Source of the DNA: Candidatus Limnocylindria bacterium
GTDB taxonomy: Bacteria > Chloroflexota > Limnocylindria > QHBO01
Length of the DNA stretch: 64,000 bases
Assembly (NCBI GenBank): GCA_050692055.1
Contig: JBOGTC010000075.1
Location: forward strand, 4,438-68,437
Direction of reading: 5' to 3'
Part shown: piece after piece, positions 1 through 64,000 of the stretch
Layout of the letters: the number at the start of each line of letters is the position of its first letter
How positions within the stretch are numbered: position 1 is the first letter of the stretch
Made by a program: the position numbers and the translations under genes
Notes under the pieces: model-generated
Databases searched by the model: none
Seen by the model: only the letters and a program-made list of their open reading frames with translations
What the model was told of the DNA's origin: nothing

Positions 1-597
1 GGCCCCGTCCAGGTGCGCCGACTCCATCAGGTCGCGCGGCAGCTGGGCGATGAAGTTGTAGAGCAGGAAGATGGCGAGCGGCAGGCCGAATCCCGCGTGC
101 GCCAGCCATGTGCCGAGGAAGGTGCCGGACAGGTCGAGCTCGGTGTACAGGCGCAGGAGCGGGATGAGCGACATCTGCAGCGGCACGACCAGCAGGCCGA
201 TGACCAGCGCGAAGAGCAGGCCGCGACCCGGGAAGCGCATCCAGGCGAAGGCATACGCGGCGAAGGCGGCCATGGTGATGGGGATGGCGGTGGCTGGAAT
301 GGTGACGATCAGCGAGTTGAGGAACGCCTCGGCCATCCCATCGGCGCCCAGCACCGAGGCGTAGTTGCCCACCGTCCACTGCGCGGACTCGAACGGGTGA
401 AGCACCGCCTCCCACCAGCCGCTGGAGCGGATCGCGTTCGGCTCGCGCAGCGAGCTCACCAGCAGGCCCACCGTGGGCAACGACCAGATGACCACGATGA
501 GCACCACTGCCACGCGCAGGGGCGCCCCCTGCACGAGGCGCTCCCATCGCGAGCGCGACACGCGGGACGGTTGGAGCGTCGTGGCCGGGGCTGTCAC
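1..597 (-). CDS. Carbohydrate ABC transporter permease (MalG-like), 3' part; gene continues beyond window start
   Basis: My translation of the minus strand gives VTAPATTLQPSRVSRSRWERLVQGAPLRVAVVLIVVIWSLPTVGLL...NYASVLGADGMAEAFLNSLIVTIPATAIPITMAAFAAYAFAWMRFPGRGLLFALVIGLLVVPLQMSLIPLL, a typical inner-membrane permease. GTG start at 597 overlaps the upstream permease stop (GTGA). Not in ORF track because it runs off the window. Confidence 0.55.
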   Translation of the reverse strand, partial: MTAPATTLQPSRVSRSRWERLVQGAPLRVAVVLIVVIWSLPTVGLLVSSLREPNAIRSSGWWEAVLHPFESAQWTVGNYASVLGADGMAEAFLNSLIVTIPATAIPITMAAFAAYAFAWMRFPGRGLLFALVIGLLVVPLQMSLIPLLRLYTELDLSGTFLGTWLAHAGFGLPLAIFLLYNFIAQLPRDLMESAHLDGA

Positions 598-1802
598 GAG
601 TTGATCCCCTGCCGCCGCAGGTTGCGGACGTTGATGTACATGATCGGGATCACGGCCACGAACAGGACCACCGCCAGCGCCGAGGCGTGGCCGAAGTTCC
701 GGAAGCGGAAGAACTCGGTGAACATGCGGTTGGCGATGACATCGGTCTCGAACCGTCCACCGGTGATGACGAAGACGATGTCGAACACCTTGAGGACCAC
801 GATGGCGATCGTGGTCGCCACGGTCAGGATCGAGCCGCGAATCATGGGCACCACGACGCGGAAGAAGAGCTGCCGCTCGCTGGCACCGTCACAGCGGGCG
901 GCCTCGATGACCTCCGACGGCAGCCCCTTGATGGCCGCCGACAGGATGACCATGGCGAAGCCGGTCTGCAGCCAGACCATGATCAGGATCAGGGCAAAGG
1001 TATTGAGCGGTGGCTGCTGCATCCAGGCCACCGGCTCATTGCCGATCGCGGTCCAGCCCGCGTTCAGGATGCCAATCTGCGGCTGGCCGGGCGGCTGCCA
1101 CGCGTAGACGAAACGCCAGATGACGGCCGCGCCCACCATGCTGATGGCGAGCGGCAGGAAGATGAATGTCTTCGCCAGCGCCTCGCGCTTCACGCGGTCG
1201 ACAAGCGTAGCGATGAGGAGGCCGAGCGCAACGCTGCCACCCGTCGCCAGCACGAGCCACAGGACGTTGTTGCGGATCGCGATGAGCATGTCGCCGTCCG
1301 AGAAGACGAACCCGAAGTTCTCGGCCGCGCCGGCACCCTCGGTCAGGCTGGTGATGATGGTGCTCGTGGTGGGGAAGACGAGATACACGCCCACCATCAA
1401 CAGCGCAGGACCGATGAAGATCCAGGGCAGGACCCGGCTACGCCAGCTCGAGCCCAGCCGTTCGACCGCGGCATTGGCGCCGATATAGACGAGCCACACG
1501 CCGCCCACGCCCATCGCCAGGGCGACCGCCGCCAGCATGAGCTTCGAGGTGAGGGTCGGGATGCCGAGGGCGCGGATTGCATCCGCCTCGGCGTCGAGGC
1601 CGATCAGGTCGTAGAGGCCGATGAGAAGCCGCGTCGGTCCCTGTGGATCGGCCAGGAAGCCGACGCTCCACCACATCGCCGCCAGGGCGGCGATGCCGCC
1701 GAGCGGGGCGGCCAGCCTCCGCGCGATGCTCTTCGCCGAGGCACGCTGGGTGACGAGAGGCGCGGCTGCTGCTGTGCTCATCGGCTGCTCATGTTGAGGC
1801 AC
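594..1802 (-). CDS. Carbohydrate ABC transporter permease (MalF/UgpA-like)
   Basis: 402-aa ORF with multiple TM helices and the EAA-like segment (GLPSEVIEAARCDGASERQLFFRVVVPMIRGSI) characteristic of binding-protein-dependent permeases. Follows the solute-binding-protein gene on the same strand. Confidence 0.8.
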   Translation of the reverse strand: MPQHEQPMSTAAAAPLVTQRASAKSIARRLAAPLGGIAALAAMWWSVGFLADPQGPTRLLIGLYDLIGLDAEADAIRALGIPTLTSKLMLAAVALAMGVGGVWLVYIGANAAVERLGSSWRSRVLPWIFIGPALLMVGVYLVFPTTSTIITSLTEGAGAAENFGFVFSDGDMLIAIRNNVLWLVLATGGSVALGLLIATLVDRVKREALAKTFIFLPLAISMVGAAVIWRFVYAWQPPGQPQIGILNAGWTAIGNEPVAWMQQPPLNTFALILIMVWLQTGFAMVILSAAIKGLPSEVIEAARCDGASERQLFFRVVVPMIRGSILTVATTIAIVVLKVFDIVFVITGGRFETDVIANRMFTEFFRFRNFGHASALAVVLFVAVIPIMYINVRNLRRQGINS

Positions 1803-1839
1803 GGGGGCGGGTCATCGCGACCCGCCCCCGTGCCGAGCG

Positions 1840-3252
1840 TCACTCGGCGGGCCAGCTGGCCTCGATCTCGGCAAAGACCTCCTCCGTGCCCTCGCCGTTG
1901 GCGGCGACCCACTCGACCATCCCCGTCCAGAACGTGCCCGCGCCGACCTCGGCCGGCATGGTGTCCGAGGCGTCGAAGCGGAGCGCATCGGCGTTGGCCA
2001 GGATCTCCGCCAGGCCCGACGAGGGATAGGTGCTGTACCACTCCTGCGGCACCTGGTTGTTCGGCGAGACGAACCCGCCGACCTCGATCCAGTGCTGCGC
2101 CGCCTCCGGCGTGGCCAGGAACTGCATCACGGCCCGAACCTCGGGCCGGTCGTCGAAGGCCACGAACATGTCGCCGCCGCCGAGGACCGGACGTCCGAAC
2201 TCCTCATCGATGGGTGGCAGGTAGAAGAACGAGCTGTCCTCTCCGGGGGTGAAGAGCGGCGTCGGCGGATCGGTCGACTCGTCGGCCGGCCAGAAGGCCG
2301 GGATCCAGGCCGCCTGCTTGTGCATGAAGCAGTCGGGGCCGCCATCCGCGAACATCGGGTTCTGGGTGTCGCCCACGAACGTGGCGTTGATCGCCGTGTT
2401 GCCGCCGAAGACGTACTCGGGGTTGAACCAGATCTCGCTCATGAGCTCGGCGGCGTTGAGCACGGCCGGATCATCGAACGGGATCTCGTGGCTCACCCAG
2501 GCATCGTACGTCTCCAGTGGCGCCGTGCGGAGCAGGATGTCCTCGATCCAGTCGGTCGCCACCCAGCCGGTGGCGTCACCGTGCTCCATGCTCACGCACC
2601 AGGGCGTGCCGCCATCGGCCACGATCTGGTCCGAGAGCGCGATGAGGTCGTCCCACGTCTCCGGGATTTCGTAGCCGGCCTCCTCGAAGGCGGCGTTCGG
2701 ATACCACACGATCGACTTGAGGTCGGTCTTGTAGTACAGGCCGTACAGGTTGCCGTCGACGGATGCCAGGTCGAGGAACGACTGGATGTAGTCCGCCTGC
2801 AGCGCTTCCATGTCCATGAACTCGCTCAGGTTGACGAGATGGCCGTCGGCCTGGAACGAGCGCATCAGCCCGGGCTGCGCGATCTGCGCGATGTCGGGCG
2901 CATCGCCGCCTTCCACCCGGACGTTGAGGACCGTCTCGTAGTCGGTTATGCCCTCGTACGCGACGTCGATGCCGGTGCGCTCGGCGAAACCGGCCAGGTT
3001 GCCCTCGAAGTTATCGGCCTCGGCCTCGACCCACTGGGCCAGGATCGCCACCGTGGTCCCCTCGAACTCTCCGGCTTCGGCGCGCTCGAGCTCCGTGCCC
3101 GTCGCCGCGGCCGTCTCGTCGGGTGCCTCAGTGGGGCTGCCCGGCTCAGGTTCGCCGGCGTCGGTGGGTGCGGTGCCCTGGTTGGCGCATGCGGCCAGGA
3201 CGAGCACGAGGACCCACGCCATGGCGAGGAATCTACGGGTTCGCATCTGCAT
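1840..3252 (-). CDS. Extracellular solute-binding protein (family 1) of sugar ABC transporter; lipoprotein
   Basis: ORF 1840..3333 trimmed to internal ATG (MQMRTRRFLAMAWVLVLVLAAC, lipoprotein signal with Cys) preceded by GAAGGGA RBS. Remainder matches sugar-binding SBP fold. Confidence 0.8.
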   Translation of the reverse strand: MQMRTRRFLAMAWVLVLVLAACANQGTAPTDAGEPEPGSPTEAPDETAAATGTELERAEAGEFEGTTVAILAQWVEAEADNFEGNLAGFAERTGIDVAYEGITDYETVLNVRVEGGDAPDIAQIAQPGLMRSFQADGHLVNLSEFMDMEALQADYIQSFLDLASVDGNLYGLYYKTDLKSIVWYPNAAFEEAGYEIPETWDDLIALSDQIVADGGTPWCVSMEHGDATGWVATDWIEDILLRTAPLETYDAWVSHEIPFDDPAVLNAAELMSEIWFNPEYVFGGNTAINATFVGDTQNPMFADGGPDCFMHKQAAWIPAFWPADESTDPPTPLFTPGEDSSFFYLPPIDEEFGRPVLGGGDMFVAFDDRPEVRAVMQFLATPEAAQHWIEVGGFVSPNNQVPQEWYSTYPSSGLAEILANADALRFDASDTMPAEVGAGTFWTGMVEWVAANGEGTEEVFAEIEASWPAE

Positions 3253-3335
3253 GTCCCTTCCTTCGTGTTGCTTTCGTCTTGCTCGGGGCGCGCCTGCGGG
3301 CGCGCCGGGTTTCGCAGGGCCGATGGGCGACATGG

Positions 3336-4316
3336 TCAGCGCGTCCCCACCTCCCTCCCGGGCTCGGCAAGGCCGGCACCGATGCCACGGCGGGCGACGG
3401 CGGCAGCCCCCAGCGCTCCGACCGGCCGCGCGTCGTCGAGGATCTCGATCGCGTCATGCGCGATGGCGCGATGCACGAGGGGCGAAGCCACGCGCTCCCG
3501 CTCGATGGCGGCCATGAGCGGATCCCGGAATGGGCGGCCAGCGCGCGAGACGCCGCCCCCGATGACGATTCGCGGGACGCCGAATCCCAGTGCCAGGCCG
3601 CGTACCGCCCGCGCGAGGTGACCGGCCGCTCGCTCAGCGATCTCGGTCGCGAGGGAGTCCCCGGCTGCAGCGGCCCGATACACCTCCGCCGTTTCCGGCG
3701 TCGATCTCATCGAGCTGCGCCGGCCCTCGGCCATTGCTTCGCGAGCCGCCCGCGCGACAGCGGGCCCCGACGCCACGGCCTCCAGGCAGCCGTCCAGGCC
3801 GCACACGCACCGGGGTCCCGCGGCGTCGGCCACGGTATGACCGATCTCACCGGCGAGACCGTCGGCGCCGCGGATGACGATCCCGTTCACCACGACGCCG
3901 GCGGAGATGCCGGTGCCGACGCTCAGATAGGCCAGGTACGGGCCGTGGCCGGTGGCGTGCAGCCAGGCCACGACGGCGCGCGCATCGTGCTCGACGAAGC
4001 ACGGGACGCCAACCGCGGCGGCCACCAGCGCTCCGATCGCCAGCTCGCCTGCCCCGAGGTTGACGGCCAGGCGGATGACGCCCGAGTCGGCGTCCACCTG
4101 GCCGGGCACGACCACCCCGAGGGCGGCCAGCGAGCCTGCCTCGCCGTGAGCCTCGACGAGCAGCGAGCGGGCGAGAGCCACGACCTGAACGTCGAGCGCC
4201 TCGCCGTTGAGCTGCTGCTCGCCCATTGCGCGAACCGCGTTCGTCTCGGCGTCCAGCGCCGCACCGGCGACCTTCGAGCCGCCGACGTCGATGCCCACGA
4301 TGAGGCGATCCGTCAT
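3336..4316 (-). CDS. ROK family sugar kinase (glucokinase-like)
   Basis: MTDRLIVGIDVGGSKV... with ROK signatures, including a Cys cluster CVCGLDGCLE. Start chosen at internal ATG (4316) that forms an ATGA overlap with the upstream regulator stop. The N-terminal 150 aa of the track ORF is Arg-rich and non-protein-like. Confidence 0.75.
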   Translation of the reverse strand: MTDRLIVGIDVGGSKVAGAALDAETNAVRAMGEQQLNGEALDVQVVALARSLLVEAHGEAGSLAALGVVVPGQVDADSGVIRLAVNLGAGELAIGALVAAAVGVPCFVEHDARAVVAWLHATGHGPYLAYLSVGTGISAGVVVNGIVIRGADGLAGEIGHTVADAAGPRCVCGLDGCLEAVASGPAVARAAREAMAEGRRSSMRSTPETAEVYRAAAAGDSLATEIAERAAGHLARAVRGLALGFGVPRIVIGGGVSRAGRPFRDPLMAAIERERVASPLVHRAIAHDAIEILDDARPVGALGAAAVARRGIGAGLAEPGREVGTR

Positions 4317-5515
4317 CGCGCCGGCGCCAGTCCGAGCTCTCGTGTCATCAGCAGCGCTGCCGCCCCGAGCAGGACGAGGTCCGACCCCAGGCGGCCGACC
4401 TCGATACGCGTCGCGTCGGCCAGCAGCGCCAGCGCGCTCCGGTGCGCCTCCCGCCGGACCGCCGTGAGCCACGGATCGCCGAAGCGCGTCATCTCGCCGA
4501 CCAGCACCACGTGCCGCACGCTCAGGGTCCCGATCAGGGATCCGATCGTGCGACCGAGGTGCCTCGCTCCGTCGAGAACGACCTCGCGCGCCAGGTCGTC
4601 TCCGGCCTCGAAGGCATGCTTCACGTCGGCAAGGTCGATCCCGTCCGTGGTGGAGGATCGGTGGAGCATCGACTCCGGCGCGTGCGGGGCCAGCTCGCGC
4701 GCGCGGAGGACGACCGCCCGCGTCGAGGCGAGCGTCTCGAGGCATCCGACGCTGCCGCATCGGCACGGCCGATAGTTGTCCGCGATCGCCGAATGTCCGA
4801 TCTCGCCGGCGCCTGACCCTTCGCCCTGGTAGAGATGGCCGTTGAGGACGAGCCCGGCACCGATGCCGCGACCGACCTTGACCACCACCATGCTCTCCGA
4901 GGGCTCATGCCCGCCGAACGTGTGCTCGCCCAGTGCGGCCGCGTGCGAATCGTTGGCGACGTACACCGGCAGCTGCCAGCGTTGACGAAGGCGCTCGCCC
5001 AGCGCGAGGTCGCGCCAATCCAGGTTCACCGCCCAGCGCACGGTTCCGCTCGCGGTGTCGATCAGCCCGGGTGTGCCGATGCCGATACCGAGCATCGGCT
5101 GCCGCGGCGACTTGAGCAGCTTCTCGATCAGCGTGTCGAGCCGTGCGAGGGCCTGGTCTCCGTCTCGACCGTCCAGCGGAAGCTCGACGCGCCCGCGGAT
5201 CTCGCCCCGCAGGTTCACGATGGCGCCGGTCAGCAGGCTGTCGCCCACCTCGATTCCGATCAGGTGGCGCGCCTCGTCGGGAACGCGCAGGAGGATCGGC
5301 GCCTTGCCGCCGGTCGACTGTCCGGGCCCGATCTCCTCGGTCAGCCCTGACTCGAGCAGGCCTTCCACGACGTCGGAGATGGTGGTCCGGGTCAGTCCCG
5401 TACGGCGTGCGATCTCGGCTCGGCTGATGGGACTGTCGTCGAAGATCGTCCTGAGCACGAGCCGCTGGTTGATGAGCCGCGTCTGCCGGTTCGTGGCCTT
5501 CTGCAGGGCTGGCAT
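4313..5515 (-). CDS. ROK family transcriptional regulator (NagC/XylR-like; N-terminal wHTH + ROK sugar-binding domain)
   Basis: 400 aa. N-terminal HTH segment (ISRAEIARRTGLTRTTISDVVEGL), then ROK domain with zinc motif CRCGSVGCLE. First gene of the sugar operon. Confidence 0.75.
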   Translation of the reverse strand: MPALQKATNRQTRLINQRLVLRTIFDDSPISRAEIARRTGLTRTTISDVVEGLLESGLTEEIGPGQSTGGKAPILLRVPDEARHLIGIEVGDSLLTGAIVNLRGEIRGRVELPLDGRDGDQALARLDTLIEKLLKSPRQPMLGIGIGTPGLIDTASGTVRWAVNLDWRDLALGERLRQRWQLPVYVANDSHAAALGEHTFGGHEPSESMVVVKVGRGIGAGLVLNGHLYQGEGSGAGEIGHSAIADNYRPCRCGSVGCLETLASTRAVVLRARELAPHAPESMLHRSSTTDGIDLADVKHAFEAGDDLAREVVLDGARHLGRTIGSLIGTLSVRHVVLVGEMTRFGDPWLTAVRREAHRSALALLADATRIEVGRLGSDLVLLGAAALLMTRELGLAPAR

Positions 5516-5531
5516 GGTGCTCGGGCAACCC

Positions 5532-5596
5532 CTTTGTTCAGACTACTGACAAAGTACGCTCCGAGCATACCCTCTTTGTCAAGTGTCCTGACAAAG
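5532..5596. promoter_or_regulatory. Two tandem 23-bp inverted-repeat operator candidates (CTTTGT-N11-ACAAAG) in the promoter region of the ROK regulator operon
   Basis: Seen directly: cTTTGTtcagactactgACAAAG (5532-5554) and CTTTGTCAagtgtccTGACAAAG (5574-5596), 17-80 bp upstream of the ROK regulator start codon. Confidence 0.5.
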
Positions 5597-5986
5597 GCGC
5601 GGCGGCCGGGCGGCCCAGGTTGATTCCCCGGCCCAGCTGGCTCGCCCTGGCCCGCGCAAACGAAGCGCGCAGTCGACGGGGCGAAGTCATCTGACCGGTC
5701 AAATGCTGTCCTGGTGCGCGTTAGCCGCAACTTGCCCGCGCCGGAACGGCCTGCGCCGCCCCAATTCGTGCTCAGCCGCGCTTGCATCCGCCGCCGCGGG
5801 TGTCGAGCGGCCGGCTAACGCGCGTGACACGCGCACTTGACCGGGAGAAGTTACGCGGCCGATCAACCGCCGTCCTGGTCCGCGCCAGGCCGAAGGGCGC
5901 TACCATTGCCCAGCCCGCGTGCGCGCTCCTCCTGGCACCCCCAGCGAACGCGGCCGATCGTTCGAGCGCACTTCAGGAAACCTTCG

Positions 5987-6277
5987 ATGACCGATGCGCT
6001 CGGTGCCATCGCAGCCTCATGGGGCGTGCTGATGGCCATCTCGCCTCTCCTGCAGATCCGCCGCATGCTCGCGCGGCGGTCGTCGTCCGACGTCTCGCTG
6101 GGCTACCTGGCGGTGCTCGAGATCGGCTTCACGCTGTGGATCGCGTACGGTATCGCCCTGGGCAATGCCGCCCTGATCGTTCCGAACACGGTCGCCTTCG
6201 TCATCGGCCTCGCGACCATCCTGGTGACGCTCCGATTCCGCGCCGGGCCGGCCGCCATGACCGAGCCCAGCCGCTGA
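5987..6277 (+). CDS. SemiSWEET / PQ-loop (MtN3-saliva-like) 3-TM sugar transporter
   Basis: Internal ATG of ORF 5837..6277 gives a 96-aa protein with three TM helices and an SPLLQIRRM PQ-loop-like motif. The upstream 50 aa of the ORF is low-complexity. Confidence 0.55.
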   Translation: MTDALGAIAASWGVLMAISPLLQIRRMLARRSSSDVSLGYLAVLEIGFTLWIAYGIALGNAALIVPNTVAFVIGLATILVTLRFRAGPAAMTEPSR

Positions 6278-6283
6278 CGCGTG

Positions 6284-6510
6284 CCGCGGGCGCCGCTGGA
6301 TCACGCGGAGACCGCCTGCTCGCAGCACTGCTCGCCCACTGCAACGTATCCGAGGTCTAAGGCCGCTTCGAGTCTCCAGGCAGACCAGATATCGGGTCAA
6401 TGTTCCGTACGCGACGCATTGGCGCTATGTGCCGCGGCTGTGCCCGCGCTCAGCTCGGGTAAGTGGCATCAGCCGCGCATTAGTGGCATCTGGCGGGCTG
6501 GTCAGCCGGA
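6284..6510. repeat. Copy A of a ~230-bp duplicated intergenic element (second copy at 11757-11990), possible structured ncRNA
   Basis: Direct alignment of the two regions shows about 80-85% identity over ~230 bp with small indels (a 3-nt and a 1-nt). Conserved blocks: cacgcGGAGACcgcctgctcg, tatccgaggtc, cgaGTCTCCaggca, atatcgggtcaatg, cgcgacgcattg, cccgcgctcagctcgg, gcatcagccgcgcatt, gtggcatctg, ggtcagccgg. Both copies begin within ~10 nt of a + strand stop codon. Confidence 0.6.
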
Positions 6511-6831
6511 GCGTGTGTGCTCATCGGCTCCGCACTGCGGCAGGTTCTCGACGTGGCTGTCCGGCGCGGCGTCCGAGGCTGAGCGGATGGTCACCGTCCC
6601 GCAGAGGGGGCAGACGAAGGGCAGGACCGATGACGAGAGCCCGCTGGTGGCGCTTGCCGTGTGGAAACGCTCTCCCGCGCGGACGGCGGTGACGAAGCTC
6701 ACCACGCTCCATCGCTCCGTTTCGCCGTCCGCCTCCGTGGTGTGCAGCGCCACCACGTGCGTGTGGTCGGGCGCCCGCGGCACAGTGCCCCGCTCGACGC
6801 AGACCACCCTGTGACTTGCGGCGTACTCCAC
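6502..6831 (-). CDS. Hypothetical Cys-containing small protein (possible zinc-ribbon)
   Basis: Part of ORF 6502..6972. GTG at 6831 is preceded by GAGGAGGA RBS. Product VEYAASHRVVCVERG...VLPFVCPLCGTVTI...PQCGADEH. Codon third-position GC is high, consistent with coding. No recognisable family. Confidence 0.3.
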   Translation of the reverse strand: MEYAASHRVVCVERGTVPRAPDHTHVVALHTTEADGETERWSVVSFVTAVRAGERFHTASATSGLSSSVLPFVCPLCGTVTIRSASDAAPDSHVENLPQCGADEHTRSG

Positions 6832-6894
6832 GAAACCGTCCTCCTCGACAAAGCCTCGGGCGCACAGCCACCCCTCGCTGCTGCGTGATAATAG

Positions 6895-6924
6895 TTGAAT
6901 AGAGAGGGCGCGCTCCGCTAGGAT
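6895..6924 (+). promoter_or_regulatory. Sigma70-like promoter candidate (TTGAAT-N18-TAGGAT) for the 38-aa peptide gene
   Basis: Seen in sequence within an unusually AT-rich patch (gataatagTTGAATagagagggcgcgctccgcTAGGATcgcg). It lies ~45 nt upstream of an AAAGGAGC RBS. Confidence 0.4.
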
Positions 6925-6971
6925 CGCGTTCTCGGGTGGGGACCGATGCGCCCGGCGAGCGGAAAGGAGCA

Positions 6972-7088
6972 ATGCTCATGACTCGCCTCCGCTCGACCCT
7001 GACCTCTCTGGGCCTCTCACTGATGTTGCTGCTTATGAACGTCGCCATCCTATTGGCGAGCGAAAGCAAGCCCCCGTTCCCGAAGTAG
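6972..7088 (+). CDS. 38-aa pre-peptide (signal-peptide-like hydrophobic N-terminus plus polar C-terminal tail), candidate secreted signalling pro-peptide or small membrane toxin
   Basis: ATG with strong RBS (GGAAAGGAGCaATG). Translation MLMTRLRSTLTSLGLSLMLLLMNVAILLASESKPPFPK then TAG. Located 65 bp beyond the 3' end of the convergent XRE-TPR regulator. Local GC is lower than surroundings. Confidence 0.35.
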   Translation: MLMTRLRSTLTSLGLSLMLLLMNVAILLASESKPPFPK

Positions 7089-7152
7089 AAGAGCTCTAAG
7101 TCCGCTAACTCAGTCCGACGCGGCTCGCCAGTGCCCGGTCTCCGCCTCGACG

Positions 7153-8442
7153 CTAGCGCCCCAACGCCTCCGCGTATAGCCGATTCGCCGCGGCGAACTC
7201 GCCTTGGGCAGTGAGGAGATCGGCCCATTCGGCGAGCACTTGACGTACTCGTTGCGCTGGGCCTCTCTCGCGGAGAATCGAAGCCGCAGCGGCAAATGAC
7301 TTTCCAGCGTCATCAAAGGCGCCGCGTTCGCGGGCGATGCGAGCACGGGTCACGAGCGCGCGCGCCTGAGCCACGTGCGATCCGCCGCTTTCCGCAGCAT
7401 CGATAACCTCGCTGATGAGCCGCTCGGCTGTGGCACCATCACCAGCAGCCCACGCAATCCTCGCCTTCGTCTCCAGGATCTCAGAAAGAACGTGCGCGTC
7501 GTCGTGCGCGTTGGCGATCGCCTCCGCGTACTTCACCTGCTCTTGGGCTTTGGACGTGTTGCCCAGCTCGAGATACGTGAGGGCAAGATTATTAGCAAGC
7601 GCGGCATGCTCCACGCTCGACTCGATCGCCCGATACAGCGCGAAGCTCTGCATTCCAGTACGGAGCGCACGCTCGTAATCACCCGACATGTGATGCTGCA
7701 GCGCCAGCCCCGAGAGGAAGGCAGCCTGCTGCTTCAGGCTGAGCCCATCGGTCAGCGAGCGCGCCTCCTCCATGTAGCTCAATGCGCGCTCAGGGTTCCC
7801 ATCCCAAGCCTCGACATTCGCAACTGCGGTCAGTAGGCGGAAGCGGAAGTCGGGCGCGACATTGAGGCCGCCCCGTTCCGCGTCGAGAAGCTCCTGGAGC
7901 AGGCTGCGCGCTTCGGCGGGGTTGTCCTGCCGATAGTGCGCGAAGGCGAGCCAGTACTTCGACCAGGCAGCATCGGTCGCCAGGTCCATCCGAGAGAACG
8001 CTTCTGCCGCCTCCGCAGCGGGACCGATGGCCTCCGATCCCCGATCCAGCCGGCACAGCGCCTCGGCCATGCCACGCAGCAGCTCGGCTCGAACGCGCCC
8101 CACGGGATTCGCATCAAGCAGCAGCTGGTACCGATCGAGCGCCTCCTGCCAGCGTCCGGCAGCCAGCGCCAGGTCGGCTTCGAGACGCGCGGAGGCGGGC
8201 TGCTCCACGTCCAGGAAGTCGCGCGGTGAGAGACCAAGACGCTCGGCAAGGAACGAGAGCGCGGCCATCGATGGCTTTGCGTGCCCCAGCTCGAGCGCGC
8301 TGATGTAGGCGCTCGTGTAGCGGCCCGCGGCGAGTTCTGCCTGGGTCAAGCCGGCTTGACGGCGTGCGTTGCGGATGCGGGTGCCGACGCGCTCAGCGAG
8401 CGCCCGGTTGTCGACCACCAGCACGTGCCGTCTCTTCCGCAC
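7153..8442 (-). CDS. XRE-family HTH + tetratricopeptide-repeat transcriptional regulator (RRNPP/Rgg-like architecture)
   Basis: 429 aa. N-terminal HTH_XRE (RIRNARRQAGLTQAELAAGRYTSAYISALELGHAKPSMAALSFLAERLGLS), then ~350 aa of TPR-like helical repeats. Confidence 0.75.
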   Translation of the reverse strand: MRKRRHVLVVDNRALAERVGTRIRNARRQAGLTQAELAAGRYTSAYISALELGHAKPSMAALSFLAERLGLSPRDFLDVEQPASARLEADLALAAGRWQEALDRYQLLLDANPVGRVRAELLRGMAEALCRLDRGSEAIGPAAEAAEAFSRMDLATDAAWSKYWLAFAHYRQDNPAEARSLLQELLDAERGGLNVAPDFRFRLLTAVANVEAWDGNPERALSYMEEARSLTDGLSLKQQAAFLSGLALQHHMSGDYERALRTGMQSFALYRAIESSVEHAALANNLALTYLELGNTSKAQEQVKYAEAIANAHDDAHVLSEILETKARIAWAAGDGATAERLISEVIDAAESGGSHVAQARALVTRARIARERGAFDDAGKSFAAAASILRERGPAQRVRQVLAEWADLLTAQGEFAAANRLYAEALGR

Positions 8443-8512
8443 GGCGACAGGGTACTCCAGCCCAAGTACGGTTTGAATGCCCCATTCCGCAGCAGGAGCG
8501 GAGGAATTCTGG

Positions 8513-9628
8513 CTACGGCCCGAAGCGGACCACCACCAGTCGATCGGCAGCCGATTCGGCGCCCCACACCTCGCCCTCGCGGCCCAGCAGCTGCCGCACC
8601 TGGGCCGGCGTGCTCTCGTGCGCCAGCGACATGAACGTCTCGGTCTGCGGATCGAAGCGGACCATGGCGTTGGCGCCGAAGTCGGTCACCCAGACCGCGT
8701 CGGTCTCGTCGACGTAGACGGCGTACGGCATCGGCGAGTCGCCCGGCAGCGGCCATTCGCGCCAGGACTCGTCACTAGGGTCGTACATCGCCAGGAGCCC
8801 GGCATCCCACTCGGTCACCCACAGCCGACCGTCAGAATCTGGCCAGACGCGGCGCGCTCCCCCGCCGGGGGTCGGCGTCTCGATCACGTCCACCGCGCCG
8901 GTCTCGGTGTCAATGGCACCCAGGTAGCTTCCTGCCAGCGCGCTGAAGTACACGTCGCCGTCCGGCGTGGTCGAGATGCCGTACGGCCCTCCGCCGTCCG
9001 GCGCATCGTAGATGGCAATCTCGCCGGTCTCCGGGTCGAGGCTGCCGTAGATGCCAGCCTGCCCCGTGAACCACAGGATCCCCTCGTCATCGAACGTCGC
9101 GGTGTTCAGATTGGCGTTCGGCGGCGCATCCGCCGGCAGCCGGTGGACGGTCACCGCCTCGGTCTCCGGGTCGACGGTGACGATCGCATTCAGGCCGCCG
9201 TCCGTGATCCACGGCGACCCATCGGGGCCCACGATCACGCCGTGCGGCTGCGATTCGGCGCCGAGCGGAATCTCGCGCACCTCGCCGTTCTGGGGGTCCA
9301 GCCAGCCTAGCCGCCCGGTCTGCTGCGCCACGTACCAGACGCCACCGTCGGTCGCCGGCGCCACGTCGTGCGGCCGCGAACCGGCCGGAACGGCGAATGA
9401 CTCCATCCTGAGCTCGTGCTCCGCCTCGGGCTCCGGACTGGCCGATGGGGTGGCCGACGCCGTCGGGGACGGGCTCTCGCTGGGCGCGGCCGAGGGCGTG
9501 GCTGCGCTCGGCAGCGGCGACCGGGGCACGACCGGCGGCGACGGTTCGGAGGCGGTGCAGGCGGCGAGCACGCCGAGCAGGCACGCGACCAGGCCGGGGG
9601 CGCTGATCGGGCGATGTGCTGGTGCCAT
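8513..9628 (-). CDS. Vgb-family (virginiamycin B lyase-like) beta-propeller lipoprotein
   Basis: 371 aa. Lipoprotein signal (LVACLLGVLAAC), Pro/Ser-rich linker, then repeated propeller blades (GPDGSPWITD, GILWFTGQAG, GDVYFSALAG, GRLWVTEWDAG, DAVWVTDFGAN) typical of Vgb/SMP-30-like streptogramin lyase family. Confidence 0.65.
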   Translation of the reverse strand: MAPAHRPISAPGLVACLLGVLAACTASEPSPPVVPRSPLPSAATPSAAPSESPSPTASATPSASPEPEAEHELRMESFAVPAGSRPHDVAPATDGGVWYVAQQTGRLGWLDPQNGEVREIPLGAESQPHGVIVGPDGSPWITDGGLNAIVTVDPETEAVTVHRLPADAPPNANLNTATFDDEGILWFTGQAGIYGSLDPETGEIAIYDAPDGGGPYGISTTPDGDVYFSALAGSYLGAIDTETGAVDVIETPTPGGGARRVWPDSDGRLWVTEWDAGLLAMYDPSDESWREWPLPGDSPMPYAVYVDETDAVWVTDFGANAMVRFDPQTETFMSLAHESTPAQVRQLLGREGEVWGAESAADRLVVVRFGP

Positions 9629-9731
9629 GCGCCCAGTTTCTCACCCGAACGCCAGCACGTCATGAAGCCACGTGGGGGTTGGCGGCGCCCGTGTGACGTG
9701 CAAGACTGACGCCCCTTTGCGAAGGAGCAGC

Positions 9732-11756
9732 ATGCACGACGACGGGCAGGCGGGTCCCCTCAGCCCCTCGACGATGCGGGCAATGGCGAGCTCGCCGTTT
9801 CCACCCATCGCCGAGTACGGCTTCCTGTCCGACTGCGAGACGACCGCGCTCGTCGCGCCGGGCGGAAACGTCGAGTGGCTCTGCCTGCCGCGCATGGACT
9901 CACCGAGTGTTTTCGGCTCCATCCTCGATCGCGATGCCGGCGGATTCCGGTTCGGCCCGGCCGACGTGACGGTCCCCGCAGATCGACGCTACCTGCCCGG
10001 AACAATGGTGCTCGAGACGAGCTGGGGCACGCCGCAGGGCTGGATCATCGTCCGCGATGTGCTGCTCGTCGGTCCGTGGCAGCATGAGAAGCAGCGCTCG
10101 AAGTCCCACCTGCGCGCTCCGACGGACTACGACGCCGAGCACATCCTGCTGCGCACGGTGCGGTGCGTGAACGGGGAGATGCAGCTCGTCCTCGACTGCG
10201 AGCCGGTCTTCGACTACGGACGCACGCTCGGACACTGGGAGTACACCGAATCCGGCTATTACCAGGGCGCCTGCCGCGCCGATGGCGACCAGCCGCCGCT
10301 GACGCTGACCAGCGACATCCGGATCGGGTTCGAGGGCCCGCGCGCCATCGGTCGCACGCTCATCAAGGAAGGCGAGACACGGTTCTGCGCATTGTCGTGG
10401 GGATCGCGCGAGCCGCCGCGGACCTCCGACGAGGCCTACGGGCGCCTGGTCTGGACGGCCCACCACTGGCAGCACTGGCTGGCGCGCGGTCGCTTCCCGG
10501 ACCATCCCTGGCGGTCGTACCTGGAGCGGTCGGCGCTGACGCTGCGCGGCCTCACCTACGAGCCCAGCGGGGCCATCATCGCCGCCGCCACGACCTCCCT
10601 GCCGGAAACGCCGGGCGGCGAGCGCAACTGGGACTATCGCTACAGCTGGATTCGCGACTCGACCTTCGCGCTGTGGGGCCTCTACATCCTCGGCTTCGAC
10701 TGGGAGGCGAACGACTTCCTGTACTTCATCGCCGACATGGCCAGCGGCGAGGAGGACCTGCAGGTCATGTACGGCATCGGCGGCGAGCGCGTCCTGACCG
10801 AGCGCATCCTTGACCACCTCAGCGGGTACGAGGGTGCCCGTCCAGTCCGCATCGGCAACGGCGCCTACAACCAGCGGCAGCACGACGTCTGGGGCGCGGT
10901 GCTCGACTCGGTGTACCTGCACACCAAGTCGCGCGACCACCTCGACGAGCGCATCTGGCCGATGCTGGTGCGCCAGGTCGAGGCCGCCCTCACCCACTGG
11001 CGTGAGCCCGACCGCGGGCTGTGGGAGGTGCGTGCTGAGCCGAAGCACTTCACCAGCTCCAAGCTCATGTGCTGGGTCGCCGCGGATCGCGGCGCCGCGC
11101 TTGCTCGCCTGCGCAACGATGATGAGCGCGCCGAACGATGGGCCGTCGCCGCAGACGAGATCCGCGACGACATCTGCGCCAATGCGCTCGACCGGCGAGG
11201 CGTGTTCACGCAGCATTACGAGACCGATGCGCTCGATGCATCGGTCCTGCTCATGCCGCTCGTGCGCTTCCTGCCCCCCGACGACGAGCGCATCCGTCGC
11301 ACGGTGCTGACCATCGCCGAAGAGCTGACGGTCGACGGGCTGGTGCTGCGCTACCGGACGCAGGAGACGGACGATGGGCTCCGCGGTGAGGAAGGCAGCT
11401 TCACGATCTGCTCGTTCTGGCTCGTCTCGGCGCTGGTGGAGATCGGCGAGGTGGAGCGGGCACGCCAGCTGGGCGAGAAGCTGCTCTCCTACGCCAGCCC
11501 GCTCGGGCTGTACGGGGAGGAGATCGATCCGCACAGCGGCCGCCACCTCGGCAACTTCCCGCAGGCCTTCACGCACCTGGCGCTGATCAACGCCATCATG
11601 CATCTCATCCACGCCGAGGGCCGAGGCAGCGCGGCGGAACCCAGCCCGGCCGACGAGATGTCCGAGCGCAGCGCCGCCCGGGCCGCACCCGACACTTCGG
11701 GAAATGGCCGCGGCAAACTACCGCAGCCGACCTCATCGCATTCAGCTGACGACTGA
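9732..11756 (+). CDS. Glycoside hydrolase family 15 (glucoamylase/glucodextranase/trehalase-like)
   Basis: ORF 9672..11756 trimmed to ATG at 9732, preceded by GAAGGAGC RBS. IAEYGFLSDCETTALVAPGGNVEWLCLPRMDSP N-terminal motif and (alpha/alpha)6 catalytic region typical of GH15. Confidence 0.8.
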   Translation: MHDDGQAGPLSPSTMRAMASSPFPPIAEYGFLSDCETTALVAPGGNVEWLCLPRMDSPSVFGSILDRDAGGFRFGPADVTVPADRRYLPGTMVLETSWGTPQGWIIVRDVLLVGPWQHEKQRSKSHLRAPTDYDAEHILLRTVRCVNGEMQLVLDCEPVFDYGRTLGHWEYTESGYYQGACRADGDQPPLTLTSDIRIGFEGPRAIGRTLIKEGETRFCALSWGSREPPRTSDEAYGRLVWTAHHWQHWLARGRFPDHPWRSYLERSALTLRGLTYEPSGAIIAAATTSLPETPGGERNWDYRYSWIRDSTFALWGLYILGFDWEANDFLYFIADMASGEEDLQVMYGIGGERVLTERILDHLSGYEGARPVRIGNGAYNQRQHDVWGAVLDSVYLHTKSRDHLDERIWPMLVRQVEAALTHWREPDRGLWEVRAEPKHFTSSKLMCWVAADRGAALARLRNDDERAERWAVAADEIRDDICANALDRRGVFTQHYETDALDASVLLMPLVRFLPPDDERIRRTVLTIAEELTVDGLVLRYRTQETDDGLRGEEGSFTICSFWLVSALVEIGEVERARQLGEKLLSYASPLGLYGEEIDPHSGRHLGNFPQAFTHLALINAIMHLIHAEGRGSAAEPSPADEMSERSAARAAPDTSGNGRGKLPQPTSSHSADD

Positions 11757-11990
11757 CGTCCTGTGGGGCGCCGCTCGATCACGTCACGCGGAGACCGCCT
11801 GCTCGTATCAATGCTCGCCCCCTGCAACTTATCCGAGGTCGAAGGGCGCCTCGAGTCTCCAGGCACTGCTCATATCGGGTCAATGCCCCGTGCGCGACGC
11901 ATTGACCCCGGCTGCCGCGGCCTGTTCCCGCGCTCAGCTCGGTTAAGTTGCATCAGCCGCGCATTGGTGGCATCTGCCGGGCTCGGTCAG
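11757..11990. repeat. Copy B of the ~230-bp duplicated element (see 6284-6510)
   Basis: Aligned by eye to copy A. Begins right after the GH15 stop codon. Confidence 0.6.
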
Positions 11991-12204
11991 CCGGCAGCGT
12001 GGCTCAGCGCGCCGCCAGCCCCGGGTGCTGATGCTCTTAGATCGGGCCGATCCGGGCCGCCACCCTTCGGCATATGAGAGCCGGTGTCTCCTTCTGCCCT
12101 GACCGGCACGCCCCCACCGAAAGGGCCATCGCCATGCGCGGCCGATCGCTGGATAGTGCACGCTGTCCGTTCCAATCGCGTCCATAGCCGCGAGGCCCGA
12201 GCTC

Positions 12205-13128
12205 GTGCCATCTCAATCCCGACCGCTGTACGGCGGCCAGGCGCTCGTCGAGGGCGTCCTCATCCGCAACGCAGACCGCTGGGCCGTGGCCCTGCGCCGG
12301 CCTGACGGCGAGATCCACGCGTACGCGGGAGATCTTCCGACCGTGAGCGGCCTCTGGACGAGGCCGTTCCTGCGCGGGCTCCGCGGCCTGGGCGTTCAGT
12401 TCCGGGTTGGGATGCGTGCGCTGGTGGAATCGTCGACCATGGCCAGCGCCGGTGAGATACGGCCGCTGCCGAGGCTCGCCATGGCGTCGATGGTCGCCAC
12501 CAGCGTGGTGATCGGCCTCCTCATCTTCACCGCGCTGCCGCTGATCCTCACCGCACGGGATGCGAGCGTCGAGCCGACGGTCGCCCAACGGCTCTCCGAA
12601 GGCATGGTCAAGACCGGGCTGCTGGCGGTCTACGTGATCGGTATCACGCGCGTGCCCAGCTATCGGCGCATCTTCAGCTACCACGGCGCGGAGCACATGG
12701 CGGTCGCCTGCGCCGAAGCGGACAGGCCGATGACGATCGAGAACGTGGCCTCCTTCAGCCCCGCCCACCCTCGCTGCGGCACCGGCTTCATCGTCATCCT
12801 CGCGACCGTCGACACCTTCGTGCTCGGCGTCCTTCCGCGGTTCGGTGAGGCATTCGACCTGGCGCTGCGTATCGGCTTCCTGCCGATCACGGCGGCGATC
12901 GCGTACGAGCTGCTGCGCTGGGGCTCGCGGCAGCGAGGCGTCGGCTTTGGGCTCAATCGGTTCGGGCTGCTCAGCCAGCGCCTGACCACCGCCCATCCGG
13001 ATCGCGGGCAGATCGAGGTGGCGATCGCCGCGCTCGAGCTGTGCCGGGCACCGGCAAGGGCCGGCACCAGCGGGGAGGCCGTCAGCGCCGCGCCGTCGGA
13101 GCCCGCAACGCAGTTGGCGCAGGTCTAG
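12205..13128 (+). CDS. DUF1385 (YqhQ-like) family membrane-associated metal-dependent protein
   Basis: 307 aa. LYGGQALVEGVLIRNADRWAVALRRPDGEI N-terminus and HGAEHMAV motif match the DUF1385 family. Confidence 0.65.
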   Translation: MPSQSRPLYGGQALVEGVLIRNADRWAVALRRPDGEIHAYAGDLPTVSGLWTRPFLRGLRGLGVQFRVGMRALVESSTMASAGEIRPLPRLAMASMVATSVVIGLLIFTALPLILTARDASVEPTVAQRLSEGMVKTGLLAVYVIGITRVPSYRRIFSYHGAEHMAVACAEADRPMTIENVASFSPAHPRCGTGFIVILATVDTFVLGVLPRFGEAFDLALRIGFLPITAAIAYELLRWGSRQRGVGFGLNRFGLLSQRLTTAHPDRGQIEVAIAALELCRAPARAGTSGEAVSAAPSEPATQLAQV

Positions 13129-14279
13129 GGGGAGCGAGCGCCGAAGCCGCCTGCTGCCGCTTGGCGGATCGATCCCTCCCGCTTCCGGCGCGCGCGCACC
13201 ACGAGATAGGCGTGCATCAGTTCGCGCACGTCGTCCTCGTGCAGGTCGTCATCGTTGAGGAGCGCCGCTTCGACGCGTCGGGTGGGCAGGATCGGCAGGT
13301 CCGAAAGCCGATCGAAGTAGTCGGCCGCATCGTCGACGTTGGCCACCTCGCGCAGCGCATGGGCGAGCTTGGCCGCGGTCGCCAGCGTCGGTGTCCGGTC
13401 GCCTGTCAGCAGGCGCGATATGGTCGAGTGATCCACCCCGGACAGGGCGGCGAGCTGACGCTGGGTCATCCGCCGCTCACGTAGCCGGCGTCGCAGCCAG
13501 ATGTTGAAGACGATGGCGCCGGCCCAGCCACCCCCCGCCCGCCCGAACTCGACTGCCACCGCCACTCCCGAGACGACCTTGGAGCCGGCGACGACGATCG
13601 CGACCTCCGGCGAGACCGGATCGATGCGCACCATCGGTGGTGGAACCCAATCCAGCGAGAGACCGATCTGCGAGTCCTCGGCTTCGGCCACCTCTACCGC
13701 TTCGGCCTCCGGCGAAGGCTCAGGCAGCGGCGCGGGCTCGGGCTCCGGGGCTTCGGCGGCGGCCGGCGGCGGCGAGGAAGAGAGGCTCGAAGGGGCGACA
13801 AGCCCGCTGGACGTGGACTGAGCCGGCAGCGGCTCGCTCGCCGACTCCTCCGAGGTCTCGGGCCGCGGGGCCGTCGGCGTTGGGGCTTCAGCCGAAGTTG
13901 AGTCGTCGGAAGATGCCACCGGGTCGGCTGCCAGCTCATCATCGACCACCAGGTCCGCCGGCTCGGCGCTCGGCGACGGCTCGGTCGAGGGCGACGGCTC
14001 GGTCGAGGGCGACGGCTCGGTCGATGGCTCTGGCGTTGGCGAGGCCGACGACTCCGGCTCCGGCGAGGCCGATGGCTCGGATTCCGGGGACGCCGACGGA
14101 TCGCCGGGGGGCTGAAGCTCCGGGGTTACCTCAACCTCACCAGGGGTAGTGGCCGCCGCCGCGGGTGCGAAAGCGATGCCCAGCGACAGGGCGAGCGCCC
14201 CGGCGACGGCCATCCGCCGCATGGCGCCCAAGGTTCGGAACGGGCGGATGGATGTCAGAGGAATCGAGTCGCGGTGCAA
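13125..14279 (-). CDS. Long ORF: signal peptide + Pro/Ser/Glu-rich repeat region + TM segment + C-terminal XRE-family HTH. Alternatively only the C-terminal 115 aa (start ATG 13469) is a stand-alone XRE HTH regulator
   Basis: ORF track 384 aa. HTH part MTQRQLAALSGVDHSTISRLLTGDRTPTLATAAKLAHAL. Upstream in-frame part has MRRMAVAGALALSLGIAFAPAAAA signal-like segment, 18-bp tandem DNA repeats (EPSPST x3), and a hydrophobic stretch followed by RRRLRERR. No stop separates the parts. Confidence 0.4.
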   Translation of the reverse strand: MHRDSIPLTSIRPFRTLGAMRRMAVAGALALSLGIAFAPAAAATTPGEVEVTPELQPPGDPSASPESEPSASPEPESSASPTPEPSTEPSPSTEPSPSTEPSPSAEPADLVVDDELAADPVASSDDSTSAEAPTPTAPRPETSEESASEPLPAQSTSSGLVAPSSLSSSPPPAAAEAPEPEPAPLPEPSPEAEAVEVAEAEDSQIGLSLDWVPPPMVRIDPVSPEVAIVVAGSKVVSGVAVAVEFGRAGGGWAGAIVFNIWLRRRLRERRMTQRQLAALSGVDHSTISRLLTGDRTPTLATAAKLAHALREVANVDDAADYFDRLSDLPILPTRRVEAALLNDDDLHEDDVRELMHAYLVVRARRKREGSIRQAAAGGFGARSP

Positions 14280-14463
14280 CGCAGGAGCCCCATGTCGAGC
14301 CGATCGGAGCGGGTACGGGAGTGGCGCCCATCATCCCACAGATGCGCCGGCCTGCCTAGCCACATGTCGCGACGAAAAGGCCATGCCGGTCCTGCCCGCT
14401 TCCCATTGACAGCGGACCTGGACCAGCGGCTAGGCTGCCGTGACGTTGCGGGTGGGACCCGAC

Positions 14464-14958
14464 ATGAAGCTGTCATCGCTTTTCCACGCGGACCCCGAGC
14501 AGGACGTTGCCGAGCCGGCCGCGCCTCCGTTGGAGCCGATCCGCCTCCTCTTTCCCGATGCCCAGCTCTCCGGCTGGGTCCAGCCCAACGGCGAGCGCGT
14601 CACCGACATGCTCCAGCACGGAGGTCCGCTCCGGTTTCTGCCGGCGGGAGCACGCCCCGACGCGTGGGAGCTCATGGAACCCGCGGATCTGCAGGTCGTG
14701 GTACCACCACCGCACGTCAGCCTGCCGGAGCGCCGCGTGCACCGCCAGCGTCACGAGGTCTTCGTCCGCATCGGCTCCTACGTCGTCACCGGGACGGCCC
14801 ACCTGTTGCCGGGCGAGGAGAACGATCCGTACCTGCGCGCCTCGCGGCAGTACCTGCCGATCACCGATGCGATCCTGTCCGTAGAGGGATATACGCCCGA
14901 AGTCCTGGAGACGGTGATCGTGAACCTGAAGCGCGTGGACGAGTTCGAGGTGATCTAG
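14464..14958 (+). CDS. Hypothetical protein
   Basis: ORF 14440..14958 trimmed to MKLSSLFHADPEQD. A TTGACA-N19-TAGGCT promoter-like element lies at ~14398-14430. No family recognised. Confidence 0.4.
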   Translation: MKLSSLFHADPEQDVAEPAAPPLEPIRLLFPDAQLSGWVQPNGERVTDMLQHGGPLRFLPAGARPDAWELMEPADLQVVVPPPHVSLPERRVHRQRHEVFVRIGSYVVTGTAHLLPGEENDPYLRASRQYLPITDAILSVEGYTPEVLETVIVNLKRVDEFEVI

Positions 14959-14961
14959 GCT

Positions 14962-15348
14962 CTACCCCGGGCGCCTCATGCTCTCGGGCGCCGGCTCCCA
15001 CAGCTCGAAGCGGTTACCCTCGGGATCGGTGGCCCATCCGAAGCGCCCCACGCCCTCCATCGTCTCCAGCTGGTCGTCGACGGCCACCCCGGCGCCACGA
15101 AGCTGGGTCAGCATCGCATCCAGGTCGCGGACGCGAAAGTTGAGCATCCACTGCTGCTCGGGGCGGCCGAAGTAATCGGTATCGACGTCGAACGGTGCGA
15201 ACACGGTGGGGCCCTCCTCCTGCCACCATGTCTCGTCACTCTCCTCGGCCATGGGGTTGATGCCGAGGTGCTCCCAGTACCAGCGGGAGAGGCCTGGCGG
15301 ATCCTTTGCGCGGAGGAACGCTCCGCCGATGCCGGTGACTCGTTCCAT
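14962..15348 (-). CDS. VOC (glyoxalase/bleomycin-resistance/dioxygenase) family protein
   Basis: 128 aa. FRVRDLDAMLTQLRGAGVAV...ATDPEGNRFELWE typical of the VOC fold. Confidence 0.65.
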   Translation of the reverse strand: MERVTGIGGAFLRAKDPPGLSRWYWEHLGINPMAEESDETWWQEEGPTVFAPFDVDTDYFGRPEQQWMLNFRVRDLDAMLTQLRGAGVAVDDQLETMEGVGRFGWATDPEGNRFELWEPAPESMRRPG

Positions 15349-15392
15349 TGGTTACAGATTAGCAGTGGACCACCCTTGCGCCGGGGTGTCGA

Positions 15393-15572
15393 TCAGAAGG
15401 TCGTTCGCCTGCTCGGCGCTCGGCCCAGCGCCATGAAGCTCACGGTCGCGATCAACGCGATCGCCAGGATGCCCAGGCCGATGAAGGCCGGCGACAGCGC
15501 GAAGCTGGCCGCGATCATGAGGTGGATGCCGATCGCGATGATGGTCCCCGCGAGATAGCTGGCTGCCCGCAT
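15393..15572 (-). CDS. Small 2-TM membrane protein (59 aa), hypothetical
   Basis: Internal ATG of ORF 15393..15638 with GGAGA upstream. MRAASYLAGTIIAIGIHLMIAASFALSPAFIGLGILAIALIATVSFMAL. Competes with an overlapping + strand ORF. Confidence 0.3.
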   Translation of the reverse strand: MRAASYLAGTIIAIGIHLMIAASFALSPAFIGLGILAIALIATVSFMALGRAPSRRTTF

Positions 15573-15744
15573 CGGTTCATCTCCAGGCTGGGAAGGTTTG
15601 GTGCGAACAGCGTCGCTCGACGGCGATGCCCGGCGCATCGTGCGATTGGGCCACGCCCGCTACGTCATTCGTCCCGCTGGTTGCGCGCGATTCGCTAGGC
15701 TGTACGGCGGGCAAGCCCTGTCACACGAAACGGAGGAGTCTGGC

Positions 15745-16173
15745 ATGAGCTTCGATGTCCTGGGTGAGCTGAACTGGCTCGCCGTGATCGTGGGAGCACT
15801 CATCTACTTCGCGCTCGGTGCGCTGTGGTACTCGCCCATCCTGTTGGGCAGGCAGTGGCAGCGATCGATCGGCTGGGACCCGGAGAAGGCGCCTCCGGAG
15901 ATGAATCCCTTGACCTACGTCGTCCCGCTGCTCGCGTACCTTGTGATGGCGGTGGCGATCGGCCTGCTTGCCGCGTCGACCGGCACCGACGAGATCGGCG
16001 AGGGCGTGACGCTGGGGGTCGTGGTCGCCATCGGTCTGTCGCTGATGCACACGCTGGTCGACGCGACGTTCGATCCGAACAAGCCGCATCCGTGGGTGTG
16101 GTTCTGGATCAACGGCACGTACCACGCGATCGGCCTGATGATCGTGGCTATCGTCGTCTCGATCTGGCGCTGA
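15745..16173 (+). CDS. DUF1761-like integral membrane protein
   Basis: ATG at 15745 after GGAGGAG RBS. 142 aa with four TM helices (MSFDVLGELNWLAVIVGALIYFALGALWYSPILLGRQW...). Confidence 0.5.
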   Translation: MSFDVLGELNWLAVIVGALIYFALGALWYSPILLGRQWQRSIGWDPEKAPPEMNPLTYVVPLLAYLVMAVAIGLLAASTGTDEIGEGVTLGVVVAIGLSLMHTLVDATFDPNKPHPWVWFWINGTYHAIGLMIVAIVVSIWR

Positions 16174-16225
16174 CGCCTATCGGCTCAGTCGTCCTCGCAG
16201 CATCCGAGCATCACTCGCACGCCGA

Positions 16226-16693
16226 CTAGCGTGGCCTGCGCGACAGCTCGTCGACCCACGCCTCCAGGCGGGGAAGGTGCTCGGCGTAGTGCTCCGGTCC
16301 CGCCTTGCGCACCCAGTACGAGGCAGCGGGGGTGATCTCGGGCAGCTGGGCCCAGGCCCGCATCAGCTCGCCGTGGGCGGCGGCCGCCTGGAGATGGACC
16401 GTCTCGAGCGGGATGTCGCGCATGGCCGCGAGAAAGCGCTCGTTCTCCGCGTCGACGTCAATCTCGCCCTCGCGGTAGGTGCCGGCCGCGATCTGGCGCA
16501 GCATCGTCGCGCCGCGGGCCATCCAGGTCCCGATGTGGGCGACCGCGTCCTTGGCGGTCCAGCCCTCCTCGAAGTACCCGGGCTGCTCGGCAGCCTCGGG
16601 CGTGATGCGGTCGATCACGCCGTGCAGACGGTTCCAGGCCTCCGTCTCACCGGGCAGCTCCCGCTCTTCGGTCCGCATGTCCTGTGTCATCAA
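16226..16693 (-). CDS. DinB/YfiT-like or ClbS/DfsB-like four-helix-bundle protein
   Basis: 155 aa. WTAKDAVAHIGTWMARGATML resembles DUF1706/ClbS and DinB_2 families. Assignment by memory only. Confidence 0.45.
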   Translation of the reverse strand: MMTQDMRTEERELPGETEAWNRLHGVIDRITPEAAEQPGYFEEGWTAKDAVAHIGTWMARGATMLRQIAAGTYREGEIDVDAENERFLAAMRDIPLETVHLQAAAAHGELMRAWAQLPEITPAASYWVRKAGPEHYAEHLPRLEAWVDELSRRPR

Positions 16694-16735
16694 CCGATGG
16701 TATCCCTCACTGCAAATCCGCAGGTCTCAGCGCTC

Positions 16736-17431
16736 TCAGGCATCGGCGGACCAGATGGCGCGGTCGTGACCAAAGGCCACGCGATCGGGTCTGAGATCGA
16801 GAAGCCGTGGCAGCCACTCCGGCGTGCTCGGCGCGTCCGGGTAGCCTTCGCGCCGCAACTCCAGGGCGGTGACGGCACGGCCGAACGAGGATGCATCGCG
16901 GAAGCACTGGCCGGCCAGGAGCAGCCGGCCGGCATCGGTCTCGATGGCGACGCTCTGGTGGCCGGGCGAATGGCCCGGCGTCGGCACGACGCGGATGCCG
17001 GGGAGCGGCTCATGCTCCCCATCGCGCTCGTCGTATCGGCCGCCGTCCAGATCGAGCGCCTCGGGGATCGAGTAGTCGGGACCGCGGGCGGCGACAAGCT
17101 CTGCGGGCTGCACAAGGATACGGGCATCCGGGACGTGGACGTTGCCGCCGGCGTGATCGGCGTGCAGGTGGCAGTTGATGACGAGCTCGACCTGGTCGGG
17201 GCTGACACCGAGCCCGCCAAGGGCCTTGGCGATGGGGGTGCGGACGAACTTGAGCTCCTCGACATCGGCCTCCGGCAGGTTGTCGGCGATCCCGGTGTCG
17301 ACGAGGATCGTTGCCTCGGGATGGCGGACCAGCCAGGCGTTCACCACCACCCGCTCGCCCGGCGCGTAGGACTCCGGCGCCAGGAAGCCGCCGAGGTGCA
17401 TGCGGGTGACGACGGACTGCATGGCGATCAT
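16736..17431 (-). CDS. MBL-fold metallo-hydrolase (lactonase-like)
   Basis: HLHADHAGG (HxHxDH) motif, TPGHSPGH, FGHD. Start at MIAMQSVV, whose ATG overlaps the stop of the upstream DedA gene (ATGA). Confidence 0.7.
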   Translation of the reverse strand: MIAMQSVVTRMHLGGFLAPESYAPGERVVVNAWLVRHPEATILVDTGIADNLPEADVEELKFVRTPIAKALGGLGVSPDQVELVINCHLHADHAGGNVHVPDARILVQPAELVAARGPDYSIPEALDLDGGRYDERDGEHEPLPGIRVVPTPGHSPGHQSVAIETDAGRLLLAGQCFRDASSFGRAVTALELRREGYPDAPSTPEWLPRLLDLRPDRVAFGHDRAIWSADA

Positions 17432-18099
17432 TCTGCGCGGAAGCGGGCCACGGTCACGGCCAGGCATGCCGGGCATGCGGCATCGGCCCACTCCGCGTAC
17501 GGACGCGTGCCGTCGTGCCGCGCCCGTTTCGCTTGGGGCAGGGCGGCCCACGCGATGGCGCCCAGGATCGCCAGCACCGCCACGGCCGCGATCACGAGAC
17601 CGATCCCGCCCGCGCTCGCAATCAGCTCGGTGGCCGACGCGCCGAGGACGTAGCCCAGCGCGAAGTGGCCAGCCACGAAGACACCGTTGCCGGCGACCAG
17701 GCCGGCCAGGAAGGTGGCGTACGGAATGGCGGCCACGCCGGCCGCGGCGATGGCCGCGATGCGGATGCCCGGCGTCATCCGCGCCAGCGCCACCCCGCGC
17801 GCGCCCGACCGGCGCAGCCGCACCGCAAGCACTTCGACGCGAGCCTCCCCCACGCCGATACGGGCCAGCCCCGCCAACAGCGGACCCCGAAAGATGCGGC
17901 GCGCGAGGAGGAACTGGACGCTGCCCCCTACATAGCCGACCGCCAGGATCACGGCCAGGGCTGCAACCGCCAGCGGCGGGTCGCCCGCGAGCGCCACCCC
18001 CGCGCCGATCACGAGGAGGTCGCCTGGAACCGGGATTGGAACGCCGGCCTCCTTGACGAGCAGGAGCGCCGCGAGCCCGCCGATCGCCACTGCGTCCAC
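17428..18099 (-). CDS. DedA/VTT-domain (SNARE-associated) membrane protein
   Basis: GTG start (V144 of the track ORF) after GGAGCGGGG. VDAVAIGGLAALLLVKEAGVPIPVPGDLLVIGAGVALAG matches the DedA N-terminal signature. The upstream 143 aa of the ORF is Arg/Pro-rich noise. Confidence 0.55.
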   Translation of the reverse strand: MDAVAIGGLAALLLVKEAGVPIPVPGDLLVIGAGVALAGDPPLAVAALAVILAVGYVGGSVQFLLARRIFRGPLLAGLARIGVGEARVEVLAVRLRRSGARGVALARMTPGIRIAAIAAAGVAAIPYATFLAGLVAGNGVFVAGHFALGYVLGASATELIASAGGIGLVIAAVAVLAILGAIAWAALPQAKRARHDGTRPYAEWADAACPACLAVTVARFRAE

Positions 18100-18118
18100 C
18101 GGTTTGGCCCCGCTCCGT

Positions 18119-18715
18119 TCAGCCCGTGGCCCGAGCGCGGTCGAGCCCGCCCTTGAGGCTTCGGTACGCGGCGCGCAGCAGCTGGGCGACCTTGGGCCAG
18201 TAGGTCTGTCCGCGCCCGGCCGGCCCATCGGGGTCGGCATTCGCACCGCGGTCTCGGATCTCCGCGGCCAGGCCGCGAAGTCTGCCGGCCTCGGCCACGA
18301 CGGCATCGGGCACACCGTAGAGCGCGCTGTACAGCGCGATGATCGCCTCGCCGGCGGCCGCCCCCGCGGTCTCCCCGATCTCTCGGCGTACGACCCACCA
18401 TCGCAGCTCGCGGCGCGCGACCTCGCCGACGCGATCTGCCTCGACACCCAGGGCCTGATAGCCGCGCTCGATGTCGGGCAGGGATCGATCGTAGTCGCCG
18501 GTCGACCTGCCGAACCGGGACGCGGCACGGGCCAGCCAGAATGCGGCCGCCACGGCCTGCGGCCACCCGGCGCGCGCCTGCTCGCGGTTCACCAGGACGA
18601 GGAGAGCGAAGAGACGTGCCGGCTGCCTGCGGTAGTAGGCCTTCCACGCGCGCAGCTCCATCCGGGCGAGACGATCCGGTTCGAAGTCGCGCCCCCACTC
18701 GGCAGCAGGCGCCAT
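18119..18715 (-). CDS. Hypothetical protein
   Basis: 198-aa ORF with balanced composition. No family recognised. Confidence 0.4.
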   Translation of the reverse strand: MAPAAEWGRDFEPDRLARMELRAWKAYYRRQPARLFALLVLVNREQARAGWPQAVAAAFWLARAASRFGRSTGDYDRSLPDIERGYQALGVEADRVGEVARRELRWWVVRREIGETAGAAAGEAIIALYSALYGVPDAVVAEAGRLRGLAAEIRDRGANADPDGPAGRGQTYWPKVAQLLRAAYRSLKGGLDRARATG

Positions 18716-18818
18716 GCGCGGATTATCAGAGCAAGGTCAACGGTCGGCATATCCGAAGCCGCGCGGGTGATTCTGGACGCTATGCCGCAGAGGAGTGTTG
18801 GGGCGAGCGCTACGCAAA

Positions 18819-18870
18819 GCCGCCGAAGTCGCCGCCGCCGAAGTCGCCGCCGCCGCCGAAGTCGCCGCCA
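18819..18870. repeat. Tandem 15-bp repeat (GCCGAAGTCGCCGCC x3), intergenic
   Basis: Seen directly: gccgaagtcgccgccgccgaagtcgccgccgccgccgaagtcgccgcc. Confidence 0.6.
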
Positions 18871-18974
18871 TAGTCGCCTGCGTCGACGTCACCGCCGGGA
18901 TCGCCCTCGGCCGACCCGGCGTCGCCAGCTTCGGCATCGGCTCCGGAGTTGTCCTCGTATCTGAGCGGTCGCAT

Positions 18975-19907
18975 CTACGGTGAGCTGACGGCCCGCGCCG
19001 ACTCCACGACGAATTGGGCACGACACGCGAGCACCGACGCCTCCGGAGCGTCGCCGAAGGTGCAGCTCTGGGCCGCTGGATGATCGAATCGGCCGGTCAC
19101 TTCCACCGACTGGCCGCGGGCCGGCATCACGACGCCGGATGCCGGATCGATCGCCAGCACAAGGCCCGGGCCGAAGAAGCCGGTGGCGGGGTCCAGCACG
19201 ATGTGCTCATAGCCGAGGTTGCAGCCGATCCACGAGAGCTCGGACGGCACGTCAGGGCAGGCGCCACCCAGTCCCGCATCCTCGGGGATCTCCGGGTAGT
19301 AGCCCGCGACCGCGTGATCCGTTCCGCCGTAGCAAGCAAGATACGTGTACGTCTGGACCGAGTACACGAAGTCATCCGTCAGCCCTGCGCTCGGCCATGG
19401 CGGGCAGTCGGGCTGGGTGGGCACCAGCCAAGAGTCACCATCGGCACCATCCGTCGCAGCCCAGCCGAACCAGGTCGGACACGCGAAGGGGTCGGTCTCG
19501 ATCGGCGTGGTGCAGCCCGATGCCTGCGGCAGGCCGAGCCCGCTCAGCAGGTACCAGTCATACCCGTCGGCGGAAACCGGTCCGCTCACCACGAATGAGC
19601 TGCTTCCGATTGCCAGCGTGCCGAGGGACTGGCCGGCGAGGCCCGGCTCCTCCCGAAGTCGCAGACCCTCGACGGTCGTCTGGGCCAACCCATCCACCGC
19701 AAGGGGGACCGGTGCGGCTGCTGGGCTCTCCGATGGCTCCGCCGACGGCAGTGCGCTCGCCGATGGCGACGGCTCCGGACTGGACGAAGCCGGCGCCTCC
19801 GTGGACGGCGGTGGAGGCGATGGCTCGCTGTCTGGAGAGTCCGCGGCCGGGACCGCGGCACAGCCGGCCAGCAGTGCAATCAGCAGGATCGAGATGCCTC
19901 GGGACAT
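18975..19907 (-). CDS. Secreted lipoprotein with Pro/Ser-rich linker and Cys-rich C-terminal domain, hypothetical
   Basis: MSRGISILLIALLAGCAAV lipobox. 10 Cys in the C-terminal domain suggest disulfides. Confidence 0.5.
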   Translation of the reverse strand: MSRGISILLIALLAGCAAVPAADSPDSEPSPPPPSTEAPASSSPEPSPSASALPSAEPSESPAAAPVPLAVDGLAQTTVEGLRLREEPGLAGQSLGTLAIGSSSFVVSGPVSADGYDWYLLSGLGLPQASGCTTPIETDPFACPTWFGWAATDGADGDSWLVPTQPDCPPWPSAGLTDDFVYSVQTYTYLACYGGTDHAVAGYYPEIPEDAGLGGACPDVPSELSWIGCNLGYEHIVLDPATGFFGPGLVLAIDPASGVVMPARGQSVEVTGRFDHPAAQSCTFGDAPEASVLACRAQFVVESARAVSSP

Positions 19908-20118
19908 GAAACGATTCCCTTGCGAAATAGAGATGGGCGCACACTAGCAGCGAACACTGCGGTGGCAATGCGGTACCGGCTCCTCGGCTGGTGGAGCGGT
20001 CTTACGCTGGCGATTCCCAGGCGATCGCGGCGACCTCGACAGCCTCGGTGAGCCCCTTGAGCCTCAAGGTCTGGCGACCCTTGACCGAGATCGCGTCAAG
20101 CCGGACTACGATGGGAGC

Positions 20119-21033
20119 ATGCCAGCGCCGGCCCGGGCCGACCGGATCTCCCTCGCGACCTTCGCGGCGATCGCGCTGATCGGCGGCGGCAACGCGGTCG
20201 GCGTGGCCATCGCCGTCGATGAGCTCGATCCCGTCTGGGCCGCCGGGTTGCGCTTCCTCACGGCGGGCGCGGTGTTCGCGCTGATCCTGCTCGTCATGCG
20301 CATCCCGATTCCGCGCGGCAAGGCGCTCATCGGCTCCGCCATCTACGGGCTGCTCGGATTCTCCGCCGCGTTCGCGCTTCTGTCGTGGGGCCTGCAGGAA
20401 ACGCCGGCCGGCACCGCCCAGACGATCATCGCCCTCGTACCGCTGCTGACGCTGTTCCTGGCGGTGGGGCACGGGCTCGAGCGCTTCAGCTTTCAGGCGG
20501 TCATCGGCGCCCTCCTGGCATTCGGCGGCCTGGTCTACCTGGTTGCCGACAGGATCGCCGTGGACGTGCCGCCGATCTCGATGCTGGCGGTTGTCGGCGG
20601 CGCGGCATTCCTGGCCGAGTCCGGTGTCGTGCTCAAGCTCACGCCGCGCACGCACCCGGTGGCCACCAACGCTGTGGGCATGCTCGCCGGGGCGGTGGTA
20701 CTGCTGGTGCTGTCGGCGGCCATCGGCGACGAATGGATCCTACCGTCGCAAGCGGACACGTGGGCGGCCATGGTCTTCCTGGTCGTCGGCGGCTCGCTCG
20801 CCGTGTTCGGCCTGTTCGTGTTCCTGCTGGGCCGATGGCAGGCCTCGTCGGTCTCGTACGTCCTGCTCGTCATGCCGCTGGCGACGATCGTGTACTCGGC
20901 GATCCTGACCGGAGAGCCGATCACGCCGGCCCTCTTCATCGGCGGCGCGATCATCCTCGGTGGAGTCTACATCGGCGCCCTGGCGCCCCGCCGCCGGGCC
21001 ATGGCCTCCGAGGACGCGGCCACCTCATCCTGA
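20119..21033 (+). CDS. EamA/DMT-family transporter
   Basis: 304 aa, ten TM helices, duplicated EamA halves. Confidence 0.75.
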   Translation: MPAPARADRISLATFAAIALIGGGNAVGVAIAVDELDPVWAAGLRFLTAGAVFALILLVMRIPIPRGKALIGSAIYGLLGFSAAFALLSWGLQETPAGTAQTIIALVPLLTLFLAVGHGLERFSFQAVIGALLAFGGLVYLVADRIAVDVPPISMLAVVGGAAFLAESGVVLKLTPRTHPVATNAVGMLAGAVVLLVLSAAIGDEWILPSQADTWAAMVFLVVGGSLAVFGLFVFLLGRWQASSVSYVLLVMPLATIVYSAILTGEPITPALFIGGAIILGGVYIGALAPRRRAMASEDAATSS

Positions 21034-21268
21034 GCGGCCGTCGGCCCACGGCGCGCGGGCGGCACGAGCGGGCCGGCAGCCTTCAGGGTCCGTCGGCTAC
21101 CGATCGACCTGCGCGCGCGAGCTTCTCGACTGGGCACCTGGACGGTAGGCCACCGGCCGTGGCGGTGCGATACTGTCTGGATCGTCGCACGTGGCAGAGC
21201 CCAGCACGTACGCGACGCCGCCTATGCCGGTGTGGCTCCCGAGTCGTTCCGCAGGAGGTCCCAGTCAG

Positions 21269-22339
21269 ATGGACGTTCGACGCATCCAGGCTTCCACCCA
21301 CCACAGGCCCTTCGGCGGCGGCGCACTCGCGCTCGTCACGAGCGTCGTGCTGCTCCTGAGCGCATGCGGAGGCGCAGCGACGCCCGCCGGCGAAGACGGC
21401 GGCGATGACGTCCTCACCGTAGTTGGCGCCTACGCCACGCAGATCGAGGAGCCATGGGACGGCGTGATCCACACGGCCCTCGAGGCCGAGGTGGCCGCCG
21501 GCCGGATCGAGTACAGCTTCGTCGACGACATCGGCTACGCCGGCGACATGGAGCGCGTCCTGCGCGAGACTGCCGAGCAGGACCAGCCCGACATCATCTT
21601 CGGGGACGCGTTCGGCAACGAGGAGGCCGCCCGCGCGGTGGCCGCCGACTATCCCGACATCGCCTTCGTCTTCGGCTCGGGTGGCGGACCCGCCGAGCCG
21701 AACTTCTCGGTCTTCGACAACTGGATCCACGAGCCGGCGTACCTGGCCGGCATGATCGCCGGCGGCGTCACCGAGTCGAACATCCTGGGCGTCGTGGGCG
21801 GCTACCCCGTGCCGGAGGTCAACCGAATCACGAACGCCTTCATCGCCGGTGCGCAGGAGACGAACCCCGACGTCGAGGTGCTGGTCACGTTCCTCAACAG
21901 CTGGTTCGATCCGGCGGCGGCCAAGGAGGCGGCGCTGGCCCAGGTCGGCGCGGGCGCCGACGTGCTCTTCGCCGAGCGCTTCGGGGTCATCGAGGCGGCC
22001 CAGGAGAACGACCTCGTCGCCATCGGCAACATGAGCGACCAGGAGGAGCTGGCGCCCGGCCACGTGGCGACGAGCGTGACCTGGAACATGACCCCCACCG
22101 TGGAGTACGTGATCGACCAGGTCATCGCGGGCTCGTACACCGCCCAGGACCTCAAGGACTTCTCGATGGTCGCCAAGGGCGGGGCCGCGCTGGCACCCAT
22201 CAACGTCGACGTGCCGGGCGGCATCCCGGACGACCTGGCCGCCCAGGTCTCGGCCCGCGAGGCGGAGATCAACGCCGGCACGTTCCGCGTCGACATCAAC
22301 GAGGCCACGCCCCCGGGCTCGACGATCCCAGACGCTTAG
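21269..22339 (+). CDS. BMP-family (PnrA/Med-like) nucleoside ABC transporter substrate-binding lipoprotein
   Basis: Internal ATG after AGGAGG. MDVRRIQASTHHRPFGGGALALVTSVVLLLSACGG lipoprotein signal. Remainder typical of the basic membrane lipoprotein family. Confidence 0.8.
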   Translation: MDVRRIQASTHHRPFGGGALALVTSVVLLLSACGGAATPAGEDGGDDVLTVVGAYATQIEEPWDGVIHTALEAEVAAGRIEYSFVDDIGYAGDMERVLRETAEQDQPDIIFGDAFGNEEAARAVAADYPDIAFVFGSGGGPAEPNFSVFDNWIHEPAYLAGMIAGGVTESNILGVVGGYPVPEVNRITNAFIAGAQETNPDVEVLVTFLNSWFDPAAAKEAALAQVGAGADVLFAERFGVIEAAQENDLVAIGNMSDQEELAPGHVATSVTWNMTPTVEYVIDQVIAGSYTAQDLKDFSMVAKGGAALAPINVDVPGGIPDDLAAQVSAREAEINAGTFRVDINEATPPGSTIPDA

Positions 22340-22352
22340 CCACGGCCCGCGC

Positions 22353-23861
22353 GTGATCGACAGCGCGCCGGCCCTGGAGCTGCGCGGCATCACCAAGCGG
22401 TTCGGGGACCTCGTCGCCAACGACGCCATCGACTTCGACATCCGCGGCGGCGAGGTCCACGCCCTGCTCGGGGAGAACGGGGCGGGCAAGACGACCGTCA
22501 TGCGCATCGCCTACGGGCTGACGCAGGCGGACGCGGGCGAGATCCTGGTGGGCGGCCGGCCCCTCGCTGTCAGATCGCCGCGCGACGCGATCACCGCAGG
22601 CATCGGCATGGTCACGCAGCACTTTGCGCTGGTGCGGCCGATGACGGTGGCGGAGAACCTGGCCCTCGGTCGCTCAGGCGGCCTGCGGCTGGACCGGGGG
22701 GAGGCTCGGCGGCGCGCCGCACGCGCCTCGGAGCGCTTCGGGATCCGCGTCGATCCAGCGGCCCGCGTGGAGGATCTGTCGGTCGGACAACAGCAGCGCG
22801 TCGAGATCCTGAAGGCGCGGTCGCGCGACTGCCGGATCCTCATCCTCGACGAGCCTACCGCGGTCCTGGTGCCGGGCGAGGTCGAGGCGCTGTTCGCCAC
22901 CCTGCGCTCCCTGGTCGCCGGCGGGCTGTCGGTCGTGTTCATCAGCCACAAGCTCGGCGAGGTGCGCGCCATCAGCGACCGCGTAAGCGTGCTCCGTCGC
23001 GGCGAGCTGATCGGGACAGTCGACGGCGGGACCGATGAGCGCGAGCTCGCGCGGATGATGGTCGGGCGGCCCACCTTCGGCGTCGAACGACCGACCGACG
23101 CCCCCGGCCCGTCCGGCGAGCCCATGCTCCGCATCCGCGGGTTGCACGTCGCCGGACCGCATGGGCTTTCGGCCCTGTCCGACGTGTCGCTCGACGTTCG
23201 CGGCGGCGAGGTCCTGGGGGTGGCCGGCGTCTCCGGCAACGGCCAGAGCGAGCTGGTGGAGGTCCTCTCCGGCATGCGGCGACCCACAGCGGGATCGGTC
23301 TCCGTTGGCGACGTCGAGCTGGCGGGGGTCGATCCCGGACGGATGACAGCTGCGCGCGTGGGTCGGATCCCGGAGGACAGGCATGCCAGCCTGGTCGGTG
23401 ACCTCTCGGTCGCGTACAACCTGGTGCTGGAGCACCTGGACGAGTTCCGGCGCGACGGGCGCATCGACGAGCGGAGGATCCACGATCACGCCGCCGATCT
23501 GATCGCGCGCTTCGACATCCGTGCGCGTCCGGACGACCGGGTTGCCACGCTGTCCGGCGGCAACATCCAGAAGGTGCTCCTGGCGCGCGTCCTTTCGCGC
23601 GACCCGCGGGTGCTGGTGGTATCGCAGCCGACGCGCGGCCTGGACGTCGGGGCGACCGAATACGTGCGCTCACAGCTCCTCGCGCGCCGGCGGGACGGGG
23701 CCGCCATCCTCCTCGTCTCGGAGGACCTCGATGAGCTGCTCGCCCTGGCCGATCGGCTGATCGTCGTCTACGAGGGCCGGATCGTGGGCGAGATGGCCGG
23801 AGCCGATGCGGACCTCGAGCGCCTGGGGATGCTCATGGCGGGCCGCGGCAGGGCCGCCTGA
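22353..23861 (+). CDS. ABC transporter ATP-binding protein with duplicated ATPase domains
   Basis: Walker A GENGAGKTT, signature LSVGQQQRVEIL, second domain LSGGNIQKVLLAR. Confidence 0.85.
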   Translation: MIDSAPALELRGITKRFGDLVANDAIDFDIRGGEVHALLGENGAGKTTVMRIAYGLTQADAGEILVGGRPLAVRSPRDAITAGIGMVTQHFALVRPMTVAENLALGRSGGLRLDRGEARRRAARASERFGIRVDPAARVEDLSVGQQQRVEILKARSRDCRILILDEPTAVLVPGEVEALFATLRSLVAGGLSVVFISHKLGEVRAISDRVSVLRRGELIGTVDGGTDERELARMMVGRPTFGVERPTDAPGPSGEPMLRIRGLHVAGPHGLSALSDVSLDVRGGEVLGVAGVSGNGQSELVEVLSGMRRPTAGSVSVGDVELAGVDPGRMTAARVGRIPEDRHASLVGDLSVAYNLVLEHLDEFRRDGRIDERRIHDHAADLIARFDIRARPDDRVATLSGGNIQKVLLARVLSRDPRVLVVSQPTRGLDVGATEYVRSQLLARRRDGAAILLVSEDLDELLALADRLIVVYEGRIVGEMAGADADLERLGMLMAGRGRAA

Positions 23862-24952
23862 TGCGGATCTCGCCCTGGTCGACGCCGGTCCTCGTCGTCG
23901 CCGCCGTCCTCATCACGTTCGCCATCACGGCCGGCCCCATCATCCTCGCCGGCGCGAACCCGATCGAGGCCTACGGCGCGTACCTCGTCGCGCCGCTGAC
24001 CTCGCAGTTCACCCTGCTCGAGGTCCTCGTCACCGCCACGCCCATCATGCTGACGGGGGCGGCCGTGGCGATCGCGTTCCGGGCCGGGTACTGGAACATC
24101 GGCGCCGAGGGACAGCTGCTGCTTGGCGCGATTGCTGCGGCCGGCATCGGCACCCTCGTCGGCGGCCTGCCGCCGATCGTGGCGCTGCCGATCATGATCG
24201 CCGGCGGTGCGCTGGCCGGCGGCGTGTGGGCGCTCGTGCCGGCACTGCTGCGGGTGCGCTTCGGGATCGACGAGGTGGTCACGACCCTGCTCCTCAACCC
24301 GGTGGCGCTGCTGCTCGTCAACGGCCTGCTCCACGGGCCGTGGCGCGACCCGGCCACCGGCTTTCCCGAGTCGCCGCGGATCGCCGCCGCGGCCGAGTTC
24401 CCGGCGCTCATCGATCGATCGCGCCTGCACCTCGGCTTCCTGCTGGCGCTGGTCGTGATCGGAGTCGCGTGGTACGTGCTCGCCCGCACCCCCACCGGCC
24501 TGCGGCTGCGGGCTGCCGGGCTGAGCCCACACGGCGCCCGCTTCGCGGGCATCAACGTCTCCCGCACGCTCCTGGGGGCCGCGCTCGTCAGCGGCGCCAT
24601 CGCCGGCATCGCCGGCGTGAGCGAGGTGGCCGGCATCCAGAACCGGCTGACCGGCGGCCTCTCGCCCGGCTACGGCTACACCGGGATCGTGGTCGCCACG
24701 CTCGGGGCCCTCACCATGCCCGGGGTGGCGCTGGCCGGCCTCTTCCTGGGCGACCTCGCCGTCGGCGCCAGCTCGGCCGCCCGGTCGCTGGGCATCCCGT
24801 CGCAGCTCGGCGCCGTGGTGCAGGGGGTCCTGCTCCTCACCACCGTCGCCCTGCTCGCCGTGCGGCGCCATCGGGCCAGTGCCAGGCGTATCGAGGGTGG
24901 GGACGCGGGCTCGGTCACCGGCGACGTCGCCGCTGAGGGGCGGCCCGGATGA
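23861..24952 (+). CDS. ABC transporter permease (nucleoside/sugar type)
   Basis: Start overlaps ATPase stop (ATGA). Polytopic membrane protein. Confidence 0.8.
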   Translation: MRISPWSTPVLVVAAVLITFAITAGPIILAGANPIEAYGAYLVAPLTSQFTLLEVLVTATPIMLTGAAVAIAFRAGYWNIGAEGQLLLGAIAAAGIGTLVGGLPPIVALPIMIAGGALAGGVWALVPALLRVRFGIDEVVTTLLLNPVALLLVNGLLHGPWRDPATGFPESPRIAAAAEFPALIDRSRLHLGFLLALVVIGVAWYVLARTPTGLRLRAAGLSPHGARFAGINVSRTLLGAALVSGAIAGIAGVSEVAGIQNRLTGGLSPGYGYTGIVVATLGALTMPGVALAGLFLGDLAVGASSAARSLGIPSQLGAVVQGVLLLTTVALLAVRRHRASARRIEGGDAGSVTGDVAAEGRPG

Positions 24953-25863
24953 CGTTCCTCGTCGATCTGCTCGCCGCCACGCTGCGCAACGCCACGCCGC
25001 TCGTGTACGGCACCGTGGGCGAGACCTATGCCGAGCGCAGCGGGGTCCTCAACCTGGGCATCGAGGGCACGATGTACGCCGGCGCGTTCGCAGGCTTCGC
25101 CACGGCCTGGGTCACCGGATCGCCGCTCCTCGGCCTCCTGGCGGCCATCGTCGTGGGCCTCGGTGCCGGCGCGATCATGAGCCTGCTGACGGTGACCTTC
25201 GGCGCGAACCAGCACGTCTCGGGGATCGGCCTGACCATCGGCCTCATCGGTCTCTCGGAGTTTGCGAACCGGCTGATCTTCCAGGGCGGCGAGCTGCAGC
25301 GCATCGAGCCAATGCCGATCGTCAACCCGCTCGGCGGCCTTGGCGAGATCGGCGCGGTCTTCGACCAGTACGCGCTGACCTGGATCGCGTTCGGAGTGAT
25401 CGTGCCCGCCGCTTGGTGGGTCCTCCAGCGCTCGAGTTTCGGCCTCGAGATCCGGGCCGTGGGCGAGAACCCCGAGGCCGCGGATGCGGCCGGGGTCAAC
25501 GTCGCCCGCACGCGCTACCTGGCGCTCATGATCGGCGGCGCGCTGATGGCCATCGGCGGCGCCTTCTTCACGCTCGCCCTGCTGGGCAGCTTCACGCTCG
25601 ACATCATCGCCGGCCGCGGGTGGGTCTGCGTGGCGCTCGTCATCTTCGGGCGCTGGCGCATCGGTCGCGGTGTCATCGGCGCGCTGCTCTTCTCGCTCAT
25701 CTTCTCGCTCCAGTTCCGGCTACGCATCCTGCCCGGCTTCGGCGAGCTGCCCTTCGAGCTGCTGCTGGCGCTCCCCTACCTCGTCGTCATCGGCGCCCTG
25801 GCCCTCTCCGGCCGCAACGTCGCGTACCCCGGCGCCTACCTCAAGCCGTATCGGCGCAGCTGA
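24949..25863 (+). CDS. ABC transporter permease (second subunit)
   Basis: Start overlaps previous stop. Polytopic membrane protein. Confidence 0.8.
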   Translation: MTFLVDLLAATLRNATPLVYGTVGETYAERSGVLNLGIEGTMYAGAFAGFATAWVTGSPLLGLLAAIVVGLGAGAIMSLLTVTFGANQHVSGIGLTIGLIGLSEFANRLIFQGGELQRIEPMPIVNPLGGLGEIGAVFDQYALTWIAFGVIVPAAWWVLQRSSFGLEIRAVGENPEAADAAGVNVARTRYLALMIGGALMAIGGAFFTLALLGSFTLDIIAGRGWVCVALVIFGRWRIGRGVIGALLFSLIFSLQFRLRILPGFGELPFELLLALPYLVVIGALALSGRNVAYPGAYLKPYRRS

Positions 25864-25879
25864 CCCACAAGGAGGACCG

Positions 25880-26341
25880 ATGGGGACCGATGATCGCGAC
25901 CGCAAGGGCCTGCAGTGCGCCATCGAGCAGGCCAAGATCGGCCGATCGGAGGGTGGCGTGCCGATCGGCGGCGCGCTGGTCGCCGATGACGGCACCGTCC
26001 TCGGCGTCGGCCGCAACCGACGGGTGCAGCAGGGCAGCGCGATCCGCCACGGCGAGACCGATGCGCTCGAGAACGCCGGACGCCTGCCGGCGTCCGTCTA
26101 CCGCCGCGCCACGATGTACACGACCCTGTCGCCGTGCGACATGTGCACCGGCGCGATCCTGCTCTACGGCATCCCGCGCGTGGTGCTGGGCGAGAACCGG
26201 ACCTTCGTGGGCGGCGAGGACTACCTGCGTTCCCGTGGTGTCGAGGTCGTCAACCTCGACTCGGAGGAGTGCGTCGCGCTCATGAACGAGTTCATCGCCG
26301 CTCATCCCGAGATCTGGAACGAGGACATCGGCGAGGAATAG
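25880..26341 (+). CDS. CDA-family nucleoside/nucleobase deaminase (cytosine/guanine deaminase-like)
   Basis: ATG after AAGGAGG. HGETDALENA (H[AC]E) and TLSPCDMCTGAI (PCxxC) zinc motifs of cytidine/deoxycytidylate deaminase fold. Last gene of the nucleoside ABC operon. Confidence 0.7.
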   Translation: MGTDDRDRKGLQCAIEQAKIGRSEGGVPIGGALVADDGTVLGVGRNRRVQQGSAIRHGETDALENAGRLPASVYRRATMYTTLSPCDMCTGAILLYGIPRVVLGENRTFVGGEDYLRSRGVEVVNLDSEECVALMNEFIAAHPEIWNEDIGEE

Positions 26342-26455
26342 TTCAGTCCATCGGGGCCGACTCCCCGTTCTTGCGCCCCGTGCACGTAACTCCGAAGGAG
26401 CGCGCGATTCGGGCCTCTGCTTGATCGTTTCGACGTTGGATTCGAGCGTGGGAGA

Positions 26456-27163
26456 ATGGCAAACGACGTGGCCCTCAGTACGACCGCCGTTGGCGCCCTG
26501 GTCGCATCGATCGGCCTGGGGATGATCAGCAACCTGCTCTTCCTGGCGGCGTTTCAGTTCCGCATCGATTGGTTCCTCGAGCCGGCACAGATCATTGGCG
26601 CCGGCGCGACCTCGGCGGAGCTGCTGCGATGGGCGTCGACCCTAGACCTGCTCGGCTACTACCTCGCGAGCGCCGTCCTCGCCTACGTGCTGTGGCGCGT
26701 GCTGAGACCGCGGAATCCGCTGCTCGCCGACCTCTCAGCCATGGCCGCCTTCGGCTACGCGCTCGCCGGTGGCACCGGAGCAGCGGTCCTGGCGATGGTT
26801 GGGCCGATGCTGATGCATGACTACGCGGCGGCAGCTCCCGCCCAGCAGGCGGTGATCGCCGGCGAGCTCAAGATCCTCTTCGAGGTGGTTTGGCGATCGA
26901 TCTGGCAGTTCCTGGACGGCATCCTCGTGGCGGCATGGTGGCTTGGAATCGGGTTGCTCGTGCGCCCTGACCAACCCGGGCTCTCGCGGCTGTCGCTGGT
27001 TCTCTCGGCAGCGGCCGCCATCGGTGTCGTCTTCAATGTTCTCGGCCTGGGCATCGCCCGTGATGCGTTGCTCGGCGTGGTCTTCACGCTGTGGACGGCC
27101 TGGTGGATCTGGCTGCTGATGCTGTTCCTGCGTCGACGAGCGCCCTTCCAGGCCTCGCCATGA
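26456..27163 (+). CDS. Hypothetical polytopic membrane protein
   Basis: 235 aa, ~6 TM helices, GGGAGA RBS. Confidence 0.5.
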   Translation: MANDVALSTTAVGALVASIGLGMISNLLFLAAFQFRIDWFLEPAQIIGAGATSAELLRWASTLDLLGYYLASAVLAYVLWRVLRPRNPLLADLSAMAAFGYALAGGTGAAVLAMVGPMLMHDYAAAAPAQQAVIAGELKILFEVVWRSIWQFLDGILVAAWWLGIGLLVRPDQPGLSRLSLVLSAAAAIGVVFNVLGLGIARDALLGVVFTLWTAWWIWLLMLFLRRRAPFQASP

Positions 27164-28107
27164 GATCCTCGGACGATCAAGCGGTCATCGACTGGCTCCT
27201 CGACTCCGAGGAGCCGGCCATCCGCCGCCTGGTGCGCCGCGACCTGCTCGACGAGCCCGCCGACGACGGGGCCGAGCTTCTCGACGGACGCATCATCCGA
27301 GCCCTTCTCGACGGCCAGCAGCCGGACGGCGGCTTCGGAGGCCACCCGTACAACAAGTGGGGCGGGGCGCACTGGCGGCTCGTCTCGCTCGTCGAGCTCG
27401 GCATCCCGGCCGGCGATCGGGCGCTGGCCGCGGTCGAGACGGTGCTCGCCTGGCTCACGGGCACCTCGCACCGCCGCAACGTTCCGGTCATCGAAGGGCT
27501 GGCGCGCCGATGCGGCTCACAGGAGGGCAACGCGCTGGCCGTTGCCTGCCGGCTCGGCATGGCCGACGACCCGCGAGTTCGGCTGCTGGCCACCTCGCTC
27601 ATCGGCTGGCAGTGGCCGGACGGCGGCTGGAACTGCGATCGTCGGCCGGACGCGCATCGGTCCTCCTTTCACGAGACCCATCCGCCCGTCTGGGGGCTGC
27701 ACGAGTACGCTCTCGCCACCGGAGACGGCGCTGCCGCGGAGGCAGCGCGGCGCGCCGCCGAGCTCCTGCTCGAGCACCGGCTCTTCAAGGCGCTGTCGAC
27801 GGGCGAGCCGATCCACCGCGAATGGATGACGCTGCACTGGCCGCCGTACTGGCACTACGACGTGCTTCAGGGGCTCATCCTCCTCGCTCGCATGGGCCTC
27901 GCGGGCGACCCGCGAACGGCGGACGCACTGGACCTGCTACGGCGACGACGGCAGCCGGACGGCCGCTGGCGGGCGAGCACGCGCTGGTGGAGGCCGCCGG
28001 GCGGCACGCGGGCCGCCGAGGCCGTCGACTGGCGTACCGACGACGCCGGGGACCGGATGGTCACCCTTCGAGCCCTCACCGTACTGCGCGCGGCCCGATC
28101 CGAATAA
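27160..28107 (+). CDS. Prenyltransferase/squalene-oxidase-repeat (terpenoid cyclase-like alpha/alpha toroid) protein
   Basis: ATG overlapping previous stop (ATGA). Repeated QxxDGGW/F motifs (QQPDGGFGG, QWPDGGWNC, RQPDGRWRA). Confidence 0.5.
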   Translation: MRSSDDQAVIDWLLDSEEPAIRRLVRRDLLDEPADDGAELLDGRIIRALLDGQQPDGGFGGHPYNKWGGAHWRLVSLVELGIPAGDRALAAVETVLAWLTGTSHRRNVPVIEGLARRCGSQEGNALAVACRLGMADDPRVRLLATSLIGWQWPDGGWNCDRRPDAHRSSFHETHPPVWGLHEYALATGDGAAAEAARRAAELLLEHRLFKALSTGEPIHREWMTLHWPPYWHYDVLQGLILLARMGLAGDPRTADALDLLRRRRQPDGRWRASTRWWRPPGGTRAAEAVDWRTDDAGDRMVTLRALTVLRAARSE

Positions 28108-28210
28108 AGGAGCGGGACAGGCGCCAACCGTGCGCTGACCGCATGCATCGGGTTGGGGATGAACCAGCAACCCCGCCAACTGCCGCCGTTCGCTGTCGGA
28201 TCAGGTCACC

Positions 28211-28684
28211 TCAGCCGAGGGGCTTGACCACCATCAGGAACACGATGAGGGCGATGGTGCCCTGGAGCGTCCAGGCTCCCAGGCGGGCGCGCCCATCGGC
28301 CACGACCGCGGCGAGCTCCGGGGAGGCGGCGCCGTCCGGACTGGCGGCGGCGGCCTGCTCCAGGCGGGCCACCCACGGATCAGTGATCGTGATACCGATG
28401 GCGACGGCGGCCACGAAGGCGACGTAGGCGGCGATCAGCCATGGCCGCAGAAGGTCGATCTGCCCGGTCAGCGCGGCGATGAACCCGAACACCACGCCGG
28501 CGAGGAAGAGGCCGGTCGCCATCGGTCCGGAGAGCGGCTTCACCTTCTCGACCGTGACGCGAATCGCGCGAACGTCACCCGTCTGGGCGACGCGGCGCAT
28601 GACCATCTCGCCGCTCAGCGCCAGCGCAACGGCGAAGAACATCGATACGACATGAGGGTACTTGAAGGCGACGAAGGCATCCAT
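28211..28684 (-). CDS. DUF2269-like membrane protein
   Basis: 157 aa, 4 TM helices. Confidence 0.5.
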   Translation of the reverse strand: MDAFVAFKYPHVVSMFFAVALALSGEMVMRRVAQTGDVRAIRVTVEKVKPLSGPMATGLFLAGVVFGFIAALTGQIDLLRPWLIAAYVAFVAAVAIGITITDPWVARLEQAAAASPDGAASPELAAVVADGRARLGAWTLQGTIALIVFLMVVKPLG

Positions 28685-29304
28685 CAGTGCACGCGTCCTC
28701 TCGACAGTAGTGTGGGATTGGTCGGTCCGGCGGGTTCGCCGGCGAGGAAGCGGGCGACCTCGGACGCCGCCCGCGGGACGTCCATTCCGGCATCGCGCAG
28801 CGACCGCCAGGATCCGAACGAGGTGAGCGCCGTTCCGATGGCGACCGAAGCAGCGTCGGCTCGCATCTCGAGGGCCTCCGCGACGAGCGCGCGATGACGG
28901 GCATCCACGTCGCGCAACCAGGCGTCGACTTCAGGTAGGGTCCGACGGTCGACCTGCAGGTGCTCCCAGCCCGATGCCATCTGGTCCCACCAGCTGAACA
29001 GCGCCTCGGCCACACGACGGACTCGCTCGACACGGTCGCGGGCGCCGATGAGCACGGCATCGGTCGGCATCGGATAGAGGTGATCGCTCAGCTGGCCGCA
29101 GGCCCGGATGAGATCACCCATCCGCGGAAAGTGGCTCAGCACCGTGGCCGGCGAGACTCCGGCCCGGCCCGCGACATCCCGCGCGCTCGTGCGCGTGATG
29201 CCGCGCTCGTTGTGGAGGGTCAAGGTCGCCTCCACGATCCGCCGCCGTGTGGCCGCAACCGTCTCAGCCCGCCGGCCGAGCCGGTACCGCCTCCGCCTCA
29301 CCAT
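28684..29304 (-). CDS. TetR/AcrR-family transcriptional regulator
   Basis: N-terminal TetR HTH (IVEATLTLHNERGITRTSARDVAGRAGVSPATVLSHF). Confidence 0.8.
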   Translation of the reverse strand: MVRRRRYRLGRRAETVAATRRRIVEATLTLHNERGITRTSARDVAGRAGVSPATVLSHFPRMGDLIRACGQLSDHLYPMPTDAVLIGARDRVERVRRVAEALFSWWDQMASGWEHLQVDRRTLPEVDAWLRDVDARHRALVAEALEMRADAASVAIGTALTSFGSWRSLRDAGMDVPRAASEVARFLAGEPAGPTNPTLLSRGRVH

Positions 29305-29308
29305 TTAG

Positions 29309-29325
29309 CTGAACGCATCGTTCAG
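29309..29325. promoter_or_regulatory. Perfect 17-bp palindrome CTGAACG-CAT-CGTTCAG immediately upstream of the TetR gene (candidate TetR operator)
   Basis: Seen directly 5 bp from the TetR start codon, in the divergent region towards the 29481 membrane-protein gene. Confidence 0.55.
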
Positions 29326-29480
29326 TCAATATACTAGAGGCGTCAATCCCGCAGGAGGATCAGCTCGGGCCCTCTTCTCGCCAGCCGTCCACGATGGATT
29401 CACATTTCCCGCTCAATGCAATCGCAGGCTGCGCTTCATCGGTCCGAGCGACGGACCCGGGAGATGAAAGGAGCTTGCAA

Positions 29481-29903
29481 GTGAGAGCGTTCTTCGGCGT
29501 GCTGGCCGCCCTGCTGCTGGTGGGGGTGCTCATCGGCATCGGTACCGCGATCTACAACCAGGGCGTGACGGCCGGCCTCACCGCGGCCGCGGCGTCAGGC
29601 GAAGCCGTAGCCGTGGACCGGTTCGCAGATCCGTACATCCACGGCCCGATCGGGTTCGGGGTGAGCCAGCTGGTCGCGCTGCTGTTCAGCGTCCTGTTGA
29701 TCGTGATCATCGTCGGGCTTGCCCGCGTGGCCTTCGGCGGCGGCCTACACGGCCCGCGGGGTCCCGGCGGCTGGGGCGATCGGCGCGATCGGATTGAGGA
29801 GTGGCATCGCGAGCTCCCATCGGCGCGAGGGCGGCGATGGCGAGCAGCGTCCGGCGGGCGCATGACCGCCGCTACGATGCCCGCACCATGGCCAAGGTCC
29901 TGA
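29481..29903 (+). CDS. Small membrane protein preceding two-component system, hypothetical
   Basis: GTG after AAAGGAGC. 2 TM helices. 3' end overlaps response-regulator start. Confidence 0.4.
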   Translation: MRAFFGVLAALLLVGVLIGIGTAIYNQGVTAGLTAAAASGEAVAVDRFADPYIHGPIGFGVSQLVALLFSVLLIVIIVGLARVAFGGGLHGPRGPGGWGDRRDRIEEWHRELPSARGRRWRAASGGRMTAATMPAPWPRS

Positions 29904-30562
29904 TCGTCGACGACGAGCCGAAGATCGTTCGGCTCGTCGCCGATTACTTCGAGGCGGCGGGCTTCGGCGTCGCGACCGCGCGCAGCGGCGACGAGGCGCT
30001 CATGCGCGTCCGGACCGACGCGCCCGATATCGTCGTCCTCGACCTCGGGCTGCCGGGCATCGACGGGCTCGATGTGACGCGGACGCTGCGCCGCAACGGC
30101 GAGCTGCCGATCATCATGCTCACCGCCCGCGACGACGAGACGGACCGGATCATCGGCCTCGAGCTCGGCGCGGACGACTACGTCACCAAGCCCTTCAGCC
30201 CGCGCGAGCTCGTGGCGCGTGTGCGTGCGGTCCTCCGCAGGCACGCCGCAACGGGCAAGGCCGACCTCGTCCGTGCGGGAGACCTCACCCTCGACCTGCC
30301 GCGCATGCGCGTGACGCGTGGGGACGAGCCAATCGAGCTGACCGCAACCGAGTTCGCGCTGCTGGCTGCGATGGCTCGCCAGCCCGGCCGGGTCTTCACC
30401 AGGTCGCAGCTGCTCGACGCGATCCACGGGGTCGCCTTCGAGTCGTACGAGCGCGCCATCGACGCCCATGTCAAGAACATCCGGCGCAAGCTCGAGCCGG
30501 ATCCCCACTCGCCGCGCTACCTGCTGACGGTGTACGGGGTCGGGTACCGCCTTGCCGATTGA
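29888..30562 (+). CDS. OmpR-family response regulator
   Basis: MAKVLIVDDEPKIVRLV receiver domain with conserved Asp, C-terminal winged-helix (YLLTVYGVGYRL). Confidence 0.85.
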   Translation: MAKVLIVDDEPKIVRLVADYFEAAGFGVATARSGDEALMRVRTDAPDIVVLDLGLPGIDGLDVTRTLRRNGELPIIMLTARDDETDRIIGLELGADDYVTKPFSPRELVARVRAVLRRHAATGKADLVRAGDLTLDLPRMRVTRGDEPIELTATEFALLAAMARQPGRVFTRSQLLDAIHGVAFESYERAIDAHVKNIRRKLEPDPHSPRYLLTVYGVGYRLAD

Positions 30563-31754
30563 GGGCGAATCGCAACCGCGCCCGTCCAAGCCGCGACGTT
30601 CATCGCGGCACCGCGGCGGATGGCACCCACCGGATCCCCTGGCCCCCCGCCCACGGCCGCCCTGGTGGCCGCGCAACGAGGCGTGGCCGCCCCGCGACCA
30701 CGACGCGTGGCGCGGCGTGAGCCGCCGCTTCGTGCGCCGCATGGTCGGTTTCGCGGTGATGTTCCTCATCGTCATGTCGATCGTCATCGTCGGGGTCGCT
30801 CTGCTGGTCGGGACGATCCTTCGACAGGACATCGTCTCGTCGATCCTCCCCGCGATCGCGATCCTGATCGGACTCTTCATCGTGACCCGCATCGGTCGCG
30901 GACTCCGCGGCGCGGCGGCGCCGCTGGGCGACCTGATCGAGGCATCGGCAAAGGTCGAGGCCGGTGAGGTCGGCGCGCGGGTAGATGTGCGCGGCCCACG
31001 CGAGATCCGCGCCCTGGCGCGCGCGTTCAACGCCATGAGCGCCCGCCTGGCAGTGGACACCGACCAGCGCCGGCGCTTCCTCGCCGACGTGAGCCACGAG
31101 CTGCGAACGCCGCTCACCGTCATCCAGGGCAGCGTTGAGGGAATGCTCGACGGCCTCTATCCGGCGGACCGGCCTCGGCTCGAGCGCCTTCTCGCGGAGA
31201 CGCACCATCTCGAGCGGCTGATCGACGACCTGCGCACCCTCTCCCTGACCGATGCGGGCGCCCTCGAGCTCCACCGGGACGTCGTCGATGTCGGCGCGCT
31301 GGCGGCCGATGTCGTGGCCGGGTTCCAGCCGCAGGCCGCAGCCGAGGGCGTGATCCTCAGCGCTGAAACGGCCGGCGTGCCATCGCTCTCGCTCGACGCG
31401 CGGCGCGTGCGCCAGGTCATCGGCAACCTGCTCTCGAACGCGCTACGGCATACCGACACCGGCGGCAAGGTCACGGTCCGTGTGCGGCGCCTCGGCGACG
31501 CGGTCGAGCTGGAGGTGGCCGATACCGGAGCCGGCATGGATGCGGAGTCGGCCGCCCGCGCCTTCGATCGCTTCTGGCGGTCCGGCGACACGGCTGGCGC
31601 GGGGCTCGGCCTGGCAATCGTGCGGGACCTGATGCGCGCCCACGGCGGCGAGGTGACGCTCGAGAGCGCGCCCGGAGCCGGCACCGTCGTCCGCTGTCGC
31701 TTCCCGCTGTCGAGCGAGTCCGCATCGGCGCAGGAAGGCGATCCCGCCGGCTGA
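30552..31754 (+). CDS. Sensor histidine kinase (HisKA + HATPase_c)
   Basis: TM helices, HAMP-like region, H-box LADVSHELRTPLT, G-boxes. Start uncertain (TTG at 30552 or downstream Met). Confidence 0.8.
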   Translation: MPIEGESQPRPSKPRRSSRHRGGWHPPDPLAPRPRPPWWPRNEAWPPRDHDAWRGVSRRFVRRMVGFAVMFLIVMSIVIVGVALLVGTILRQDIVSSILPAIAILIGLFIVTRIGRGLRGAAAPLGDLIEASAKVEAGEVGARVDVRGPREIRALARAFNAMSARLAVDTDQRRRFLADVSHELRTPLTVIQGSVEGMLDGLYPADRPRLERLLAETHHLERLIDDLRTLSLTDAGALELHRDVVDVGALAADVVAGFQPQAAAEGVILSAETAGVPSLSLDARRVRQVIGNLLSNALRHTDTGGKVTVRVRRLGDAVELEVADTGAGMDAESAARAFDRFWRSGDTAGAGLGLAIVRDLMRAHGGEVTLESAPGAGTVVRCRFPLSSESASAQEGDPAG

Positions 31755-31844
31755 GGACCTCGTCAGCCGTCCATCACAGATGCACAATTCGCGCTCATTT
31801 GGTGTCCACGCTGGCTCCAATTCCGCCGCATCACGAGGAGCACG

Positions 31845-31990
31845 ATGAGAGCGATCGTCCAGCCCGGCTACGACTCGCCCGACGTCATCGAGCTTCGCGA
31901 GATCGACAAGCCGCCCGTCGGCCCAACGACGTGACGGTGCGGGTACGCACGGCGTCGATCAACCGCGCCGACCTCGACTACTACGCACCT
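31845..31990 (+). pseudogene. Remnant of an MDR-family (zinc-type alcohol dehydrogenase/quinone oxidoreductase) gene: N-terminal ~48 codons with a 1-nt frameshift
   Basis: ATG after GAGGAG. MRAIVQPGYDSPDVIELREIDKPPVGP then, after a -1 shift, NDVTVRVRTASINRADLDYY. Clear paralogy to the N-terminus of the intact gene at 36472 (MKAIVRDRYGSPDVVEVHEVDKPVLGADDVLVRVRASSLNAADLDFVYG). No further homology. The aminotransferase gene starts at 32025. Confidence 0.55.
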
Positions 31991-32024
31991 TGCCGGATCA
32001 GCGCCGATCAACGATGCTCGCCGC

Positions 32025-33218
32025 ATGACGACCTCCGCGCCCCTCTCGCAGCGCATTCGCGACAGCATCGCCCCGTTCCTGACGTTCTTCGGCGGACCCT
32101 TCGATCAGCTGAACAAGCAGCCGGACGTGGCGAACTTCGCGGTCGGCAACCCGCAGGAGATGCCGCTCGCCGCGTACGTCGAGACGCTGCAGCGGTACGT
32201 CGTCCCGCAGGACAAGGACTGGTTCGCCTACAAGTTGTCCGAGCCGGCATCGCAGCGCACCGTCGCCGCCTCCTTGAGCGAGCGGACCGGCCTGGCATGG
32301 GATCCGGAGGACGTGGCGATGACGAACGGGGGCTTCGCCGCGCTCGCCGTCTCGCTGCGTGCGCTCGTCCGACCGGGCGACGAGGTGCTCTTCCTCTCGC
32401 CGCCATGGTTCTTCTACGAGATATTGATCCTCGTCGCCGGCGGCGAACCCGTCCGCCTCAAGCTCGAACCGCCCGCCTTCGACCTCGACGTCGACCGCAT
32501 CGCGGCAGCCATCACGCCGCGGACCCGCGTCGTCCTCGTGAACAGCCCGCACAACCCCACCGGACGCGTCTTCACGCAGGAGTCCTTCGATGCCCTCGCA
32601 TCGGCGCTGACCGATGTCTCCGGTCGCATCGGCCATCCGATCTGGCTCCTGTCGGACGAGCCGTACAACCGCATCGTCTTCGACGGACGCGCCGCGCGCA
32701 GTCCCGCGGAGGTCTACCCGCACACCGTGATCACCTACTCGTACGGGAAGCAGCTGCTGGCGCCGGGCATGCGCATCGGCTACATCGCCGTGCCGCCCAC
32801 CTGCCCCGAGCGTGCCGAGCTGCGCGACGCGTTCTTCGTGCAGCAGATCGCGACCGGCTACTCGTGGCCGAACGCGCTGCTCCAGCACGCCCTGGCCGAT
32901 CTCGAGCAGCTGTCCGTCGACATCGGGGCGCTCCAGCGACGCCGGGACCGCCTGGTGCCGGCGCTGCGCGAGATGGGCTACGAGGCCTCGATGCCGGAGG
33001 GCACCTTCTACACCATGGCCCGCTCCCCCATCGACGACGACATTGCCTTCGCCGATGTCCTCGCGCGCCACCGCGTGCTCGTCCTCCCGGGCACGATCGT
33101 GGAGGTGCCAGGCTGGTTCCGGGTCAGCCTCACCGCTTCGGATGAGATGGTCGAAGCCGGCATCCCCCGCTTCGCCGCCGCCCGCCGGCAGGTGGCCGGG
33201 ACGGCCCCGCGTGCGTGA
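32025..33218 (+). CDS. Class I/II pyridoxal-phosphate-dependent aminotransferase
   Basis: 397 aa. NSPHNPTG, YGKQLLAPGMRIGY (Lys) motifs. Confidence 0.8.
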   Translation: MTTSAPLSQRIRDSIAPFLTFFGGPFDQLNKQPDVANFAVGNPQEMPLAAYVETLQRYVVPQDKDWFAYKLSEPASQRTVAASLSERTGLAWDPEDVAMTNGGFAALAVSLRALVRPGDEVLFLSPPWFFYEILILVAGGEPVRLKLEPPAFDLDVDRIAAAITPRTRVVLVNSPHNPTGRVFTQESFDALASALTDVSGRIGHPIWLLSDEPYNRIVFDGRAARSPAEVYPHTVITYSYGKQLLAPGMRIGYIAVPPTCPERAELRDAFFVQQIATGYSWPNALLQHALADLEQLSVDIGALQRRRDRLVPALREMGYEASMPEGTFYTMARSPIDDDIAFADVLARHRVLVLPGTIVEVPGWFRVSLTASDEMVEAGIPRFAAARRQVAGTAPRA

Positions 33219-33228
33219 GCTCGACGGC

Positions 33229-33579
33229 ATGCGGATCATCGGGCCGGCCGACGGCGAGGCCAGCCCCGGCCCCAGATCGACGCTGCGAGAGCTGATCTCG
33301 GCGCGCGATACGGCGGGGCGATGGAGGCTCGGCGAGGTGACCTCCGACCCCGACGAGAGCGTCGCCACGCACTTCCACCCGGGCGAGCCGGAGGCGCTCA
33401 TCGTGCTCGAGGGCGAGTCGGAGCTGCACGGCGCGCAGGGGGTGGCGCACCTTGGACCCGGTGACGTGGTCTTCATTCCGCCCGACACCGAGCACGGACT
33501 GCGGACGCCCGAGGGCGGCCGGTGGCTTGCGCTGTGGCCCATCGGCGAACGAGTACCCGGGACGCGGTACACCGGCTGA
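33229..33579 (+). CDS. Cupin-domain protein
   Basis: Part of ORF 32812..33579. HFHPGEPEALIVLEGESELHG...GDVVFIPPDTEHGL cupin motifs. Start ATG 33229 or GTG 33211. Confidence 0.55.
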   Translation: MRIIGPADGEASPGPRSTLRELISARDTAGRWRLGEVTSDPDESVATHFHPGEPEALIVLEGESELHGAQGVAHLGPGDVVFIPPDTEHGLRTPEGGRWLALWPIGERVPGTRYTG

Positions 33580-33721
33580 GCCGCCGCAGACTTCGATCGA
33601 CCAGCCGCCCATCACCCAACCGGATCGCGGAGAACCGAGGGGCCTCGCCAGGAGCAGTTCTTCCCCGATGGCGTAAAGTCGATAACGTCCAATACCCGAG
33701 GAGACCGCGACATGGGCGACA

Positions 33722-33799
33722 AGGGACCTGGCTCGAAGAGCAAGGACAAGAAGAAGAAGGGCGCCAAGTCCGGCAACAAGAAGAAGTAGCGCGCTCGGC
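33722..33799 (+). CDS. 25-aa Lys-rich micro-ORF (MGDKGPGSKSKDKKKKGAKSGNKKK)
   Basis: ATG after GAGGAG RBS in an AT-richer intergenic patch. Very basic, ribosomal-protein-like composition. Below ORF-track size cutoff. Confidence 0.25.
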
Positions 33800-33806
33800 C
33801 GGTCAG

Positions 33807-34544
33807 CTAGATTGCCGGCTTCTCCCAGACCGATACGTGCCCGCGGCTGTCGCTGGTAAACGGCTCGCGTTTCCAGCCTGACCAACGCTCGCGCAACCGC
33901 ATGCCGGCGAGCTCAGCCATCAGGTCGAGCTCTGCGGGCCACGCGTAGCGGAAGGGAATCGAGCTGCGCTCGAGTCGTCCGTCGACGACTTCGAAGTGAT
34001 GTGAGGTCAGGCCCTGCGTCGCGACGTCGTACTCATCGATCCCCCACCGGGTCTCGCTGACGTGGAAGGCCTGGAACGTCTCGCCCGGTGGAAGGCGCTG
34101 GAGATCGGGCACGCCGACCTCGATGACGAAGCAGCCGCCGGGCTCGAGGTGCGCCGCCACGTTGCAGAAGCACGCGACCTGGGCGTCCTGCGTCGTCAGG
34201 TTCATGATGGTGTTGAAGACCAGGTAGGCGACCGAGAACGGGCCGTCAACCTTCGTCGTCGCGAAGTCGCCGATCGTCACGCTGATCTCCTCAGCACCTG
34301 GCTTCGCGCGCAGCCGCTCGACCATCGCCTTCGACAGGTCGATCCCGTGCACCGGCACCCCACGCCGCGCGAGCGGAAGCGCGATGCGGCCCGTCCCGAT
34401 CCCGAGCTCGAGCGCGCGTCCGCTTCCGGCAAGCTCTACGAGGAAGTCGACGACCGGCTCCACCACGGCCGGATCGAACATCTCCGCAGAGGTTTCGTCA
34501 TACCTCGCGGCGACGCGCTCACCGAAGTAGCCGTCGTCATCCAC
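33807..34544 (-). CDS. Class I SAM-dependent methyltransferase
   Basis: LELGIGTGRIALPLARRG motif I, 245 aa. Confidence 0.8.
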   Translation of the reverse strand: MDDDGYFGERVAARYDETSAEMFDPAVVEPVVDFLVELAGSGRALELGIGTGRIALPLARRGVPVHGIDLSKAMVERLRAKPGAEEISVTIGDFATTKVDGPFSVAYLVFNTIMNLTTQDAQVACFCNVAAHLEPGGCFVIEVGVPDLQRLPPGETFQAFHVSETRWGIDEYDVATQGLTSHHFEVVDGRLERSSIPFRYAWPAELDLMAELAGMRLRERWSGWKREPFTSDSRGHVSVWEKPAI

Positions 34545-34626
34545 GGGTTGAGTCTATCGCCACGTCGCGTCACGCTTCGACATGGCCCGTTGTGCGGGAT
34601 CGTCACTGCGGCGATACTGCGCGAGC

Positions 34627-35127
34627 ATGGAGATCCGCGACCTGCTTCCCGGGATCATCGGCTCATTCGTAGGCGTGACCGGCTGGCTCATGGTCGGCCT
34701 CTACATCCAGCGCCGCCAGTTCATGCGGCAGGCACGCAACGCGGCCAAGGCTGTCTACTTCGAGCCTGACGTCAATCTCGCGGCGATTACCGTCGCGCGT
34801 GATCACGGCCTCTTCGCCGATCTCGACCGCTCCTCGTTCGAGCGCCTCCTGCCGGAGCTGGCCACGCTCCTCGCGGCAGGCGACCTGAAGACGGTCGTCG
34901 ACGCCTACATGACCCACGCCGGCTACCGGCAGCTGGCCTCGCGCGAGGATCTTCCCCCCGACGTTCGTCGGGTGGCGCTCACCGCGTTCGTCAACGCGCA
35001 TGGGTGGGCGCTCGCGACCCTGCGCTCGTGCGCCTTTACCGACCGCGAGGTGCGCGCGATTCCCGCGCAGGATGAGGCGGATGCGCACCCCTCCGGCCGC
35101 GATGCGGCCGCGAGGGGGAGACCGTGA
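34627..35127 (+). CDS. Hypothetical protein (one N-terminal TM)
   Basis: Internal ATG of ORF 34582..35127. No family recognised. Confidence 0.35.
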   Translation: MEIRDLLPGIIGSFVGVTGWLMVGLYIQRRQFMRQARNAAKAVYFEPDVNLAAITVARDHGLFADLDRSSFERLLPELATLLAAGDLKTVVDAYMTHAGYRQLASREDLPPDVRRVALTAFVNAHGWALATLRSCAFTDREVRAIPAQDEADAHPSGRDAAARGRP

Positions 35128-35561
35128 CCGATGTCGACCATCGGCTGCTGCTGACGGGCCTCGCCGGAGTCATCAACCGCCATGACTGGGCTGGTTTGAC
35201 CGACTACTTCCACCCGGATGCCATCCTGGAGTATCCGCAGTCCAAGGAGCGATTTCGTGGCCTGGGCAACATTCGGGCACAGTTCGAGAACTACCCCGGC
35301 CTGGAGCCCGGCTCGTCCGAGCTCGACGAGGTCATCGGCGGCACAACCTACGCCTTGACGCAGATGTACACGGTCATCGGCATCGAGGGCAGCGGCGACC
35401 GCGGGACCGCCATCATCCGCGTCGGCTACCCGGATGGCAGCCGATGGTGGGCCGTCAACATCTACGAGGTGCGCGACGGACGCATCGCTCGTTCGCGAAC
35501 TTTCTTCGCGCCCGAGTTCGAGCCGCCCGACTGGCGCGCCCCGTTCCGCGACGAAGGCTAG
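35124..35561 (+). CDS. NTF2-like/SnoaL-like (ketosteroid isomerase fold) protein
   Basis: 145 aa. GTG start overlapping upstream stop. Confidence 0.55.
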   Translation: MTDVDHRLLLTGLAGVINRHDWAGLTDYFHPDAILEYPQSKERFRGLGNIRAQFENYPGLEPGSSELDEVIGGTTYALTQMYTVIGIEGSGDRGTAIIRVGYPDGSRWWAVNIYEVRDGRIARSRTFFAPEFEPPDWRAPFRDEG

Positions 35562-35663
35562 GCACCGTCGAGCGACGCGGTCACGGTCACGGAGCCGGCA
35601 TCGAATAGGGCGTGGAGACGCCAGCGGTGAGAGTCGACCGACCCGGATCGAGGAGGAGCCGCG

Positions 35664-36467
35664 GTGGAACCGATCGAGCGGCCGACGCCGACGGAGGCAG
35701 ACGAGCGCTGGGCACAGATGCTCCTCGACAATCCGCGAGGACGACGCAATCGCCGATTCCATCGTCGGATCCCGAGCCCACCGCGATGCAGGCTGTGCGC
35801 TGCTCCTTTCGGCATCCCGGGTGGGCTGGTCATGCCCATCCTCGGCCACGGGCGGTGGTCGAAGAATCCCAAGTACTGCGCCGGCTGCTTTCGGATGCTG
35901 GAGCGGAACCACGGCGGCGCGGAGATAGCGTGCTCGCTCCTCTTCGCCGATGTGCGCGGCTCGACACGGCTCGCGGAGCGAATGAGCCCGCGGGAGTTCA
36001 ACCGTCTCATGGGTCGCTTCCACGACATGGCGTTCGATGTCCTGGTCGACCACGACGCGTTCGTCGACAAGTTCGTGGGCGACGAGATCATCGGGATCTT
36101 CGTCCCGGCCATGGCCGGCGCCTCCCACGGGCACAAGGCCATCGAAGCGGCGCGCGATCTTCTGCGGCGGACGTCCGGGACGGATCCGTCGAAGCCATGG
36201 ATGCCCATCGGCATCGGCGTGAGCACGGGCGTGGCGTATGTCGGTTCGGTCGGCCAGGGGCCGGATACCAACCTGACCGCCATGGGCGATCTCGTGAACA
36301 CGACCGCTCGTCTCGCATCGGCTGCCGCCGCCGGCGAAGTCCTCGTCATGGTGTCATCGGAGACGCGCGATCTGCTCGACGGCCTCGAGCGCCGAACGCT
36401 GGCGTTGAAGGGAAAGAGCACACCCACCGAGGTTGCCGTGATCACGTCCACGGGAAAGGAGCGATGA
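35664..36467 (+). CDS. Class III adenylate/guanylate cyclase domain protein with N-terminal Cys4 zinc-ribbon-like segment
   Basis: GTG after GGAGGAG. CRLC...CAGC then LLFADVRGSTRL...FVGDEIIGIF cyclase homology domain. Confidence 0.7.
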   Translation: MEPIERPTPTEADERWAQMLLDNPRGRRNRRFHRRIPSPPRCRLCAAPFGIPGGLVMPILGHGRWSKNPKYCAGCFRMLERNHGGAEIACSLLFADVRGSTRLAERMSPREFNRLMGRFHDMAFDVLVDHDAFVDKFVGDEIIGIFVPAMAGASHGHKAIEAARDLLRRTSGTDPSKPWMPIGIGVSTGVAYVGSVGQGPDTNLTAMGDLVNTTARLASAAAAGEVLVMVSSETRDLLDGLERRTLALKGKSTPTEVAVITSTGKER

Positions 36468-36471
36468 CGGT

Positions 36472-37446
36472 GTGAAAGCGATCGTCCGCGACCGGTATGG
36501 CTCGCCCGACGTCGTCGAGGTCCACGAGGTCGACAAGCCGGTCCTCGGAGCCGACGACGTGCTGGTGCGTGTGCGCGCGTCATCCCTCAATGCGGCTGAC
36601 CTCGACTTCGTCTACGGCCGGCCGTGGGCCGCGCGCATCGGGATCGGGTTGCGCGCGCCGAGGCAGCGCGTCCTGGGCGTTGACGTTGCCGGCGAGGTCG
36701 AGGCGGTCGGCGGCAACGTGACGGAGCTCAAGCCCGGCGACGCGGTGTTCGGCGACATGTACGAGTTCGGCCAGGGGGCATTCGCCGAGTACGTATCGGC
36801 GCCGGCGCGAGCGTTCGCCCCGAAGCCGGACGGGATGACGTTCGAGGTTGCCGCGACCCTCCCGCACGCCGCCATCCTGGCCCTCCAGGGACTGCGCGGC
36901 GGCAGGTCGATCCAGGCCGGGCACCGCGTCCTGGTCAACGGCGCGTCGGGAAACGTTGGTCCATTCGCCGTGCAGATCGCGAAGACCCGCGGAGCGGAGG
37001 TGACCGGCGTCTGCAGCACCGACAAGATGGAGCTGGTGCGCTCGATCGGCGCGGACCACGTCATTGATTACACCCGCGAGGACTTCACCCGAAACGGGCA
37101 ACGGTACGACTTCATCCTCGACGTGATCGCGCGTCACTCGATCTTCGACTACCGGCGTTCACTGGCTCCCGGAGGACGCTACGTATGTGTCGGCGGCACA
37201 GGCGGCCGGCTGCTCCAGGTCCTGATCCTTGGAGCGCTCCTGTCGCTGACCGACAGCAGAAAGCTGGCTCTCATGGTGTGGTGGAAGCCGTTCAAGAGGG
37301 AAGACGTGGCAACCCTGGTCGAGCTCATCGAGGCGGGCCAGGTCACACCCGTCATCGATCGGATCTTTCCGCTGAGCCAGGTCCCCGAGGCGCTCCGGTA
37401 TCTGGACGACGGCCACGCCAGGGGAAAGGTCCTCATCACCATGTGA
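36472..37446 (+). CDS. MDR-superfamily NAD(P)H quinone oxidoreductase/zinc-type alcohol dehydrogenase
   Basis: GTG after AAAGGAGC. GxGxxG (VNGASGNVGPFAVQIA). 324 aa. Confidence 0.8.
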   Translation: MKAIVRDRYGSPDVVEVHEVDKPVLGADDVLVRVRASSLNAADLDFVYGRPWAARIGIGLRAPRQRVLGVDVAGEVEAVGGNVTELKPGDAVFGDMYEFGQGAFAEYVSAPARAFAPKPDGMTFEVAATLPHAAILALQGLRGGRSIQAGHRVLVNGASGNVGPFAVQIAKTRGAEVTGVCSTDKMELVRSIGADHVIDYTREDFTRNGQRYDFILDVIARHSIFDYRRSLAPGGRYVCVGGTGGRLLQVLILGALLSLTDSRKLALMVWWKPFKREDVATLVELIEAGQVTPVIDRIFPLSQVPEALRYLDDGHARGKVLITM

Positions 37447-37456
37447 GGCGATGCCG

Positions 37457-37972
37457 CTAGCCCTCGTGAGGGTCGCCCCGGAAGAAGCGGGGTGCGCTGA
37501 CGAGGAGGGCCGCGGCGCTCAGCACGGCGAGGATCGGGCCGGAGATCATCGGTGGAGGTGGAGGCTGATCGGGCTCCACGCCGGCGACGAGGTAGAAGAC
37601 CAGCGCGCCAGCTGCCCACAGCGGCAGGACCCACATCGCCCACCACGCCCAGCGCTGGTTACGGCGGAAGGCAAACACCAGGATGGCCGTCGCCAGAAGA
37701 CCGATGCCGACCAGGCTGAAGCCGTTCGCACGCGTGAAGAAGTCAAAGAGCCGATATCCGGCAGCGCCCTCCGCCTCGATCTCCTCCGGCGTCAGGCCGG
37801 TCAGGGCCATCGGGATGGCGCGATCGGCAGCCGGGCCGACGACGACGTCCGTCACACCGAACGTCACCAGGAGAAGGGCGAACAGCAGGAGGACCCACCA
37901 TGCGTGGCGTTCGAGCCATCTCAAGAGCTGACACCTCCGGTACGGAAAGGGTGGCCGGGATTCGGCCAGCAT
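37457..37972 (-). CDS. Hypothetical membrane protein
   Basis: 4 TM helices. Probable TTG start after GGAGGTG. Confidence 0.4.
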   Translation of the reverse strand: MLAESRPPFPYRRCQLLRWLERHAWWVLLLFALLLVTFGVTDVVVGPAADRAIPMALTGLTPEEIEAEGAAGYRLFDFFTRANGFSLVGIGLLATAILVFAFRRNQRWAWWAMWVLPLWAAGALVFYLVAGVEPDQPPPPPMISGPILAVLSAAALLVSAPRFFRGDPHEG

Positions 37973-38011
37973 AGGGCGCGGTGTCGGCCGCGGAAGAGGA
38001 CTGATGCGTCA

Positions 38012-38464
38012 CTACCTGAAAGTGATCCTCGACGTGCCGTGCTCCTTCATCCACTTGGCGACGGCGCGTGGACCGGCACCCGACAGCCACGCGCCCTCGA
38101 CGAAACCGGCCAGCTCGTCCCGGCTCAGTTCGCCAATCCGCGAACCACGGAGCAGCACCGACGGGTGGCCGTCGAAGTGGGATGTCGTGAAGAACGGCAG
38201 GGACGCATCGGCCAGGATGGCTTCCTTCTCGAGCTCCGATGCCACCCAGAACACGATGACGTCGGTGTATCGCTCGCCCGTGTCGGGGTCGACCGCGTCC
38301 GGACGCGGGTTACGGAAGAACAGGAAGCTGCGACGGCTGACCTGGTAGACCGTCGGGCCACCGCCGGCCAGGGTCACGCCCGGCAGTGCACGCGCGATCT
38401 CGTGGATGTCGTCCACGGTCGCTGGACGCAAACCATCGGCGGCAGTCGCTCGGCGTCGGCCCAT
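38012..38464 (-). CDS. MmcQ/YjbR-family DNA-binding protein
   Basis: 150 aa. Resembles YjbR/MmcQ family (memory-based). Confidence 0.5.
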   Translation of the reverse strand: MGRRRATAADGLRPATVDDIHEIARALPGVTLAGGGPTVYQVSRRSFLFFRNPRPDAVDPDTGERYTDVIVFWVASELEKEAILADASLPFFTTSHFDGHPSVLLRGSRIGELSRDELAGFVEGAWLSGAGPRAVAKWMKEHGTSRITFR

Positions 38465-38499
38465 GCATGGATGCTACCAACCGACGTACGCTGTGCCGC

Positions 38500-39171
38500 A
38501 TGACCGATGCGCTGCGGGTGATCCTCGAGATCGGCACGAAGGGTCGCCGGGTCGTGGCGGCCGCGACCGACTGGCCTGGCCTCGATCGCTGGGGGAAGAC
38601 CGAGGACGACGCGCTGGAGAAGCTGTCGGGGTACCTCCCGCGCTACGCGGGCGTCGCCGTGCGGGCCGGCCTCGCGGACGCGTTCGAGCGCCAGCGCACG
38701 ATCGAGGTGATCGAGCAGTATCCCGGATCGAGCTCGACCGACTTCTGGGGCATCGCCCACGTGCCGTCGGAGACCGAGCGCGAGGTGCTGTCAGCGGCCG
38801 ACCTGGATCGACGGCTCGAGCTGCTGCAAGCCTGCTGGGCCCACTTCGACGACGTGGCCGCCCGCGTGTCCGAGGGCCTGGCGCCCGGCCCGCGGGGAGG
38901 CGGATGGACTCGCGACGAGATCATTCGCCACGTGTACGCGAACGAACCGGAGCAGTTCTCGCGCAAGGTCGAGGTCAGGACGCCGAAGGAGGTCGTGCTC
39001 ACCCAAGAGGGCCTCGCGACGCATCGGCAGGAATACACCGATGCCATCCGCGCCTACAACGCCGAGGGCAAGCCGGCGCGGACCTGGCCGATCCAGTTCC
39101 TGGTGCGCCGCACCGCTCACCACGTCATGGATCATGCCTGGGAACTGGAGGACCGGGACCTCACATCCTGA
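38500..39171 (+). CDS. DinB-like/HicB-like domain protein, hypothetical
   Basis: Internal ATG of ORF 38386..39171. No firm family. Confidence 0.45.
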   Translation: MTDALRVILEIGTKGRRVVAAATDWPGLDRWGKTEDDALEKLSGYLPRYAGVAVRAGLADAFERQRTIEVIEQYPGSSSTDFWGIAHVPSETEREVLSAADLDRRLELLQACWAHFDDVAARVSEGLAPGPRGGGWTRDEIIRHVYANEPEQFSRKVEVRTPKEVVLTQEGLATHRQEYTDAIRAYNAEGKPARTWPIQFLVRRTAHHVMDHAWELEDRDLTS

Positions 39172-39538
39172 GCCGACAATCAAGTACTGGTGCTGGAGGT
39201 GATGGCGGTGCGGTCGCCGTGCCATCTTCCCGCCTCCTGGGTGACCCAGCTCACACAGTGGCTCCCATGTCAAGCCGCGGGGCTGATCTCCGCGGGCATC
39301 GAGCACGCAGCGTTCGCTCAGCGGTGACGGCGCATCGGCGATCGAGCCGACCGACGGATCAACCCTCGTCGTACTCGAGAACAGATGAGTCATGGTCGCG
39401 AACCCTTCCGCCACACGGCTACCACTCGGCCGCCGATCGTATCAACGACCACCTCGATGACCCGATCGCCGAAGTGGTAGCGAGTGCGGATCTCGCGGGC
39501 AACATCGTGGTTGCCGCTCAGTAGACGGGACGCGGGCG

Positions 39539-40186
39539 TCAGAAGTTGGGCGGCGTAATCGCCGAGACGATCTCGGCCGGCTCATCGCCCACCGCACGCG
39601 CCTTGTGCGGCAGCCCCGAGTCGTAGTAGATGGAGTCGCCCTCGTTCAGCTCGTAGTCGACGTCCCCGACGGTCATCATCACCCGGCCGCTCAGAACCAG
39701 CGCGCACTCCTCGCCCTCATGGGCCATGGCGGCGCTGTCCAGTCCGGGCTTGAGGCGCACGATGATCATCTCGATCTTGCGGCGAAGATCCGGCGACACA
39801 AGCTCATAGGAGACCGGTGCCCCCGGCGGCCGGATCACCTTGCGTGAATCCTTGCGCACCACCATGCCATTCGCTTCAGGACCGGTGAACAGCAGGAAGA
39901 CCGGCACCTCCAGGGCAGCCGCGATGGAGCGGAGCACCATCAGCGACGGATATGCCACGCCGCGCTCCACGCCGCTCAGGAAGCTCCGCGTGATTCCGAC
40001 GCGCGCGGCCAAGCCGGTCAGCGTCAAACCGCGCTCCGTGCGCAGCGTTCGTATCCGCCGACCAAGCTGATCGTCTCGCTCAACCGGCGGCGACTTCGGT
40101 TCGCGCCGTGGAGCATCCCGGCCAGACACACGACGGGCTGCCGATCGGTTGGGAGAAGACGTTTTGCCTGACTGGCGCGTCGACAT
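39539..40186 (-). CDS. XRE-family HTH + cupin-domain transcriptional regulator
   Basis: LGRRIRTLRTERGLTLTGLAARVGITRSFLSGVERG HTH, C-terminal cupin (EGEECALVLSGRVMMTVGDVDYELNEGDSIYYDSGLPH). Disordered N-terminus. Confidence 0.7.
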   Translation of the reverse strand: MSTRQSGKTSSPNRSAARRVSGRDAPRREPKSPPVERDDQLGRRIRTLRTERGLTLTGLAARVGITRSFLSGVERGVAYPSLMVLRSIAAALEVPVFLLFTGPEANGMVVRKDSRKVIRPPGAPVSYELVSPDLRRKIEMIIVRLKPGLDSAAMAHEGEECALVLSGRVMMTVGDVDYELNEGDSIYYDSGLPHKARAVGDEPAEIVSAITPPNF

Positions 40187-40196
40187 GGCTATTGAG

Positions 40197-41228
40197 TCAG
40201 CGGGGGCCGATAGCGGCGGGTGTTACCTCGACACCGTACTTCTTCTTGAGGTACGGCAGCACCTCCTTGCGGCACACGTCAGCCACGAGGAACGGATCCG
40301 GGCTCATGTCCGCCCAGATCAGGTGGTTGCATCCCGCGTCGATGAAGCGCTCGAACTGCGCGATGATCTCCTCCCCGGAAGAGGCGATACAGAACGCGGC
40401 CCGCATCGCCTCATCGCGGACGAGAAGCGCCCGCTGCTCGATGATCCGCGGGTCCTCGATGTACGCGTATGCCTCCGGGATGAGCAGGCCACCGTAGACC
40501 CGTGCGCCGTCGAGGGCACGCTCCGTGTTCGGGTGGTATGACGTGCTCACCCAGGCCGTCCTGAAGCGGCTCTCATCGGTTCGGCCCGACTCGCTTCGCC
40601 CGTCGTCGAACGCGGGCTGCATGACGTTCTGGTGGACGTCCGGTGGGATTCCCACAGAGACGTAGCCATCGGTCATCAGACCCGCATTGCGCGCCATCTT
40701 CGGCCCACCTGCGGCACAGATGATCGAGATGTCGGTGGTCGGCTTCTGGTACAGGTAGAAGAACGATCTGAAGTACTTCCCCTTGTGGCGGAAGTAGTCC
40801 GGTTCCGCCCAGCAGCGCTTGATCAGCTCGATCCCTTCCAGCAGCCGCTCGATCCGTTCACGAAGCGGCGGCCAGAAGCCGGTCGTGGTCTTCTCGTTCA
40901 TCGCCTCGCCCGTGCCCACGCCGAGCGCCACGCGCCCGGGGTAGAGGAGCTCCAACGTGGCGATCTCGATGGCGACATCGACCGGATGGTGGCGGATCCC
41001 GATGGGCGGCAGCACCATCGGTCCCACAATTGCTCGCTCGGTGTTGGCCAGGAAGGCGGTGAGCGTTGCCCAGATGCCGGCCGAGTGGCCGGAGCTATGC
41101 TGCCAGGGAAGCGTGTGATCGCCCTCCCAGATGTAGTCGAAGCCCGCCTCCTCCAGGTCGCGGACGCGTCGCACGTTGTCGCGCACGTCGTGACAGAGGC
41201 ACTCCGGCGAGATGCCGAACGTGATCAC
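40197..41228 (-). CDS. LLM-class (luciferase-like) flavin/F420-dependent oxidoreductase
   Basis: GTG start overlapping upstream stop (GTGA). TIM-barrel LLM signatures. The N-terminal 99 aa of the track ORF overlaps the ester-cyclase gene in another frame. Confidence 0.75.
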   Translation of the reverse strand: MITFGISPECLCHDVRDNVRRVRDLEEAGFDYIWEGDHTLPWQHSSGHSAGIWATLTAFLANTERAIVGPMVLPPIGIRHHPVDVAIEIATLELLYPGRVALGVGTGEAMNEKTTTGFWPPLRERIERLLEGIELIKRCWAEPDYFRHKGKYFRSFFYLYQKPTTDISIICAAGGPKMARNAGLMTDGYVSVGIPPDVHQNVMQPAFDDGRSESGRTDESRFRTAWVSTSYHPNTERALDGARVYGGLLIPEAYAYIEDPRIIEQRALLVRDEAMRAAFCIASSGEEIIAQFERFIDAGCNHLIWADMSPDPFLVADVCRKEVLPYLKKKYGVEVTPAAIGPR

Positions 41229-41641
41229 TGCGCGGCCGCGGAGAGCGGAAGGCCGAGCTGCCCGAACAGGGAGGCCGAGTCGTAGTAGACGGTCTCGCGC
41301 GTGAACAGCTCGCCGTTGTGCTCGTAGACCGATACGGCCGGGATGCGGAAGGCCCTGCCGGTGGGTGGATGCTCCAGGAACGTGCCGGTGTGCGTGCCCA
41401 GCAGGTCGTACTCGGCGACCACCAGACGGCCCTCCGAAATCACGCGCCCGATTTCGATTCGCAGGTCCGGGAACCCACGGTAGAAGATGGCCATGAACTC
41501 GCGCATCTCCTCCTTGCCGTGACACGGCGTCGTGGACACATCGTGGAAGAACACGTCATCGGTGTAGTAGTCCAGCACCGCCTGGAGGTCGCCGCGGCTG
41601 AGATCCTCGATCTCGTTACGGACAAGCTGCGCTGCGTCCAC
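41225..41641 (-). CDS. Ester cyclase/SnoaL-like polyketide cyclase family protein
   Basis: GTG after GAGGAGG. YYTDDVFFHD...MREFMAIFYRGFPDLRIEIGRVISEGRLVVAEYDLLGTHTG...PPTGRAFRIPAVSVYEHNGELFTRETVYYDSASLFGQLG matches the ester-cyclase consensus. Confidence 0.65.
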   Translation of the reverse strand: MDAAQLVRNEIEDLSRGDLQAVLDYYTDDVFFHDVSTTPCHGKEEMREFMAIFYRGFPDLRIEIGRVISEGRLVVAEYDLLGTHTGTFLEHPPTGRAFRIPAVSVYEHNGELFTRETVYYDSASLFGQLGLPLSAAAQ

Positions 41642-42557
41642 CGCCGGCCTCCTCTGTGCTGAGACCCAGGAGCCGTGCCGCTGCCCCACCGAAGAAGCTA
41701 TCGACGTCCTCCTGGGTGATGAATGGCTCGATCTCGTGGCGCTCCGTGTAGGCCGCCACCTTGCCGAACTGCTCCTGGCCGGTCTGGAACGGCACATAGG
41801 GATAGTCGGAGCCCCACAGCAAACGGTTCATCACACCCAGCTTCTTGGCCCATGACCAGATCTGCGCCACCCGCCAGACGGGCGCGGACTCCGCCCAGAA
41901 GGCGAAGTCCCCGTAGACCTGGCGGTACTTCGCGATGAAGTGCAGGGCCTCCTCGGCCCAGTGAAAGCCGGTGTGGCCGATGATCAGCTTGAGGTCCGGG
42001 AAGTCGATCATCACGTCCTCGAGGTAGAGCGGATGGTCGTACTCGAGCATCTTCCCCTTGGGGAGCATGCTCCACCCGGTGTGGACCAGGACGGGGACGT
42101 TCGTCGCCTGCGCGGCCTCGTAGAGGGGCCAGATACGCCGATCATGCACGCCGACGTAGTTGTAGGACGGCAGCATCTTCAGTCCCCTGAGCCCCTGCTT
42201 CTGAACGCCGCGCTCGAACCGCTTGACCTCCTCGGGCCCGCCCAACGGATCGGCCGTGTAGAAGCCGATCAGCCGGTCAGGATAGGCCTCTACCATGGAC
42301 TGCACATACTCGCCCGCATTCGGGTCATAAGCGTTCCACGGGATATACCCGACGCCGAGTACCACCGCCTTGTCGATCCCACACTCATCCATGTCGGCGA
42401 TGAGCCGCTCGGGCGGCACGCAGAAGTCCTCGGCGCGCCACGGCTTGCCGGTGTGCCAGCAGGTCTGCCCCTCGAACATATCGACGTAGAACTGCCCGAG
42501 CTCGGGGGGAAAGTCGACCCCGAACCGCATCATGTGAGTGTGGGTGTTGATGATCAT
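41616..42557 (-). CDS. Amidohydrolase-2 family metal-dependent hydrolase (TIM barrel)
   Basis: ATG (MIINTHTHMM) after AGGAG. HxH at N-terminus, later HTGW, HTGFHWAEE, GSDYPY motifs. Confidence 0.7.
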   Translation of the reverse strand: MIINTHTHMMRFGVDFPPELGQFYVDMFEGQTCWHTGKPWRAEDFCVPPERLIADMDECGIDKAVVLGVGYIPWNAYDPNAGEYVQSMVEAYPDRLIGFYTADPLGGPEEVKRFERGVQKQGLRGLKMLPSYNYVGVHDRRIWPLYEAAQATNVPVLVHTGWSMLPKGKMLEYDHPLYLEDVMIDFPDLKLIIGHTGFHWAEEALHFIAKYRQVYGDFAFWAESAPVWRVAQIWSWAKKLGVMNRLLWGSDYPYVPFQTGQEQFGKVAAYTERHEIEPFITQEDVDSFFGGAAARLLGLSTEEAGGGRSAACP

Positions 42558-42567
42558 TCGGCTGCTC

Positions 42568-44223
42568 CTATGCGTCGGATGCTCCGCGACGGAGAACGTT
42601 GCCGGCGCGAAGCTGTGAGTCGACGGCCCCGTGGCGCACCACGATGTCGCCGTTGACCAGGACGTACTCGATGCCGGCCGGCGAAGCGGACGGCTCCTGG
42701 TAGGTCGTGCGGTCGGCGACCGTATCCGCATCGAACACCACCACGTCCGCGGCGTAGCCGTCCTCGATGCGGCCCCTGGAGCGAAGTCCCATGCGCTGGG
42801 CCGGCAGTGAGGTCATCTTCCGGACGGCCTCCTCGAGGCTGAAGAGGCCCGTATCTCGAGCGAAGTGTCCCAGGACCCTCGGAAATGCCCCGTATGCCGC
42901 GGGATGCGGCACTCCTCGCCCGGTGAGAATCGCATCCGTCTCGATCGACGCCCACGGATGCTGCAGCAGCTTCCGCAGCCCCGAGTCGTCCTCGAGGTCA
43001 CCGGAGACGCCGATGTACAGTGCCATGGCGTGCCCGTTCTCCTCGAGGACGATATCGGCCGCGACGTCGAAGGCATCGGTCCCGCGCTCCTCCGCGATCT
43101 GAGGCAGCGACTTGCCTTCGAGGTTCTTGTTTTCCGCTGATTCGACCCAGAGCAGGCTGATGTTGTCCCAGCCCGTTGCCTCGCACAGGTTGTGCGGCCA
43201 GGCGCCCGGGATCCAGCACGGCCAGCCTGGAATGTCCTCGTCGATCGAGCGCCGTATGCGTTGCCGCTGAGCCGGATCGCGGAGCCGTGCCAACAGGGCG
43301 TCGACGCCACCGGACAGCGCCCAGGGTGGAAAGATGGCCAGCAGCGTGGTATTTGCCGCGACGTACGGAATGACGTCGAAGCCGGTGTCAACGCCGCGCT
43401 CGTGAGCGCGCTCGTGCAGCTCAATGATCGCGTCGATCTTCGGCCAGTGCGGCTTGCCGAACGCCTCGATGTGGGAGTGCTGGCAGGTCACGCCGTTCAC
43501 CTCTCCGACCCGGATCACCTCCTTCGTAGCCGAGAGCAGCGTCTCACTCGAGCCGCGAATGTGGCTGGTGTAGATGCCGTCGTACCGCTTCAGGCCTGCG
43601 GCCAACGCTTCGATCTCCTCGGGCGGAGCGAAGATTCCTGGCGCGTAGAGGAGACCGCTGGAGAGTCCGAACGCGCCCTCCTCGAGCGATCGCTCGAGGT
43701 TGCTCTTCATCCGTTCCTGCTCGTCGGGCTCGAGGAATCGACCCTGGAACCCGACCTCGTGTATGCGCAGGGCCCCATGGGCGACAAGCGGCACGACGTT
43801 CAGCGCCACGCCTCGCTCGTCCAGGTAGCCCAGATACTCGCCGAACGAGCTCCAGGAGCTCGGGAGGTCGGGCCCACGGAGGAAGGCCGTGTAGCTCGCC
43901 AGCTCGCCCGCCGTCTCGGGGTTCACCGGTGCCGGCGAGTACCCGCAGTTGCCGGAGACGATCGTGGTGATCCCCTGGCCCAGGAACGGGGCGAGGATCT
44001 CGCCGTGCTCCTCCACGGGAACCAGGAAATCACTGTGCGAGTGGATATCGATGAACCCCGGGGCCACGACCGACCCCGCGACGTCGAGCCGTTCCGCGGC
44101 ATCAGCGGACCCCAGGTCGCCGATCGCCGCGATGCGGCCATTCGAGACTCCGACATCCGCGGCAACGGACGGCCCGCCCGTCCCATCGACGAGCCGACCG
44201 CCTTGAATCACCAGGTCGAGCAT
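42568..44223 (-). CDS. N-acyl-D-amino-acid deacylase (D-aminoacylase) family amidohydrolase
   Basis: 551 aa. PGFIDIHSHSD, SGNCGYSP and other D-aminoacylase signatures. Confidence 0.8.
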   Translation of the reverse strand: MLDLVIQGGRLVDGTGGPSVAADVGVSNGRIAAIGDLGSADAAERLDVAGSVVAPGFIDIHSHSDFLVPVEEHGEILAPFLGQGITTIVSGNCGYSPAPVNPETAGELASYTAFLRGPDLPSSWSSFGEYLGYLDERGVALNVVPLVAHGALRIHEVGFQGRFLEPDEQERMKSNLERSLEEGAFGLSSGLLYAPGIFAPPEEIEALAAGLKRYDGIYTSHIRGSSETLLSATKEVIRVGEVNGVTCQHSHIEAFGKPHWPKIDAIIELHERAHERGVDTGFDVIPYVAANTTLLAIFPPWALSGGVDALLARLRDPAQRQRIRRSIDEDIPGWPCWIPGAWPHNLCEATGWDNISLLWVESAENKNLEGKSLPQIAEERGTDAFDVAADIVLEENGHAMALYIGVSGDLEDDSGLRKLLQHPWASIETDAILTGRGVPHPAAYGAFPRVLGHFARDTGLFSLEEAVRKMTSLPAQRMGLRSRGRIEDGYAADVVVFDADTVADRTTYQEPSASPAGIEYVLVNGDIVVRHGAVDSQLRAGNVLRRGASDA

Positions 44224-44262
44224 CGCTCCGCCTCACTGCCTATTCGGTCTGGTAGCGGGAAG

Positions 44263-45675
44263 TCACATGCCTGGGTTGTCCTCGAGGAACTGGTCGATCT
44301 CGCCCTGCGCGCGTTGATGCTCCCCTTCGACATCTGCACCGTGCAGCGCCGCCGAGACGGCTGCCTCCACGATCTCCGAGATGCGCTGGTAGCCGGCACG
44401 CGTCCCGTACCGTTGGTTGTTGATGTCTTCCTGTGCCTGGTCGAACGTGACATCCACGATCTCCCGGTCGGCCTCGGGAATCGACGAGTCGTCATACGGG
44501 GACGTGAACGATGGATAGCCGCTCTCGTCCGCGGGGTCAAAGGCGTGGAGCTCTTCACGGCGGGTCAGCAGACCCAGCTGGGTCTCTGCGTTGGCGTAGT
44601 GCTTTACCAGCTCCAGGGCGAGCTCCTTGCGCGGGCTTGTCTGGGGAATGGCGAAGCACTCGCCCACCGACTGGCCACCGGATCGGGGCAGGTCACCGCC
44701 CTTGCCCGGGATAATGGCAACCCGCACTGGATCGTCACCCAACACCGAAAGGTTTGGGTCGCGCGCCTGGTACCACAGGTGCTGGTAGTCGATCATCATC
44801 GCCGCATCGCCCGCCATGAAGACCTTCTTCGCCTCCACGTCGTAGATCCCCCATGGCGACTCGATGCTGTCCGCCGGCATGAAGGGCAGCAGGTCGATCA
44901 TGTCCTGCGTGGCCTGCATGGCCTCCGGGGTGTCGAAGTTGACGCTGCCATCGTCGCCGTAGAACTCGCCGCCGTTGAGGTGCAGCCAGACGCACCACTT
45001 CGGGAAGAGGTACAACGGCGCCCAGCCGTCGACGTAGCCGAACTGTGAGTTGGCCGTGAACTCTTGGGCCGCCGCCACGAATTCGTCGTACGTGGTGGGA
45101 ATGGCGATCCCCGCATCCTCGAACTTCTGCCGGTTGCAGAAGAGGACGTAGGTGTAGATGTTGCTCGGGCCGCCGTACCAGACGCCGCTGCTCGACTGCG
45201 CCGCCTCAATCGCCTCCCATCGCAGCTGCGACTCATCTGGCTGCTCGTAGCCGCTGATCTCGGTCAGTGGGGTGAGGAACTGCTCGTACTGATCCACCCA
45301 GGCGCGCCAGAGGTAGACGACGTCCCATGACTCGCCGCCGGCCTCGAAGGCTGGCGTGAGGACGGACGGCAATGGCCCGAAGGCTTCCCGAGTGAACTCG
45401 ACCGTTGCGTTGTGCTGCTGCTCGAACTCCGGTGTGATCATCGCGTAGTAGCCGGTGTGGTTTGCGAGCAGCACCCTCAGAGTGGTCGGCGGCCCCGCGG
45501 CTGTGCCGGTCGGGGATGCGGTCGTGGTGACACCGCAGGCGGCCAGGAGGGGACCAAGGCCCATGACCCCCACAACGCCTCCCCCAAGCTGGGCGCCGCG
45601 CTTGAGGAAACGACGGCGCGAGTACCGTGTCACGAGGGAACGCTGCCAGGGAGCACGCGGATCCTGTTCGTTCAT
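44263..45675 (-). CDS. ABC transporter substrate-binding protein (family 1) with Tat signal/lipobox
   Basis: SRRRFLKRGAQLGGGVVGVMGLGPLLAAC twin-arginine signal. Confidence 0.8.
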   Translation of the reverse strand: MNEQDPRAPWQRSLVTRYSRRRFLKRGAQLGGGVVGVMGLGPLLAACGVTTTASPTGTAAGPPTTLRVLLANHTGYYAMITPEFEQQHNATVEFTREAFGPLPSVLTPAFEAGGESWDVVYLWRAWVDQYEQFLTPLTEISGYEQPDESQLRWEAIEAAQSSSGVWYGGPSNIYTYVLFCNRQKFEDAGIAIPTTYDEFVAAAQEFTANSQFGYVDGWAPLYLFPKWCVWLHLNGGEFYGDDGSVNFDTPEAMQATQDMIDLLPFMPADSIESPWGIYDVEAKKVFMAGDAAMMIDYQHLWYQARDPNLSVLGDDPVRVAIIPGKGGDLPRSGGQSVGECFAIPQTSPRKELALELVKHYANAETQLGLLTRREELHAFDPADESGYPSFTSPYDDSSIPEADREIVDVTFDQAQEDINNQRYGTRAGYQRISEIVEAAVSAALHGADVEGEHQRAQGEIDQFLEDNPGM

Positions 45676-45728
45676 CCTTTTCTCTCCTCCGAAATCTGGC
45701 CGATGTGGACTGCGAGCGACCCTTGTCC

Positions 45729-46730
45729 TTACTTCATTGCCCCCTCCCCAATCCCACGAATCAGGTAGCGCTGCATGCCGAGCGCGAGGACCAGTACCGG
45801 GATCGAGGCGATCAGCCCAGCCGCGGACAGCTGCGGCTCGATCCGGTTGATCGGGTCCATGAGATTGACGATGCTGGGCGCGAGCATCGGCGTGCTGCTT
45901 ACCGACAGCACTCGGGATACGAGGAGCTCATTCCACGACAGGACAAACGCAAAGACGGCGGTTGTCGCGACGCTCGGCACGGTCAGGGGCAGGACCACGC
46001 GCCGGAGCGCGTCGAAGCGGCCCGCCCCATCGATCCGTGCCGCATGCTCGATCTCCGGTTCGACGCCCTCGAAGGCGCTGACGAGCAGCCACGTGACCAG
46101 CGGCGTGATCAGCGCCATGTGGCCCAGGATCATCCCCGGCAGCGTGTCGACCAATCCCACCGTCCGAAAGATCGCCACCAGTGGAACGAGCAGCGCAATG
46201 CCGGGAAGCATGTAGATCACCATCACGCTGGTGTAGACCGCCCGTCTCCCGGGGAACCGGAGTGATGCGATGGCATAGGCGCCGAGCAGCGCGATCAGGG
46301 TGGTCAGGGTTGCCGCCGTGGTCGACACGAGGAGGCTGTTTCGAAGCCCCGCCGACAGGTAGGCGATGTTGAAGAGACGTGCGTACTGGTCGAGGTTGGG
46401 TTGGGGTGGAATGGCATGCGGGCCGCTCAGAAGATCAACCGGGCGCTGCAGCGAGCCGAGGACTACCACGACGACGAACGGGACGGCGATGATGAGGAAG
46501 ACGAGGACGGCCAGCGTCGCCGCCACGACTCGGGACCCCATCCCGATGTGAAGCCCGTTGAGGCCCCGCCACACCAATGTCAGTCCGACCGCGGTCCCCA
46601 CGATCCAGGCCCAGAACGGAAACGGCCAATCGAAGACCAGCAGGCTCAGCTCGAGGACAGCGACGACGACGATGATCAACCCACCGGCCCAGGCGATCAG
46701 GCGCGAACGGCGACCGTCCGGTTGGCTCAT
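45729..46730 (-). CDS. ABC transporter permease (MalG-like)
   Basis: ATG overlapping upstream stop (ATGA). EAA loop HAARIDGAGRFDALRRVVLP. Confidence 0.8.
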   Translation of the reverse strand: MSQPDGRRSRLIAWAGGLIIVVVAVLELSLLVFDWPFPFWAWIVGTAVGLTLVWRGLNGLHIGMGSRVVAATLAVLVFLIIAVPFVVVVVLGSLQRPVDLLSGPHAIPPQPNLDQYARLFNIAYLSAGLRNSLLVSTTAATLTTLIALLGAYAIASLRFPGRRAVYTSVMVIYMLPGIALLVPLVAIFRTVGLVDTLPGMILGHMALITPLVTWLLVSAFEGVEPEIEHAARIDGAGRFDALRRVVLPLTVPSVATTAVFAFVLSWNELLVSRVLSVSSTPMLAPSIVNLMDPINRIEPQLSAAGLIASIPVLVLALGMQRYLIRGIGEGAMK

Positions 46731-47653
46731 GACAATCTCAGCGACCGGCCGCCGCGGGTGAGCACCAACCCGAACAGGACGATGATTCCCGCCACCACGT
46801 AGGCCAGCACCGCCCCGTAGCCCAGGTTCGTGTGCTCGAAGCTCGTCTTGAATGCGTAGAAGTACAGGTTGTAGGTCGAATAGGCGCCGGGGCCGCCACC
46901 GGTGAGGGCGAAGATGAGATCGAACAGCTGGACCGTGACAAGGAGCTGGACGATGAGCGCCACACCGATCGTGGGCAGGAGGAACGGAAGGATCACGTAG
47001 CGGAAGCGGCGCCAACTGTTCGCGCCGTCGATCTGCGCCGCGTGCACGGTCTCGCGCGGGAGGTACTGCAGGCTCACCAGGAAGATCAGGGCGAGCAGTG
47101 GGAACGTCTTCCAGACGTGGATTCCAACCAATGTGTAGAGGGTCCCGGGCACGCCGCTGAAGAACGACGGGGCCGTCTCCATCACACCCAGCTGCTGCAG
47201 CCAGGGTCCGAGCAGGCCACGGCGACCGTCAAGGAACCACTGGAACATCGCCGCCACCACGACCGGCGGCAGCGCCCACGGGATCAGCAGGCTTGCCCGG
47301 ACGAGCGTGCGGCCCGGGAACTGCTGGTTGAGGGCCAGCGCCACGCCCATGCCGATTGCGACGCCCAGCACGCACGAGGGAACGACGTACATCACGGTCT
47401 GTACCAGCGACTGGGCGAAGAGCGGATCGGCGGCCAGCCGCGCCCAGTTCGCAAGGCCCACCCACTCTCGCTGGCCTGCAGACCCCGCGGTCAGAGTGAG
47501 GGATATCGAGAACAGCAGCGGGTACAGGATCAGCGCCACGACCAACAGGACCGTCGGCGCCAGGAACATGCCGGCATAGGCATGGTTCTCCCGGCGGATC
47601 GGCAACCGGCTGATCCAGCTGCCTCGTCGCGCCGCCATCTCTGCGCCGCTCAT
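46727..47653 (-). CDS. ABC transporter permease (MalF-like)
   Basis: ATG overlapping ATPase stop (ATGA). EAA loop HAAQIDGANSWRRFRYVILP. Confidence 0.8.
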   Translation of the reverse strand: MSGAEMAARRGSWISRLPIRRENHAYAGMFLAPTVLLVVALILYPLLFSISLTLTAGSAGQREWVGLANWARLAADPLFAQSLVQTVMYVVPSCVLGVAIGMGVALALNQQFPGRTLVRASLLIPWALPPVVVAAMFQWFLDGRRGLLGPWLQQLGVMETAPSFFSGVPGTLYTLVGIHVWKTFPLLALIFLVSLQYLPRETVHAAQIDGANSWRRFRYVILPFLLPTIGVALIVQLLVTVQLFDLIFALTGGGPGAYSTYNLYFYAFKTSFEHTNLGYGAVLAYVVAGIIVLFGLVLTRGGRSLRLS

Positions 47654-48795
47654 GTCGTTCGCACTGGCTCGTCGGCGGGTGTGCGCCCTTCGGCCCACAC
47701 GCCCTCCAGCCGCCGCTCGCTGCTCGGGTCGAAGAAGTGGAGGGAGCCAACGGCAAAGCGGAGCACGACCGGATCGCCGCGCTGCAGCTGTGCGCCGTCC
47801 TCGGCGAGCGCTCGGATCGACCAGCCATCCAGGTCCGCTGTCACGTAGCTATGGGGCGGCACCACCTCAGTGAGAGTCACGGTGGCGTGCAGGCCGGGGC
47901 CAGGGCCGTCAGCCGCGCGAGCCAGCACTGATTCGGGGCGGAAGCCAATCAGCACCGTGCCGTCCGGCGGGCGAAATCCGGGGGCTCGCGACCCGAGATC
48001 GATCTCGATCCCGTTGTCACCACGTACGACGACGGCGCCTGAGTCGTCCCAGACGACCCCGGTGAGGAAGTTCATCGGCAGCCTGCCGAGGAAGGAGGCC
48101 ACGAAGCGGTCCGCGGGTCGGTTGTAGACGAGATGCGGCGTATCGGTCTGGTGGATGTGGCCGGCGGCCATCACCACGACCTCGTCCCCCATCGCCGAGG
48201 CGTCGTCCTGGTCGTGAGTGACGTAGATGAACGTCGCCTTGAGAGCCGCGTGGATCCGCTTCAGCTCCTCGCGGGTCTGCATGCGGAGGTTCGCGTCCAG
48301 GTTGCTGATTGGCTCGTCGAGCAGGAACACCTTCGGCTCGCGCACGATCGCGCGCCCCAGGGCGACGCGCTGGCGCTCGCCGCCGCTCAGCTGTCTCGGA
48401 TGCCGGTCCAGCGTCGGGCCGATGCCCAGCATTGCCGCGACCTCATCGACACGGCGATACCGCTCCGGTCGCGACATGCCGCGCAGCTGGAGAGGAAAGG
48501 CGATGTTGTCCCGCGCGCTCATGTTCGGATACAGGGCGTATGACTGGAAGACCATCGCCACGTCCCGACGCTCGGGGGTGACGTTGGTGACGTCAACGCC
48601 GTCGAACAGGATCCGGCCCGAGGTCACCTCCTCGATACCGGCAAGCAGCTTGAGGATGGTGCTCTTGCCCGAACCGGACGGCCCCAGGACGCAGGTGAAG
48701 AGACCGTCCTTGAAGATCAACGAGGTCTCCTGGAGCGCGTCAGCGCTCAGGCCGCGATAACGCTTGACAACACGATCCAGCCGTACCTCAGCCAC
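47650..48795 (-). CDS. ABC transporter ATP-binding protein (MalK/UgpC-type with C-terminal TOBE-like domain)
   Basis: GTG after GGAGGAG. Walker A GPSGSGKST, LSGGERQRVALGRA signature. Confidence 0.8.
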   Translation of the reverse strand: MAEVRLDRVVKRYRGLSADALQETSLIFKDGLFTCVLGPSGSGKSTILKLLAGIEEVTSGRILFDGVDVTNVTPERRDVAMVFQSYALYPNMSARDNIAFPLQLRGMSRPERYRRVDEVAAMLGIGPTLDRHPRQLSGGERQRVALGRAIVREPKVFLLDEPISNLDANLRMQTREELKRIHAALKATFIYVTHDQDDASAMGDEVVVMAAGHIHQTDTPHLVYNRPADRFVASFLGRLPMNFLTGVVWDDSGAVVVRGDNGIEIDLGSRAPGFRPPDGTVLIGFRPESVLARAADGPGPGLHATVTLTEVVPPHSYVTADLDGWSIRALAEDGAQLQRGDPVVLRFAVGSLHFFDPSSERRLEGVWAEGRTPADEPVRTT

Positions 48796-50221
48796 CGGCT
48801 CCTCCGGTCGCCGTCGCGACCGCGCCCCGGTCGCGGCTCGCAGTGAGTTGAGCCCACTCCTTCTGAACGCGTTCGGGACCGACGTGCAGGTCTTCGGAGA
48901 GGTACTGGACCTCGAAGTCCTCCAGGGCCCGGTGGCCTGCACGCACGGCAATCCGTCGGAGATAGGAGCGGCGCAGGAGGTCCAGGTCGACCTCCGTGAG
49001 ACCCATCTCCTCGACTCCACGAGGGATGACGATTCGCCGGCCGGGAAGGTCCGCGTCGCGCGTGCCCGTGGTCACCTCGATGCCCAGCTGACGAGCCAGG
49101 GTCAGCTGCGCGGTCGGATGCTTGCCGGCTCCGGTGTACTCGGTCTCCTGGACGACGATGATCTCGTCCTCGCCGTACTCACGCGCCAGAACCATGGCCG
49201 CGGCGAGCGACGTGTTTCCCGCCGGTCCGCGTTCGAGTCCCTCGAGATCGGCGAGTAGCTGCGTCGCGTAGAACACCTCGCCCTGCGTGACGGTCACGTA
49301 CCGATCCAGGTAGCGCAGCCCGCGGGCGGCGTTGCGCGGGACGTCCACGCGATCCGGGTCCACGCTGAAGGGAAAACCGAATCCCGTGTGCCCGGTCGTG
49401 AAGGACTTCCGGTTGAAGTGCCTATCGCTCGCCATGTGCAGGCCGGTCAGATCGACGCTTGCCCCGATGACGATCGTGCCGGCCGCCCCGGCGCTCCGCA
49501 GCCCACGCGCGGTTCCCGTGACATTCCCACCGCCCGAGTGCGTGATCACCGCGGCCGCCGGCGCACGGCCAAAGCGCTGCTGGCATTCGGTGCCGATCTC
49601 GTGGCCGAGCGTCTCAATGCCCAAAGTGGCGTACGGCGTGTAGAGGCTTGCGTTGAAGTAGCCGGTCTCCTCCAGCAGGCGTAGCTGGATGTAGAAGAGC
49701 TCGGGCCCAACCGTGAGCTGCCAGACCTCGGCCCCGTAGGCCTCGCATGCCCGGGTCTTCTCCAGGACCTCGGGCTGGCCGCGACCCTGTGAGTCAAAGA
49801 CCTCTTGGAGGATGAGCGCCCTGAGCCCGTAGATCGCGGCCTGCGAAGCCACGGCGGCTCCGTAGTTCCCGGATGTCGCGGCGATGACTCCCTCGAATCC
49901 GCCCTCGGCGGCCTGCGCCAGGCACAGCGAGGCGCGTCGCGCCTTGAAGCTGCCGGCGGCGTTGGCGGCCTCGTCCTTCACGACGATCCGGGCGCCATGT
50001 CCGGCCGGCGAGGATCGCCTTACCAGCTCGCTGATGCGGCTGAGCTCCCAGAGCGGCGTATCCCCCACCTTGTGGGCGGCCTGGATCCGGCGCACGTCCT
50101 CGATGGCGTATGGCGGGCTCGTGGCCAGGCCCTCGTAGTCGAAGGCGATGCCGCCGGGCTGTTCGTACCGCGCGTAGTCGATACCGGCTGAACGCCGCAT
50201 GATCTCGCCCCGGCGAGCCAT
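48788..50221 (-). CDS. PLP-dependent tryptophan-synthase-beta-fold enzyme, OrtB-like (2-amino-4-ketopentanoate thiolase beta subunit homologue)
   Basis: Internal ATG of ORF 48788..50506. Fold-type II PLP enzyme features. Immediately follows the OrtA-like gene. Assignment from recalled family features, not a search. Confidence 0.5.
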   Translation of the reverse strand: MARRGEIMRRSAGIDYARYEQPGGIAFDYEGLATSPPYAIEDVRRIQAAHKVGDTPLWELSRISELVRRSSPAGHGARIVVKDEAANAAGSFKARRASLCLAQAAEGGFEGVIAATSGNYGAAVASQAAIYGLRALILQEVFDSQGRGQPEVLEKTRACEAYGAEVWQLTVGPELFYIQLRLLEETGYFNASLYTPYATLGIETLGHEIGTECQQRFGRAPAAAVITHSGGGNVTGTARGLRSAGAAGTIVIGASVDLTGLHMASDRHFNRKSFTTGHTGFGFPFSVDPDRVDVPRNAARGLRYLDRYVTVTQGEVFYATQLLADLEGLERGPAGNTSLAAAMVLAREYGEDEIIVVQETEYTGAGKHPTAQLTLARQLGIEVTTGTRDADLPGRRIVIPRGVEEMGLTEVDLDLLRRSYLRRIAVRAGHRALEDFEVQYLSEDLHVGPERVQKEWAQLTASRDRGAVATATGGAGG

Positions 50222-50243
50222 GATGGCCTCGTATGAGGACCGA

Positions 50244-50603
50244 TCAGCGCTCACCGCGAGGTGGCCCTTCGAGGGAATGGCGGGCTTCCCGGCCCAGCGC
50301 GAGAAGCTCCGGGATAGGGTTGCCAAAGTCGGCGGAGTTGCGCGGATTGACCGCGGTGAGGCGCCCGCTGACCTGGCGTCCGGCGAGCGTACGGATTGTC
50401 GCTTCGGCGTCCATCGATGCATCGGCAAGCAGAAAGCCGCGGATACGGGCCAGGAAGTCAACTGCGGCCGTATCGGCCGGAATATTGGGTGCGCGTTCGC
50501 CGGCACGGAGGACGATCTGCTGGACCTCGACCCACGACCCGGCCGGGACGCGGTCGCCCTCGGCTGGTGGCATCTGAGAATCCAACGACCCCTCCGAATC
50601 CAT
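50244..50603 (-). CDS. OrtA-like small subunit (2-amino-4-ketopentanoate thiolase alpha subunit homologue)
   Basis: 119 aa. VQQIVLRAGERAPNIPADT...VNPRNSADFGNPIPELLALG resembles OrtA (memory-based). Confidence 0.5.
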   Translation of the reverse strand: MDSEGSLDSQMPPAEGDRVPAGSWVEVQQIVLRAGERAPNIPADTAAVDFLARIRGFLLADASMDAEATIRTLAGRQVSGRLTAVNPRNSADFGNPIPELLALGREARHSLEGPPRGER

Positions 50604-50703
50604 TCCGTTCGGTCGTTCTGGGTGTCACGTACGATATCGCGCTCGTGGCTCTTGCGTCAACGCATACAGTACAAGCTGAGAAGCGCACGGAGGACAGATT
50701 CAA

Positions 50704-52071
50704 GTGTCGGCAGTGGCGCAGAACCAGGCCCTGGCGTCCCTTTCTGAAGAGCTCCGAGGGCCACTCGTCCTTCCCGGCAGTGACGGTTACGAGGCCGCCA
50801 GGCTGGTGTTCAACGGGATGATCGACCGCCGGCCCGAGCTGATCGCCCAGTGCCGCGGGGCCTCCGACGTCAAGGCGGTGATCGACTACGCGCGCGCTCA
50901 TGATCTCCCCGTCGCGGTCCGCGGCGGCGGCCACAACGTGGCGGGCCACGGGACATGCGACGGCGGCGTGCTCATCGACTTCTCGGGCATGCGCACCGTG
51001 CGCGTGGATGCGCATTCGAACACGGTTCGCGCCGATCCAGGCTGCAACTGGGTCGACTTCGACGTCGAGAACGCCGTTCACGGCCTCGCAACGACGGGCG
51101 GGACGGTCGGCAGCACCGGCATCGCGGGGCTGACTCTCGGGGGCGGCCTGGGATTCCTGATGGGGTCGTACGGGCTGACCTGCGACAATCTCGTTTCCGC
51201 CGACCTGGTCACGGCATCGGGGGAGGTCCTGACGGTCAGCGAGCGAGACAATGCGGATCTCTTCTGGGGCATCCGCGGAGGCGGCGGCAACTTCGGCGTG
51301 GCGACCTCCTTCGAGTACCAACTGCACCCGGTCGGCACGCTGCTCGCCGGACTCGTGCTGTACGCGGAGGACGTTGCCCGCCAGGCGCTCGAGCTGTTCC
51401 GCGAGGTCTGTTCGACGGCGCCCGACGAGCTCTCGTGCGCATTCGTCATGCTGACGCTGCCTGACGGGCCGAAGGTGGCCGCCATCGCCGCCTGCTACAA
51501 CGGCCCGATCCCCGATGGTGAGCGCCTGGTGGAGCCGCTTCGCACGCTTGGACCGCCGGTGGATGACGGCATCCGACCGATGCGCTACCCCGAGGTACAG
51601 CGCATCTTCGCGGAGATCCCGTTCGGGCTGCACAACTACTGGAAGGGCCACTTCCTCCGCGAGATGACCGATGACGTCGTGAGCGCCACGATGGAGGCAT
51701 TCGACACGATGACCTCCGAGCATTCGGCCATCCTGATCGAGGCCCCGCACGGAGCCGTGGGCCGCGTCCTCGCCGACGCCACCGCCTTCGGGCAGCGTGA
51801 TGCTCGCTTCAACGCAAGCGCGCTCGCAATCTGGGAGCCCTCAGAGGATCCGGACCGCCATGTCGAATGGAGCCGCACCTACGCCGACGCCATCGCTCCG
51901 TTTGCCAGCGGTGGCTACTTCAACTATCTGGGCCACGACGCATCCGCGGACGACGTCGCGGCCGCGTTCGGCCAGGAGCGCTTCAAGCGCCTGGTGAACC
52001 TGAAGACGAAATACGACCCGACCAACATGTTCCGGTTCAACCAGAACATCCGGCCGGCGACGGCAGGATGA
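50704..52071 (+). CDS. FAD-binding (VAO/BBE-type) oxidoreductase
   Basis: VAVRGGGHNVAGHG FAD-binding PCMH motif. 455 aa. Confidence 0.75.
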   Translation: MSAVAQNQALASLSEELRGPLVLPGSDGYEAARLVFNGMIDRRPELIAQCRGASDVKAVIDYARAHDLPVAVRGGGHNVAGHGTCDGGVLIDFSGMRTVRVDAHSNTVRADPGCNWVDFDVENAVHGLATTGGTVGSTGIAGLTLGGGLGFLMGSYGLTCDNLVSADLVTASGEVLTVSERDNADLFWGIRGGGGNFGVATSFEYQLHPVGTLLAGLVLYAEDVARQALELFREVCSTAPDELSCAFVMLTLPDGPKVAAIAACYNGPIPDGERLVEPLRTLGPPVDDGIRPMRYPEVQRIFAEIPFGLHNYWKGHFLREMTDDVVSATMEAFDTMTSEHSAILIEAPHGAVGRVLADATAFGQRDARFNASALAIWEPSEDPDRHVEWSRTYADAIAPFASGGYFNYLGHDASADDVAAAFGQERFKRLVNLKTKYDPTNMFRFNQNIRPATAG

Positions 52072-52173
52072 GGTTCGGCCTCCACCTGCCGAACTTCGGC
52101 CCGGCCGGGGATCCTGCGGTCCTCGCAGCGGTACGTTCTCGACAGCGACTGGGGTGAGGTTCAGCCCCGTCGT

Positions 52174-53205
52174 TCAGCTACGCGGCGTCACCAACGGAAG
52201 CACCTCCTCGGCGAGGATGCGACGCGACTCTGCGGCGACGGCTGGATCCAGCCCTGGGAAATGGGCGCGAGCGACGTAGGTCCCGTGCTCGCTGAGTACC
52301 CCGGCGTACTCCAGGATTCGCTCCGTCACCTCCTCGGGCGTACCGGTGATCACCTGTCCGCGCAGCCGCTCGTCGTCCTGCGCAGACATCGCCGGCGGCC
52401 GCCTCCGCTCGCGTGACCCGCGCGCCGTGGCCATGTCGGCGTACTTCCAGCTCATGTACCAGGCGGCATCGCGCACGCGCTCCCAAGCGTCGCCGTCGCG
52501 CCAGGCGAAAGTGGGCCGATAAAGGTTGGCGGTGATCGCGTCCGGGTCACGGCCGGCCGCCAGCGCCTCCTCTTGGACCCACGACATGCGCCGCGCGAGC
52601 CCGTCGGGCGATGCGGGCCCGGCAAAGTAGCCGTCCGCCAGGCGACCCACGCGTCGGACGGCGGGCTCGGCACCCGCGCCGAGCCAGATCGGCGGCCCGC
52701 CGGCCCGTGCCGGCTTGGGCGTCACGTGGAGCCCGTCGTAGCGATAATGCCGTTCGTCGCCCGTGACGAGGCCGTCCGACCAGGCCTGTCGCAGCACCGC
52801 CAAATGGCCCTCGAGCCGGGAGCCGCGCTCGCGCATCGGTACGCCGAAGGCGTCGAACTCCTCCTCCCGCCAGCCGATCCCGAGCCCGAGGATGAGGCGC
52901 CCGCCGGAGATGAGGTCGACCGTCGCGGCGTCCTCCGCCAGATGAAGCGGATCAAACATCGGGGCCAGGAGCACCCCGGTCCCGAGCCGGATGCGCGAGG
53001 TCCGGGCCGCGATGGCGGCGAGCAGCGGCAGCTGCGAGGGCATGTAGCCGTCGTCGACGAAGTGGTGCTCACTGGTCCAGACCGAGTCGAACCCGGCCGC
53101 CTCGACCTCCACGGCCATCTCGATCGCCTCGCGGTAGAGCTCCACATCGGTGCGCGGGTCGTCCGGGTGGTGCTGCGCCGTCAGGTAGCCGTAGCCGAGT
53201 CGCAT
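52174..53205 (-). CDS. LLM-class flavin/F420-dependent oxidoreductase
   Basis: 343 aa luciferase-like TIM barrel (ILGLGIGWREEEF). Confidence 0.8.
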   Translation of the reverse strand: MRLGYGYLTAQHHPDDPRTDVELYREAIEMAVEVEAAGFDSVWTSEHHFVDDGYMPSQLPLLAAIAARTSRIRLGTGVLLAPMFDPLHLAEDAATVDLISGGRLILGLGIGWREEEFDAFGVPMRERGSRLEGHLAVLRQAWSDGLVTGDERHYRYDGLHVTPKPARAGGPPIWLGAGAEPAVRRVGRLADGYFAGPASPDGLARRMSWVQEEALAAGRDPDAITANLYRPTFAWRDGDAWERVRDAAWYMSWKYADMATARGSRERRRPPAMSAQDDERLRGQVITGTPEEVTERILEYAGVLSEHGTYVARAHFPGLDPAVAAESRRILAEEVLPLVTPRS

Positions 53206-53244
53206 CTCAACAGACTACCCGGCTCGACTGGCGCCGAGCATCCG

Positions 53245-54654
53245 GTGGCATGGCATGTAGCGGACGATGACCGACTCGACTATCTTCGGCGCACCGGCCC
53301 GAGCGACGACGAGGCCACGACAACGGAGATCCAGGCAGTCCTCGAGATCGACCCGGCGAGCGCCCGGGTCCACGAGCACGGCTGGCAGTCGTGGACGCCG
53401 GCGTCGACCTACGGAGTGAATGAGCGCCCGCATCGGCGTCGCACCGACCGGAACGCGGTCATGCACACCCACGGTGGATCAATGCCCCCGCGCGGCTTCA
53501 GCGCAGCCGGCCTCCTGGCCGTCGATCCAGGTAACGGAGCGCCGATCCACGTCTTCGCCGCCCGCGATGGTCGCCGTGCGGTCCCGACGACCAGCGCCGA
53601 GCGCTCCGGCGACCGGCTCGTCGTCCGCGCAGACGGTCCCGTCGACCACCTCGAGGATGCCGGGCCGGGCGGAATTGAGGGCGCGCTCGCGCGCTGGTCG
53701 GACAACGTGGTGGCCGGCATGCAGCTGCCTCCGCCGCGGCCGGCGCCGACCGCCTGGTGCTCGTGGTACCACTACTTCACAGAGGTGACCGAGGCCGACA
53801 TCGACGAGAACCTGGCGGCGATGGAGGAGCTCGACCTGCCGATCGAGGTCGTCCAGCTCGACGACGGCTACCAGGCCGAGGTGGGCGACTGGGTGACGCT
53901 CTCGGATCGATTCGCCTCGCTCGAGGCGATGGCGCGTCGCATCCACGCCTCCGGGCGTCGAGCCGGGATCTGGATCGCGCCCTTCCTCGTGGGCGAGCGG
54001 TCGGAGCTCGCTCGGCGCCATCCCGACTGGCTCGTGCAGAGCGGCACCGGACCAACAGATGCCGGCTGGAACTGGGACGAGGACCTGGCGGCGCTCGACG
54101 TCACGCACCCGGCGGCCGCCGCGTATCTTGCCGACGTACTCGGGACCATGCGCGGCTGGGGCTTCGATTTCTTCAAGGTGGACTTCGTCTACGCCGGCGC
54201 GCTCGACGGCCAACGCAACCAACCGATCGACGGCCTCGAAGCGTACCGCATCGGCATGGAGCTGATCCGAGAGGCGATCGGCGACGCCTACCTGCTCGGC
54301 TGCGGCGCGCCGATCCTGCCGAGCATCGGTCTCGTCGACGCCATGCGCGTCAGCCCCGACACGGCCCCGACCTACGAGCCCAGCGACGGGAGCCTGTCCG
54401 AGCCGGAGGTCAGCCTCGCAATCGTCACCGGTGTCGCGCGCGCCTTCCAGCACGGCCGCTTCTGGATCAACGACGCCGACTGCCTCATCGTGCGGCCCGA
54501 GGTCGAGCGCCGCGAGGAATGGGCGGACCACGTCGGCCGCTACAGCGGCCTCCGAAGCTCAAGCGACCGCCTGCGCTCACTCGATGCCTGGGGCCTCGAG
54601 ACGACCCGCCGCCTCCTGTCCGAACCGCCACCGCCAAGATTCGTCGACAGCTGA
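53245..54654 (+). CDS. Glycoside hydrolase, GH36/GH27-clan alpha-galactosidase-like
   Basis: CSWYHYF, QLDDGYQ, FFKVDFVYAG, GCGAPILPS motifs. GTG start at 53245 is tentative. The upstream part of the track ORF is antisense to the LLM gene. Confidence 0.6.
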   Translation: MAWHVADDDRLDYLRRTGPSDDEATTTEIQAVLEIDPASARVHEHGWQSWTPASTYGVNERPHRRRTDRNAVMHTHGGSMPPRGFSAAGLLAVDPGNGAPIHVFAARDGRRAVPTTSAERSGDRLVVRADGPVDHLEDAGPGGIEGALARWSDNVVAGMQLPPPRPAPTAWCSWYHYFTEVTEADIDENLAAMEELDLPIEVVQLDDGYQAEVGDWVTLSDRFASLEAMARRIHASGRRAGIWIAPFLVGERSELARRHPDWLVQSGTGPTDAGWNWDEDLAALDVTHPAAAAYLADVLGTMRGWGFDFFKVDFVYAGALDGQRNQPIDGLEAYRIGMELIREAIGDAYLLGCGAPILPSIGLVDAMRVSPDTAPTYEPSDGSLSEPEVSLAIVTGVARAFQHGRFWINDADCLIVRPEVERREEWADHVGRYSGLRSSSDRLRSLDAWGLETTRRLLSEPPPPRFVDS

Positions 54655-54710
54655 GCAGTCCGCAGGTCCCCCATGCGACGCGGGGGGCAACGCGCACCAC
54701 TCGACCGTGT

Positions 54711-55040
54711 TCAGTCGTCAGCTCTCTTGCCGAACCGGCCGCCTGATCGCTTCCGGAGCCGGCTGATGCGTCGCTGGATGTCATGGCGCCTCGTTTCGGT
54801 CTCATCGCGATCGAGACCGATGACTTCCAGCTCGCCGTCGCGCATCCTCACGAGCACGACCGATCCCTCCTCGACGCCGGCCGGCAGTCGATCGAGCGGG
54901 ACGTGATGCTCGATCTCGTCATCGCCGACGAGTACGACCGCCAGCCCGTCGGTCAGGCGATCGACCACACCGCGCAGCGGATCATCAGCCGACACAGGCG
55001 ACCCCCTGGGCCTTGATGTCCGCCAAACGCGCGGAGGCAA
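54711..55040 (-). CDS. DUF3006-like small protein
   Basis: 109 aa. Start uncertain. Confidence 0.4.
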   Translation of the reverse strand: MPPRVWRTSRPRGSPVSADDPLRGVVDRLTDGLAVVLVGDDEIEHHVPLDRLPAGVEEGSVVLVRMRDGELEVIGLDRDETETRRHDIQRRISRLRKRSGGRFGKRADD

Positions 55041-56514
55041 TGCCGTTCACGCGGTCCAGGTCATCGACGGATCCGAACGGCCGCAGTGACGGAATCTCTG
55101 CGGCACGTACTGGTCCGATGTGGATGATCAGCTGCAGCTGCTCGTACGTCGCGGAGTTGATGTCCACCTGACCCGGGGCGCAGCCGCCCGTGACGGGTGG
55201 TGGCGGCGGAGGGGCGGCGATCGGCACCGGCGTGACGACCTGCGCCGGTGGCGTGCTGATCACCGGCGCTGACCGGGAGGTGGCAACGCTGTAGGTGGTC
55301 CCGTCGGTCCGGACGATGACCGTGCCATGCGTCGGCGTGCCGTAGATATCGATGCCTGCGCCCGCGAGCCTCGTGACCACCTCGTCGTGCGGGTGCCCGT
55401 ACTGATTGCCGGCGCTCGCCGAGTAGACCGCGACCTGGGGCCGCACCGCGGCCAGGAACTCCGCACTGGTCGAGGTGTTCGATCCGTGGTGGCCGACCTG
55501 GTAGACCGTCGAGGCCAAGCCGGAACCGTGACGCGAGACGATGGCAGCCTCGACATCGGCCTCGGCGTCTCCGGTGAAGAGGAAGGAGACCGAGCCGTAT
55601 GACACGCGAAGCGTGAGCATGTCGGTGTCGATATCACCGCTCAGGCTCGCCGGATGCAGGACTTGGACCGTGAGCGAGCCCACCGTGGTCGTCTGTCCGG
55701 CGCGTGGCTCCTCGTAGGCCGCGTCCGAGCGCTCGATCGCGGAGAGCGCCCGCGAGAACGTCTGCGTGGTGTGCGACGTTCCGGGCATCCAGACCTCTGC
55801 CACCGCGAGGCTGTCCAGCACGCTGTCCAGCTGGCCGATGTGGTCGGCATGCCCGTGGGTGATCGCCACGACGTCGAGCTCGGTCACGCCGGCGGCGGTC
55901 AGCAGCGGGACGACGTCATTGCGATCATGCCGTCCGGCGTCTATGAGCAGCGTCGCGTCGGGAGCCACCAGGAGCGTCGCATCGCCCTGCCCAACGTCCA
56001 GGAAGTGCACGACGAGCTCGCCGCTGGTAGCCGTTACCGCCTCGCTCGGCTCAGATTCCGAAGGCGCGGGCGAAGGCGTGATAGTGGCACGAGGAGTGGG
56101 TGCCGCGGTCGGCTTCGAAGTCGGCGTAGGCGAAGAGAAGGATTGGCTCGGGCTCGAGGACTGGGACGGCTCAGTGAGTGCAGGAGCGGAGTGCGCCGGG
56201 GCCGACGCCGATTGGTCAGACGGGGCCCTGATTCCGTAGCTAGCGACGGCGAGCGGCAGGGAGATTGCCAGCAGCAGCAGCGCTGCAAAGCGCAGCGGCG
56301 TGGCGCGCAGTGCAAACGGCACGAACCCGAGGAACGGATGACGGAGCAGTCGATCGACGACTGCCGGTCGTCGCCATGCCACCAGGAGGACGCCGACCGC
56401 CGCGAGGAGCAAGAGCGGGCCGATCAAGACGAGCACCGCCAACCCGACCATCAGGCCGATGACGAGGCCTGTCCGGGCAAGCGGCGACGACGGTAGGCGC
56501 GGGAGACGAGCCAC
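54985..56514 (-). CDS. Membrane-anchored ComEC/Rec2-type MBL-fold hydrolase fused to C-terminal ComEA-like helix-hairpin-helix DNA-binding domain
   Basis: Two N-terminal TM helices, Pro/Ser/Thr-rich linker, MBL motifs (HFLDVGQGDA, ITHGHADHIG, GHHGS), then DINSATYEQLQLIIHIGPVRAAEI...VNGIASARLADIKAQG (helix-hairpin-helix). Confidence 0.65.
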   Translation of the reverse strand: MARLPRLPSSPLARTGLVIGLMVGLAVLVLIGPLLLLAAVGVLLVAWRRPAVVDRLLRHPFLGFVPFALRATPLRFAALLLLAISLPLAVASYGIRAPSDQSASAPAHSAPALTEPSQSSSPSQSFSSPTPTSKPTAAPTPRATITPSPAPSESEPSEAVTATSGELVVHFLDVGQGDATLLVAPDATLLIDAGRHDRNDVVPLLTAAGVTELDVVAITHGHADHIGQLDSVLDSLAVAEVWMPGTSHTTQTFSRALSAIERSDAAYEEPRAGQTTTVGSLTVQVLHPASLSGDIDTDMLTLRVSYGSVSFLFTGDAEADVEAAIVSRHGSGLASTVYQVGHHGSNTSTSAEFLAAVRPQVAVYSASAGNQYGHPHDEVVTRLAGAGIDIYGTPTHGTVIVRTDGTTYSVATSRSAPVISTPPAQVVTPVPIAAPPPPPPVTGGCAPGQVDINSATYEQLQLIIHIGPVRAAEIPSLRPFGSVDDLDRVNGIASARLADIKAQGVACVG

Positions 56515-56589
56515 GGAACCAATCTGAGGCTGGCTCGTGACAGCTTGTATGGCGCAATAGTCAGTGCGATCGTCCGGGCCGATCCGAGG

Positions 56590-57516
56590 TCAGCCGCGAA
56601 ACAGCGTGTCGCCGTGCCACTCGAGGTACTCGGCCGAGGGCGGCGGAGCCGGGGGCAACGGCGAACGGACCGATGCACCCTCGAGGGCGTAGTAGTCGCG
56701 GCCGTTCTCGAACTCCTCGCGGATCCGGCGGCTGACGCGCAGCTCCAGCGACGGCGTGACTGTCACGTAGCCGGCGTCGAACAAGGCGTGGAGGTCCTTG
56801 CGCAGCAGGATCCCGTTCTCGAGCCGATGCGGACCGAGCTCGGCATACGGGCGGATGTGGGCGGCGTCGAGCACCGGCAGCGTCCGCTCACCGGTGACGG
56901 CGCATCTGCGCTGATAGGCGTCGGTCACGAGCAGGCGGAAGGCGCCTTGGCCAAGCCGACGCTGCATCAGCATCGGCGCCCCGTACCGATCCTCTGCGAT
57001 CGCGTGATCGGCCGGAACCCGGTTGGCCAGCGCCAGCTGCACCCGGCTCCACAGGAGCGCCCCCTCACCGATGTCGCTGTCGAACGTCTTGCCCTGCACG
57101 ATGTTCGGCGCCCAGTCGGCAGGCGGCGCGATCCAATCGGCCTGGTCGAGGAAGAACGGCTCGACCAGTACCAGGCAGCCGACCTGGTCGGCGTGGATGT
57201 CAATCTTCGTGCGCCGATATCGGCCGATGCGCGCAACCATCTCCTCGAAGCTGCCCGCGCCGTTCTCGATCCCGAACGTGTCCCACGTCATCCGCACCGG
57301 CAGCGCCGAGTAATGCGCGAAGAACCCACCGCCCACGATCCAGCCACCGTGCGACGCATGGAGCTTGAAGAGGAAGAGCGCGCCAGGCTCCAGCGTCACC
57401 GGCGGCCGCCCGGCGCTCGGCTGCCAGAAGTTGACCTCCGACAGCTCCGGCCTGGCCGAGAGAAACCGGAACCAGTCGTAGTCGGTGATTCCGACCCAGT
57501 AACGCATGGCCCTCAA
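56590..57516 (-). CDS. HNH endonuclease with ~150-aa N-terminal uncharacterised domain (candidate modification-dependent/Type IV restriction endonuclease)
   Basis: C-terminal HNH motif CAVTGERTLPVLDAAHIRPYAELGPHRLENGILLRKDLHALFD. N-terminal domain (MRYWVGITDYDWFRFL...GGWIVGGGFFAHYS) not assigned. Confidence 0.6.
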   Translation of the reverse strand: MRAMRYWVGITDYDWFRFLSARPELSEVNFWQPSAGRPPVTLEPGALFLFKLHASHGGWIVGGGFFAHYSALPVRMTWDTFGIENGAGSFEEMVARIGRYRRTKIDIHADQVGCLVLVEPFFLDQADWIAPPADWAPNIVQGKTFDSDIGEGALLWSRVQLALANRVPADHAIAEDRYGAPMLMQRRLGQGAFRLLVTDAYQRRCAVTGERTLPVLDAAHIRPYAELGPHRLENGILLRKDLHALFDAGYVTVTPSLELRVSRRIREEFENGRDYYALEGASVRSPLPPAPPPSAEYLEWHGDTLFRG

Positions 57517-57542
57517 GTATCAGTGAATTTGCCTCGACACCG

Positions 57543-58109
57543 ATGGTAGCCTTGCCGCCAAGCAAGCCACCAATGCCTTGCTCGAGGGGACCAATGCACG
57601 AGCTGCCCGATAGACCATTCGCCCGATACGCCAACGGCGGAGCGGAGCTGCTCGGCATCCCGGCGTGGGGTGACGGGACGGCTCGCGCAGGGTACGGCCG
57701 ACCTGTCTTCGCCGAATGCGGATACCAGTGCGTGTACTGCAGCTTCGACATGGGCGCGCCGTACGAGAACTGGCTGAACCTGTCTGTCGACCACGTCGTC
57801 CCGGAGCACCTCGTGAAGGCCGCCTGGCCGCGCGAGTGGGTGCTCGACCGGATCAACCTGGTCACGTGCTGCCGAGCGTGCAACGAGTTCCTGAATGGCT
57901 ATCGCGTGATCGACCCGACGCCGCCTGCCACCTTCGCCGGCTTCATCGCCGTTCGTGACCGAGTCTTCGACGAGAAGCTGGCTCACGCCCTGAAGCGGCA
58001 CGCCGTCGAACGCGAGCGGTATGTCGCGGGTCGACCTGCCGGCCCGACCGACGTCCAGGAGCAGGTCGCCGAACATGACGTCCAACGCGTACGAGCTGTC
58101 TATGGGTAG
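57543..58109 (+). CDS. HNH endonuclease (McrA-like zinc-finger HNH)
   Basis: CGYQCVYCSFDM...SVDHVVPEHLV...LVTCCRACNEF. Confidence 0.6.
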   Translation: MVALPPSKPPMPCSRGPMHELPDRPFARYANGGAELLGIPAWGDGTARAGYGRPVFAECGYQCVYCSFDMGAPYENWLNLSVDHVVPEHLVKAAWPREWVLDRINLVTCCRACNEFLNGYRVIDPTPPATFAGFIAVRDRVFDEKLAHALKRHAVERERYVAGRPAGPTDVQEQVAEHDVQRVRAVYG

Positions 58110-58199
58110 CTTCACCGAAGAGTCCGGCAAGTGAGTGGGGCCGGGCGACCCTGCGACGACGCGCCGCAGGTACCACGAGCCGGATCGCGCGGATGAGTC

Positions 58200-59051
58200 A
58201 TGGCTAGACCAGCGACGATCCGCATCTTCCTGGCGGATGGAACTCCTGAAGGCCTGCGGATCATTGAGAAGTCACTCTGGACCGGTCGCGGGTTCGACTT
58301 TGCGCGCGCGGAGTGGACGAGGGTTCGGTCGAGGGACGATTTTGCTAAGCCAGGCGTGTACGTGCTCTCCGGGCCGGCCGATGACGGAACCACGATCATC
58401 TACGTCGGAGAGGCGGATGAGCTGCGATCCCGCCTCAACCTCCACCACGGCTCGCTCGACTTCTGGACACGAGCGATCGCATTCGTCAGCAAGGACGAGA
58501 ACCTGAACAAGGCTGGCGTCAAGTACCTGGAGTCGCGCCTTGTCGCGCTGGCAACCGATGCAAAGCGGGCGGCTTTGAAGAACGGAAACGTACCCGGCGC
58601 TCCGTTCATGTCGGAAGCCGACCGCGCCGAAGCGGAAGGCTTCCTGGAGGAGATGCTACCGATCTATCCCCTCATGGGCATCACGGCATTCGAGGTCGTT
58701 CAGGTCTCCGCTGCTGACCCTCAATCTGTCCGGCTGCATCTCAATCGCGCCGGAATCGTCGCCTATGGGCGGGATATCGCTGAGGGCTTTGTTGTCGAAG
58801 CAGGGTCAGCCGCGAGAAGCGGCGAAACCAAGGGCTTGCATCAATATGTCCGCACACTGAGATCAAAGCTGTTGGCGGACGGCGTCCTCGTCGCCGATGG
58901 CCCACAGCTCCGCGTCGCGTCCGACTACGTGTTCGGTTCACCCTCCACGGCCGCGGCCGTGATTCTCGGCAGCCCGGCAAACGGCCGGACCGAGTGGACC
59001 GACGAGCAAGGCCGCATGTTGAAGACGATCCAGGAGAAGGCGGCGGAATGA
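58200..59051 (+). CDS. GIY-YIG nuclease domain + DUF4357 protein
   Basis: GVYVLSGPADDGTTIIYVGEADELRSRLNLH (GIY-YIG-like) N-terminus and C-terminal region resembling DUF4357. Family assignment from memory. Confidence 0.55.
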   Translation: MARPATIRIFLADGTPEGLRIIEKSLWTGRGFDFARAEWTRVRSRDDFAKPGVYVLSGPADDGTTIIYVGEADELRSRLNLHHGSLDFWTRAIAFVSKDENLNKAGVKYLESRLVALATDAKRAALKNGNVPGAPFMSEADRAEAEGFLEEMLPIYPLMGITAFEVVQVSAADPQSVRLHLNRAGIVAYGRDIAEGFVVEAGSAARSGETKGLHQYVRTLRSKLLADGVLVADGPQLRVASDYVFGSPSTAAAVILGSPANGRTEWTDEQGRMLKTIQEKAAE

Positions 59052-59115
59052 TCACAACCCATCGGCATCTGCCGTACAGCTTCGAGCGCCCCCCGGAAGT
59101 CGGCGGTTGGCTAGC

Positions 59116-59823
59116 CGATGACGGAGCTGCAGACCAACGTCCTCTACTACGGCGACAACCTCGAGATCCTGCGCCGATACTCCCGGACGCCTCGGTCGAC
59201 CTGATCTACCTCGACGCGCCGTTCAACTCGAACCGCGACTGCTCGCCTTCGAGGACACCTGGCACTGGGGCCCATCGGCCGAGTCGACCTACCGATACCT
59301 GACGAACACGGTCCACCACCAGGGCCGCGTCCCGGACAAGGTCAGCACCATCATCGCGGCGCTGCGCTCAGGGATCGGCTCGAATCAGATGATGGCCTAC
59401 CTCGTCGAGATGGCCGTCCGGCTCGTCGAGCTCCATCGCGTCCTGAAGCCGACCGGCTCGCTCTACCTCCACTGCGACCCTACCGCAAGCCACTACCTAA
59501 AGCTCATTCTCGACGGCGTCTTCGGGCCGCTCAGCTTCCGCAACGAGATCAGCTGGAAGCGATTCAGTGGCAAGAACGATCCCAAGCGGTATGGCCGAAA
59601 TCACGACGTCATCCTCTTCTACAGCAGCCGGACGCATGATCGAGCGGATCACGCAGAAGGTGCGTCACGCAGATGGATACACCGAAATGGAAACACGCGT
59701 AGACCGGGATATCTTGGTGAAGCCGCGGAAGCGGAGGTCGCGACGCCAGAAGGGCACCTCACGATGAGGCTTCACGGCTGGAACAAGTGTGGAGCGGGAG
59801 GAGATCCGGTGTCCAGTTGGTAA
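59116..59823 (+). pseudogene. Degraded N4/N6 DNA methyltransferase (PF01555-type): two frameshifts, internal deletion, mutated DPPF motif, truncated C-terminus
   Basis: My three-frame reading: frame B MTELQTNVLYYGDNLEILRRY. After a -1 shift, LPDASVDLIYLDAPFNSNRD (DAPF instead of DPPF/Y). After a second break, AFEDTWHWG...MMAYLVEMAVRLVELHRVLKPTGSLYLHCDPTASHYLKLILDGVFGPLSFRNEISWKRFSGKNDPKRYGRNHDVILFYS, then non-homologous tail. Track shows it split into ORFs 58994..59302 and 59389..59823. Confidence 0.6.
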
Positions 59824-59848
59824 TGCCGATCGGCGAGGCAAGGACGAC

Positions 59849-60559
59849 TCAGGCGAGAGCACTAGCGCGGGTCGCTGATGTGAGGTACAGATCTCGGAGC
59901 CTATCTCGCAGTTCGATGCCGCCGTTGGTGATGCAGAGTCTGAGGTGCAGATCTTCCGGAAACTCGGCTACGTGACTCCCAGTCCGAGCCGGCCTGGCCA
60001 CATTCCTTGGCCACGTGCGCATGATCCGGTTAACGGCCGGCTGTATGGCAGGGTCCGAGAATGCAAGTCTTTCGAGCTGCAATAGGTACCACATCGACTC
60101 CAGGTTTCGACTCGCCTCGACGGCCGCTTGCCATGGAGCCGCAAACAAGAGGGCACCGTAATCCATTAGATCGCAGAAGGCCTCGACGCAGTTGCGCGAA
60201 GTGACGCTCAGGTCCAGAAGGCTCGTCGTGTGAAAGAAGTCGTTTCTCCGCGTTCGCCGTATGCGCATCTCGGCCAACAGTGAGGCCACCTCAGTCGAAA
60301 CTTCTGGTCGCTTGGCGTCGATGGCTCCTTGGACATCGGCCTGCACCTCAGCGTAGTTCTTGAATCGCTCCCCGTTTCGCGTCGCCACTGCGTCACGCCA
60401 GTTGCGATCATCGGCGAGTAGGAAGAGCTTGGAGGTCAGCTCGGTGTAGTCATCGCAAAGGATGTAGGCGGTGCGGAGATACTGCCCGCCGGATCTTCCT
60501 GTGAAGTACACCTCAACGCCGGAGCAGATCTCGTCCACCAGATACTTGAGCTGGGTCAC
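59849..60559 (-). CDS. Hypothetical protein with HEPN-like Rx4H motif (RNDFFH), translationally coupled to hsdS; candidate abortive-infection/RNase effector
   Basis: 236 aa. ATG overlaps hsdS stop (ATGA). Lower GC than flanks. Rx4H is the minimal HEPN signature. No further assignment. Confidence 0.4.
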   Translation of the reverse strand: MTQLKYLVDEICSGVEVYFTGRSGGQYLRTAYILCDDYTELTSKLFLLADDRNWRDAVATRNGERFKNYAEVQADVQGAIDAKRPEVSTEVASLLAEMRIRRTRRNDFFHTTSLLDLSVTSRNCVEAFCDLMDYGALLFAAPWQAAVEASRNLESMWYLLQLERLAFSDPAIQPAVNRIMRTWPRNVARPARTGSHVAEFPEDLHLRLCITNGGIELRDRLRDLYLTSATRASALA

Positions 60560-61199
60560 GGGGCGGCTCTAGCTTCGAGGGCAGACAAGAACGTTTGGCG
60601 GGCCTCTTGCCACTCCACGTATGCCTCCGCCATCAAGCGTGCAGCCTCTTGCCTGCGCGCATCGACGCCAGAGGCGATGTCCTCCTGCATGGCGCGGGAT
60701 GGCAAGGGAATGTCCAACGAGCGCACGTCGGTTGCCGAGATCCGAGGGTGCGTGTTCCCGGTCATCATGTGCCGCGTCTGCGCGACGACGAGGGATGATC
60801 GCAGTACCGCGGCGAGATAGCGGCCTGACACGTGGCTCCCCGGTCGGATCCGCAGAACGGCGAACTCCGGGGAGCAGACCCCGGGCTGGTCGGCGAGGTG
60901 CACCTTATTGAGGTAGGGGCGCAATCGACAGAAAAGGATGTCGCCCCGCTCAAAAGCAAGACCAGACGGGGGTACTGGCTCATCCCCTCCAGCGACGAGG
61001 TGCCCGGTCCCGGATTCGACGTTGGCCAAGCCGATGTATCGGGTGCTGTCCGAGGTGGTCGAAACCACGCGCACCAGGTCTGCGACTTCGACGAGTGGGA
61101 CGACGCGGACTCCTCGAGCGTGCGCAGAGCGCATGGACTCGACTGCTGTTAGTCGTTGGGGGTGGAAGAACGGCGCGTCGAGCCGGTTTGACCGTGCGA
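60556..61199 (-). pseudogene. hsdS: Type I restriction-modification specificity subunit HsdS, C-terminal half (TRD2 + C-terminal conserved helix), separated from its N-terminal half by IS insertion
   Basis: GVRVVPLVEVADLVRV...PEFAVLRIRPG...LDIPLPSRAMQEDIASGVDARRQEAARLMAEAYVEWQEAR typical of HsdS. Confidence 0.6.
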
Positions 61200-61204
61200 C
61201 TAGG

Positions 61205-62237
61205 TGTCGTTCCCACTTAGATCGTTGACAGACTGAGAGCCCTCGTGCTCGGTTTGGGGTTGTTGAAGCTCCACACCGAGGGAGGGCTCTCATGCTCCAT
61301 CGTACCGCCAAGCTGACGCCGTATGGGAGGCGGCTACTGGTCGAGCGGGTCCTGGTCGAGGGGTGGTCGCCGGCGATCGCGGCTGAAACGCTCGGCGTGA
61401 GCCGAGCCACCGCCTACAAGTGGCTGCGCCGCTACCGAGCCGAGGGCGTGGCCGGGCTCGAGGATCGCTCGGCACGACCGCAGCGCCGGCCACGTTCGCT
61501 GCCGGAGCGCGAGGTGCGCCGCATCCTCCGCCTTCGTCGTCGGCTGCGGGTCGGGCCGCACCGGCTCGGCCCGCTGCTCGGCCACCCGCGCTCGACGGTC
61601 TACGGCGTGCTGCGCCGTCATGGCGTGAGCCGCTTGGCCCACGCTGATCGTCTGACCGGCGTGCCGCTGCGCTACGTGCGCGAGCGGCCCGGAGAACTGA
61701 TCCACGTCGACGTCAAGCGGCTGGGTCGGGTACCCGACGGCGGTGGCCACCGCATGCTCGGCCCGGGCGCACGTCGCGACCGAGGCGCGGGGTACGACTA
61801 CCTGCACGTCGCCATCGACGACGCCACCCGGCTCGCTTTCATCGGCGTCCATGCCGACGAGCGGGCCGCCACCACGGTGCGCTTCCTGCGCGACGCGGTC
61901 GCCTTCTTCGCCGACCACGGCATCCGGGTCGAGCGGGTCATGACCGACAACGCCATGACCTACACCCAGTCGCGTCAGCTGGCAGCGCTGTTCGCGGCCT
62001 CAGGCATTCGCCACCTGCGCACCCGTCCGCGGCGGCCACAGACGAATGGCAAGGCCGAGCGTTTCATCGGCACCCTGCAGCGCGAGTGGGCCTACGCCCG
62101 TCTGTTCCGCTCGAACGCCGAACGCCTGGCGTCGCTGCCGCGCTGGCTCGAGACCTACAATCGACGGCGTCCCCATGCCGCGCTGGGTGGCCTCAGTCCG
62201 CTGACCGTGCTTGTCAACAAGCTCGGTGGGAACGACA
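61205..62237 (+). mobile_element. IS481-family insertion sequence (1033 bp) with ~27-bp imperfect terminal inverted repeats, flanked by CTAGG duplication
   Basis: Left end gTGTCGTTCCCACttagatcGTTGACA. Right end TGTCAACaagctcgGTGGGAACGACAg. Flanks aCTAGG|...|gCTAGG consistent with the NCTAGN 6-bp target duplication known for IS481. Confidence 0.75.
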
Positions 62238-62242
62238 GCTAG
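61292..62242 (+). CDS. IS481-family transposase (DDE, rve integrase core)
   Basis: 316 aa. N-terminal HTH, HVDVKRL...D...E rve-type catalytic core, IS481-typical LHRTAKLTPYGR N-terminus. Confidence 0.85.
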   Translation: MLHRTAKLTPYGRRLLVERVLVEGWSPAIAAETLGVSRATAYKWLRRYRAEGVAGLEDRSARPQRRPRSLPEREVRRILRLRRRLRVGPHRLGPLLGHPRSTVYGVLRRHGVSRLAHADRLTGVPLRYVRERPGELIHVDVKRLGRVPDGGGHRMLGPGARRDRGAGYDYLHVAIDDATRLAFIGVHADERAATTVRFLRDAVAFFADHGIRVERVMTDNAMTYTQSRQLAALFAASGIRHLRTRPRRPQTNGKAERFIGTLQREWAYARLFRSNAERLASLPRWLETYNRRRPHAALGGLSPLTVLVNKLGGNDS

Positions 62243-62243
62243 G

Positions 62244-62995
62244 CAGGCGGCCACGCGGTAGCCGCGCAGCCTGTGAGGCGGTGTGTCTATAACACCCAGG
62301 TGCGCGTCGACTAGATGGTCCACTTCGGTCATGACACGCGCTGCGATTGTCCGCTTGTCGTCACGCCGCAAGCGCGCGTCCCGATAGGCATCCGCGAGAC
62401 GGCGCTGTTCCGCCACGGATGGCAGCGGGACGACGAGCGAGCGCAGCTCCGACACATTGATGTTGGCCATCCCGGCTATTCGCCGGCTCACCAGACGAAG
62501 CTGCTCGCGTCCGCCCGTGTTGACGAAAGCCGAGAGATAGTCCGGCTCAGCCTTGGTTCGATCGACCTGCAGTCGAAGGAGATACGAGGCGAAGACCCAC
62601 TCACCATCAAGATCGAAGACGGCACTCTTCCCAACGAGCTCCTGAGAATTCGTCCGGTTCACGAGAACATCGCCCCGCGAGAGGACAAATCGCTCGAGGA
62701 CGGAATCGTCAATGCGAACGAACTTCACGTCCGAGACGTCCATGCCGTCGTCGCGAAGGTTATTCATACGAAGGATCGGAATGCCGGGTCTATGATTGCT
62801 GGCGCGCACGGAAAGCCCGTACTGAATGCGGTGAACCAGTGCTCCCAGTTCGAGGACCGGGAATCGCCACCTGTTGCGGCCGGCCGGAGTCCGCTGCGAT
62901 AACACGAATGCCGGATCAGCACGGGTGCGTAGAGAGCGGGCGGGAACACGGAAGGCGACCGGCTGACGTAGAGGACTACTAGCCGGCAACAGCAT
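62244..62995 (-). pseudogene. hsdS: HsdS N-terminal half (TRD1 + central conserved region), disrupted by the IS481 element
   Basis: RFPVLELGALVHRIQYGLSVRAS...VVPLPSVAEQRRLADAYRDARL typical of HsdS. 5' boundary uncertain. Confidence 0.55.
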
Positions 62996-64000
62996 GACCG
63001 TGGTAGAGATCGGCAATGGCCGGCAAGTCGTTGTCCGTCTCGCGGCCTGTAGCGTCGTACCCAACGAAGTCTGCGATGGCCATGAATACGTCCTCGTCCT
63101 CTTCCGCTCGCTCCGCCTCGTCGCGGCGCCGGACAAAGACGAAACTCGACTTCACGCCAGCCCCAAAATGCGAGAAGGCCGTAGCGGGCAGGCTCACAAC
63201 CGCGAGTACTTGGAAGCGCTCGAGAAGGAAGTCACGGACGTACTGGAGTGATGCATTCGTCAAGATTCCGTCCGGTAGGATGATTCCCGCGCGTCCTGTG
63301 CCCGGCTTCAGGAACTGCCACACCCGCTCGATGAAGAGCACCTCGGTCCGCTGTGATTTTCGCGGAGTGTCGCGCCCGGACTTGGACGGCATCCTGCCCA
63401 GTTCGAAAGTCGAGAGATGGGGTCGCTGCGCCAGGGTTACCTGGGCGCCAAAGGGAGGATTGGTGAGGATTAGGTCGAAGCGACCCGGCGAGAGACCGGG
63501 GTTCTTCTGCTGCAGCTGGCTGAGTGGAAGCAAGGCATCCGAACCAACTATGTTCGAGTGACCGTCGTCGTGAATGATCATGTTCATCTTCGCCACGCGG
63601 GTCAGCTCGTCGTTTATCTCGACCCCATATAGGTTGCGCGTCCCAAAGTCGTGCCAGTGCCGAAAATGCTGAGGCGTATCGGCTTGGTGGTACGCGTCCG
63701 CCTCTTTCCTCACCGCATCCAAGGCGTACAGCAGAAAGCCCCCTGAGCCACATGCTGGGTCCAAAACGATGTCATCGCTGGTTGGCTGCAGGATGTCGAT
63801 CGCGAACTGGATCAGGTCACGCGGCGTGAAGTACTGCCCGAAGTCGCCCTTGAAGAAGTTGTCGACGAACTGCTCGAATGCAACGCCTTTGATGTCCAGG
63901 TCCGTTTCCGATAGATTGACGCTCTCGAGGTGGGAGACGACGTTCCTCAGGGTTGCATCGTCGATCTTGATCGTATCGGTGAAGACGTCGGGTTCTCGCT
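62979..64000 (-). CDS. hsdM: Type I restriction-modification DNA methyltransferase subunit HsdM (3' part; gene continues past window end)
   Basis: NPPFG motif IV, LDPACGSGGFL motif I. My translation of 63765-64000 continues in frame (…FTPRDLIQFAIDILQPTSDDIVLDPACGSGG), so the track ORF start at 63764 is an artefact. Confidence 0.8.
   Translation of the reverse strand, partial: REPDVFTDTIKIDDATLRNVVSHLESVNLSETDLDIKGVAFEQFVDNFFKGDFGQYFTPRDLIQFAIDILQPTSDDIVLDPACGSGGFLLYALDAVRKEADAYHQADTPQHFRHWHDFGTRNLYGVEINDELTRVAKMNMIIHDDGHSNIVGSDALLPLSQLQQKNPGLSPGRFDLILTNPPFGAQVTLAQRPHLSTFELGRMPSKSGRDTPRKSQRTEVLFIERVWQFLKPGTGRAGIILPDGILTNASLQYVRDFLLERFQVLAVVSLPATAFSHFGAGVKSSFVFVRRRDEAERAEEDEDVFMAIADFVGYDATGRETDNDLPAIADLYHGHAVAG

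Follow-up and report, generated by a model that had tools for sequence, protein, structure and literature searches.

The closest described counterparts of the locus analysed here are the RRNPP(A) systems of Bacillota, such as PlcR–PapR, NprR–NprX, AloR–AloP, and QsrB–QspB. Their cytoplasmic receptors (250–500 aa) carry an N-terminal XRE HTH followed by a TPR-type superhelix, which in NprR comprises nine repeats. In the PlcR–PapR group, an adjoining small gene encodes a precursor with a Sec-type signal, and the C-terminal 5–10 residues are the signal. The circuits are autoregulatory, and the receptor and peptide alleles of PlcR–PapR diversify as pherotypes. In the Rgg–SHP and ComR–ComS (XIP) systems of streptococci, the receptor likewise consists of an HTH and a TPR-like domain, with ~5 repeats, the precursors are very short, and the pheromone is the C-terminal 7–11 residues. 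SHP and ComS have no Sec signal, are processed by Eep, and are exported by PptAB. In the SHP groups, peptide and receptor genes may be arranged divergently or convergently. Rap of the Rap–Phr systems has no HTH, and arbitrium (AimR–AimP) is phage-borne with AimX as its output. In agrBDC of staphylococci and comQXP of Bacillus, signal and receptor sensor are encoded within one hypervariable segment whose alleles are ancient; conserved output and processing parts flank it. In the literature searched, peptide quorum sensing through a cytoplasmic TPR receptor is not described outside Bacillota, their plasmids, and phages. The same literature places RRNPP(A) systems in Bacillota and their mobile elements only, as the original prediction had stated for Firmicutes and their phages.

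We analysed a window of 64,000 nucleotides from a soil bacterium, Candidatus Limnocylindria, of the phylum Chloroflexota rather than Bacillota. A regulator gene (7153..8442, minus strand) is convergent with a small gene (6978..7088, plus strand), and 64 nt (7089–7152) separate the two stops. Judging from the sequences, we consider it probable, at roughly 60%, that the two genes form an RRNPP-type circuit of a secreted peptide and a cytoplasmic receptor in the chromosome of this class. The pair was originally predicted to be an RRNPP-like receptor and pro-peptide with the signal in the C-terminal residues, and adjacency, precursor anatomy, and co-diversification agree with that proposal. The published operational RRNPP signature has five criteria (PMC10075063), and all five features are present in the pair. 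In particular, the receptor falls within ~250–500 aa and has TPR-type repeats, its N-terminus is an XRE-type HTH, and the adjacent small gene lies within 10–100 aa and encodes a product with a Sec/SPI-like signal. Sensor-domain sequence homology to a known RRNPP subfamily is not detected with Pfam or NCBIfam.

The regulator gene has a GTG start and encodes 429 aa; in the public record the start lies 6 codons later, giving 423 aa. The ORF, Pfam, the AF2 model, and homologues all support an XRE-type HTH with ~9 TPRs, the number found in NprR, and bear out the predicted architecture of the gene. Pfam assigns HTH_3 to residues 23–76, and TPR_12 (1e-18) and TPR_MalT (1.6e-13) to residues 140–427; TPR_2 and TPR_19 also match. 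In the AF2 model (pLDDT 87), HTH helices at residues 13–77 are followed by 18 helices over residues 81–426. The DNA-binding part (residues ~13–77; 8212..8406, minus strand), delimited by Pfam, the AF2 model, profile matches, and nucleotide identity, is the conserved half, and it has profile matches to the HTHs of PlcR, ComR, SinR, ClgR, and DdrO. The TPR sensor domain (residues ~116–429; 7156..8097, minus strand) is the hypervariable half by nucleotide identity, dS, and GC, the last being 0.652 versus 0.696 in the HTH part. The regulator has more than 1000 homologues, and the best non-self match (63% identity) is named Candidatus Limnocylindria/Chloroflexota.

Unlike the sensors of Bacillota RRNPP(A), the sensor domain is of TPR_12/TPR_MalT type and has no detectable sequence homology to them. 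RNPP_C, Rgg_C/TIGR01716, ComR_TPR, AimR, and Rap families in Pfam and NCBIfam give no match to the regulator at E ≤ 1. The Pfam/TIGRFAM families specific to Rgg and ComR are among those without a match, and the profile match to AimR, NprR, PlcR, Rap, or Rgg models envisaged in the original prediction fails for every RRNPP-specific Pfam or NCBIfam family. Assignment to a TPR family had also been proposed as a check. The generic TPR_12 and TPR_MalT are significant, TPR_MalT being above the Pfam threshold, which counts against a peptide receptor; the TPR domain of MalT is not a peptide receptor. A profile of the regulator finds RapJ among PDB sequences (E = 0.007), but kinesin light chain and LGN score better, so that RapJ stands below generic TPR proteins. 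At the level of fold, the matches are unspecific, with eukaryotic LGN matching at least as well as Rap, NprR, AimR, and PlcR. PADLOC and PHROGs matches cover the HTH only. Pfam and NCBIfam find HTH and TPR families only, with no NB-ARC/AAA+ ATPase domain. The regulator therefore differs from MalT/STAND and AfsR/NsdA-type proteins, having neither an NB-ARC/AAA ATPase nor a SARP domain beside its HTH_3 and TPRs, and from Rap in having an HTH.

The small gene probably starts at ATG 6978 and encodes 36 aa (MTRLRSTLTSLGLSLMLLLMNVAILLASESKPPFPK), as indicated by family alignment, spacing after the Shine–Dalgarno sequence, a public gene call, homologues, and the coding signature. The original prediction of a 38-aa pre-peptide corresponds to an in-frame ORF from the alternative ATG 6972 (6972..7088, plus strand); the frame stands, and the length is more likely 36 aa. 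The ORF had also been described as unannotated. However, its 36-aa product is already present in the gene calls of GCA_975322505.1, and ~100 homologues in metagenomes are called as hypothetical proteins. The family has 105 database members, some of which are mislabelled as an oxidase subunit by JGI pipelines. Pairwise comparison gives differences of 0.21/0.11/0.42 at the three codon positions and a pN/pS of 0.40. Because the small ORF is syntenic in at least 75 loci and shows a coding substitution pattern, it can be taken as a real protein-coding gene far beyond chance, as had been predicted. There is one copy of the gene in the window and one in every locus examined.

The precursor is predicted to begin with a Sec-type signal peptide (MTRLRS, a hydrophobic core, and ILLA; 6978..7058, plus strand), based on family statistics. 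The Sec/SPI signal is judged by the −3/−1 rule and the n/h/c anatomy alone. The n-region has a net charge of +2/+3 across the 105 members. At the predicted cleavage site, A occupies −1 in 105/105 precursors and A/V occupies −3 in 104/105, and residue +1 is D/E/N/S in 101/105. The hydrophobic stretch of ~20 residues is unusually conserved and carries Ser/Thr at every fourth residue, with S6, S10, S14, and T18 invariant in 21 sequences.

The predicted mature peptide is SESKPPFPK (7059..7085, plus strand), as suggested by tail statistics and by the onset of nucleotide divergence at the first tail codon. The tail is 8–10 residues long in 105/105 precursors, with 65 distinct tails and the consensus [DE][SG]xPP[IF]P[RK]. 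The tail has P at position −2 in 98/105 precursors and ends in R/K in 94/105. The prolines are invariant, whereas positions 2, 3, and 6 vary. The proposed signal would thus be the C-terminal residues of a Sec-type precursor, as in the PlcR–PapR group, and the precursor is very short, as are those of the Rgg–SHP and ComR–ComS systems, from which it differs in having the Sec-type signal. Unlike in Bacillota RRNPP(A), the tail is proline-rich and ends in P-[RK], and the predicted mature peptide follows the signal-peptidase site directly. Therefore, no pro-region or extra exoprotease step would be needed.

Of 111 public loci, at least 75 have a peptide homologue beside the regulator homologue, giving the conserved synteny that the original prediction suggested looking for. 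Two arrangements are found. The genes are convergent, with the peptide gene downstream, in 57 loci, and divergent, with the peptide gene upstream, in ~19 loci, whose regulators have 42–52% identity to the window regulator. Since adjacency is kept in both arrangements, the pair has survived rearrangement, and the two clades mirror both orientations of the SHP groups. The genes flanking the pair differ from locus to locus. L022 is the sole genome-contig locus without the peptide, and its regulator has substitutions at otherwise invariant positions, a loss pattern in favour of the proposed circuit. Orphan regulators are present at L058 and L064–L069, which counts against it.

In the window, the neighbours are GH15, SemiSWEET, ROK regulators, and a sugar ABC transporter, a housekeeping sugar-metabolism setting. 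The module has no relatives in IMG/VR viral contigs, and neither a temperate phage or prophage nor an adjoining lysis–lysogeny output is found in IMG/VR, PHROGs, or the neighbouring genes. The arbitrium flavour of the original prediction is therefore dropped; unlike AimR–AimP, the module is chromosomal. Its horizontal acquisition as a foreign island is also rejected, the module being lineage-wide and its flanks ordinary chromosomal genes. The AT-rich patch cited for that idea was overstated, as GC is 0.62–0.65 over 6800–7800 versus 0.68 in the window. The module is neither phage-borne nor a foreign island. The comparisons describe it as a lineage-wide chromosomal feature in which the exchanged part is the sensor/peptide allele.

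Close relatives of the pair differ mainly in one tract. In L004, L013, L008, and L031, the flanks, HTH codons 1–115, the peptide promoter, and the signal-peptide codons are 93–100% identical, with dS ~0.12. Across these loci, the TPR codons have dS of 1.5–2.3, and the TPR halves of L004, L013, and L008 have 50–70% nucleotide identity, despite flanks that are ~95% identical, and the HTH part retains ~95–97% nucleotide identity between related loci with saturated TPR halves. The divergent tract comprises the TPR half, the spacer, and the mature-peptide codons, and divergence begins exactly at the first tail codon, which is the predicted cleavage site. In these four loci, there are 3–5 differences in 24 nt of tail versus 0–2 in 81 nt of signal part (Fisher p 0.0065–0.077; <0.05 in 5/6 pairs). 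L041 and L052 provide a second instance of a conserved HTH with a divergent TPR half and tail. The reverse pattern is found in no pair among the loci compared. In partial Mantel tests, tail distance is correlated with TPR distance once HTH distance is controlled for (r = 0.51, p = 2e-4), but not with HTH distance once TPR distance is controlled for (r = 0.04).

In-situ positive selection on the TPR domain is rejected, because dN/dS is 0.1–0.24 with saturated dS, indicating instead old alleles moved by recombination. The boundary of the divergent tract at the predicted cleavage site argues that sensor and signal are one hypervariable unit. Owing to the convergent gene order, sensor-domain and mature-peptide DNA are contiguous, an arrangement that sets the module apart from Bacillota RRNPP(A). 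The allele comparisons indicate that sensor and mature-peptide codons co-diversify as one recombination unit, in the manner of PlcR–PapR pherotypes. Given the contiguity of the segments, the co-variation of tail and TPR half could be hitch-hiking. As in agrBDC and comQXP, a hypervariable segment spans signal and sensor and is bounded by conserved parts. The likeness lies in the working only; agr and comQXP use membrane histidine kinases and peptide-modifying enzymes (AgrB/ComQ maturase), which are absent here, and the receptor proposed here is a cytoplasmic one-component regulator.

These patterns bear on what else the pair could be. The regulator and the small gene may be linked without the peptide being the ligand of the regulator. 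In that case, a MalT-like TPR sensor would detect something else, and the peptide would act on a membrane receptor or another species, or have an antimicrobial or adhesive role. We regard this as unlikely, although the significant TPR_MalT match, the lack of RRNPP-specific homology, and the absence of a permease nearby (no oligopeptide-permease binding protein of SBP_bac_5 type is found among the window ORFs scanned) are in its favour, and regulators often adjoin genes under their control. It leaves unexplained why the divergent tract coincides exactly with the TPR half and the mature-peptide codons and ends at the cleavage site, and why tail distance tracks the TPR and not the HTH. Furthermore, the neighbourhoods compared have no conserved histidine kinase or other receptor gene near the pair. 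Less probable still is an uncleaved single-pass membrane protein (N-in, with the proline-rich tail outside), for example, a modulator of a transporter or protease, whose adjacency to the regulator would reflect co-regulation only. The hydrophobic stretch is better conserved than typical signal peptides, its invariant Ser/Thr residues form a period-4 face, and some members bear the JGI oxidase-subunit labels, all of which would suit such a protein. But the A-x-A-type site is family-wide and the tail length is held at 8–10 residues in the 105 members. In addition, variation is concentrated in the exposed tail together with the cytoplasmic sensor domain. An uncleaved external tail could never meet a cytoplasmic sensor, and the co-variation therefore speaks against this reading.

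Two further readings are very improbable. A type I toxin, that is, a hydrophobic membrane peptide under antisense transcription from the convergent regulator gene, would account for a small hydrophobic ORF whose 3′ end could overlap that of its neighbour, given the short distance between the stops. Type I toxins are kept translationally silent, whereas the peptide gene has a strong conserved promoter and Shine–Dalgarno sequence, and its product bears the signature of a cleavable signal and a polar, proline-rich tail that is conserved. The pairing also persists in the sister clade, where the gene is divergent and there is therefore no convergent antisense. The single copy per locus and the lack of an Rfam match weigh against a toxin as well, and the combination of a hydrophobic toxin ORF, antisense overlap, and no export or cleavage signal is not what the locus presents. 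A RiPP or bacteriocin precursor, with the TPR protein in control of its biosynthesis or immunity, is just as hard to credit. In its favour is a weak partial match between the TPR region and HaaT, a TPR protein of cyclophane RiPPs (NCBIfam, E = 3e-8, far below cutoff). However, the flanks compared contain no modifying enzyme, transporter, or immunity gene conserved beside the pair, the leader is a Sec signal and not a RiPP leader, and Cys is absent from the 8-residue core, which usually lacks a modifiable residue pattern as well.

The chances are about even that the pair represents a large unrecognised family of RRNPP-type systems in Chloroflexota (Limnocylindria, related soil lineages, and possibly Actinomycetota-binned genomes). 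This family would either be an ancient outgroup to the RRNPPA receptors of Firmicutes or have arrived at their logic independently, with pherotypes generated by swapping one contiguous cassette of TPR sensor and mature peptide, enabled by the convergent order. Searching for an outgroup has been named as the means of deciding which form of the RRNPP family is ancestral (PMC12700828). If the reading is true, the conserved multi-allele pair would provide that outgroup or, failing this, an instance of convergence. The signalling logic would then extend to another monoderm phylum, in an abundant uncultured class of soil and freshwater Chloroflexota, and would offer a testable handle on the social behaviour of organisms not yet grown. 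Such tests would benefit from a short, unmodified, synthesisable peptide (as predicted), a soluble one-component receptor, and allele swaps that already exist in nature and could serve to control for specificity. The convergent 'specificity cassette' would give a simple genetic account of why receptor and signal remain a match as they diversify.

We infer export, cleavage, import, peptide binding, and the sign of regulation for the RRNPP-type circuit as follows. A strong conserved promoter and ribosome-binding site would drive production of the 36-aa precursor, which Sec would export and signal peptidase I would cleave after A-x-A. The cut would directly free a protease-resistant, proline-rich 8–9-mer, here SESKPPFPK. 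At a sufficient outside concentration, the peptide would be re-imported via a presumed oligopeptide permease and bind the concave face of the nine-TPR domain of the regulator. Binding would alter the interaction of the N-terminal XRE HTH with two DNA sites: one, TCAAC-N5-GTTGA-like, over the promoter of the regulator itself, and a related one in the back-to-back promoter common to the peptide gene and a 109-aa gene (F2). The outcome would be autoregulation, as expected from Bacillota RRNPP(A), together with one local output. The DNA of TPR sensor and mature peptide would be exchanged and kept as one hypervariable cassette, constituting pherotypes.

The Shine–Dalgarno sequence of the peptide gene, GGAAAGGAG (6961..6969, plus strand), lies 8 nt before ATG 6978 and is conserved across loci as GCGGAAAGGGA, in keeping with the excellent RBS originally predicted. 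The peptide promoter (6885..6924, plus strand), located by alignment of 29 loci, consists of TTGAAT (6895–6900), 18 nt, and TAGGAT (6919–6924). The sigma70-like promoter of the original prediction holds in that it aligns with the extremely conserved TTGATAATAGTTGAT-N17-TACTAT of other loci; however, it matches the consensus at only 8/12 positions, and a strict promoter scan does not find the window copy. The divergent-arrangement clade has the same promoter core, AATAGTTGACA-N17-TACCAT. In the window, the AT-rich motif GTGATAATAGTTGAA (6885–6899) overlaps the −35 TTGAAT, sharing its first 5 nt. Each locus has a single copy of the motif, invariably at the peptide promoter, and its opposite strand reads as a −10 (TATTAT) for F2. 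The TTGATAATAGTTGAT motif can equally be an operator or the peptide −35 overlapping the −10 of a divergent leaderless gene.

F2 (6502..6831, minus strand), divergent from the peptide gene and supported by tblastn and a public gene call, is present at the same position in 16 loci plus the window by tblastn. A protein search with the 109-aa product from the window returns only itself, and Pfam gives no significant match (DUF3892 at E = 0.35 only). F2 is likely a co-regulated output of the module, and it is probably leaderless, since its ATG lies 6–11 nt after TATTAT in most relatives.

The regulator promoter region (8449..8476, minus strand) contains a −10-like TACCCT, 6 nt before the GTG, and an imperfect inverted repeat, TCAAACCGTACTTGG (reverse complement of 8462–8476). 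The regulator gene, unlike those of Bacillota RRNPP(A), is probably leaderless, because TATAGT/TATCAT lies 6–7 nt before the start in relatives. A TCAAC-N5-GTTGA-like repeat is positioned 36–38 nt upstream, and at least 8/10 matches to it are found in 10/28 loci versus 1.2% of background windows. This repeat has CAACTAT in common with the peptide promoter. CAACTAT is present in the peptide promoter in ~26 loci and at most 60 bp upstream of the regulator in ~10 loci; ~5 matches are expected by chance in the whole 250 kb searched. Rfam gives no match over 6400–8700. Alignment of relatives over the 64-nt spacer between the convergent stops (7089..7152) reveals a conserved element of ~32 nt, CAGCCGGTAGTGCTCGCCGGCCGTGCCCACCC, amid otherwise divergent sequence.

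The regulator gene, found by an ORF scan at 7153-8442 on the minus strand, encodes 429 residues, and the XRE-HTH plus TPR architecture originally predicted for it is borne out. Residues 23-76 form an XRE-type HTH (Pfam HTH_3), and residues ~140-427 match TPR families (Pfam; TPR_12, 1e-18, and TPR_MalT, 1.6e-13, above gathering score). In the AlphaFold2 model, computed from 23 homologues (mean pLDDT 87, pTM 0.70), the HTH helices at 13-77 are followed by 18 helices, or about nine TPR-like pairs, over 81-426. Databases contain over 1000 relatives of the regulator; the closest non-self matches (55-63% identity, ~440 residues) are named as Candidatus Limnocylindria or Chloroflexota MAGs, Limnocylindria being a class within Chloroflexota. 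Residues 1-12 (8407-8442, minus strand) are an extension N-terminal to the HTH, with a near-invariant family motif, R-x-V-x-V-V-D-N-S-H-V-A-R-R, that is unusual among XRE regulators.

The expected profile match to RRNPP peptide quorum-sensing receptors is not found: the regulator has no match at E<=1 to any model in Pfam or NCBIfam that is specific to RRNPP. When the regulator family profile is compared with PDB sequences, its TPR part matches kinesin light chain and LGN; PlcR, ComR, SinR, ClgR, and DdrO are matched in the HTH only, and RapJ at E=0.007. Foldseek ranks OGT and LGN on top, the PlcR-PapR-DNA structure fifth, and then several Rap proteins. Judged by sequence, the regulator is not an RRNPP receptor, and the modelled fold is RRNPP-compatible, not RRNPP-specific.

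The convergent small ORF on the plus strand ends at 7088, 64 nt beyond the regulator stop codon. It had been described as an unannotated ORF of 38 residues, which corresponds to ATG 6972. The ORF exists, but ATG 6978, giving 36 residues, is the better start, because it lies 8 nt past the Shine-Dalgarno sequence GGAAAGGAG (6961-6969, plus strand), lines up with the M-x-R-x-R-S beginning common to all homologues, and is the start of a 36-residue product on record in assembly GCA_975322505.1 (contig CDICOX010000076.1). Calling the ORF unannotated is thus not strictly correct. The window precursor reads MTRLRSTLTSLGLSLMLLLMNVAILLA up to the predicted cut and SESKPPFPK after it.

We compare 31 loci from species-representative genomes and 80 from metagenomes (L001-L111), searching for homologues of the small ORF by tblastn, a pattern scan, and an HMM of the peptide family. 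In 57 loci, with regulators at least 49% identical to that of the window, a convergent small ORF lies 60-70 nt downstream of the regulator; in ~19 loci, with regulators 42-52% identical, it lies upstream and is divergent. Regulator-peptide synteny, originally named as a check on the pair, is thus conserved elsewhere. The genes flanking the pair vary from locus to locus and the pair itself occurs in two arrangements; therefore, the pair is the conserved unit and has been retained through a rearrangement. Pairwise differences at the three codon positions are 0.21, 0.11, and 0.42 among 21 distinct 35-codon homologues, with a pN/pS of 0.40, a pattern that marks a coding sequence.

A profile search of the protein collection finds 105 distinct precursors of 35-38 residues, some called with longer N-terminal extensions and nearly all labelled hypothetical. 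Their n-regions carry a net charge of +2 or +3. Relative to the predicted cut, all 105 have Ala at -1, 104 have Ala or Val at -3, and 101 have D, E, N, or S at +1. The tail after the cut has 8 residues in 90 precursors, 9 in 14, and 10 in one. The 65 distinct tails have the consensus [DE][SG]xPP[IF]P[RK], in which the prolines are invariant and positions 2, 3, and 6 vary, position 6 being I, F, Y, H, W, N, Q, M, or V. The ending is kept in distant tails (DGSGNPWPK, DTSPGSWP, GDGPGPFPR, and DGGTGPYPH). Signal peptidase alone would free such a peptide, with no pro-region to remove. Seven 35-residue precursors (P0142, P0149, P0160, P0165, P0167, P0190, and P0205) bear the JGI label 'heme/copper-type cytochrome/quinol oxidase subunit 4', evidently a spurious match from the hydrophobic segment. 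The divergent clade, sister to the convergent one, consists of L078, L081, L082, L085, L087, L088, L091, L093, L094, L096, L099, L100, L103-L108, and L111, and its tails include GDGPGPFPR, DNGKGSWP, and DGGTGPYPH; L091, L104, and L105 have an extra XRE-HTH gene of ~90 residues between the peptide gene and the TPR regulator.

Four loci from closely related genomes (L004, L013, L008, and L031) are 93-100% identical at the nucleotide level in regulator codons 1-115, in the promoter and signal-peptide codons of the peptide gene, and in both the neighbouring 100-residue gene and the flanking genes; dS in the HTH part is ~0.12. From codon ~116 to the stop of the regulator, identity is only 50-70%, with a dS of 1.5-2.3 and a dN/dS of 0.10-0.24. 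These figures point to old alleles of the TPR half spread by recombination, not to recent drift. The far end of the divergent tract coincides exactly with the predicted cleavage site inside the convergent peptide gene: 0-2 differences, all synonymous, fall in the 81 nt for VNRLRS...AAALA and 3-5 in the 24 tail nt (Fisher p 0.0065-0.077 over six pairs, <0.05 in five of them). These loci encode the tails ESQPPFPR, EGQPPFPR, EGQPPIPR, and EGQPPVPR. L041 and L052 provide a second case, with HTH parts 94.7% and TPR parts 65.5% identical; the reverse pattern, a divergent HTH with a conserved TPR part, occurs in 0 of 1711 pairs. Over 24 regulator-peptide pairs, tail distance follows TPR distance when HTH distance is controlled (partial Mantel r=0.51, p=2e-4), but is not correlated with HTH distance when TPR distance is controlled (r=0.04, p=0.37). 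Because the genes are convergent, the sensor-domain and mature-peptide codons are contiguous, ~1.1 kb in all, and one recombination event therefore swaps both. The agr and comQXP pherotype loci show the same pattern. The cassette is the strongest evidence here and supports peptide-TPR binding, short of proof, because physical linkage alone could yield part of the signal.

L008 (EGQPPVPR) and L031 (EGQPPIPR) are two contigs of one MAG, SMAG_U917 (DASSCI010000058 and DASSCI010000072), both breaking inside the locus and differing in allele. This suggests that one sample holds several alleles, either as a strain-level polymorphism or as two paralogues.

The AT-rich patch reported around the pair is real but mild, with a GC of 0.62-0.65 over 6800-7800 versus 0.68 for the window. 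GC and GC3 are 0.652 and 0.73 in the TPR half of the window regulator and 0.696 and 0.81 in the HTH half. The horizontal acquisition read from this patch holds for the exchanged sensor/peptide allele, with its lower-GC TPR half, and not otherwise.

The operational RRNPP signature comprises a small pro-peptide, a Sec signal, a receptor of 250-500 residues, TPRs, and direct adjacency (PMC10075063). The regulator-peptide pair shows all five features, the Sec signal being judged by the -3/-1 rule, not by SignalP. We consider it probable (about 0.6) that the pair is a secreted-peptide and cytoplasmic-receptor circuit working like RRNPP systems. We do not file it as an RRNPP member by descent, since it fails on homology and its fold matches are non-specific. 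The observation of the pair is confirmed with small corrections, and the likeness to RRNPP stands at the operational level but not at that of sequence homology. It is possible, though doubtful, that the regulator controls a secreted peptide with another target; such a reading does not account for the cassette pattern. An uncleaved membrane micro-protein is unlikely given the Ala at -1 throughout, yet the hydrophobic core of the precursor is well conserved, with Ser/Thr at each fourth position, which is unusual for a signal peptide and would suit a retained membrane helix. A type I toxin and a RiPP precursor are both very improbable readings of the small ORF. Rfam gives no match on the locus.

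Full-text searches on RRNPP in Chloroflexi, Chloroflexota, or Actinomycetota and on Limnocylindria quorum sensing find no such system described, in agreement with the original statement that these systems are essentially undescribed outside Firmicutes. The main surveys, PMC10075063 and PMC12700828 among them, place RRNPP(A) in Firmicutes/Bacillota and their mobile elements, and one of them proposes an outgroup search to decide between nine and five TPRs for the ancestral receptor (PMC12700828). On the probable reading, the pair is a known kind of signalling in a new phylum, distinguished by a minimal precursor, a proline-rich signal, and a convergent specificity cassette.

The peptide promoter of the convergent clade is strikingly conserved: TTGATAATAGTTGAT(T), 17 nt, and TACTAT/TACCAT, followed by a ~50-nt G-rich 5'UTR and GCGGAAAGGGA. 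Its AT-rich motif occurs once per locus, at the same position each time; the window copy is GTGATAATAGTTGAA (6885-6899, plus strand), and the -10 is TAGGAT (6919-6924, plus strand). A strict consensus promoter scan of the window does not pick up this promoter. Read on the opposite strand, the motif is ATCAAC-TATTAT, with the ATG of the divergent ~100-residue gene 6-11 nt past TATTAT in most loci. The motif may represent two back-to-back core promoters, the second yielding a leaderless mRNA. In the divergent clade, the peptide gene lies behind the same core, AATAGTTGACA-N17-TACCAT, and the divergent leaderless position is occupied by the regulator or, in L091, L104, and L105, by the extra small HTH gene. 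In the convergent clade, TATAGT/TATCAT precedes the regulator start codon by 6-7 nt. Since both the regulator (window 8443-8480; starts in L003-L029) and, in most loci, the 100-residue gene have a -10 box close to the start codon (6-11 nt for the latter) and no Shine-Dalgarno sequence, leaderless mRNAs are suggested for both; the peptide gene, unlike them, has a long 5'UTR and a strong Shine-Dalgarno sequence.

An inverted repeat, TCAAC-N5-GTTGA, lies 36-38 nt upstream of the regulator in the convergent clade, matched at 8 or more of 10 positions in 10 of 28 loci versus 1.2% of background windows. It shares CAACTAT with the peptide promoter; of 41 occurrences of CAACTAT in 250 kb, ~26 are at the peptide promoter and ~10 lie no more than 60 bp ahead of the regulator start. 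Such a layout would be expected of a receptor that regulates both itself and its signal gene. The spacer (7089-7152; L004 5309-5372; columns ~257-290 of the locus alignment A5) contains a conserved ~32-nt element, CAGCCGGTAGTGCTCGCCGGCCGTGCCCACCC, amid divergent sequence; its CCCACCC is complementary to a conserved GGGTGGG in the peptide 5'UTR, and it is not a canonical terminator. The 5'UTR (window ~6931-6977; L003, L009, L011, L021, and others) has three to four G3-4 tracts, as in GGGTGGGTGGGCCGGCGGG of L021. The tracts could fold into an RNA G-quadruplex that overlaps the ribosome-binding site, or may be due to chance in a 69% GC genome.

A third gene, divergent from the peptide gene (6502-6831, minus strand; 109 residues), belongs to a ~100-residue type kept in 16 loci besides the window (e.g. 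L004 5573-5865 and L031 1150-1443), with the motifs HxH, TRDPDGGxTRW, VIAAIRDGERFVV, and a C-terminal CPxC. Pfam gives no significant match, the best being DUF3892 at E=0.35; the gene probably serves as the circuit's local output. The remaining neighbours, including a SemiSWEET (MtN3_slv; 5987-6277, plus strand) and ORFs at 4313-5515 (minus), 8513-9628 (minus), and 9672-11756 (plus), belong to ordinary sugar metabolism: SemiSWEET, ROK-family regulators, a secreted Vgb-lyase-like beta-propeller, a GH15 glucoamylase/trehalase, and sugar ABC transporters. Beside the module in other loci they are not conserved, except that L001 and L002, the nearest relatives, also have GH15. The suggested arbitrium or phage link is not supported: a search of viral contigs finds no regulator relatives. 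PADLOC and PHROGs give HTH-only matches.

Some loci have no intact peptide gene. The regulators of L064 and L066-L069, a near-clonal clade, are orphans, as is that of L058. In L063 (~1550-1700), a deletion joins the first eight peptide-gene codons (MQRVRSTL) to the spacer element. In L022 (5300-5800), an inverted partial regulator duplicate occupies the place of the peptide gene, and the regulator has substitutions at positions invariant in other regulators. The full module also occurs in MAGs labelled Actinomycetota or even Pseudomonadota; L012, L015, L018, and L025 are binned to other phyla. L027 and L030 (49% identity, tail DGSGNPWPK), whose bins are labelled Mycobacteriales and Nocardioidaceae, could represent either a genuine branch in Actinomycetota or contigs placed in the wrong bin.

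Follow-up and report, generated by a model that had tools for sequence, protein, structure and literature searches.

An eleven-gene operon of a Chloroflexota bacterium encodes both subunits of 2-amino-4-oxopentanoate thiolase (OrtAB) and may form a self-contained uptake-and-catabolism system that supplies this enzyme by a third route, probably starting from an N-acylated amino-sugar-like compound. The probability of this reading, in which both substrate and intermediate steps are predicted, is put at roughly 40%. The substrate of OrtAB (EC 2.3.1.263) is a D-configured amino acid, and the products are D-alanine and acetyl-CoA. Two feeders of the enzyme are known, namely ornithine aminomutase with Ord and the glycyl-radical enzyme HplG; if the present reading is true, the operon is a third kind of route. 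No literature on this cluster was found, in line with the suggestion of a first-pass annotation that the pathway is undescribed. The combination of a genuine OrtAB with an importer and with enzymes that are not known to have been linked to the thiolase before points to an undescribed breakdown pathway.

Gene content and control region

The analysed window is a 64,000-nt stretch from Candidatus Limnocylindria bacterium (Chloroflexota; GCA_050692055.1, contig JBOGTC010000075.1, positions 4,438-68,437), a host described as a soil Chloroflexota bacterium. The eleven co-directional minus-strand genes counted by the first-pass annotation are present (39539-50603; Table 1), but membership rises to 12-13 with the addition of the BBE oxidase and, probably, LLM2.

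Table 1. Features of the OrtAB operon and its divergent neighbourhood (window coordinates).
Feature	Position	Strand	Basis
XRE-HTH + cupin regulator, PuuR-like architecture	39539..40186	-	Pfam HTH_31, HTH_3, Cupin_2
LLM1, F420-type luciferase-like alcohol dehydrogenase	40197..41228	-	PDB matches, residue mapping
SnoaL-like NTF2-fold protein	41225..41641	-	PF07366 1.4e-23
Amidohydro_2 metal-dependent hydrolase (Amh2)	41616..42557	-	PF04909 2.1e-37
Amidohydro_3 metallo-amidohydrolase (Amh3), D-aminoacylase-fold variant	42568..44223	-	PDB matches, residue mapping
Extracytoplasmic solute-binding lipoprotein, SBP_bac_1/CUT1 type	44263..45675	-	Pfam SBP_bac_1, SBP_bac_8
ABC permease 2, MalG/GlcU-like	45729..46730	-	BPD_transp_1
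ABC permease 1, MalF/UgpA-like	46727..47653	-	BPD_transp_1
ABC ATPase, UgpC/MalK type, TOBE/OB C-terminal domain	47650..48795	-	Pfam ABC_tran, TOBE_2, OB_MalK
ortB, PLP-dependent large subunit, 488 aa	48788..50254	-	NF040741
ortA, small subunit of 2-amino-4-oxopentanoate thiolase	50244..50603	-	PF22010, NF040739
Conserved promoter/operator block	50623..50673	-	Within 100-nt divergent intergenic region
FAD_binding_4/BBE flavoprotein, divergent	50704..52071	+	Pfam, PDB matches
LLM2, second F420-type LLM oxidoreductase, TIGR03619 family	52174..53205	-	TIGR03619

Six of the ten operon junctions overlap (by 11, 8, 4, 4, 26 and 4 nt), and the remaining four are gaps of 53, 39, 10 and 10 nt. The GTG start of ortB lies within the end of ortA (11 nt shared) and the ATPase start within the end of ortB (8 nt shared, GTGGCTGA); permease 1 and permease 2 are each joined via an ATGA overlap, the SnoaL-like and Amh2 genes share 26 nt and LLM1 is joined to the SnoaL gene via a GTGA overlap. 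The earlier statement that most junctions are ATGA or GTGA was correct as to overlap, but the literal motif occurs at three. The six overlapping junctions and the single promoter hit bear out its proposal of one tightly coupled operon.

This promoter hit, TTGACG-18-TATCGT (50660-50631, minus strand, upstream of ortA), is the sole sigma-70-like match in 39000-52300 (13.3 kb), with its -35 element at 50660-50655 and its -10 element at 50636-50631. The inverted half-sites GTACTGTAT (50672-50664) and ATATCGTAC (50637-50629) flank or overlap these elements. The promoter/operator block is almost invariant in nine Chloroflexota loci and its flanks diverge. The pattern GTACnnTAT occurs three times in the 64 kb window, two of these being the inverted pair at the promoter, and terminator-like matches were no commoner than in shuffled sequence. 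We infer that the GTACnnTAT pair is the operator for the XRE-cupin protein (NCBIfam PuuR 3.9e-21, below cut-off), which probably keeps the shared divergent promoter repressed until its cupin domain is occupied by a pathway metabolite. The cluster had been described as lying under this regulator; the gene is present, but as the last of the operon and not upstream of it.

The divergent FAD oxidase gene and the operon have the conserved 100-nt control region in common, and in rearranged loci the oxidase gene lies inside the operon, which upholds its earlier association with the system. It adjoins the cluster or lies within it in most Chloroflexota loci and is absent in L091. An LLM of the same ORF cluster as LLM2 adjoins the system in L001, L004/L005, L007 and L010, and LLM2 is probably an accessory member.

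The thiolase and its partner enzymes

Both subunits score above the cut-offs of NCBIfam equivalog models, OrtA with 103 bits against NF040739 (cut-off 70; PF22010 1.8e-29) and OrtB with 715 bits against NF040741 (cut-off 550); for OrtB, models of threonine synthase and cysteine synthase gave at most 56 bits. The first assignment of the pair thus withstood the HMM check: OrtB does not resolve as a threonine synthase, and the 119-aa gene has OrtA similarity. OrtB is 57-64% identical to OrtB of loci with canonical ornithine clusters and retains 181 of 194 columns conserved at least 93% in ornithine-type OrtB, the 13 changes being mostly conservative. In the OrtB tree, sequences of different genomic contexts interleave. 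By family and active-site conservation OrtA/OrtB is a genuine thiolase, with its activity predicted from sequence. The likelier start of ortA is TTG 50585 (113 aa), favoured by a conserved GGAGG ending 5 nt before it and by the relatives' length of 112-113 aa. The GTG start of ortB at 50254 is in frame and homologous to that of its relatives (alternative ATG 50221).

A lack of ornithine-pathway context had been noted, and tblastn gave no match to Ord, OraS, OraE, Or-4 or Orr in the 64 kb window. The accompanying view that OrtAB is known from ornithine fermentation only does not hold, given that 2-amino-4-ketopentanoate (AKP) also arises from trans-4-hydroxy-D-proline through HplG (PMC13450708).

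Amh3 matches Bb3285 (8.8e-80), D-aminoacylase (9e-78) and PpOngB (1.7e-61) in the PDB, reaches 193 bits against a PRK09061 cut-off of 340, and keeps the metal ligands, the catalytic Asp and Tyr192. A Lys/Tyr/Arg triad binds the alpha-carboxylate and is strictly conserved in AfDam-like, BbDam-like and OngB-like enzymes (PMC12017989). These residues are Glu, Ile and Ala in the window protein, and among 17 aligned copies Lys252/Tyr283/Arg377 are replaced by Glu, Ile or Phe, and Ala in 16; the triad is kept in one paralogue of 33% identity, which lies in L042 next to a canonical ornithine cluster. Furthermore, Amh3 exceeds D-aminoacylases in length by about 65-70 aa; its residues about 296-366 have no counterpart in them, and the extra stretch after residue 295 adjoins the substrate-recognition insertion domain. 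Loss of all three alpha-carboxylate-binding residues makes an N-acyl-D-amino acid an unlikely substrate, and the earlier label of N-acyl-D-amino-acid deacylase is therefore withdrawn. D-aminoacylase activity, considered as a candidate function for Amh3, is made unlikely by the same substitutions.

LLM1 resembles Adf (F420 secondary-alcohol dehydrogenase; 2.5e-55) and FGD (4e-45) and falls under the TIGR03554 and TIGR03557 cut-offs. It keeps the catalytic His/Trp/Glu of FGD/Adf but, compared with FGD, is without the phosphate pocket, the phosphate-binding Lys/Lys/Arg being Ile/Tyr/Ala. LLM2 scores 194 bits against TIGR03619 (cut-off 167). Proteins of the SnoaL-like NTF2-fold type are cofactor-free isomerases, dehydratases or cyclases, and the PDB neighbours of the present one are a "predicted ester cyclase" and SnoL. 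The BBE flavoprotein matches EncM (1e-101) and 6-hydroxy-D-nicotine oxidase (6HDNO; 3.9e-56), lacks a signal peptide and has the GGGH motif of covalent FAD attachment, at His77. Amh2 belongs to a family (Amidohydro_2) that includes lactonases, decarboxylases and hydratases; its best solved relative is the uncharacterised BB4693 (3e-13), and ACMSD and LigW match at about 1e-6. The importer ATPase matches NCBIfam UgpC (8.5e-107), and the solute-binding lipoprotein carries an N-terminal SRRRFLK twin-arginine motif and a LAAC lipobox. All PDB matches of this binding protein are weak and all are sugar-binding proteins, none polyamine-binding.

Recurrence across phyla

Gene-neighbourhood comparison, proposed with the first annotation, recovered the same gene set in about 13 independent Chloroflexota loci (OrtB identity 66-86%), including the rearranged L004/L005 and L091, a recurrence that argues against a chance arrangement. 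The association of OrtAB with Amh3, LLM1, SnoaL and XRE-cupin genes is preserved in rearranged loci and is found again in at least four phyla. Amh3 (58-65% identity) and LLM1 (71-77% identity) recur with OrtAB in L087, L088 and L091, and LLM1 always accompanies Amh3 in F420-using lineages. The pair also occurs without OrtAB in L089/L090, beside RidA, GFO/MocA oxidoreductases, an RraA-like aldolase and Amidohydro_2, with a fold-type-III D-serine-dehydratase-like enzyme and an FGGY kinase in L089 only. This gene set mirrors OngB/OngC/OngD/KdgK of the Ong amino-sugar-acid pathway (PMC9537276). In Desulfobacterota, Dehalococcoidia and Bacillota, an Amh3/SnoaL/OrtAB core is accompanied by M28/M24 peptidases and a Liv-type amino-acid ABC system, with no redox enzyme. 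Alanine racemase and alanine dehydrogenase follow the OrtAB/Amh3/SnoaL module in other phyla, which fits D-alanine as the OrtAB product.

Proposed pathway and alternative readings

The CUT1-type ABC importer would take up a sugar-like N-acylated amino compound, which Amh3 would deacylate where the carbon beside the amide nitrogen has no carboxylate (e.g., C1 of an N-acetyl-amino-sugar). LLM1 may then oxidise a non-phosphorylated hydroxyl or hemiacetal, and Amh2, probably as a lactonase, would hydrolyse the product to a D-2-amino acid. The SnoaL-like protein, the EncM-like flavoprotein and LLM2 could convert this to a (2R)-2-amino-4-oxo acid, the weakest step of the scheme, and OrtAB would use CoA to cut the C3-C4 bond, giving D-alanine and acetyl-CoA or a closely related acyl-CoA. 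The scheme parallels the Ong pathway, except that a CoA-dependent thiolase would replace the Ong deaminase/aldolase and conserve a thioester. Counting against an amino sugar, the cluster has no evident enzyme for giving a 2-amino-2-deoxy-aldonate the 3-deoxy-4-oxo arrangement. AKP itself, a methyl ketone of five carbons that common hexosamines would not yield, is favoured by the nearly identical active site of OrtB, and the M28/M24 peptidases and Liv-type transport of other phyla make the core look more peptide-like than sugar-like. Two side observations also sit uneasily with an amino sugar: the nearest relatives of the BBE protein, EncM and 6HDNO, are not carbohydrate oxidases, and the closest solved relative of Amh2 is uncharacterised.

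A different, though doubtful, candidate substrate is a C5 amino-acid unit, peptide-like or amide-linked, from which AKP would be made, such as hydroxyproline or another gamma-functionalised norvaline unit from small peptides. Hydroxyproline is an isomer of AKP. The hydrolases would release the amino acid, its radical-free, oxygen-tolerant conversion to AKP would fall to LLM1 and the flavoprotein, and OrtAB would finish. This accords with the OrtB conservation, which indicates AKP proper, with the secondary-alcohol dehydrogenase that is LLM1's best solved relative, and with the likeness of the BBE protein to 6HDNO, a pyrrolidine C-N oxidase. Type II and IV relatives pair OrtAB/Amh3 with M28 aminopeptidase-like and M24 prolidase/creatinase-like proteins and Liv-type transport, and their want of a redox enzyme suggests a precursor already at the AKP oxidation level; AKP is, moreover, known from trans-4-hydroxy-D-proline (PMC13450708). 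However, M28, M24 and c44 are absent from the window version, its binding protein matches sugar binders only, the Amh3-LLM1 pair also occurs in an Ong-like, sugar-acid-type cluster, and no proline/hydroxyproline epimerase or known C-N cleaving enzyme is present in any of the loci. We also know of no mechanism for non-radical reductive C5-N cleavage.

Import of an N-acyl-D-amino acid, its deacylation by a D-aminoacylase and oxidation of the free D-amino acid to a 4-oxo acid would agree with the D-configured substrate of OrtAB (EC 2.3.1.263), with the best sequence matches of Amh3 (N-acyl-D-glutamate deacylase and D-aminoacylase) and with its name in public annotations. It is rendered improbable by the triad replacement (one residue by an acidic one) throughout the OrtAB-linked Amh3 subfamily, the L042 paralogue excepted, by the additional length beside the insertion domain and by a score that does not reach the NCBIfam subfamily cut-off. 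If OrtAB served ordinary ornithine or 2,4-diaminopentanoate catabolism here, its feeder genes would lie elsewhere in the genome and the neighbours would form an unrelated transporter/hydrolase operon; this reading would account for the identity and conserved columns shared with canonical-cluster OrtB. It is very improbable, as ortA/ortB open the operon, the genes for OrtB and the transporter ATPase overlap, the link to Amh3, LLM1, SnoaL and XRE-cupin genes is retained after rearrangement and across phyla, and Ord, OraSE and Orr are absent from the window. D-ornithine aminomutase requires adenosylcobalamin, and no gene of this kind is linked. The least probable reading runs OrtAB in the biosynthetic direction, condensing D-alanine and acetyl-CoA to AKP for tailoring into a secondary metabolite; tailoring of natural products is a typical role of EncM-like flavoproteins, SnoaL-like cyclases and LLM enzymes, and the alanine racemase and alanine dehydrogenase of the relatives could equally supply D-alanine. 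However, a binding-protein-dependent ABC system is an importer, the cluster contains no PKS, NRPS, ligase or exporter, each cluster variant has two or three hydrolases, the XRE-cupin arrangement is typical of substrate-induced catabolic operons, and thiolytic cleavage is the thermodynamically favoured direction of a thiolase.

Operon structure and control region

Eleven consecutive minus-strand genes run from 50603 to 39539 in third-position GC profiles, ORF lists and domain searches, as the first-pass annotation had proposed, in a window of 61-72% G+C; one window protein has an identical copy on record in a Candidatus Limnocylindria (Chloroflexota) MAG. The eleven genes encode, in order, OrtA, OrtB, a UgpC/MalK-like ABC ATPase, two permeases, an SBP_bac_1 lipoprotein, an Amidohydro_3 protein (Amh3), an Amidohydro_2 protein (Amh2), a SnoaL-like protein, an F420-type luciferase-like enzyme (LLM1) and an XRE-HTH/cupin regulator. 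The operon had been described as lying under this regulator; the regulator gene closes the operon rather than preceding it. Furthermore, the unit is bigger than the eleven genes claimed, given that a divergent FAD_binding_4/BBE flavoprotein (the oxidase), separated from the operon by a 100-nt intergenic region, and a second F420-type luciferase-like gene (LLM2), which recurs beside the system in other loci, adjoin it.

The longest-ORF calls for the starts of OrtA and OrtB are probably off. OrtA most likely starts at TTG 50585, 5 nt past a GGAGG conserved in relatives, to give a predicted protein of 113 aa like theirs. OrtB most likely starts at GTG 50254 (488 aa), a predicted start that is in frame and homologous to the start in relatives; the identical protein in the public gene call starts at ATG 50221 (477 aa). 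Given these refined starts, six of the ten junctions are overlaps (11, 8, 4, 4, 26 and 4 nt) and the remaining four are gaps of 10-53 nt, with Shine-Dalgarno-like sequences in the two longest. The description of most junctions as ATGA/GTGA overlaps is thus only loosely true: a majority do overlap, by lengths of 4-26 nt. Terminator-like matches were no commoner than in shuffled sequence. The ortA leader contains a 16-nt imperfect palindrome (75% complementary) across ATG 50603 and the GGAGG, which could form a hairpin over the ortA ribosome-binding site.

The sole sigma-70-like promoter match in 39000-52300 (TTGACG-18-TATCGT) lies upstream of ortA. A 51-nt core of the divergent region is nearly invariant over nine loci and holds this promoter together with an inverted pair, GTACTGTAT...ATATCGTAC; this inverted-pair block is a putative operator of the XRE-cupin protein. 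Just three copies of GTACnnTAT, the half-site pattern, are present in the whole 64 kb window, the third being single.

Coordinates of features in the window and in comparison loci from other genomes (L numbers)
Feature	Position	Strand	Remark
Third GTACnnTAT copy	6145		no inverted partner
Second SnoaL_2-domain protein	35124-35561		
Zinc-type alcohol dehydrogenase/quinone oxidoreductase	36472-37446		
Region of overlapping high-GC3 ORFs	37450-39530	both	~2 kb, right downstream of operon
ORF	37451-38503	+	no Pfam match
ORF	37457-37972	-	no Pfam match
ORF	38012-38464	-	no Pfam match
ORF	38386-39171	+	no Pfam match
LLM1	40197-41228	-	
Amh2	41616-42557	-	
Amh3	42568-44223	-	
Palindrome in ortA leader	50584-50617		
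51-nt core	50673-50623		
Promoter match	50660-50631		
Oxidase	50704-52071	+	
LLM2	52174-53205	-	
GH31/melibiase-like ORF	52573-54654	+	
Metallo-beta-lactamase + helix-hairpin-helix protein	54985-56514		
HNH endonuclease	56590-57516		
IS481-family transposase	61292-62242		
Amh3-LLM1 cluster without OrtAB, L089	3432-15081		
Amh3-LLM1 cluster without OrtAB, L090	3756-10527		
OrtAB locus of Neobacillus niacini, L012	9639-12742		
OrtAB locus of a Burkholderiales MAG, L060	9657-12351		
c44, L087	6774-7676		
c44, L088	10919-11872		
c44, L073	9044-9880		
c44, L076	14412-15248		
c68 (c44 paralogue), L076	18853-19461		faint DUF6125 and ATC-hydrolase matches

Identity of OrtA and OrtB

OrtAB catalyses the CoA-dependent cleavage of (2R)-2-amino-4-oxopentanoate (AKP) to acetyl-CoA and D-alanine, and has so far been treated as a marker of ornithine fermentation by anaerobes. 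The OrtA/OrtB assignment was borne out by HMM searches, in which both subunits exceeded their equivalog cut-offs. OrtB scored 715 bits on the whole-protein model NF040741 (cut-off 550), and OrtA scored 103 bits on NF040739 (cut-off 70) and 1.8e-29 on PF22010. Rival models for threonine synthase, cysteine synthase and dehydratase reached at most 56 bits on OrtB; the protein does not fall into another PLP family, and the 119-aa gene does resemble OrtA. In addition, ortA lies directly upstream of ortB with an 11-nt overlap, so the adjacent partner subunit is in place. Judged by family, the window pair is a genuine OrtAB, predicted to act as an AKP thiolase.

A survey that scanned one genome per species returned 80 OrtB loci, whose ORFs were clustered; about 52 of the 80 have the canonical ornithine context. 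In 52 type I (canonical ornithine) sequences, 194 alignment columns show conservation of 93% or more; OrtB of the Chloroflexota clade retains 181 of them (93%), and the 13 changes are mostly conservative, with Asn to Arg and Pro to Arg as exceptions. Nearly all of these columns are also kept in the Desulfobacterota, Bacillota and Thermoleophilia versions, and genomic contexts interleave in a neighbour-joining tree. The interleaved contexts and the retained columns argue that OrtB would perform the same chemistry in all contexts; on the same grounds, the idea of a divergent paralogue with a new substrate found no support. Changes specific to the Chloroflexota clade occur at residues 62, 388 and 33 (Asn to Arg, Pro to Arg and Met to Ala; numbered on the 477-aa form from ATG 50221), positions that are otherwise invariant, and might reflect a somewhat different acyl group or partner contact. 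No close relative of OrtB was found in the PDB, the best match being threonine synthase (3.5e-11).

The canonical ornithine cluster (ord-ortA-ortB-oraS-oraE-or4-orr) shares with the window the terminal OrtA/OrtB pair, which passes the same equivalog models, and its OrtB is 57-64% identical to that of the window. In one such cluster (L041), NCBIfam models confirmed Ord, OraE, Or-4 and Orr, and OraS had no match. However, the window is without the B12/PLP aminomutase, 2,4-diaminopentanoate dehydrogenase and ornithine racemase. The absence of an ornithine-pathway context noted in the first reading was corroborated by tblastn of the pathway proteins, which found no homologue in the whole 64 kb and thus no ord, oraS/oraE or orr next to ortAB. 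Instead, the window has an importer, two amidohydrolases, a SnoaL-like protein, two LLM enzymes and a FAD oxidase, and its host belongs to an aerobic-type soil or freshwater Chloroflexota lineage that is no fermenter.

Feeder enzymes and importer

The best matches of Amh3 are N-acyl-D-glutamate deacylase, D-aminoacylase and OngB, the deacetylase of C1-oxidised N-acetylglucosamine (GlcNAc1A). The D-aminoacylase AfDam (1M7J) and the N-acyl-D-glutamate deacylase Bb3285 (3GIP) match best, at ~1e-78 to 1e-80. Amh3 has their fold and, in HMMER alignments, their catalytic Asp, oxyanion Tyr and metal ligands (HxH, Cys, His, His); the motifs IDIHSHSD, GNCG, SH(220), SH(250) and TDA are conserved. In OngB, the substrate α-carboxylate is bound by Lys254/Tyr285/Arg379, equivalent to Lys252/Tyr283/Arg377 of AfDam, and this triad is described as strictly conserved across AfDam-, BbDam- and OngB-like enzymes (PMC12017989). 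The same alignments place Glu, Ile and Ala at these positions in Amh3. All examined copies linked to OrtAB carry this replacement or an equivalent one; a paralogue (L042) that adjoins a canonical ornithine cluster keeps Lys/Tyr/Arg. Unlike D-aminoacylases, Amh3 is ~65-70 aa longer, with an extra unmatched stretch past residue 295 that adjoins the substrate-recognition insertion domain, and falls below the family cut-off (193 bits on NCBIfam PRK09061, cut-off 340). Of the two OngB residues that bind sugar hydroxyls, Ser292 corresponds to Thr in Amh3, and the Gln298 region lies at the point where the alignment to D-aminoacylases ends. The earlier label of N-acyl-D-amino-acid deacylase must therefore be withdrawn: the fold and catalytic residues are present, but the triad is gone and the score is below the cut-off. 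A classical D-aminoacylase or OngB function was rejected, given the replaced triad. Since this replacement runs through the OrtAB-linked copies, Amh3 represents a distinct amidohydrolase subfamily, whose substrate is predicted to lack a carboxylate beside the amide nitrogen. The subfamily is well defined and now mislabelled D-aminoacylase; its hallmarks are the motifs H-x-E, D-V-I-P-Y and PHPA where D-aminoacylases have the Lys/Tyr/Arg triad.

LLM1 is closest to the F420-dependent secondary-alcohol dehydrogenase Adf (2.5e-55) and to the F420-dependent glucose-6-phosphate dehydrogenase FGD (4e-45), with which it shares the LLM fold and the catalytic His40/Trp44/Glu109; its motifs GDHtlPWqH and GTGEAMNE align with both. 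Unlike FGD, LLM1 is without the phosphate-binding residues, with Ile/Tyr/Ala in place of Lys198/Lys259/Arg283 of FGD1, and it reaches only 155 bits on TIGR03554 (cut-off 420). A role as glucose-6-phosphate dehydrogenase was rejected on account of this replaced pocket, and the substrate of LLM1 should be an unphosphorylated alcohol or hemiacetal, glucose-6-phosphate being excluded.

Amh2 is a member of PF04909, a family of lactonases and decarboxylases, and the closest relative with a solved structure is uncharacterised; the SnoaL-like protein has generic structural neighbours only. The oxidase combines FAD_binding_4 and BBE domains (Pfam), carries no signal peptide and contains VRGGGH at residues 72-77, in which GGGH is the motif for covalent (8-alpha-histidyl) FAD; it is closest to EncM (1e-101), followed by 6-hydroxy-D-nicotine oxidase.

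The importer set is complete for a CUT1 type, with an SBP_bac_1 lipoprotein, two BPD_transp_1 permeases and a MalK/UgpC-like ATPase carrying a C-terminal TOBE/OB domain. The binding lipoprotein has a twin-arginine signal and a lipobox, and its PDB matches, all weak, are to sugar-binding proteins alone. PotA and PotC are also among the matches of the ATPase and permeases; a polyamine-type transporter was rejected because the binding protein outweighs these matches, and the importer is more likely of a sugar type, judging from its sequence relatives.

Variants, candidate route and flanking sequence

The same gene set is found in related loci (L001, L002, L006-L011 and L086) with OrtB identities of 66-86%. 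In L004/L005 the set is unchanged; the Amh2-SnoaL-LLM1 block is inverted, the regulator lies upstream and the oxidase is inside the operon after Amh3. L091 has another gene order and no oxidase. The neighbouring oxidase recognised in the first reading is thus a shared feature of relatives, apart from L091. Flanking genes vary between loci, so the unit is self-contained.

Four kinds of variant were found. (a) Loci of Desulfobacterota, Dehalococcoidia and Bacillota (L070, L073, L076, L080, L083, L014) share, in full or in part, a set made up of the XRE-cupin regulator, OrtA, OrtB, Amh3, one or two SnoaL proteins, an M28 peptidase, the protein c44, its paralogue c68, a Liv-type ABC system, alanine racemase, flavodoxin and alanine dehydrogenase; the racemase and the alanine dehydrogenase, which lie downstream, would fit D-alanine as product. 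(b) L087/L088 retain the transporter of the window, and their binding protein, Amh3 and LLM1 are 53-56%, 58-59% and 71% identical to those of the window; M28, M24, c44 and a HapK-like small protein take the place of Amh2, SnoaL and the oxidase. (c) In L089/L090 the Amh3-LLM1 pair (59-60% and 71% identity), bearing the same signature, occurs in the absence of OrtAB; both encode RidA, GFO/MocA oxidoreductases, an RraA-like aldolase, Amidohydro_2, an amidase and a PepX-like hydrolase, and L089 further encodes an FGGY kinase and a fold-type-III D-serine-dehydratase-like enzyme. (d) In Neobacillus niacini (L012), OrtAB is followed by a class-III aminotransferase directly 3' of ortB, a context that is a further OrtAB feeder type. 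A beta-aspartyl-peptidase-like gene occupies the same place in a Burkholderiales MAG (L060), and no ornithine-pathway genes were found near ortAB in either of these two loci.

The c44 family adjoins ortA/ortB in several phyla and has 134 database matches. It had no Pfam or NCBIfam match, and public sources give hypothetical proteins only. Its AF2 model is confident (pLDDT 87), and in Foldseek it matched V4R/H-NOX/MopR-sensor-like folds only weakly (TM-scores 0.3-0.5). The family may be the key AKP-forming or ligand-handling component in those variants.

The Ong pathway for C1-oxidised N-acetylglucosamine comprises the OngB deacetylase, the fold-III PLP deaminase OngC, the RidA protein OngD, and KdgK (PMC9537276). 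The window resembles it in having a D-aminoacylase-fold deacylase first and then a D-amino-acid-type PLP enzyme, and the RidA, aldolase, kinase and fold-III dehydratase genes beside the Amh3-LLM1 relatives extend this likeness to L089/L090, whose cluster appears to be an Ong-like route undescribed in its own right. However, Amh3 has neither the residues with which OngB binds the GlcNAc1A carboxylate nor the Ser that OngB needs at 292. Furthermore, the window PLP enzyme, a fold-type-II thiolase, leaves the amino group in place and makes acyl-CoA, whereas OngC is a deaminase. Because the Amh3-LLM1 pair occurs either with OrtAB or with a deaminase/aldolase set, its product should be usable by either route, and a D-2-amino acid of amino-sugar-acid type is therefore the probable product.

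AKP also arises in the HplG hydroxyproline route, so OrtAB has a feeder other than ornithine (PMC13450708). That route is like the window in its non-ornithine source of AKP and its D-configured intermediate, but the window enzymes tolerate or require oxygen (BBE oxidase), and neither the window nor the annotated related loci showed a glycyl-radical enzyme or an activase. In the literature searched, no OrtAB was found outside ornithine, C. difficile or HplG contexts, in agreement with the earlier suggestion of an undescribed pathway. Going by sequence comparison, the end enzyme is known and the feeder module is new and conserved, including the mis-annotated amidohydrolase subfamily. With its conserved core all but unaltered, OrtAB stands at the head of operons in Chloroflexota and Actinomycetota of aerobic type and, in a different version, in Desulfobacterota, Dehalococcoidia and Bacillota, the feeder enzymes differing each time. 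Annotation of ornithine degradation on ortAB alone is thus unsafe, and at least one widespread environmental compound would be degraded via AKP or a close analogue by an undescribed route.

The sequence data show a genuine OrtAB, a single conserved and co-regulated unit, a deacylase that lacks the carboxylate site, an FGD/Adf-like dehydrogenase that lacks the phosphate site, and the Amh3-LLM1 pairing; the route built on them is inferred. We propose, with a probability of about 0.3, that OrtAB is a portable end module on unrelated feeders, here serving an oxygen-compatible F420/FAD route. A sugar-like N-acyl amino compound, such as an N-acylated amino sugar or a related carboxylate-free amide, would be imported and deacylated by Amh3; LLM1 would oxidise it with F420, and hydrolysis by Amh2 would then release a D-2-amino acid. 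This acid would be turned into a 2-amino-4-oxo acid by the SnoaL protein, the oxidase and LLM2, and thiolysis of the C3-C4 bond by OrtAB would yield D-alanine and acyl-CoA. Beta-elimination from a 2-amino-3,4-dihydroxy acid gives a product of which a 2-amino-3-deoxy-4-oxo acid is a tautomer; by chemical reasoning, a PLP enzyme might in principle arrive at such an oxo acid with no dedicated dehydratase. The non-phosphorylative deoxy-sugar route III, in which a 2,4-diketo-3-deoxy acid is hydrolysed to pyruvate and lactate or glycolate, has the same bond logic (dehydrogenase, lactonase, C3-C4 cleavage of a 3-deoxy-4-oxo acid); the proposed route differs in its 2-amino rather than 2-keto group and in its thiolytic cleavage, from which alanine and acyl-CoA would result. 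If correct, the proposal would describe a counterpart to the deaminase/aldolase breakdown of sugar acids, one that retains the amino group and conserves energy.

The identity of the substrate bears on this scheme. An amino-sugar-like route is plausible at somewhat less than even odds, because the conserved OrtB site suggests AKP itself, a C5 compound that ordinary hexosamines do not give, and because the peptidase-rich variants look more peptide-like. The same two points lend some weight to a peptide or C5-amino-acid substrate, which is nevertheless rated unlikely. Hydroxyproline, an isomer of AKP, would belong here and would suit the M24/M28 peptidases, but neither an epimerase nor an enzyme that cleaves C-N bonds turned up, so hydroxyproline stays a rival only. 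The classical readings are considered improbable. Many further candidate substrates were dropped because no gene supported them, among them ectoine-like rings, lactams, N-acyl homoserine lactone analogues, kynurenine, Amadori compounds, mycothiol and siderophore units. The limited set of cluster variants, with OrtAB versus deaminase/aldolase end modules and peptidase versus Amidohydro_2/BBE accessories, offers a tractable way to the substrate.

Around the operon, the second SnoaL_2-domain and zinc-type dehydrogenase genes lie 2-4 kb off on the opposite strand and are not conserved beside the cluster in relatives. The same lack of conservation applies to the GH31/melibiase-like ORF, whose TIM-barrel matches begin only at residue ~394; its 5' part overlaps the minus-strand LLM2, so the real gene start is probably later. 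Beyond it, G+C falls to 0.61-0.66 past 58 kb, and the stretch from the metallo-beta-lactamase gene to the IS481-family transposase (54985-62242) may be a mobile or recently acquired segment.

Follow-up and report, generated by a model that had tools for sequence, protein, structure and literature searches.

The window analysed here is a 64,000-nucleotide stretch from a Candidatus Limnocylindria (Chloroflexota) genome. Its last 7.4 kb (56590-64000) is a genuine bacterial defence island, flanked by a ComEC-like gene on one side and a class II ribonucleotide reductase gene on the other. The GC content is 0.639 in the island and 0.686 elsewhere in the window (standard deviation of the latter's 1-kb windows, 0.024), which bears out the lower GC reported in a preliminary description of this DNA, and the genes lie where that description placed them. 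The island consists of five independent modules: a PUA-like/HNH protein, a small HNH protein, a GIY-YIG/DUF4357 protein, the dead remnant of a methyltransferase (MTase)-Mrr fusion and a three-gene cassette, RM-S-H. Overall the island is ordinary; the RM-S-H cassette inside it is uncatalogued. The features are as follows, in window coordinates.

56590..57507, minus strand: PUA-like (ASCH/EVE-like) + HNH_2 nuclease, 305 aa (Pfam HNH_2 at 3e-12)
57594..58109 (or from 57543), plus strand: zinc-finger HNH nuclease, 171 aa (188 aa from ATG 57543), without a partner gene (motif; Pfam HNH sub-threshold)
58200..59051, plus strand: GIY-YIG + DUF4357 nuclease, 283 aa (PADLOC PDC-S14 306.6 bits, E 4e-92; Pfam DUF4357 6e-19)
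59124..59628, plus strand: beta-class N6/N4 DNA methyltransferase pseudogene (tblastn, three frames)
59849..60559, minus strand: H, third gene of RM-S-H, a 236-aa protein of predicted HEPN fold (predicted structure and motif)
60556..61204, minus strand: C-terminal half of S (TRD2-CR2), in frame with a 69-codon leader that starts inside the insertion sequence (IS) (PADLOC Specificity_I and Specificity_II)
61205..62238, plus strand: IS481-family element, transposase at 61292-62242 (NCBIfam transpos_IS481 316.6 bits, cut-off 224)
62239..62995, minus strand: N-terminal half of S (TRD1-CR1, 252 aa), fused to ~79 IS-encoded codons (PADLOC Specificity_I 180 bits)
62979..64000, minus strand: RM, C-terminal 339 aa (gamma-class N6-adenine methyltransferase domain) of a 610-aa R-M fusion, running off the window at 64000

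All three nuclease genes, the PUA-like/HNH_2 fusion, the small HNH and the GIY-YIG/DUF4357 gene, have intact motifs. In the 305-aa protein, whose open reading frame (ORF) has an alternative TTG start at 57516, a PUA-superfamily reader precedes an HNH_2 catalytic domain. Length and domain order are those of the VcaM4I-type EVE-HNH Type IV endonucleases and the HNH region aligns with VcaM4I (6yex), although the N-terminal domain is nearest to ASCH and not to EVE proper. On sequence grounds we class it as a predicted modification-dependent (Type IV-like) endonuclease, as the preliminary description had done. The GIY-YIG/DUF4357 assignment made there holds as well. The protein is a full-length match to PADLOC PDC-S14, a candidate family for which we found no experimental validation. 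Its Pfam GIY-YIG match is sub-threshold; across 78 homologues, residues Y54, Y68, R78, H82, E111 and N128 show conservation of at least 95%. At 80 homologue loci the gene is often near gamma-class MTase/S genes, with no fixed partner. Fusions of DUF4357 to the Type IV enzymes GmrSD and McrB are also known (PMC4619093, PMC11090510). These two proteins are most likely single-protein modification-sensing (Type IV-like) restriction enzymes; the earlier suggestion that such nucleases need no methyltransferase fits their architectures, a PUA-like reader joined to HNH as in VcaM4I and DUF4357 as found in Type IV fusions. The small HNH protein has an intact Cys4/DH/N motif read from the sequence (C63-x2-C66, D83-H84, N105, C110-x2-C113-N114), a sub-threshold Pfam HNH match (E 0.016) and weak PADLOC matches to PtuB and PDC-M01B (E 1e-4 to 6e-3). 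Searches of PDB, plasmid, phage and viral-contig sequences found no homologues. Of the 'McrA-like HNH' described earlier, the HNH motif stands and the likeness to McrA is not demonstrated. Septu PtuB was rejected as an identity, given that there is no adjacent PtuA ATPase gene (the neighbours are the PUA-HNH and GIY-YIG genes) and that the PtuB E-value is at least 2e-4.

The methyltransferase sequence at 59124-59628 is a true relic of an MTase-Mrr fusion, multiply frameshifted as had been noted. In tblastn with ~550-aa conceptual homologues (queries L025 and L026) it matches residues 4-190 only, in frames 3, 2 and 1, with an internal deletion of ~15 aa and DAPF in place of DPPF; the C-terminal ~360 aa are gone, and neither motif I nor a nuclease domain was found with these queries. 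Its intact-length relatives are self-contained MTase-Mrr_cat/NA-iREase1 fusions, and a piece of that MTase lies near only 1 of 80 GIY-YIG homologue loci, which speaks against the proposed pairing of a dead methyltransferase with the GIY-YIG nuclease. The island does not show an intact nuclease beside its dead cognate methylase, and the combination of intact nucleases with inactivated methylation, earlier considered unusual, is not.

The methyltransferase gene of the cassette, previously called hsdM, does reach the end of the window, and the full RM gene was read from an identical contig (L001:5749-7581), where the N-terminal PD-(D/E)xK nuclease domain is located beyond the window. The complete protein has Pfam HSDR_N_2 and N6_Mtase domains in a single polypeptide, the Type IIB arrangement, with methyltransferase motifs DPACGSGGF and NPPF intact. 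In phmmer the best match is RM.BsaXI at 138 bits, the best HsdM reaching 84. With a profile built from 15 homologues the scores are 222.8 bits for RM.BsaXI (8w0p) and 122.6 for the best Type I HsdM, and the alignment to RM.BsaXI spans the nuclease domain. In this profile alignment the BsaXI tetrad E73/D90/E105/K107, shown to be essential in that enzyme (PMC11997821), corresponds to E78/D91/E108/K110 of RM; D91, E108 and K110 do not vary among the 15 homologues, and conservation of E78 is 90% or more. Judged by these homologies, RM joins a PD-(D/E)xK endonuclease to an N6-adenine methyltransferase in the manner of Type IIB enzymes and is homologous to RM.BsaXI.

Intact versions, which the preliminary description had proposed to look for in close relatives of the island, are found for the cassette in other taxa, Nostoc and Tepidisphaeraceae among them. 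RM, S and H follow one another on the same strand in all 14 distinct loci with enough upstream DNA, all from metagenome bins, in which mis-assembly is possible for any single locus. The taxa comprise Chloroflexota, Planctomycetota, Acidobacteriota, Armatimonadota, Verrucomicrobiota, Actinomycetota, Cyanobacteria, Abditibacteriota, Schekmanbacteria and others (about ten phyla). Identities in these loci are 56-66% for RM, 22-45% for S and 40-60% for H (40-62% for H over about ten phyla); those of RM and H co-vary (r = 0.92). The spread for S is what TRDs would lead one to expect. In most loci the stop codon of S and the start codon of H share 4 nt. Plasmid-borne RM-like genes of more distant relationship occur without H, and what the 14 loci show is dependence of H on RM-S. 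RM-S-H is a conserved three-gene unit of many phyla, apparently undescribed.

The absence of hsdR from the window was correctly noted: there is no ORF of at least 700 aa, and of the three ORFs of 600 aa or more, the two tested have no match to a helicase/translocase (HsdR-type) domain, one being a glycosyl hydrolase and the other having no Pfam match at all. The third (52573-54654) corresponds in position to a Glyco_hydro_31/Melibiase gene annotated on L001. Beyond the window end hsdR is absent too, the gene upstream of RM on L001 being the class II ribonucleotide reductase, and no HsdR-like large ORF lies within ~8 kb at the homologous loci. Of the Type I components, a two-TRD HsdS is present, and an HsdR subunit and an hsdM equivalog are not. 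A decaying canonical Type I system (hsdM and hsdS) without hsdR, followed by chance by an unrelated HEPN gene, would agree with the missing hsdR, with the two-TRD layout of S and with the labels of the best PADLOC models, MTase_I and Specificity_I. However, RM has a conserved nuclease domain of its own and is nearer to Type IIB RM.BsaXI than to any HsdM, it scores 47.1 bits against TIGR00497 hsdM (cut-off 242.75), a ribonucleotide reductase gene occupies the upstream position, and all 14 homologous loci, in unrelated phyla, lack hsdR and retain H. This explanation is already contradicted and we consider it highly improbable; the Type I label falls with it, and the absence of hsdR should not be read as a loss. 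Decay of the island, as had been suggested, is seen in two places, the frameshifted and truncated beta-class relic and the IS-split S gene. More generally, 'N-6 DNA methylase' genes with an HSDR_N_2 domain should not be annotated as hsdR-less Type I.

The third gene, H, had been described as a HEPN-motif ORF coupled to hsdS. The motif and the coupling are confirmed, the GTG start of H overlapping the TGA stop of S, but H is more than merely coupled, being a fixed member of the conserved cassette. The motif R105-N-D-F-F-H110 (Rx4-6H) is invariant in 24 family members, and the predicted structure has the four-helix up-and-down HEPN fold, with a HEPN-type helical domain and C-terminal helices throughout and no ATPase match. 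On predicted structure and motif, H is a HEPN protein. Sequence profiles of HEPN families gave no significant match, only HEPN_Cthe2314 at an E-value of at least 0.023 in 8 of the 24 members; there was no PDB sequence match, and no model in Pfam (2025), NCBIfam (2026) or PADLOC v2 scored above threshold. Every source that names the protein calls it a 'hypothetical protein'.

That hsdS is split by an IS481 element, as first described, is well supported. The element has an equivalog DDE transposase with Pfam domains rve, rve_3 and LZ_Tnp_IS481, terminal inverted repeats (TGTCGTTCCCAC/GTGGGAACGACA) and a CTAG-containing target duplication, CTAGG at 61200-61204 and 62239-62243, all characteristic of the family. 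The window has one copy of it, with 99.9% identity to that in L001. Excision of 1039 bp joins the halves in frame and gives a single open S frame of 466 aa, which can be aligned over its full length with S from homologous loci. The ATG start of S at 62995 overlaps the end of RM, and the tblastn alignment of the N-terminal half to homologous S genes begins at residue 2. The insertion is clean and reversible, and this recent event has most likely turned the cassette off in this genome. It could instead have re-programmed the system: dimers of the surviving TRD1-CR1 half of S would guide RM to a new bipartite site, a palindromic one, and translation of H would be maintained by the TRD2-CR2 ORF that starts in the IS. 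The insertion point of the IS is exactly the TRD1-CR1/TRD2 boundary, each half is still an ORF, and a BsaXI S of TRD1-CR1 alone is active with RM, with the new specificity AC N5 GT (PMC9159934). Nevertheless, the half-S here is burdened with ~79 foreign residues encoded by the IS, an enzyme with both cutting and methylating activity would, on abruptly changing its specificity, leave unmethylated host sites open to attack, and a promoter scan found nothing. We regard re-programming as quite improbable and inactivation as the better reading.

The best explanation, to which we assign a probability of roughly 60%, is that the Candidatus Limnocylindria genome horizontally acquired an island of five modules, among them an RM-S-H cassette with H as RNase back-up that the IS has inactivated here. 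By analogy with BsaXI and BcgI, we infer that RM and the two-TRD S would form an (RM)2S enzyme, which would methylate and cut at a bipartite site without an HsdR motor. H would be translated in step with S and, as a putative RNase, be held in check or recruited by the RM-S complex, so that abortive infection would form a second layer once restriction has been blocked or overwhelmed, following PrrC/EcoprrI logic. The literature describes R-M operons with linked HEPN genes as well as the PrrC model (PMC3710099), and a HEPN defence gene has been validated with an Rx4-6H mutant (bioRxiv 10.1101/2024.01.29.577857). Our best guess is that H is a PrrC-like RNase serving as a second line of defence. 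PrrC-type control predicts that loss of the R-M partner could unleash the RNase, and here H is intact beside a broken S. An extra assumption is needed to account for this, either that the IS has a polar effect on expression of H or that H requires positive activation. In MADS, deleting only the S-like mad5 seemed to be lethal (bioRxiv 10.1101/2023.03.30.534895), a hint that S loss can be toxic in related systems.

H could also be a structural or regulatory subunit instead of an RNase effector, one that aids cutting by the 610-aa RM in the manner of the BsaXI knob/paddle, or that times restriction against methylation. Strict synteny, together with translational coupling to S, points to a stoichiometric subunit, RM lacks the ~300-aa C-terminal extension whose knob/paddle is required for cleavage by the 916-aa BsaXI RM (PMC11997821), and catalytically inactive, ligand-binding-only HEPN domains are known (PMC3710099). 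We hold this role to be unlikely, if less so than re-programming by the IS. Returning to H as RNase back-up, a more specific and tentative proposal, for which we would not claim even odds, is that RM-S-H is a distinct undescribed defence system in which a Type IIB-like restriction-modification enzyme has the HEPN RNase as its third, stoichiometric subunit, with S gating both DNA restriction/methylation and RNA-targeting abortive infection. If H is an active RNase under RM-S control, the cassette would represent compact three-gene layered immunity on a Type IIB chassis, in which abortive infection backs up restriction, and would be tractable for studying how R-M enzymes signal their own failure.

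Among known systems, the Type IIB enzymes BsaXI and BcgI likewise have an N-terminal PD-(D/E)xK nuclease and a gamma-class N6-adenine methyltransferase in one RM protein and a separate HsdS-like TRD1-CR1-TRD2-CR2 subunit, without an ATP-dependent motor. The cassette differs in adding a third, strictly linked HEPN gene after S; to our knowledge, no accessory subunit has been reported for Type IIB enzymes. Compared with BsaXI, RM is shorter, without the knob/paddle extension, and of low identity; cutting on both sides of the site would be a prediction from the homology. MADS provides the best NCBIfam match of RM, MAD2 (314 bits), and S matches MAD5 weakly. However, the MAD2 score is far under the cut-off of 720, RM-S-H is a three-gene and not an eight-gene unit, and MAD6-8, treated as mandatory by the authors of MADS (bioRxiv 10.1101/2023.03.30.534895), are absent among the island proteins; membership was rejected.

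In PrrC-EcoprrI, a Type Ic R-M locus harbours a HEPN anticodon nuclease. H, a protein of only about 225 aa, lacks the N-terminal ABC-ATPase domain of PrrC and has no Pfam HEPN family above threshold, and its identification as a PrrC/RloC anticodon nuclease was rejected (236 aa in this island, no ATPase match). Its partner is a Type IIB-like RM-S pair and not hsdMSR, and it follows S with overlapping stop and start instead of lying between hsd genes. As in PrrC-EcoprrI and other R-M-linked HEPN clades (Anantharaman et al. 2013), a HEPN protein with Rx4-6H is tied to R-M genes, and the proposed logic is alike, with DNA restriction first and an RNase as back-up (PMC3710099).

The island at the end of the window (56590-64000) is real but ordinary, and the gene series that the preliminary description had listed is present, as checked with an ORF map and three profile libraries (Pfam, PADLOC and NCBIfam). 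Its GC content is 0.639, against 0.686 in the remaining window, with the HEPN and RM (restriction-modification fusion) genes at 0.591 and the insertion sequence (IS) at 0.703. The decay that had been claimed for it is real but narrower than described. A promoter and terminator scan across the island was uninformative, and no second copy of RM, S (specificity subunit), H (predicted HEPN-fold protein) or the IS was found within the window. The features are as follows.

56590-57507, minus strand: 305-aa PUA-HNH protein with a C-terminal HNH_2 domain
57543/57594-58109, plus strand: small HNH protein with a complete zinc-finger HNH motif (C63xxC66, D83-H84, N105, C110xxC113-N114)
58200-59051, plus strand: GIY-YIG/DUF4357 protein, full-length match to the PADLOC candidate PDC-S14 (306 bits)
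about 59124-59628, plus strand: N6_N4 methyltransferase fragments, from three-frame translation and tblastn with conceptual full-length relatives
59849-60559, minus strand: H, 236-aa ORF with no match in any of the three profile libraries
60556-61204 and 62239-62995, minus strand: S-subunit fragments with an IS481-family element between them
61205-62238: IS481-family element with ends TGTCGTTCCCAC and GTGGGAACGACA and CTAGG flanking both sides
62979-64000, minus strand: gamma-class N6 methyltransferase gene (RM), running past the window end

The island's left neighbour (54985-56514, minus strand) encodes a ComEC-like protein of 509 aa that combines a metallo-beta-lactamase domain with a helix-hairpin-helix at its C-terminus; a DUF3006 gene comes after it on L001 (GCA_975322505.1), an identical contig that carries sequence beyond the window end, and a defence role is not obvious. 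Elsewhere in the window, about 39000-47000 is another lower-GC stretch (about 0.65 versus 0.69) that includes a 618-aa ORF without a Pfam match (43192-45048), and AT skew is strongly positive around 46000-47500.

Inactivated catalytic residues, which had been named as one observation that would count against the earlier reading, were not found in any of the three nuclease motifs. For the 305-aa protein, AF2 modelled the HNH half with low confidence, and interpretation is limited to the N-domain. Database support for the small HNH protein is sub-threshold only (Pfam HNH, E 0.016; weak PADLOC PtuB matches), which leaves its earlier 'McrA-like' label unsupported, and no relatives were detectable in PDB, plasmids, phages or viral contigs. 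Judged by its sequence, it appears to be an HNH nuclease that the searches assign to no family. The GIY-YIG protein retains Y54, Y68, R78, H82, E111 and N128, each at least 95% conserved among 78 homologues. DUF4357 also occurs fused to GmrSD and McrB (PMC4619093, PMC11090510), which points towards a Type IV-like reading of this protein. This nuclease and the 305-aa PUA-HNH protein, both solitary here, also co-occur outside the window: at one metagenome locus (L037:4001-5850), the gene directly after a GIY-YIG/DUF4357 homologue encodes a PUA-HNH homologue with 39% identity.

What survives of the dead methyltransferase is only residues 4-190 of a protein of about 550 aa, spread over three frames; DAPF replaces DPPF in motif IV, a deletion of about 15 residues follows it, and the SAM-binding motif I and all downstream parts are lost. 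Its nearest relatives run on into a Mrr_cat/NA-iREase1 nuclease domain, which argues that the ancestral gene was a self-contained methyltransferase-nuclease fusion and not a partner of the GIY-YIG nuclease. The closest intact-length relatives are at these homologous loci.

L025:8001-9643: methyltransferase-Mrr_cat/NA-iREase1 fusion
L026 and L027:8001-9660: methyltransferase-Mrr_cat/NA-iREase1 fusions

We therefore reject a broken Type II pair of GIY-YIG nuclease and methyltransferase, given that the methyltransferase relatives have different neighbours and that only one of 80 loci with GIY-YIG homologues (L028) holds a fragment of the methyltransferase, located on the other side, upstream. With this, the apparent paradox of an intact nuclease beside its dead cognate methylase disappears. 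The fusions of L025, L026 and L027 are themselves frameshift-split near the same 'APGG' position, and the split form of protein P0140 was found on 11 contigs; this would represent recurrent decay, or else a shift that is programmed or phase-variable.

The preliminary description took the S and RM genes for a Type I locus, with no hsdR in the window. Read from L001, the complete RM has 610 aa and an N-terminal HSDR_N_2 PD-(D/E)xK domain. Its best PDB relative is RM.BsaXI (138 bits; the top-scoring Type I HsdM reaches 84); with a profile of 15 RM homologues, RM.BsaXI scores 222.8 bits versus 122.6, and the alignment now reaches the nuclease domain. RM.BsaXI is the restriction-modification fusion subunit of a Type IIB enzyme, in which E73, D90, E105 and K107 are essential by mutagenesis (PMC11997821). 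These residues align with E78, D91, E108 and K110 of RM, of which the last three are invariant and E78 is nearly so. Against the hsdM equivalog model RM scores far under the cut-off, and its best NCBIfam match, the MADS MAD2 model, is at less than half its cut-off; MADS membership is ruled out by this score and by missing genes. An hsdR just outside the window can also be rejected, given that the next gene upstream of RM on L001 encodes an intein-containing class II ribonucleotide reductase. The 'missing hsdR' was thus a misreading. With a BsaXI-like RM that has its own nuclease domain and falls so far under the hsdM model, the absence of hsdR is the native state of a Type IIB-like RM and S enzyme and not a loss. 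The reductase (L001:1226-5425, just past 64000 of the window) is B12-dependent, has 1,399 aa and bears a LAGLIDADG homing-endonuclease domain in its intein.

Cassette context was drawn from three looked-up contigs and 17 genome loci. RM (56-66% identity), then S (22-45%), then H (40-60%) follow one another on one strand in all 14 distinct loci with enough upstream DNA, and the divergence of RM and H co-varies (r = 0.92). In most loci, the window included (GTGA), the S stop codon shares 4 nt with the start of H; beyond the coupling of a HEPN gene to hsdS noted earlier, H is the third member of a conserved cassette. No HsdR-like large ORF flanks the homologous cassettes. Among 5.8 billion sequences H has 219 relatives; none has a name other than 'hypothetical', and their identity across phyla is 50-62%. 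An H-family profile search of 1.84 billion cluster representatives found only 123. There were no H homologues in plasmid and viral-contig collections, and more distant, plasmid-borne HSDR_N_2-methyltransferase genes are without H. At the sequence level H has no significant link to known HEPN families or PDB entries.

In some H-family members (P0093, P0096 and P0107) the hairpin that follows helix 2 contains a Cys-rich insert of 22 residues (…CxxPTCGR…; columns about 63-84 of the family alignment A1), which could be a zinc knuckle. Proteins P0310-P0332 and similar ones (315-335 aa), possibly a sister family, match only the central part of the H-family profile (positions about 53-183); they contain no Pfam domain and have an additional N-terminal region of about 115 aa. 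In a Tepidisphaeraceae locus (L005:10715-12313) a 532-aa NucS_C-domain gene lies 45 nt after H in the same orientation, and it was not seen in the other loci.

Disrupted cassettes were seen in 5 of 16 examined (window 60556-62995, L003, L018, L023 and L024): the window and L003 have a split S, L024 has a split S together with an H interrupted by about 550 bp, L018 has fragmented RM and S genes, and L023 has a frameshifted H. These disruptions may reflect a fitness cost of the system or errors in metagenome bins. Nostoc sp. JBALFL010000213 (L006) and Tepidisphaeraceae JASGJJ010000002 (L005) are examples of intact cassettes. In the window, removal of 1,039 bp restores one open S frame of 466 aa that aligns end to end with homologues. 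The IS has one copy in the window, is 99.9% identical in L001, and a second assembly (L002) breaks within it. The insertion looks recent, and intact RM and H here therefore tell little about selection. It lies at the TRD1-CR1/TRD2 junction, and each half is still an ORF, the first comprising TRD1-CR1 and about 79 IS-encoded codons and the second a 69-codon IS-derived leader and TRD2-CR2, with the coupling to H retained. BsaXI is active with a TRD1-CR1-only S subunit and gains a new palindromic specificity (PMC9159934), and by analogy the IS could possibly have re-programmed the cassette rather than inactivating it; inactivation is the most likely outcome.

The cassette combines a fusion whose nuclease and methylase motifs are conserved, a variable subunit with two TRDs and a predicted HEPN fold with an invariant catalytic-type motif, in fixed order and translationally coupled. 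RM and S would form an (RM)2S enzyme, judging from their homology with BsaXI and BcgI. The best-supported idea, to which we give a probability of roughly 0.35, is that H would be an RNase silenced by, or recruited to, this complex and freed upon restriction failure, as PrrC with EcoprrI. It seems unlikely that H instead has a purely structural or regulatory role in the RM-S enzyme, as a subunit that is not an RNase. An RNase held by restriction-modification and let go when restriction fails is the general proposal for HEPN genes linked to such systems (PMC3710099), and elsewhere a HEPN defence gene has been validated whose function requires the histidine of its Rx4-6H motif (bioRxiv 10.1101/2024.01.29.577857). 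The RM-S-HEPN cassette was not found in Pfam, NCBIfam, PADLOC or the searched literature; it is the worthwhile result here, and it joins two known themes, Type IIB restriction-modification and restriction-modification-linked HEPN proteins.
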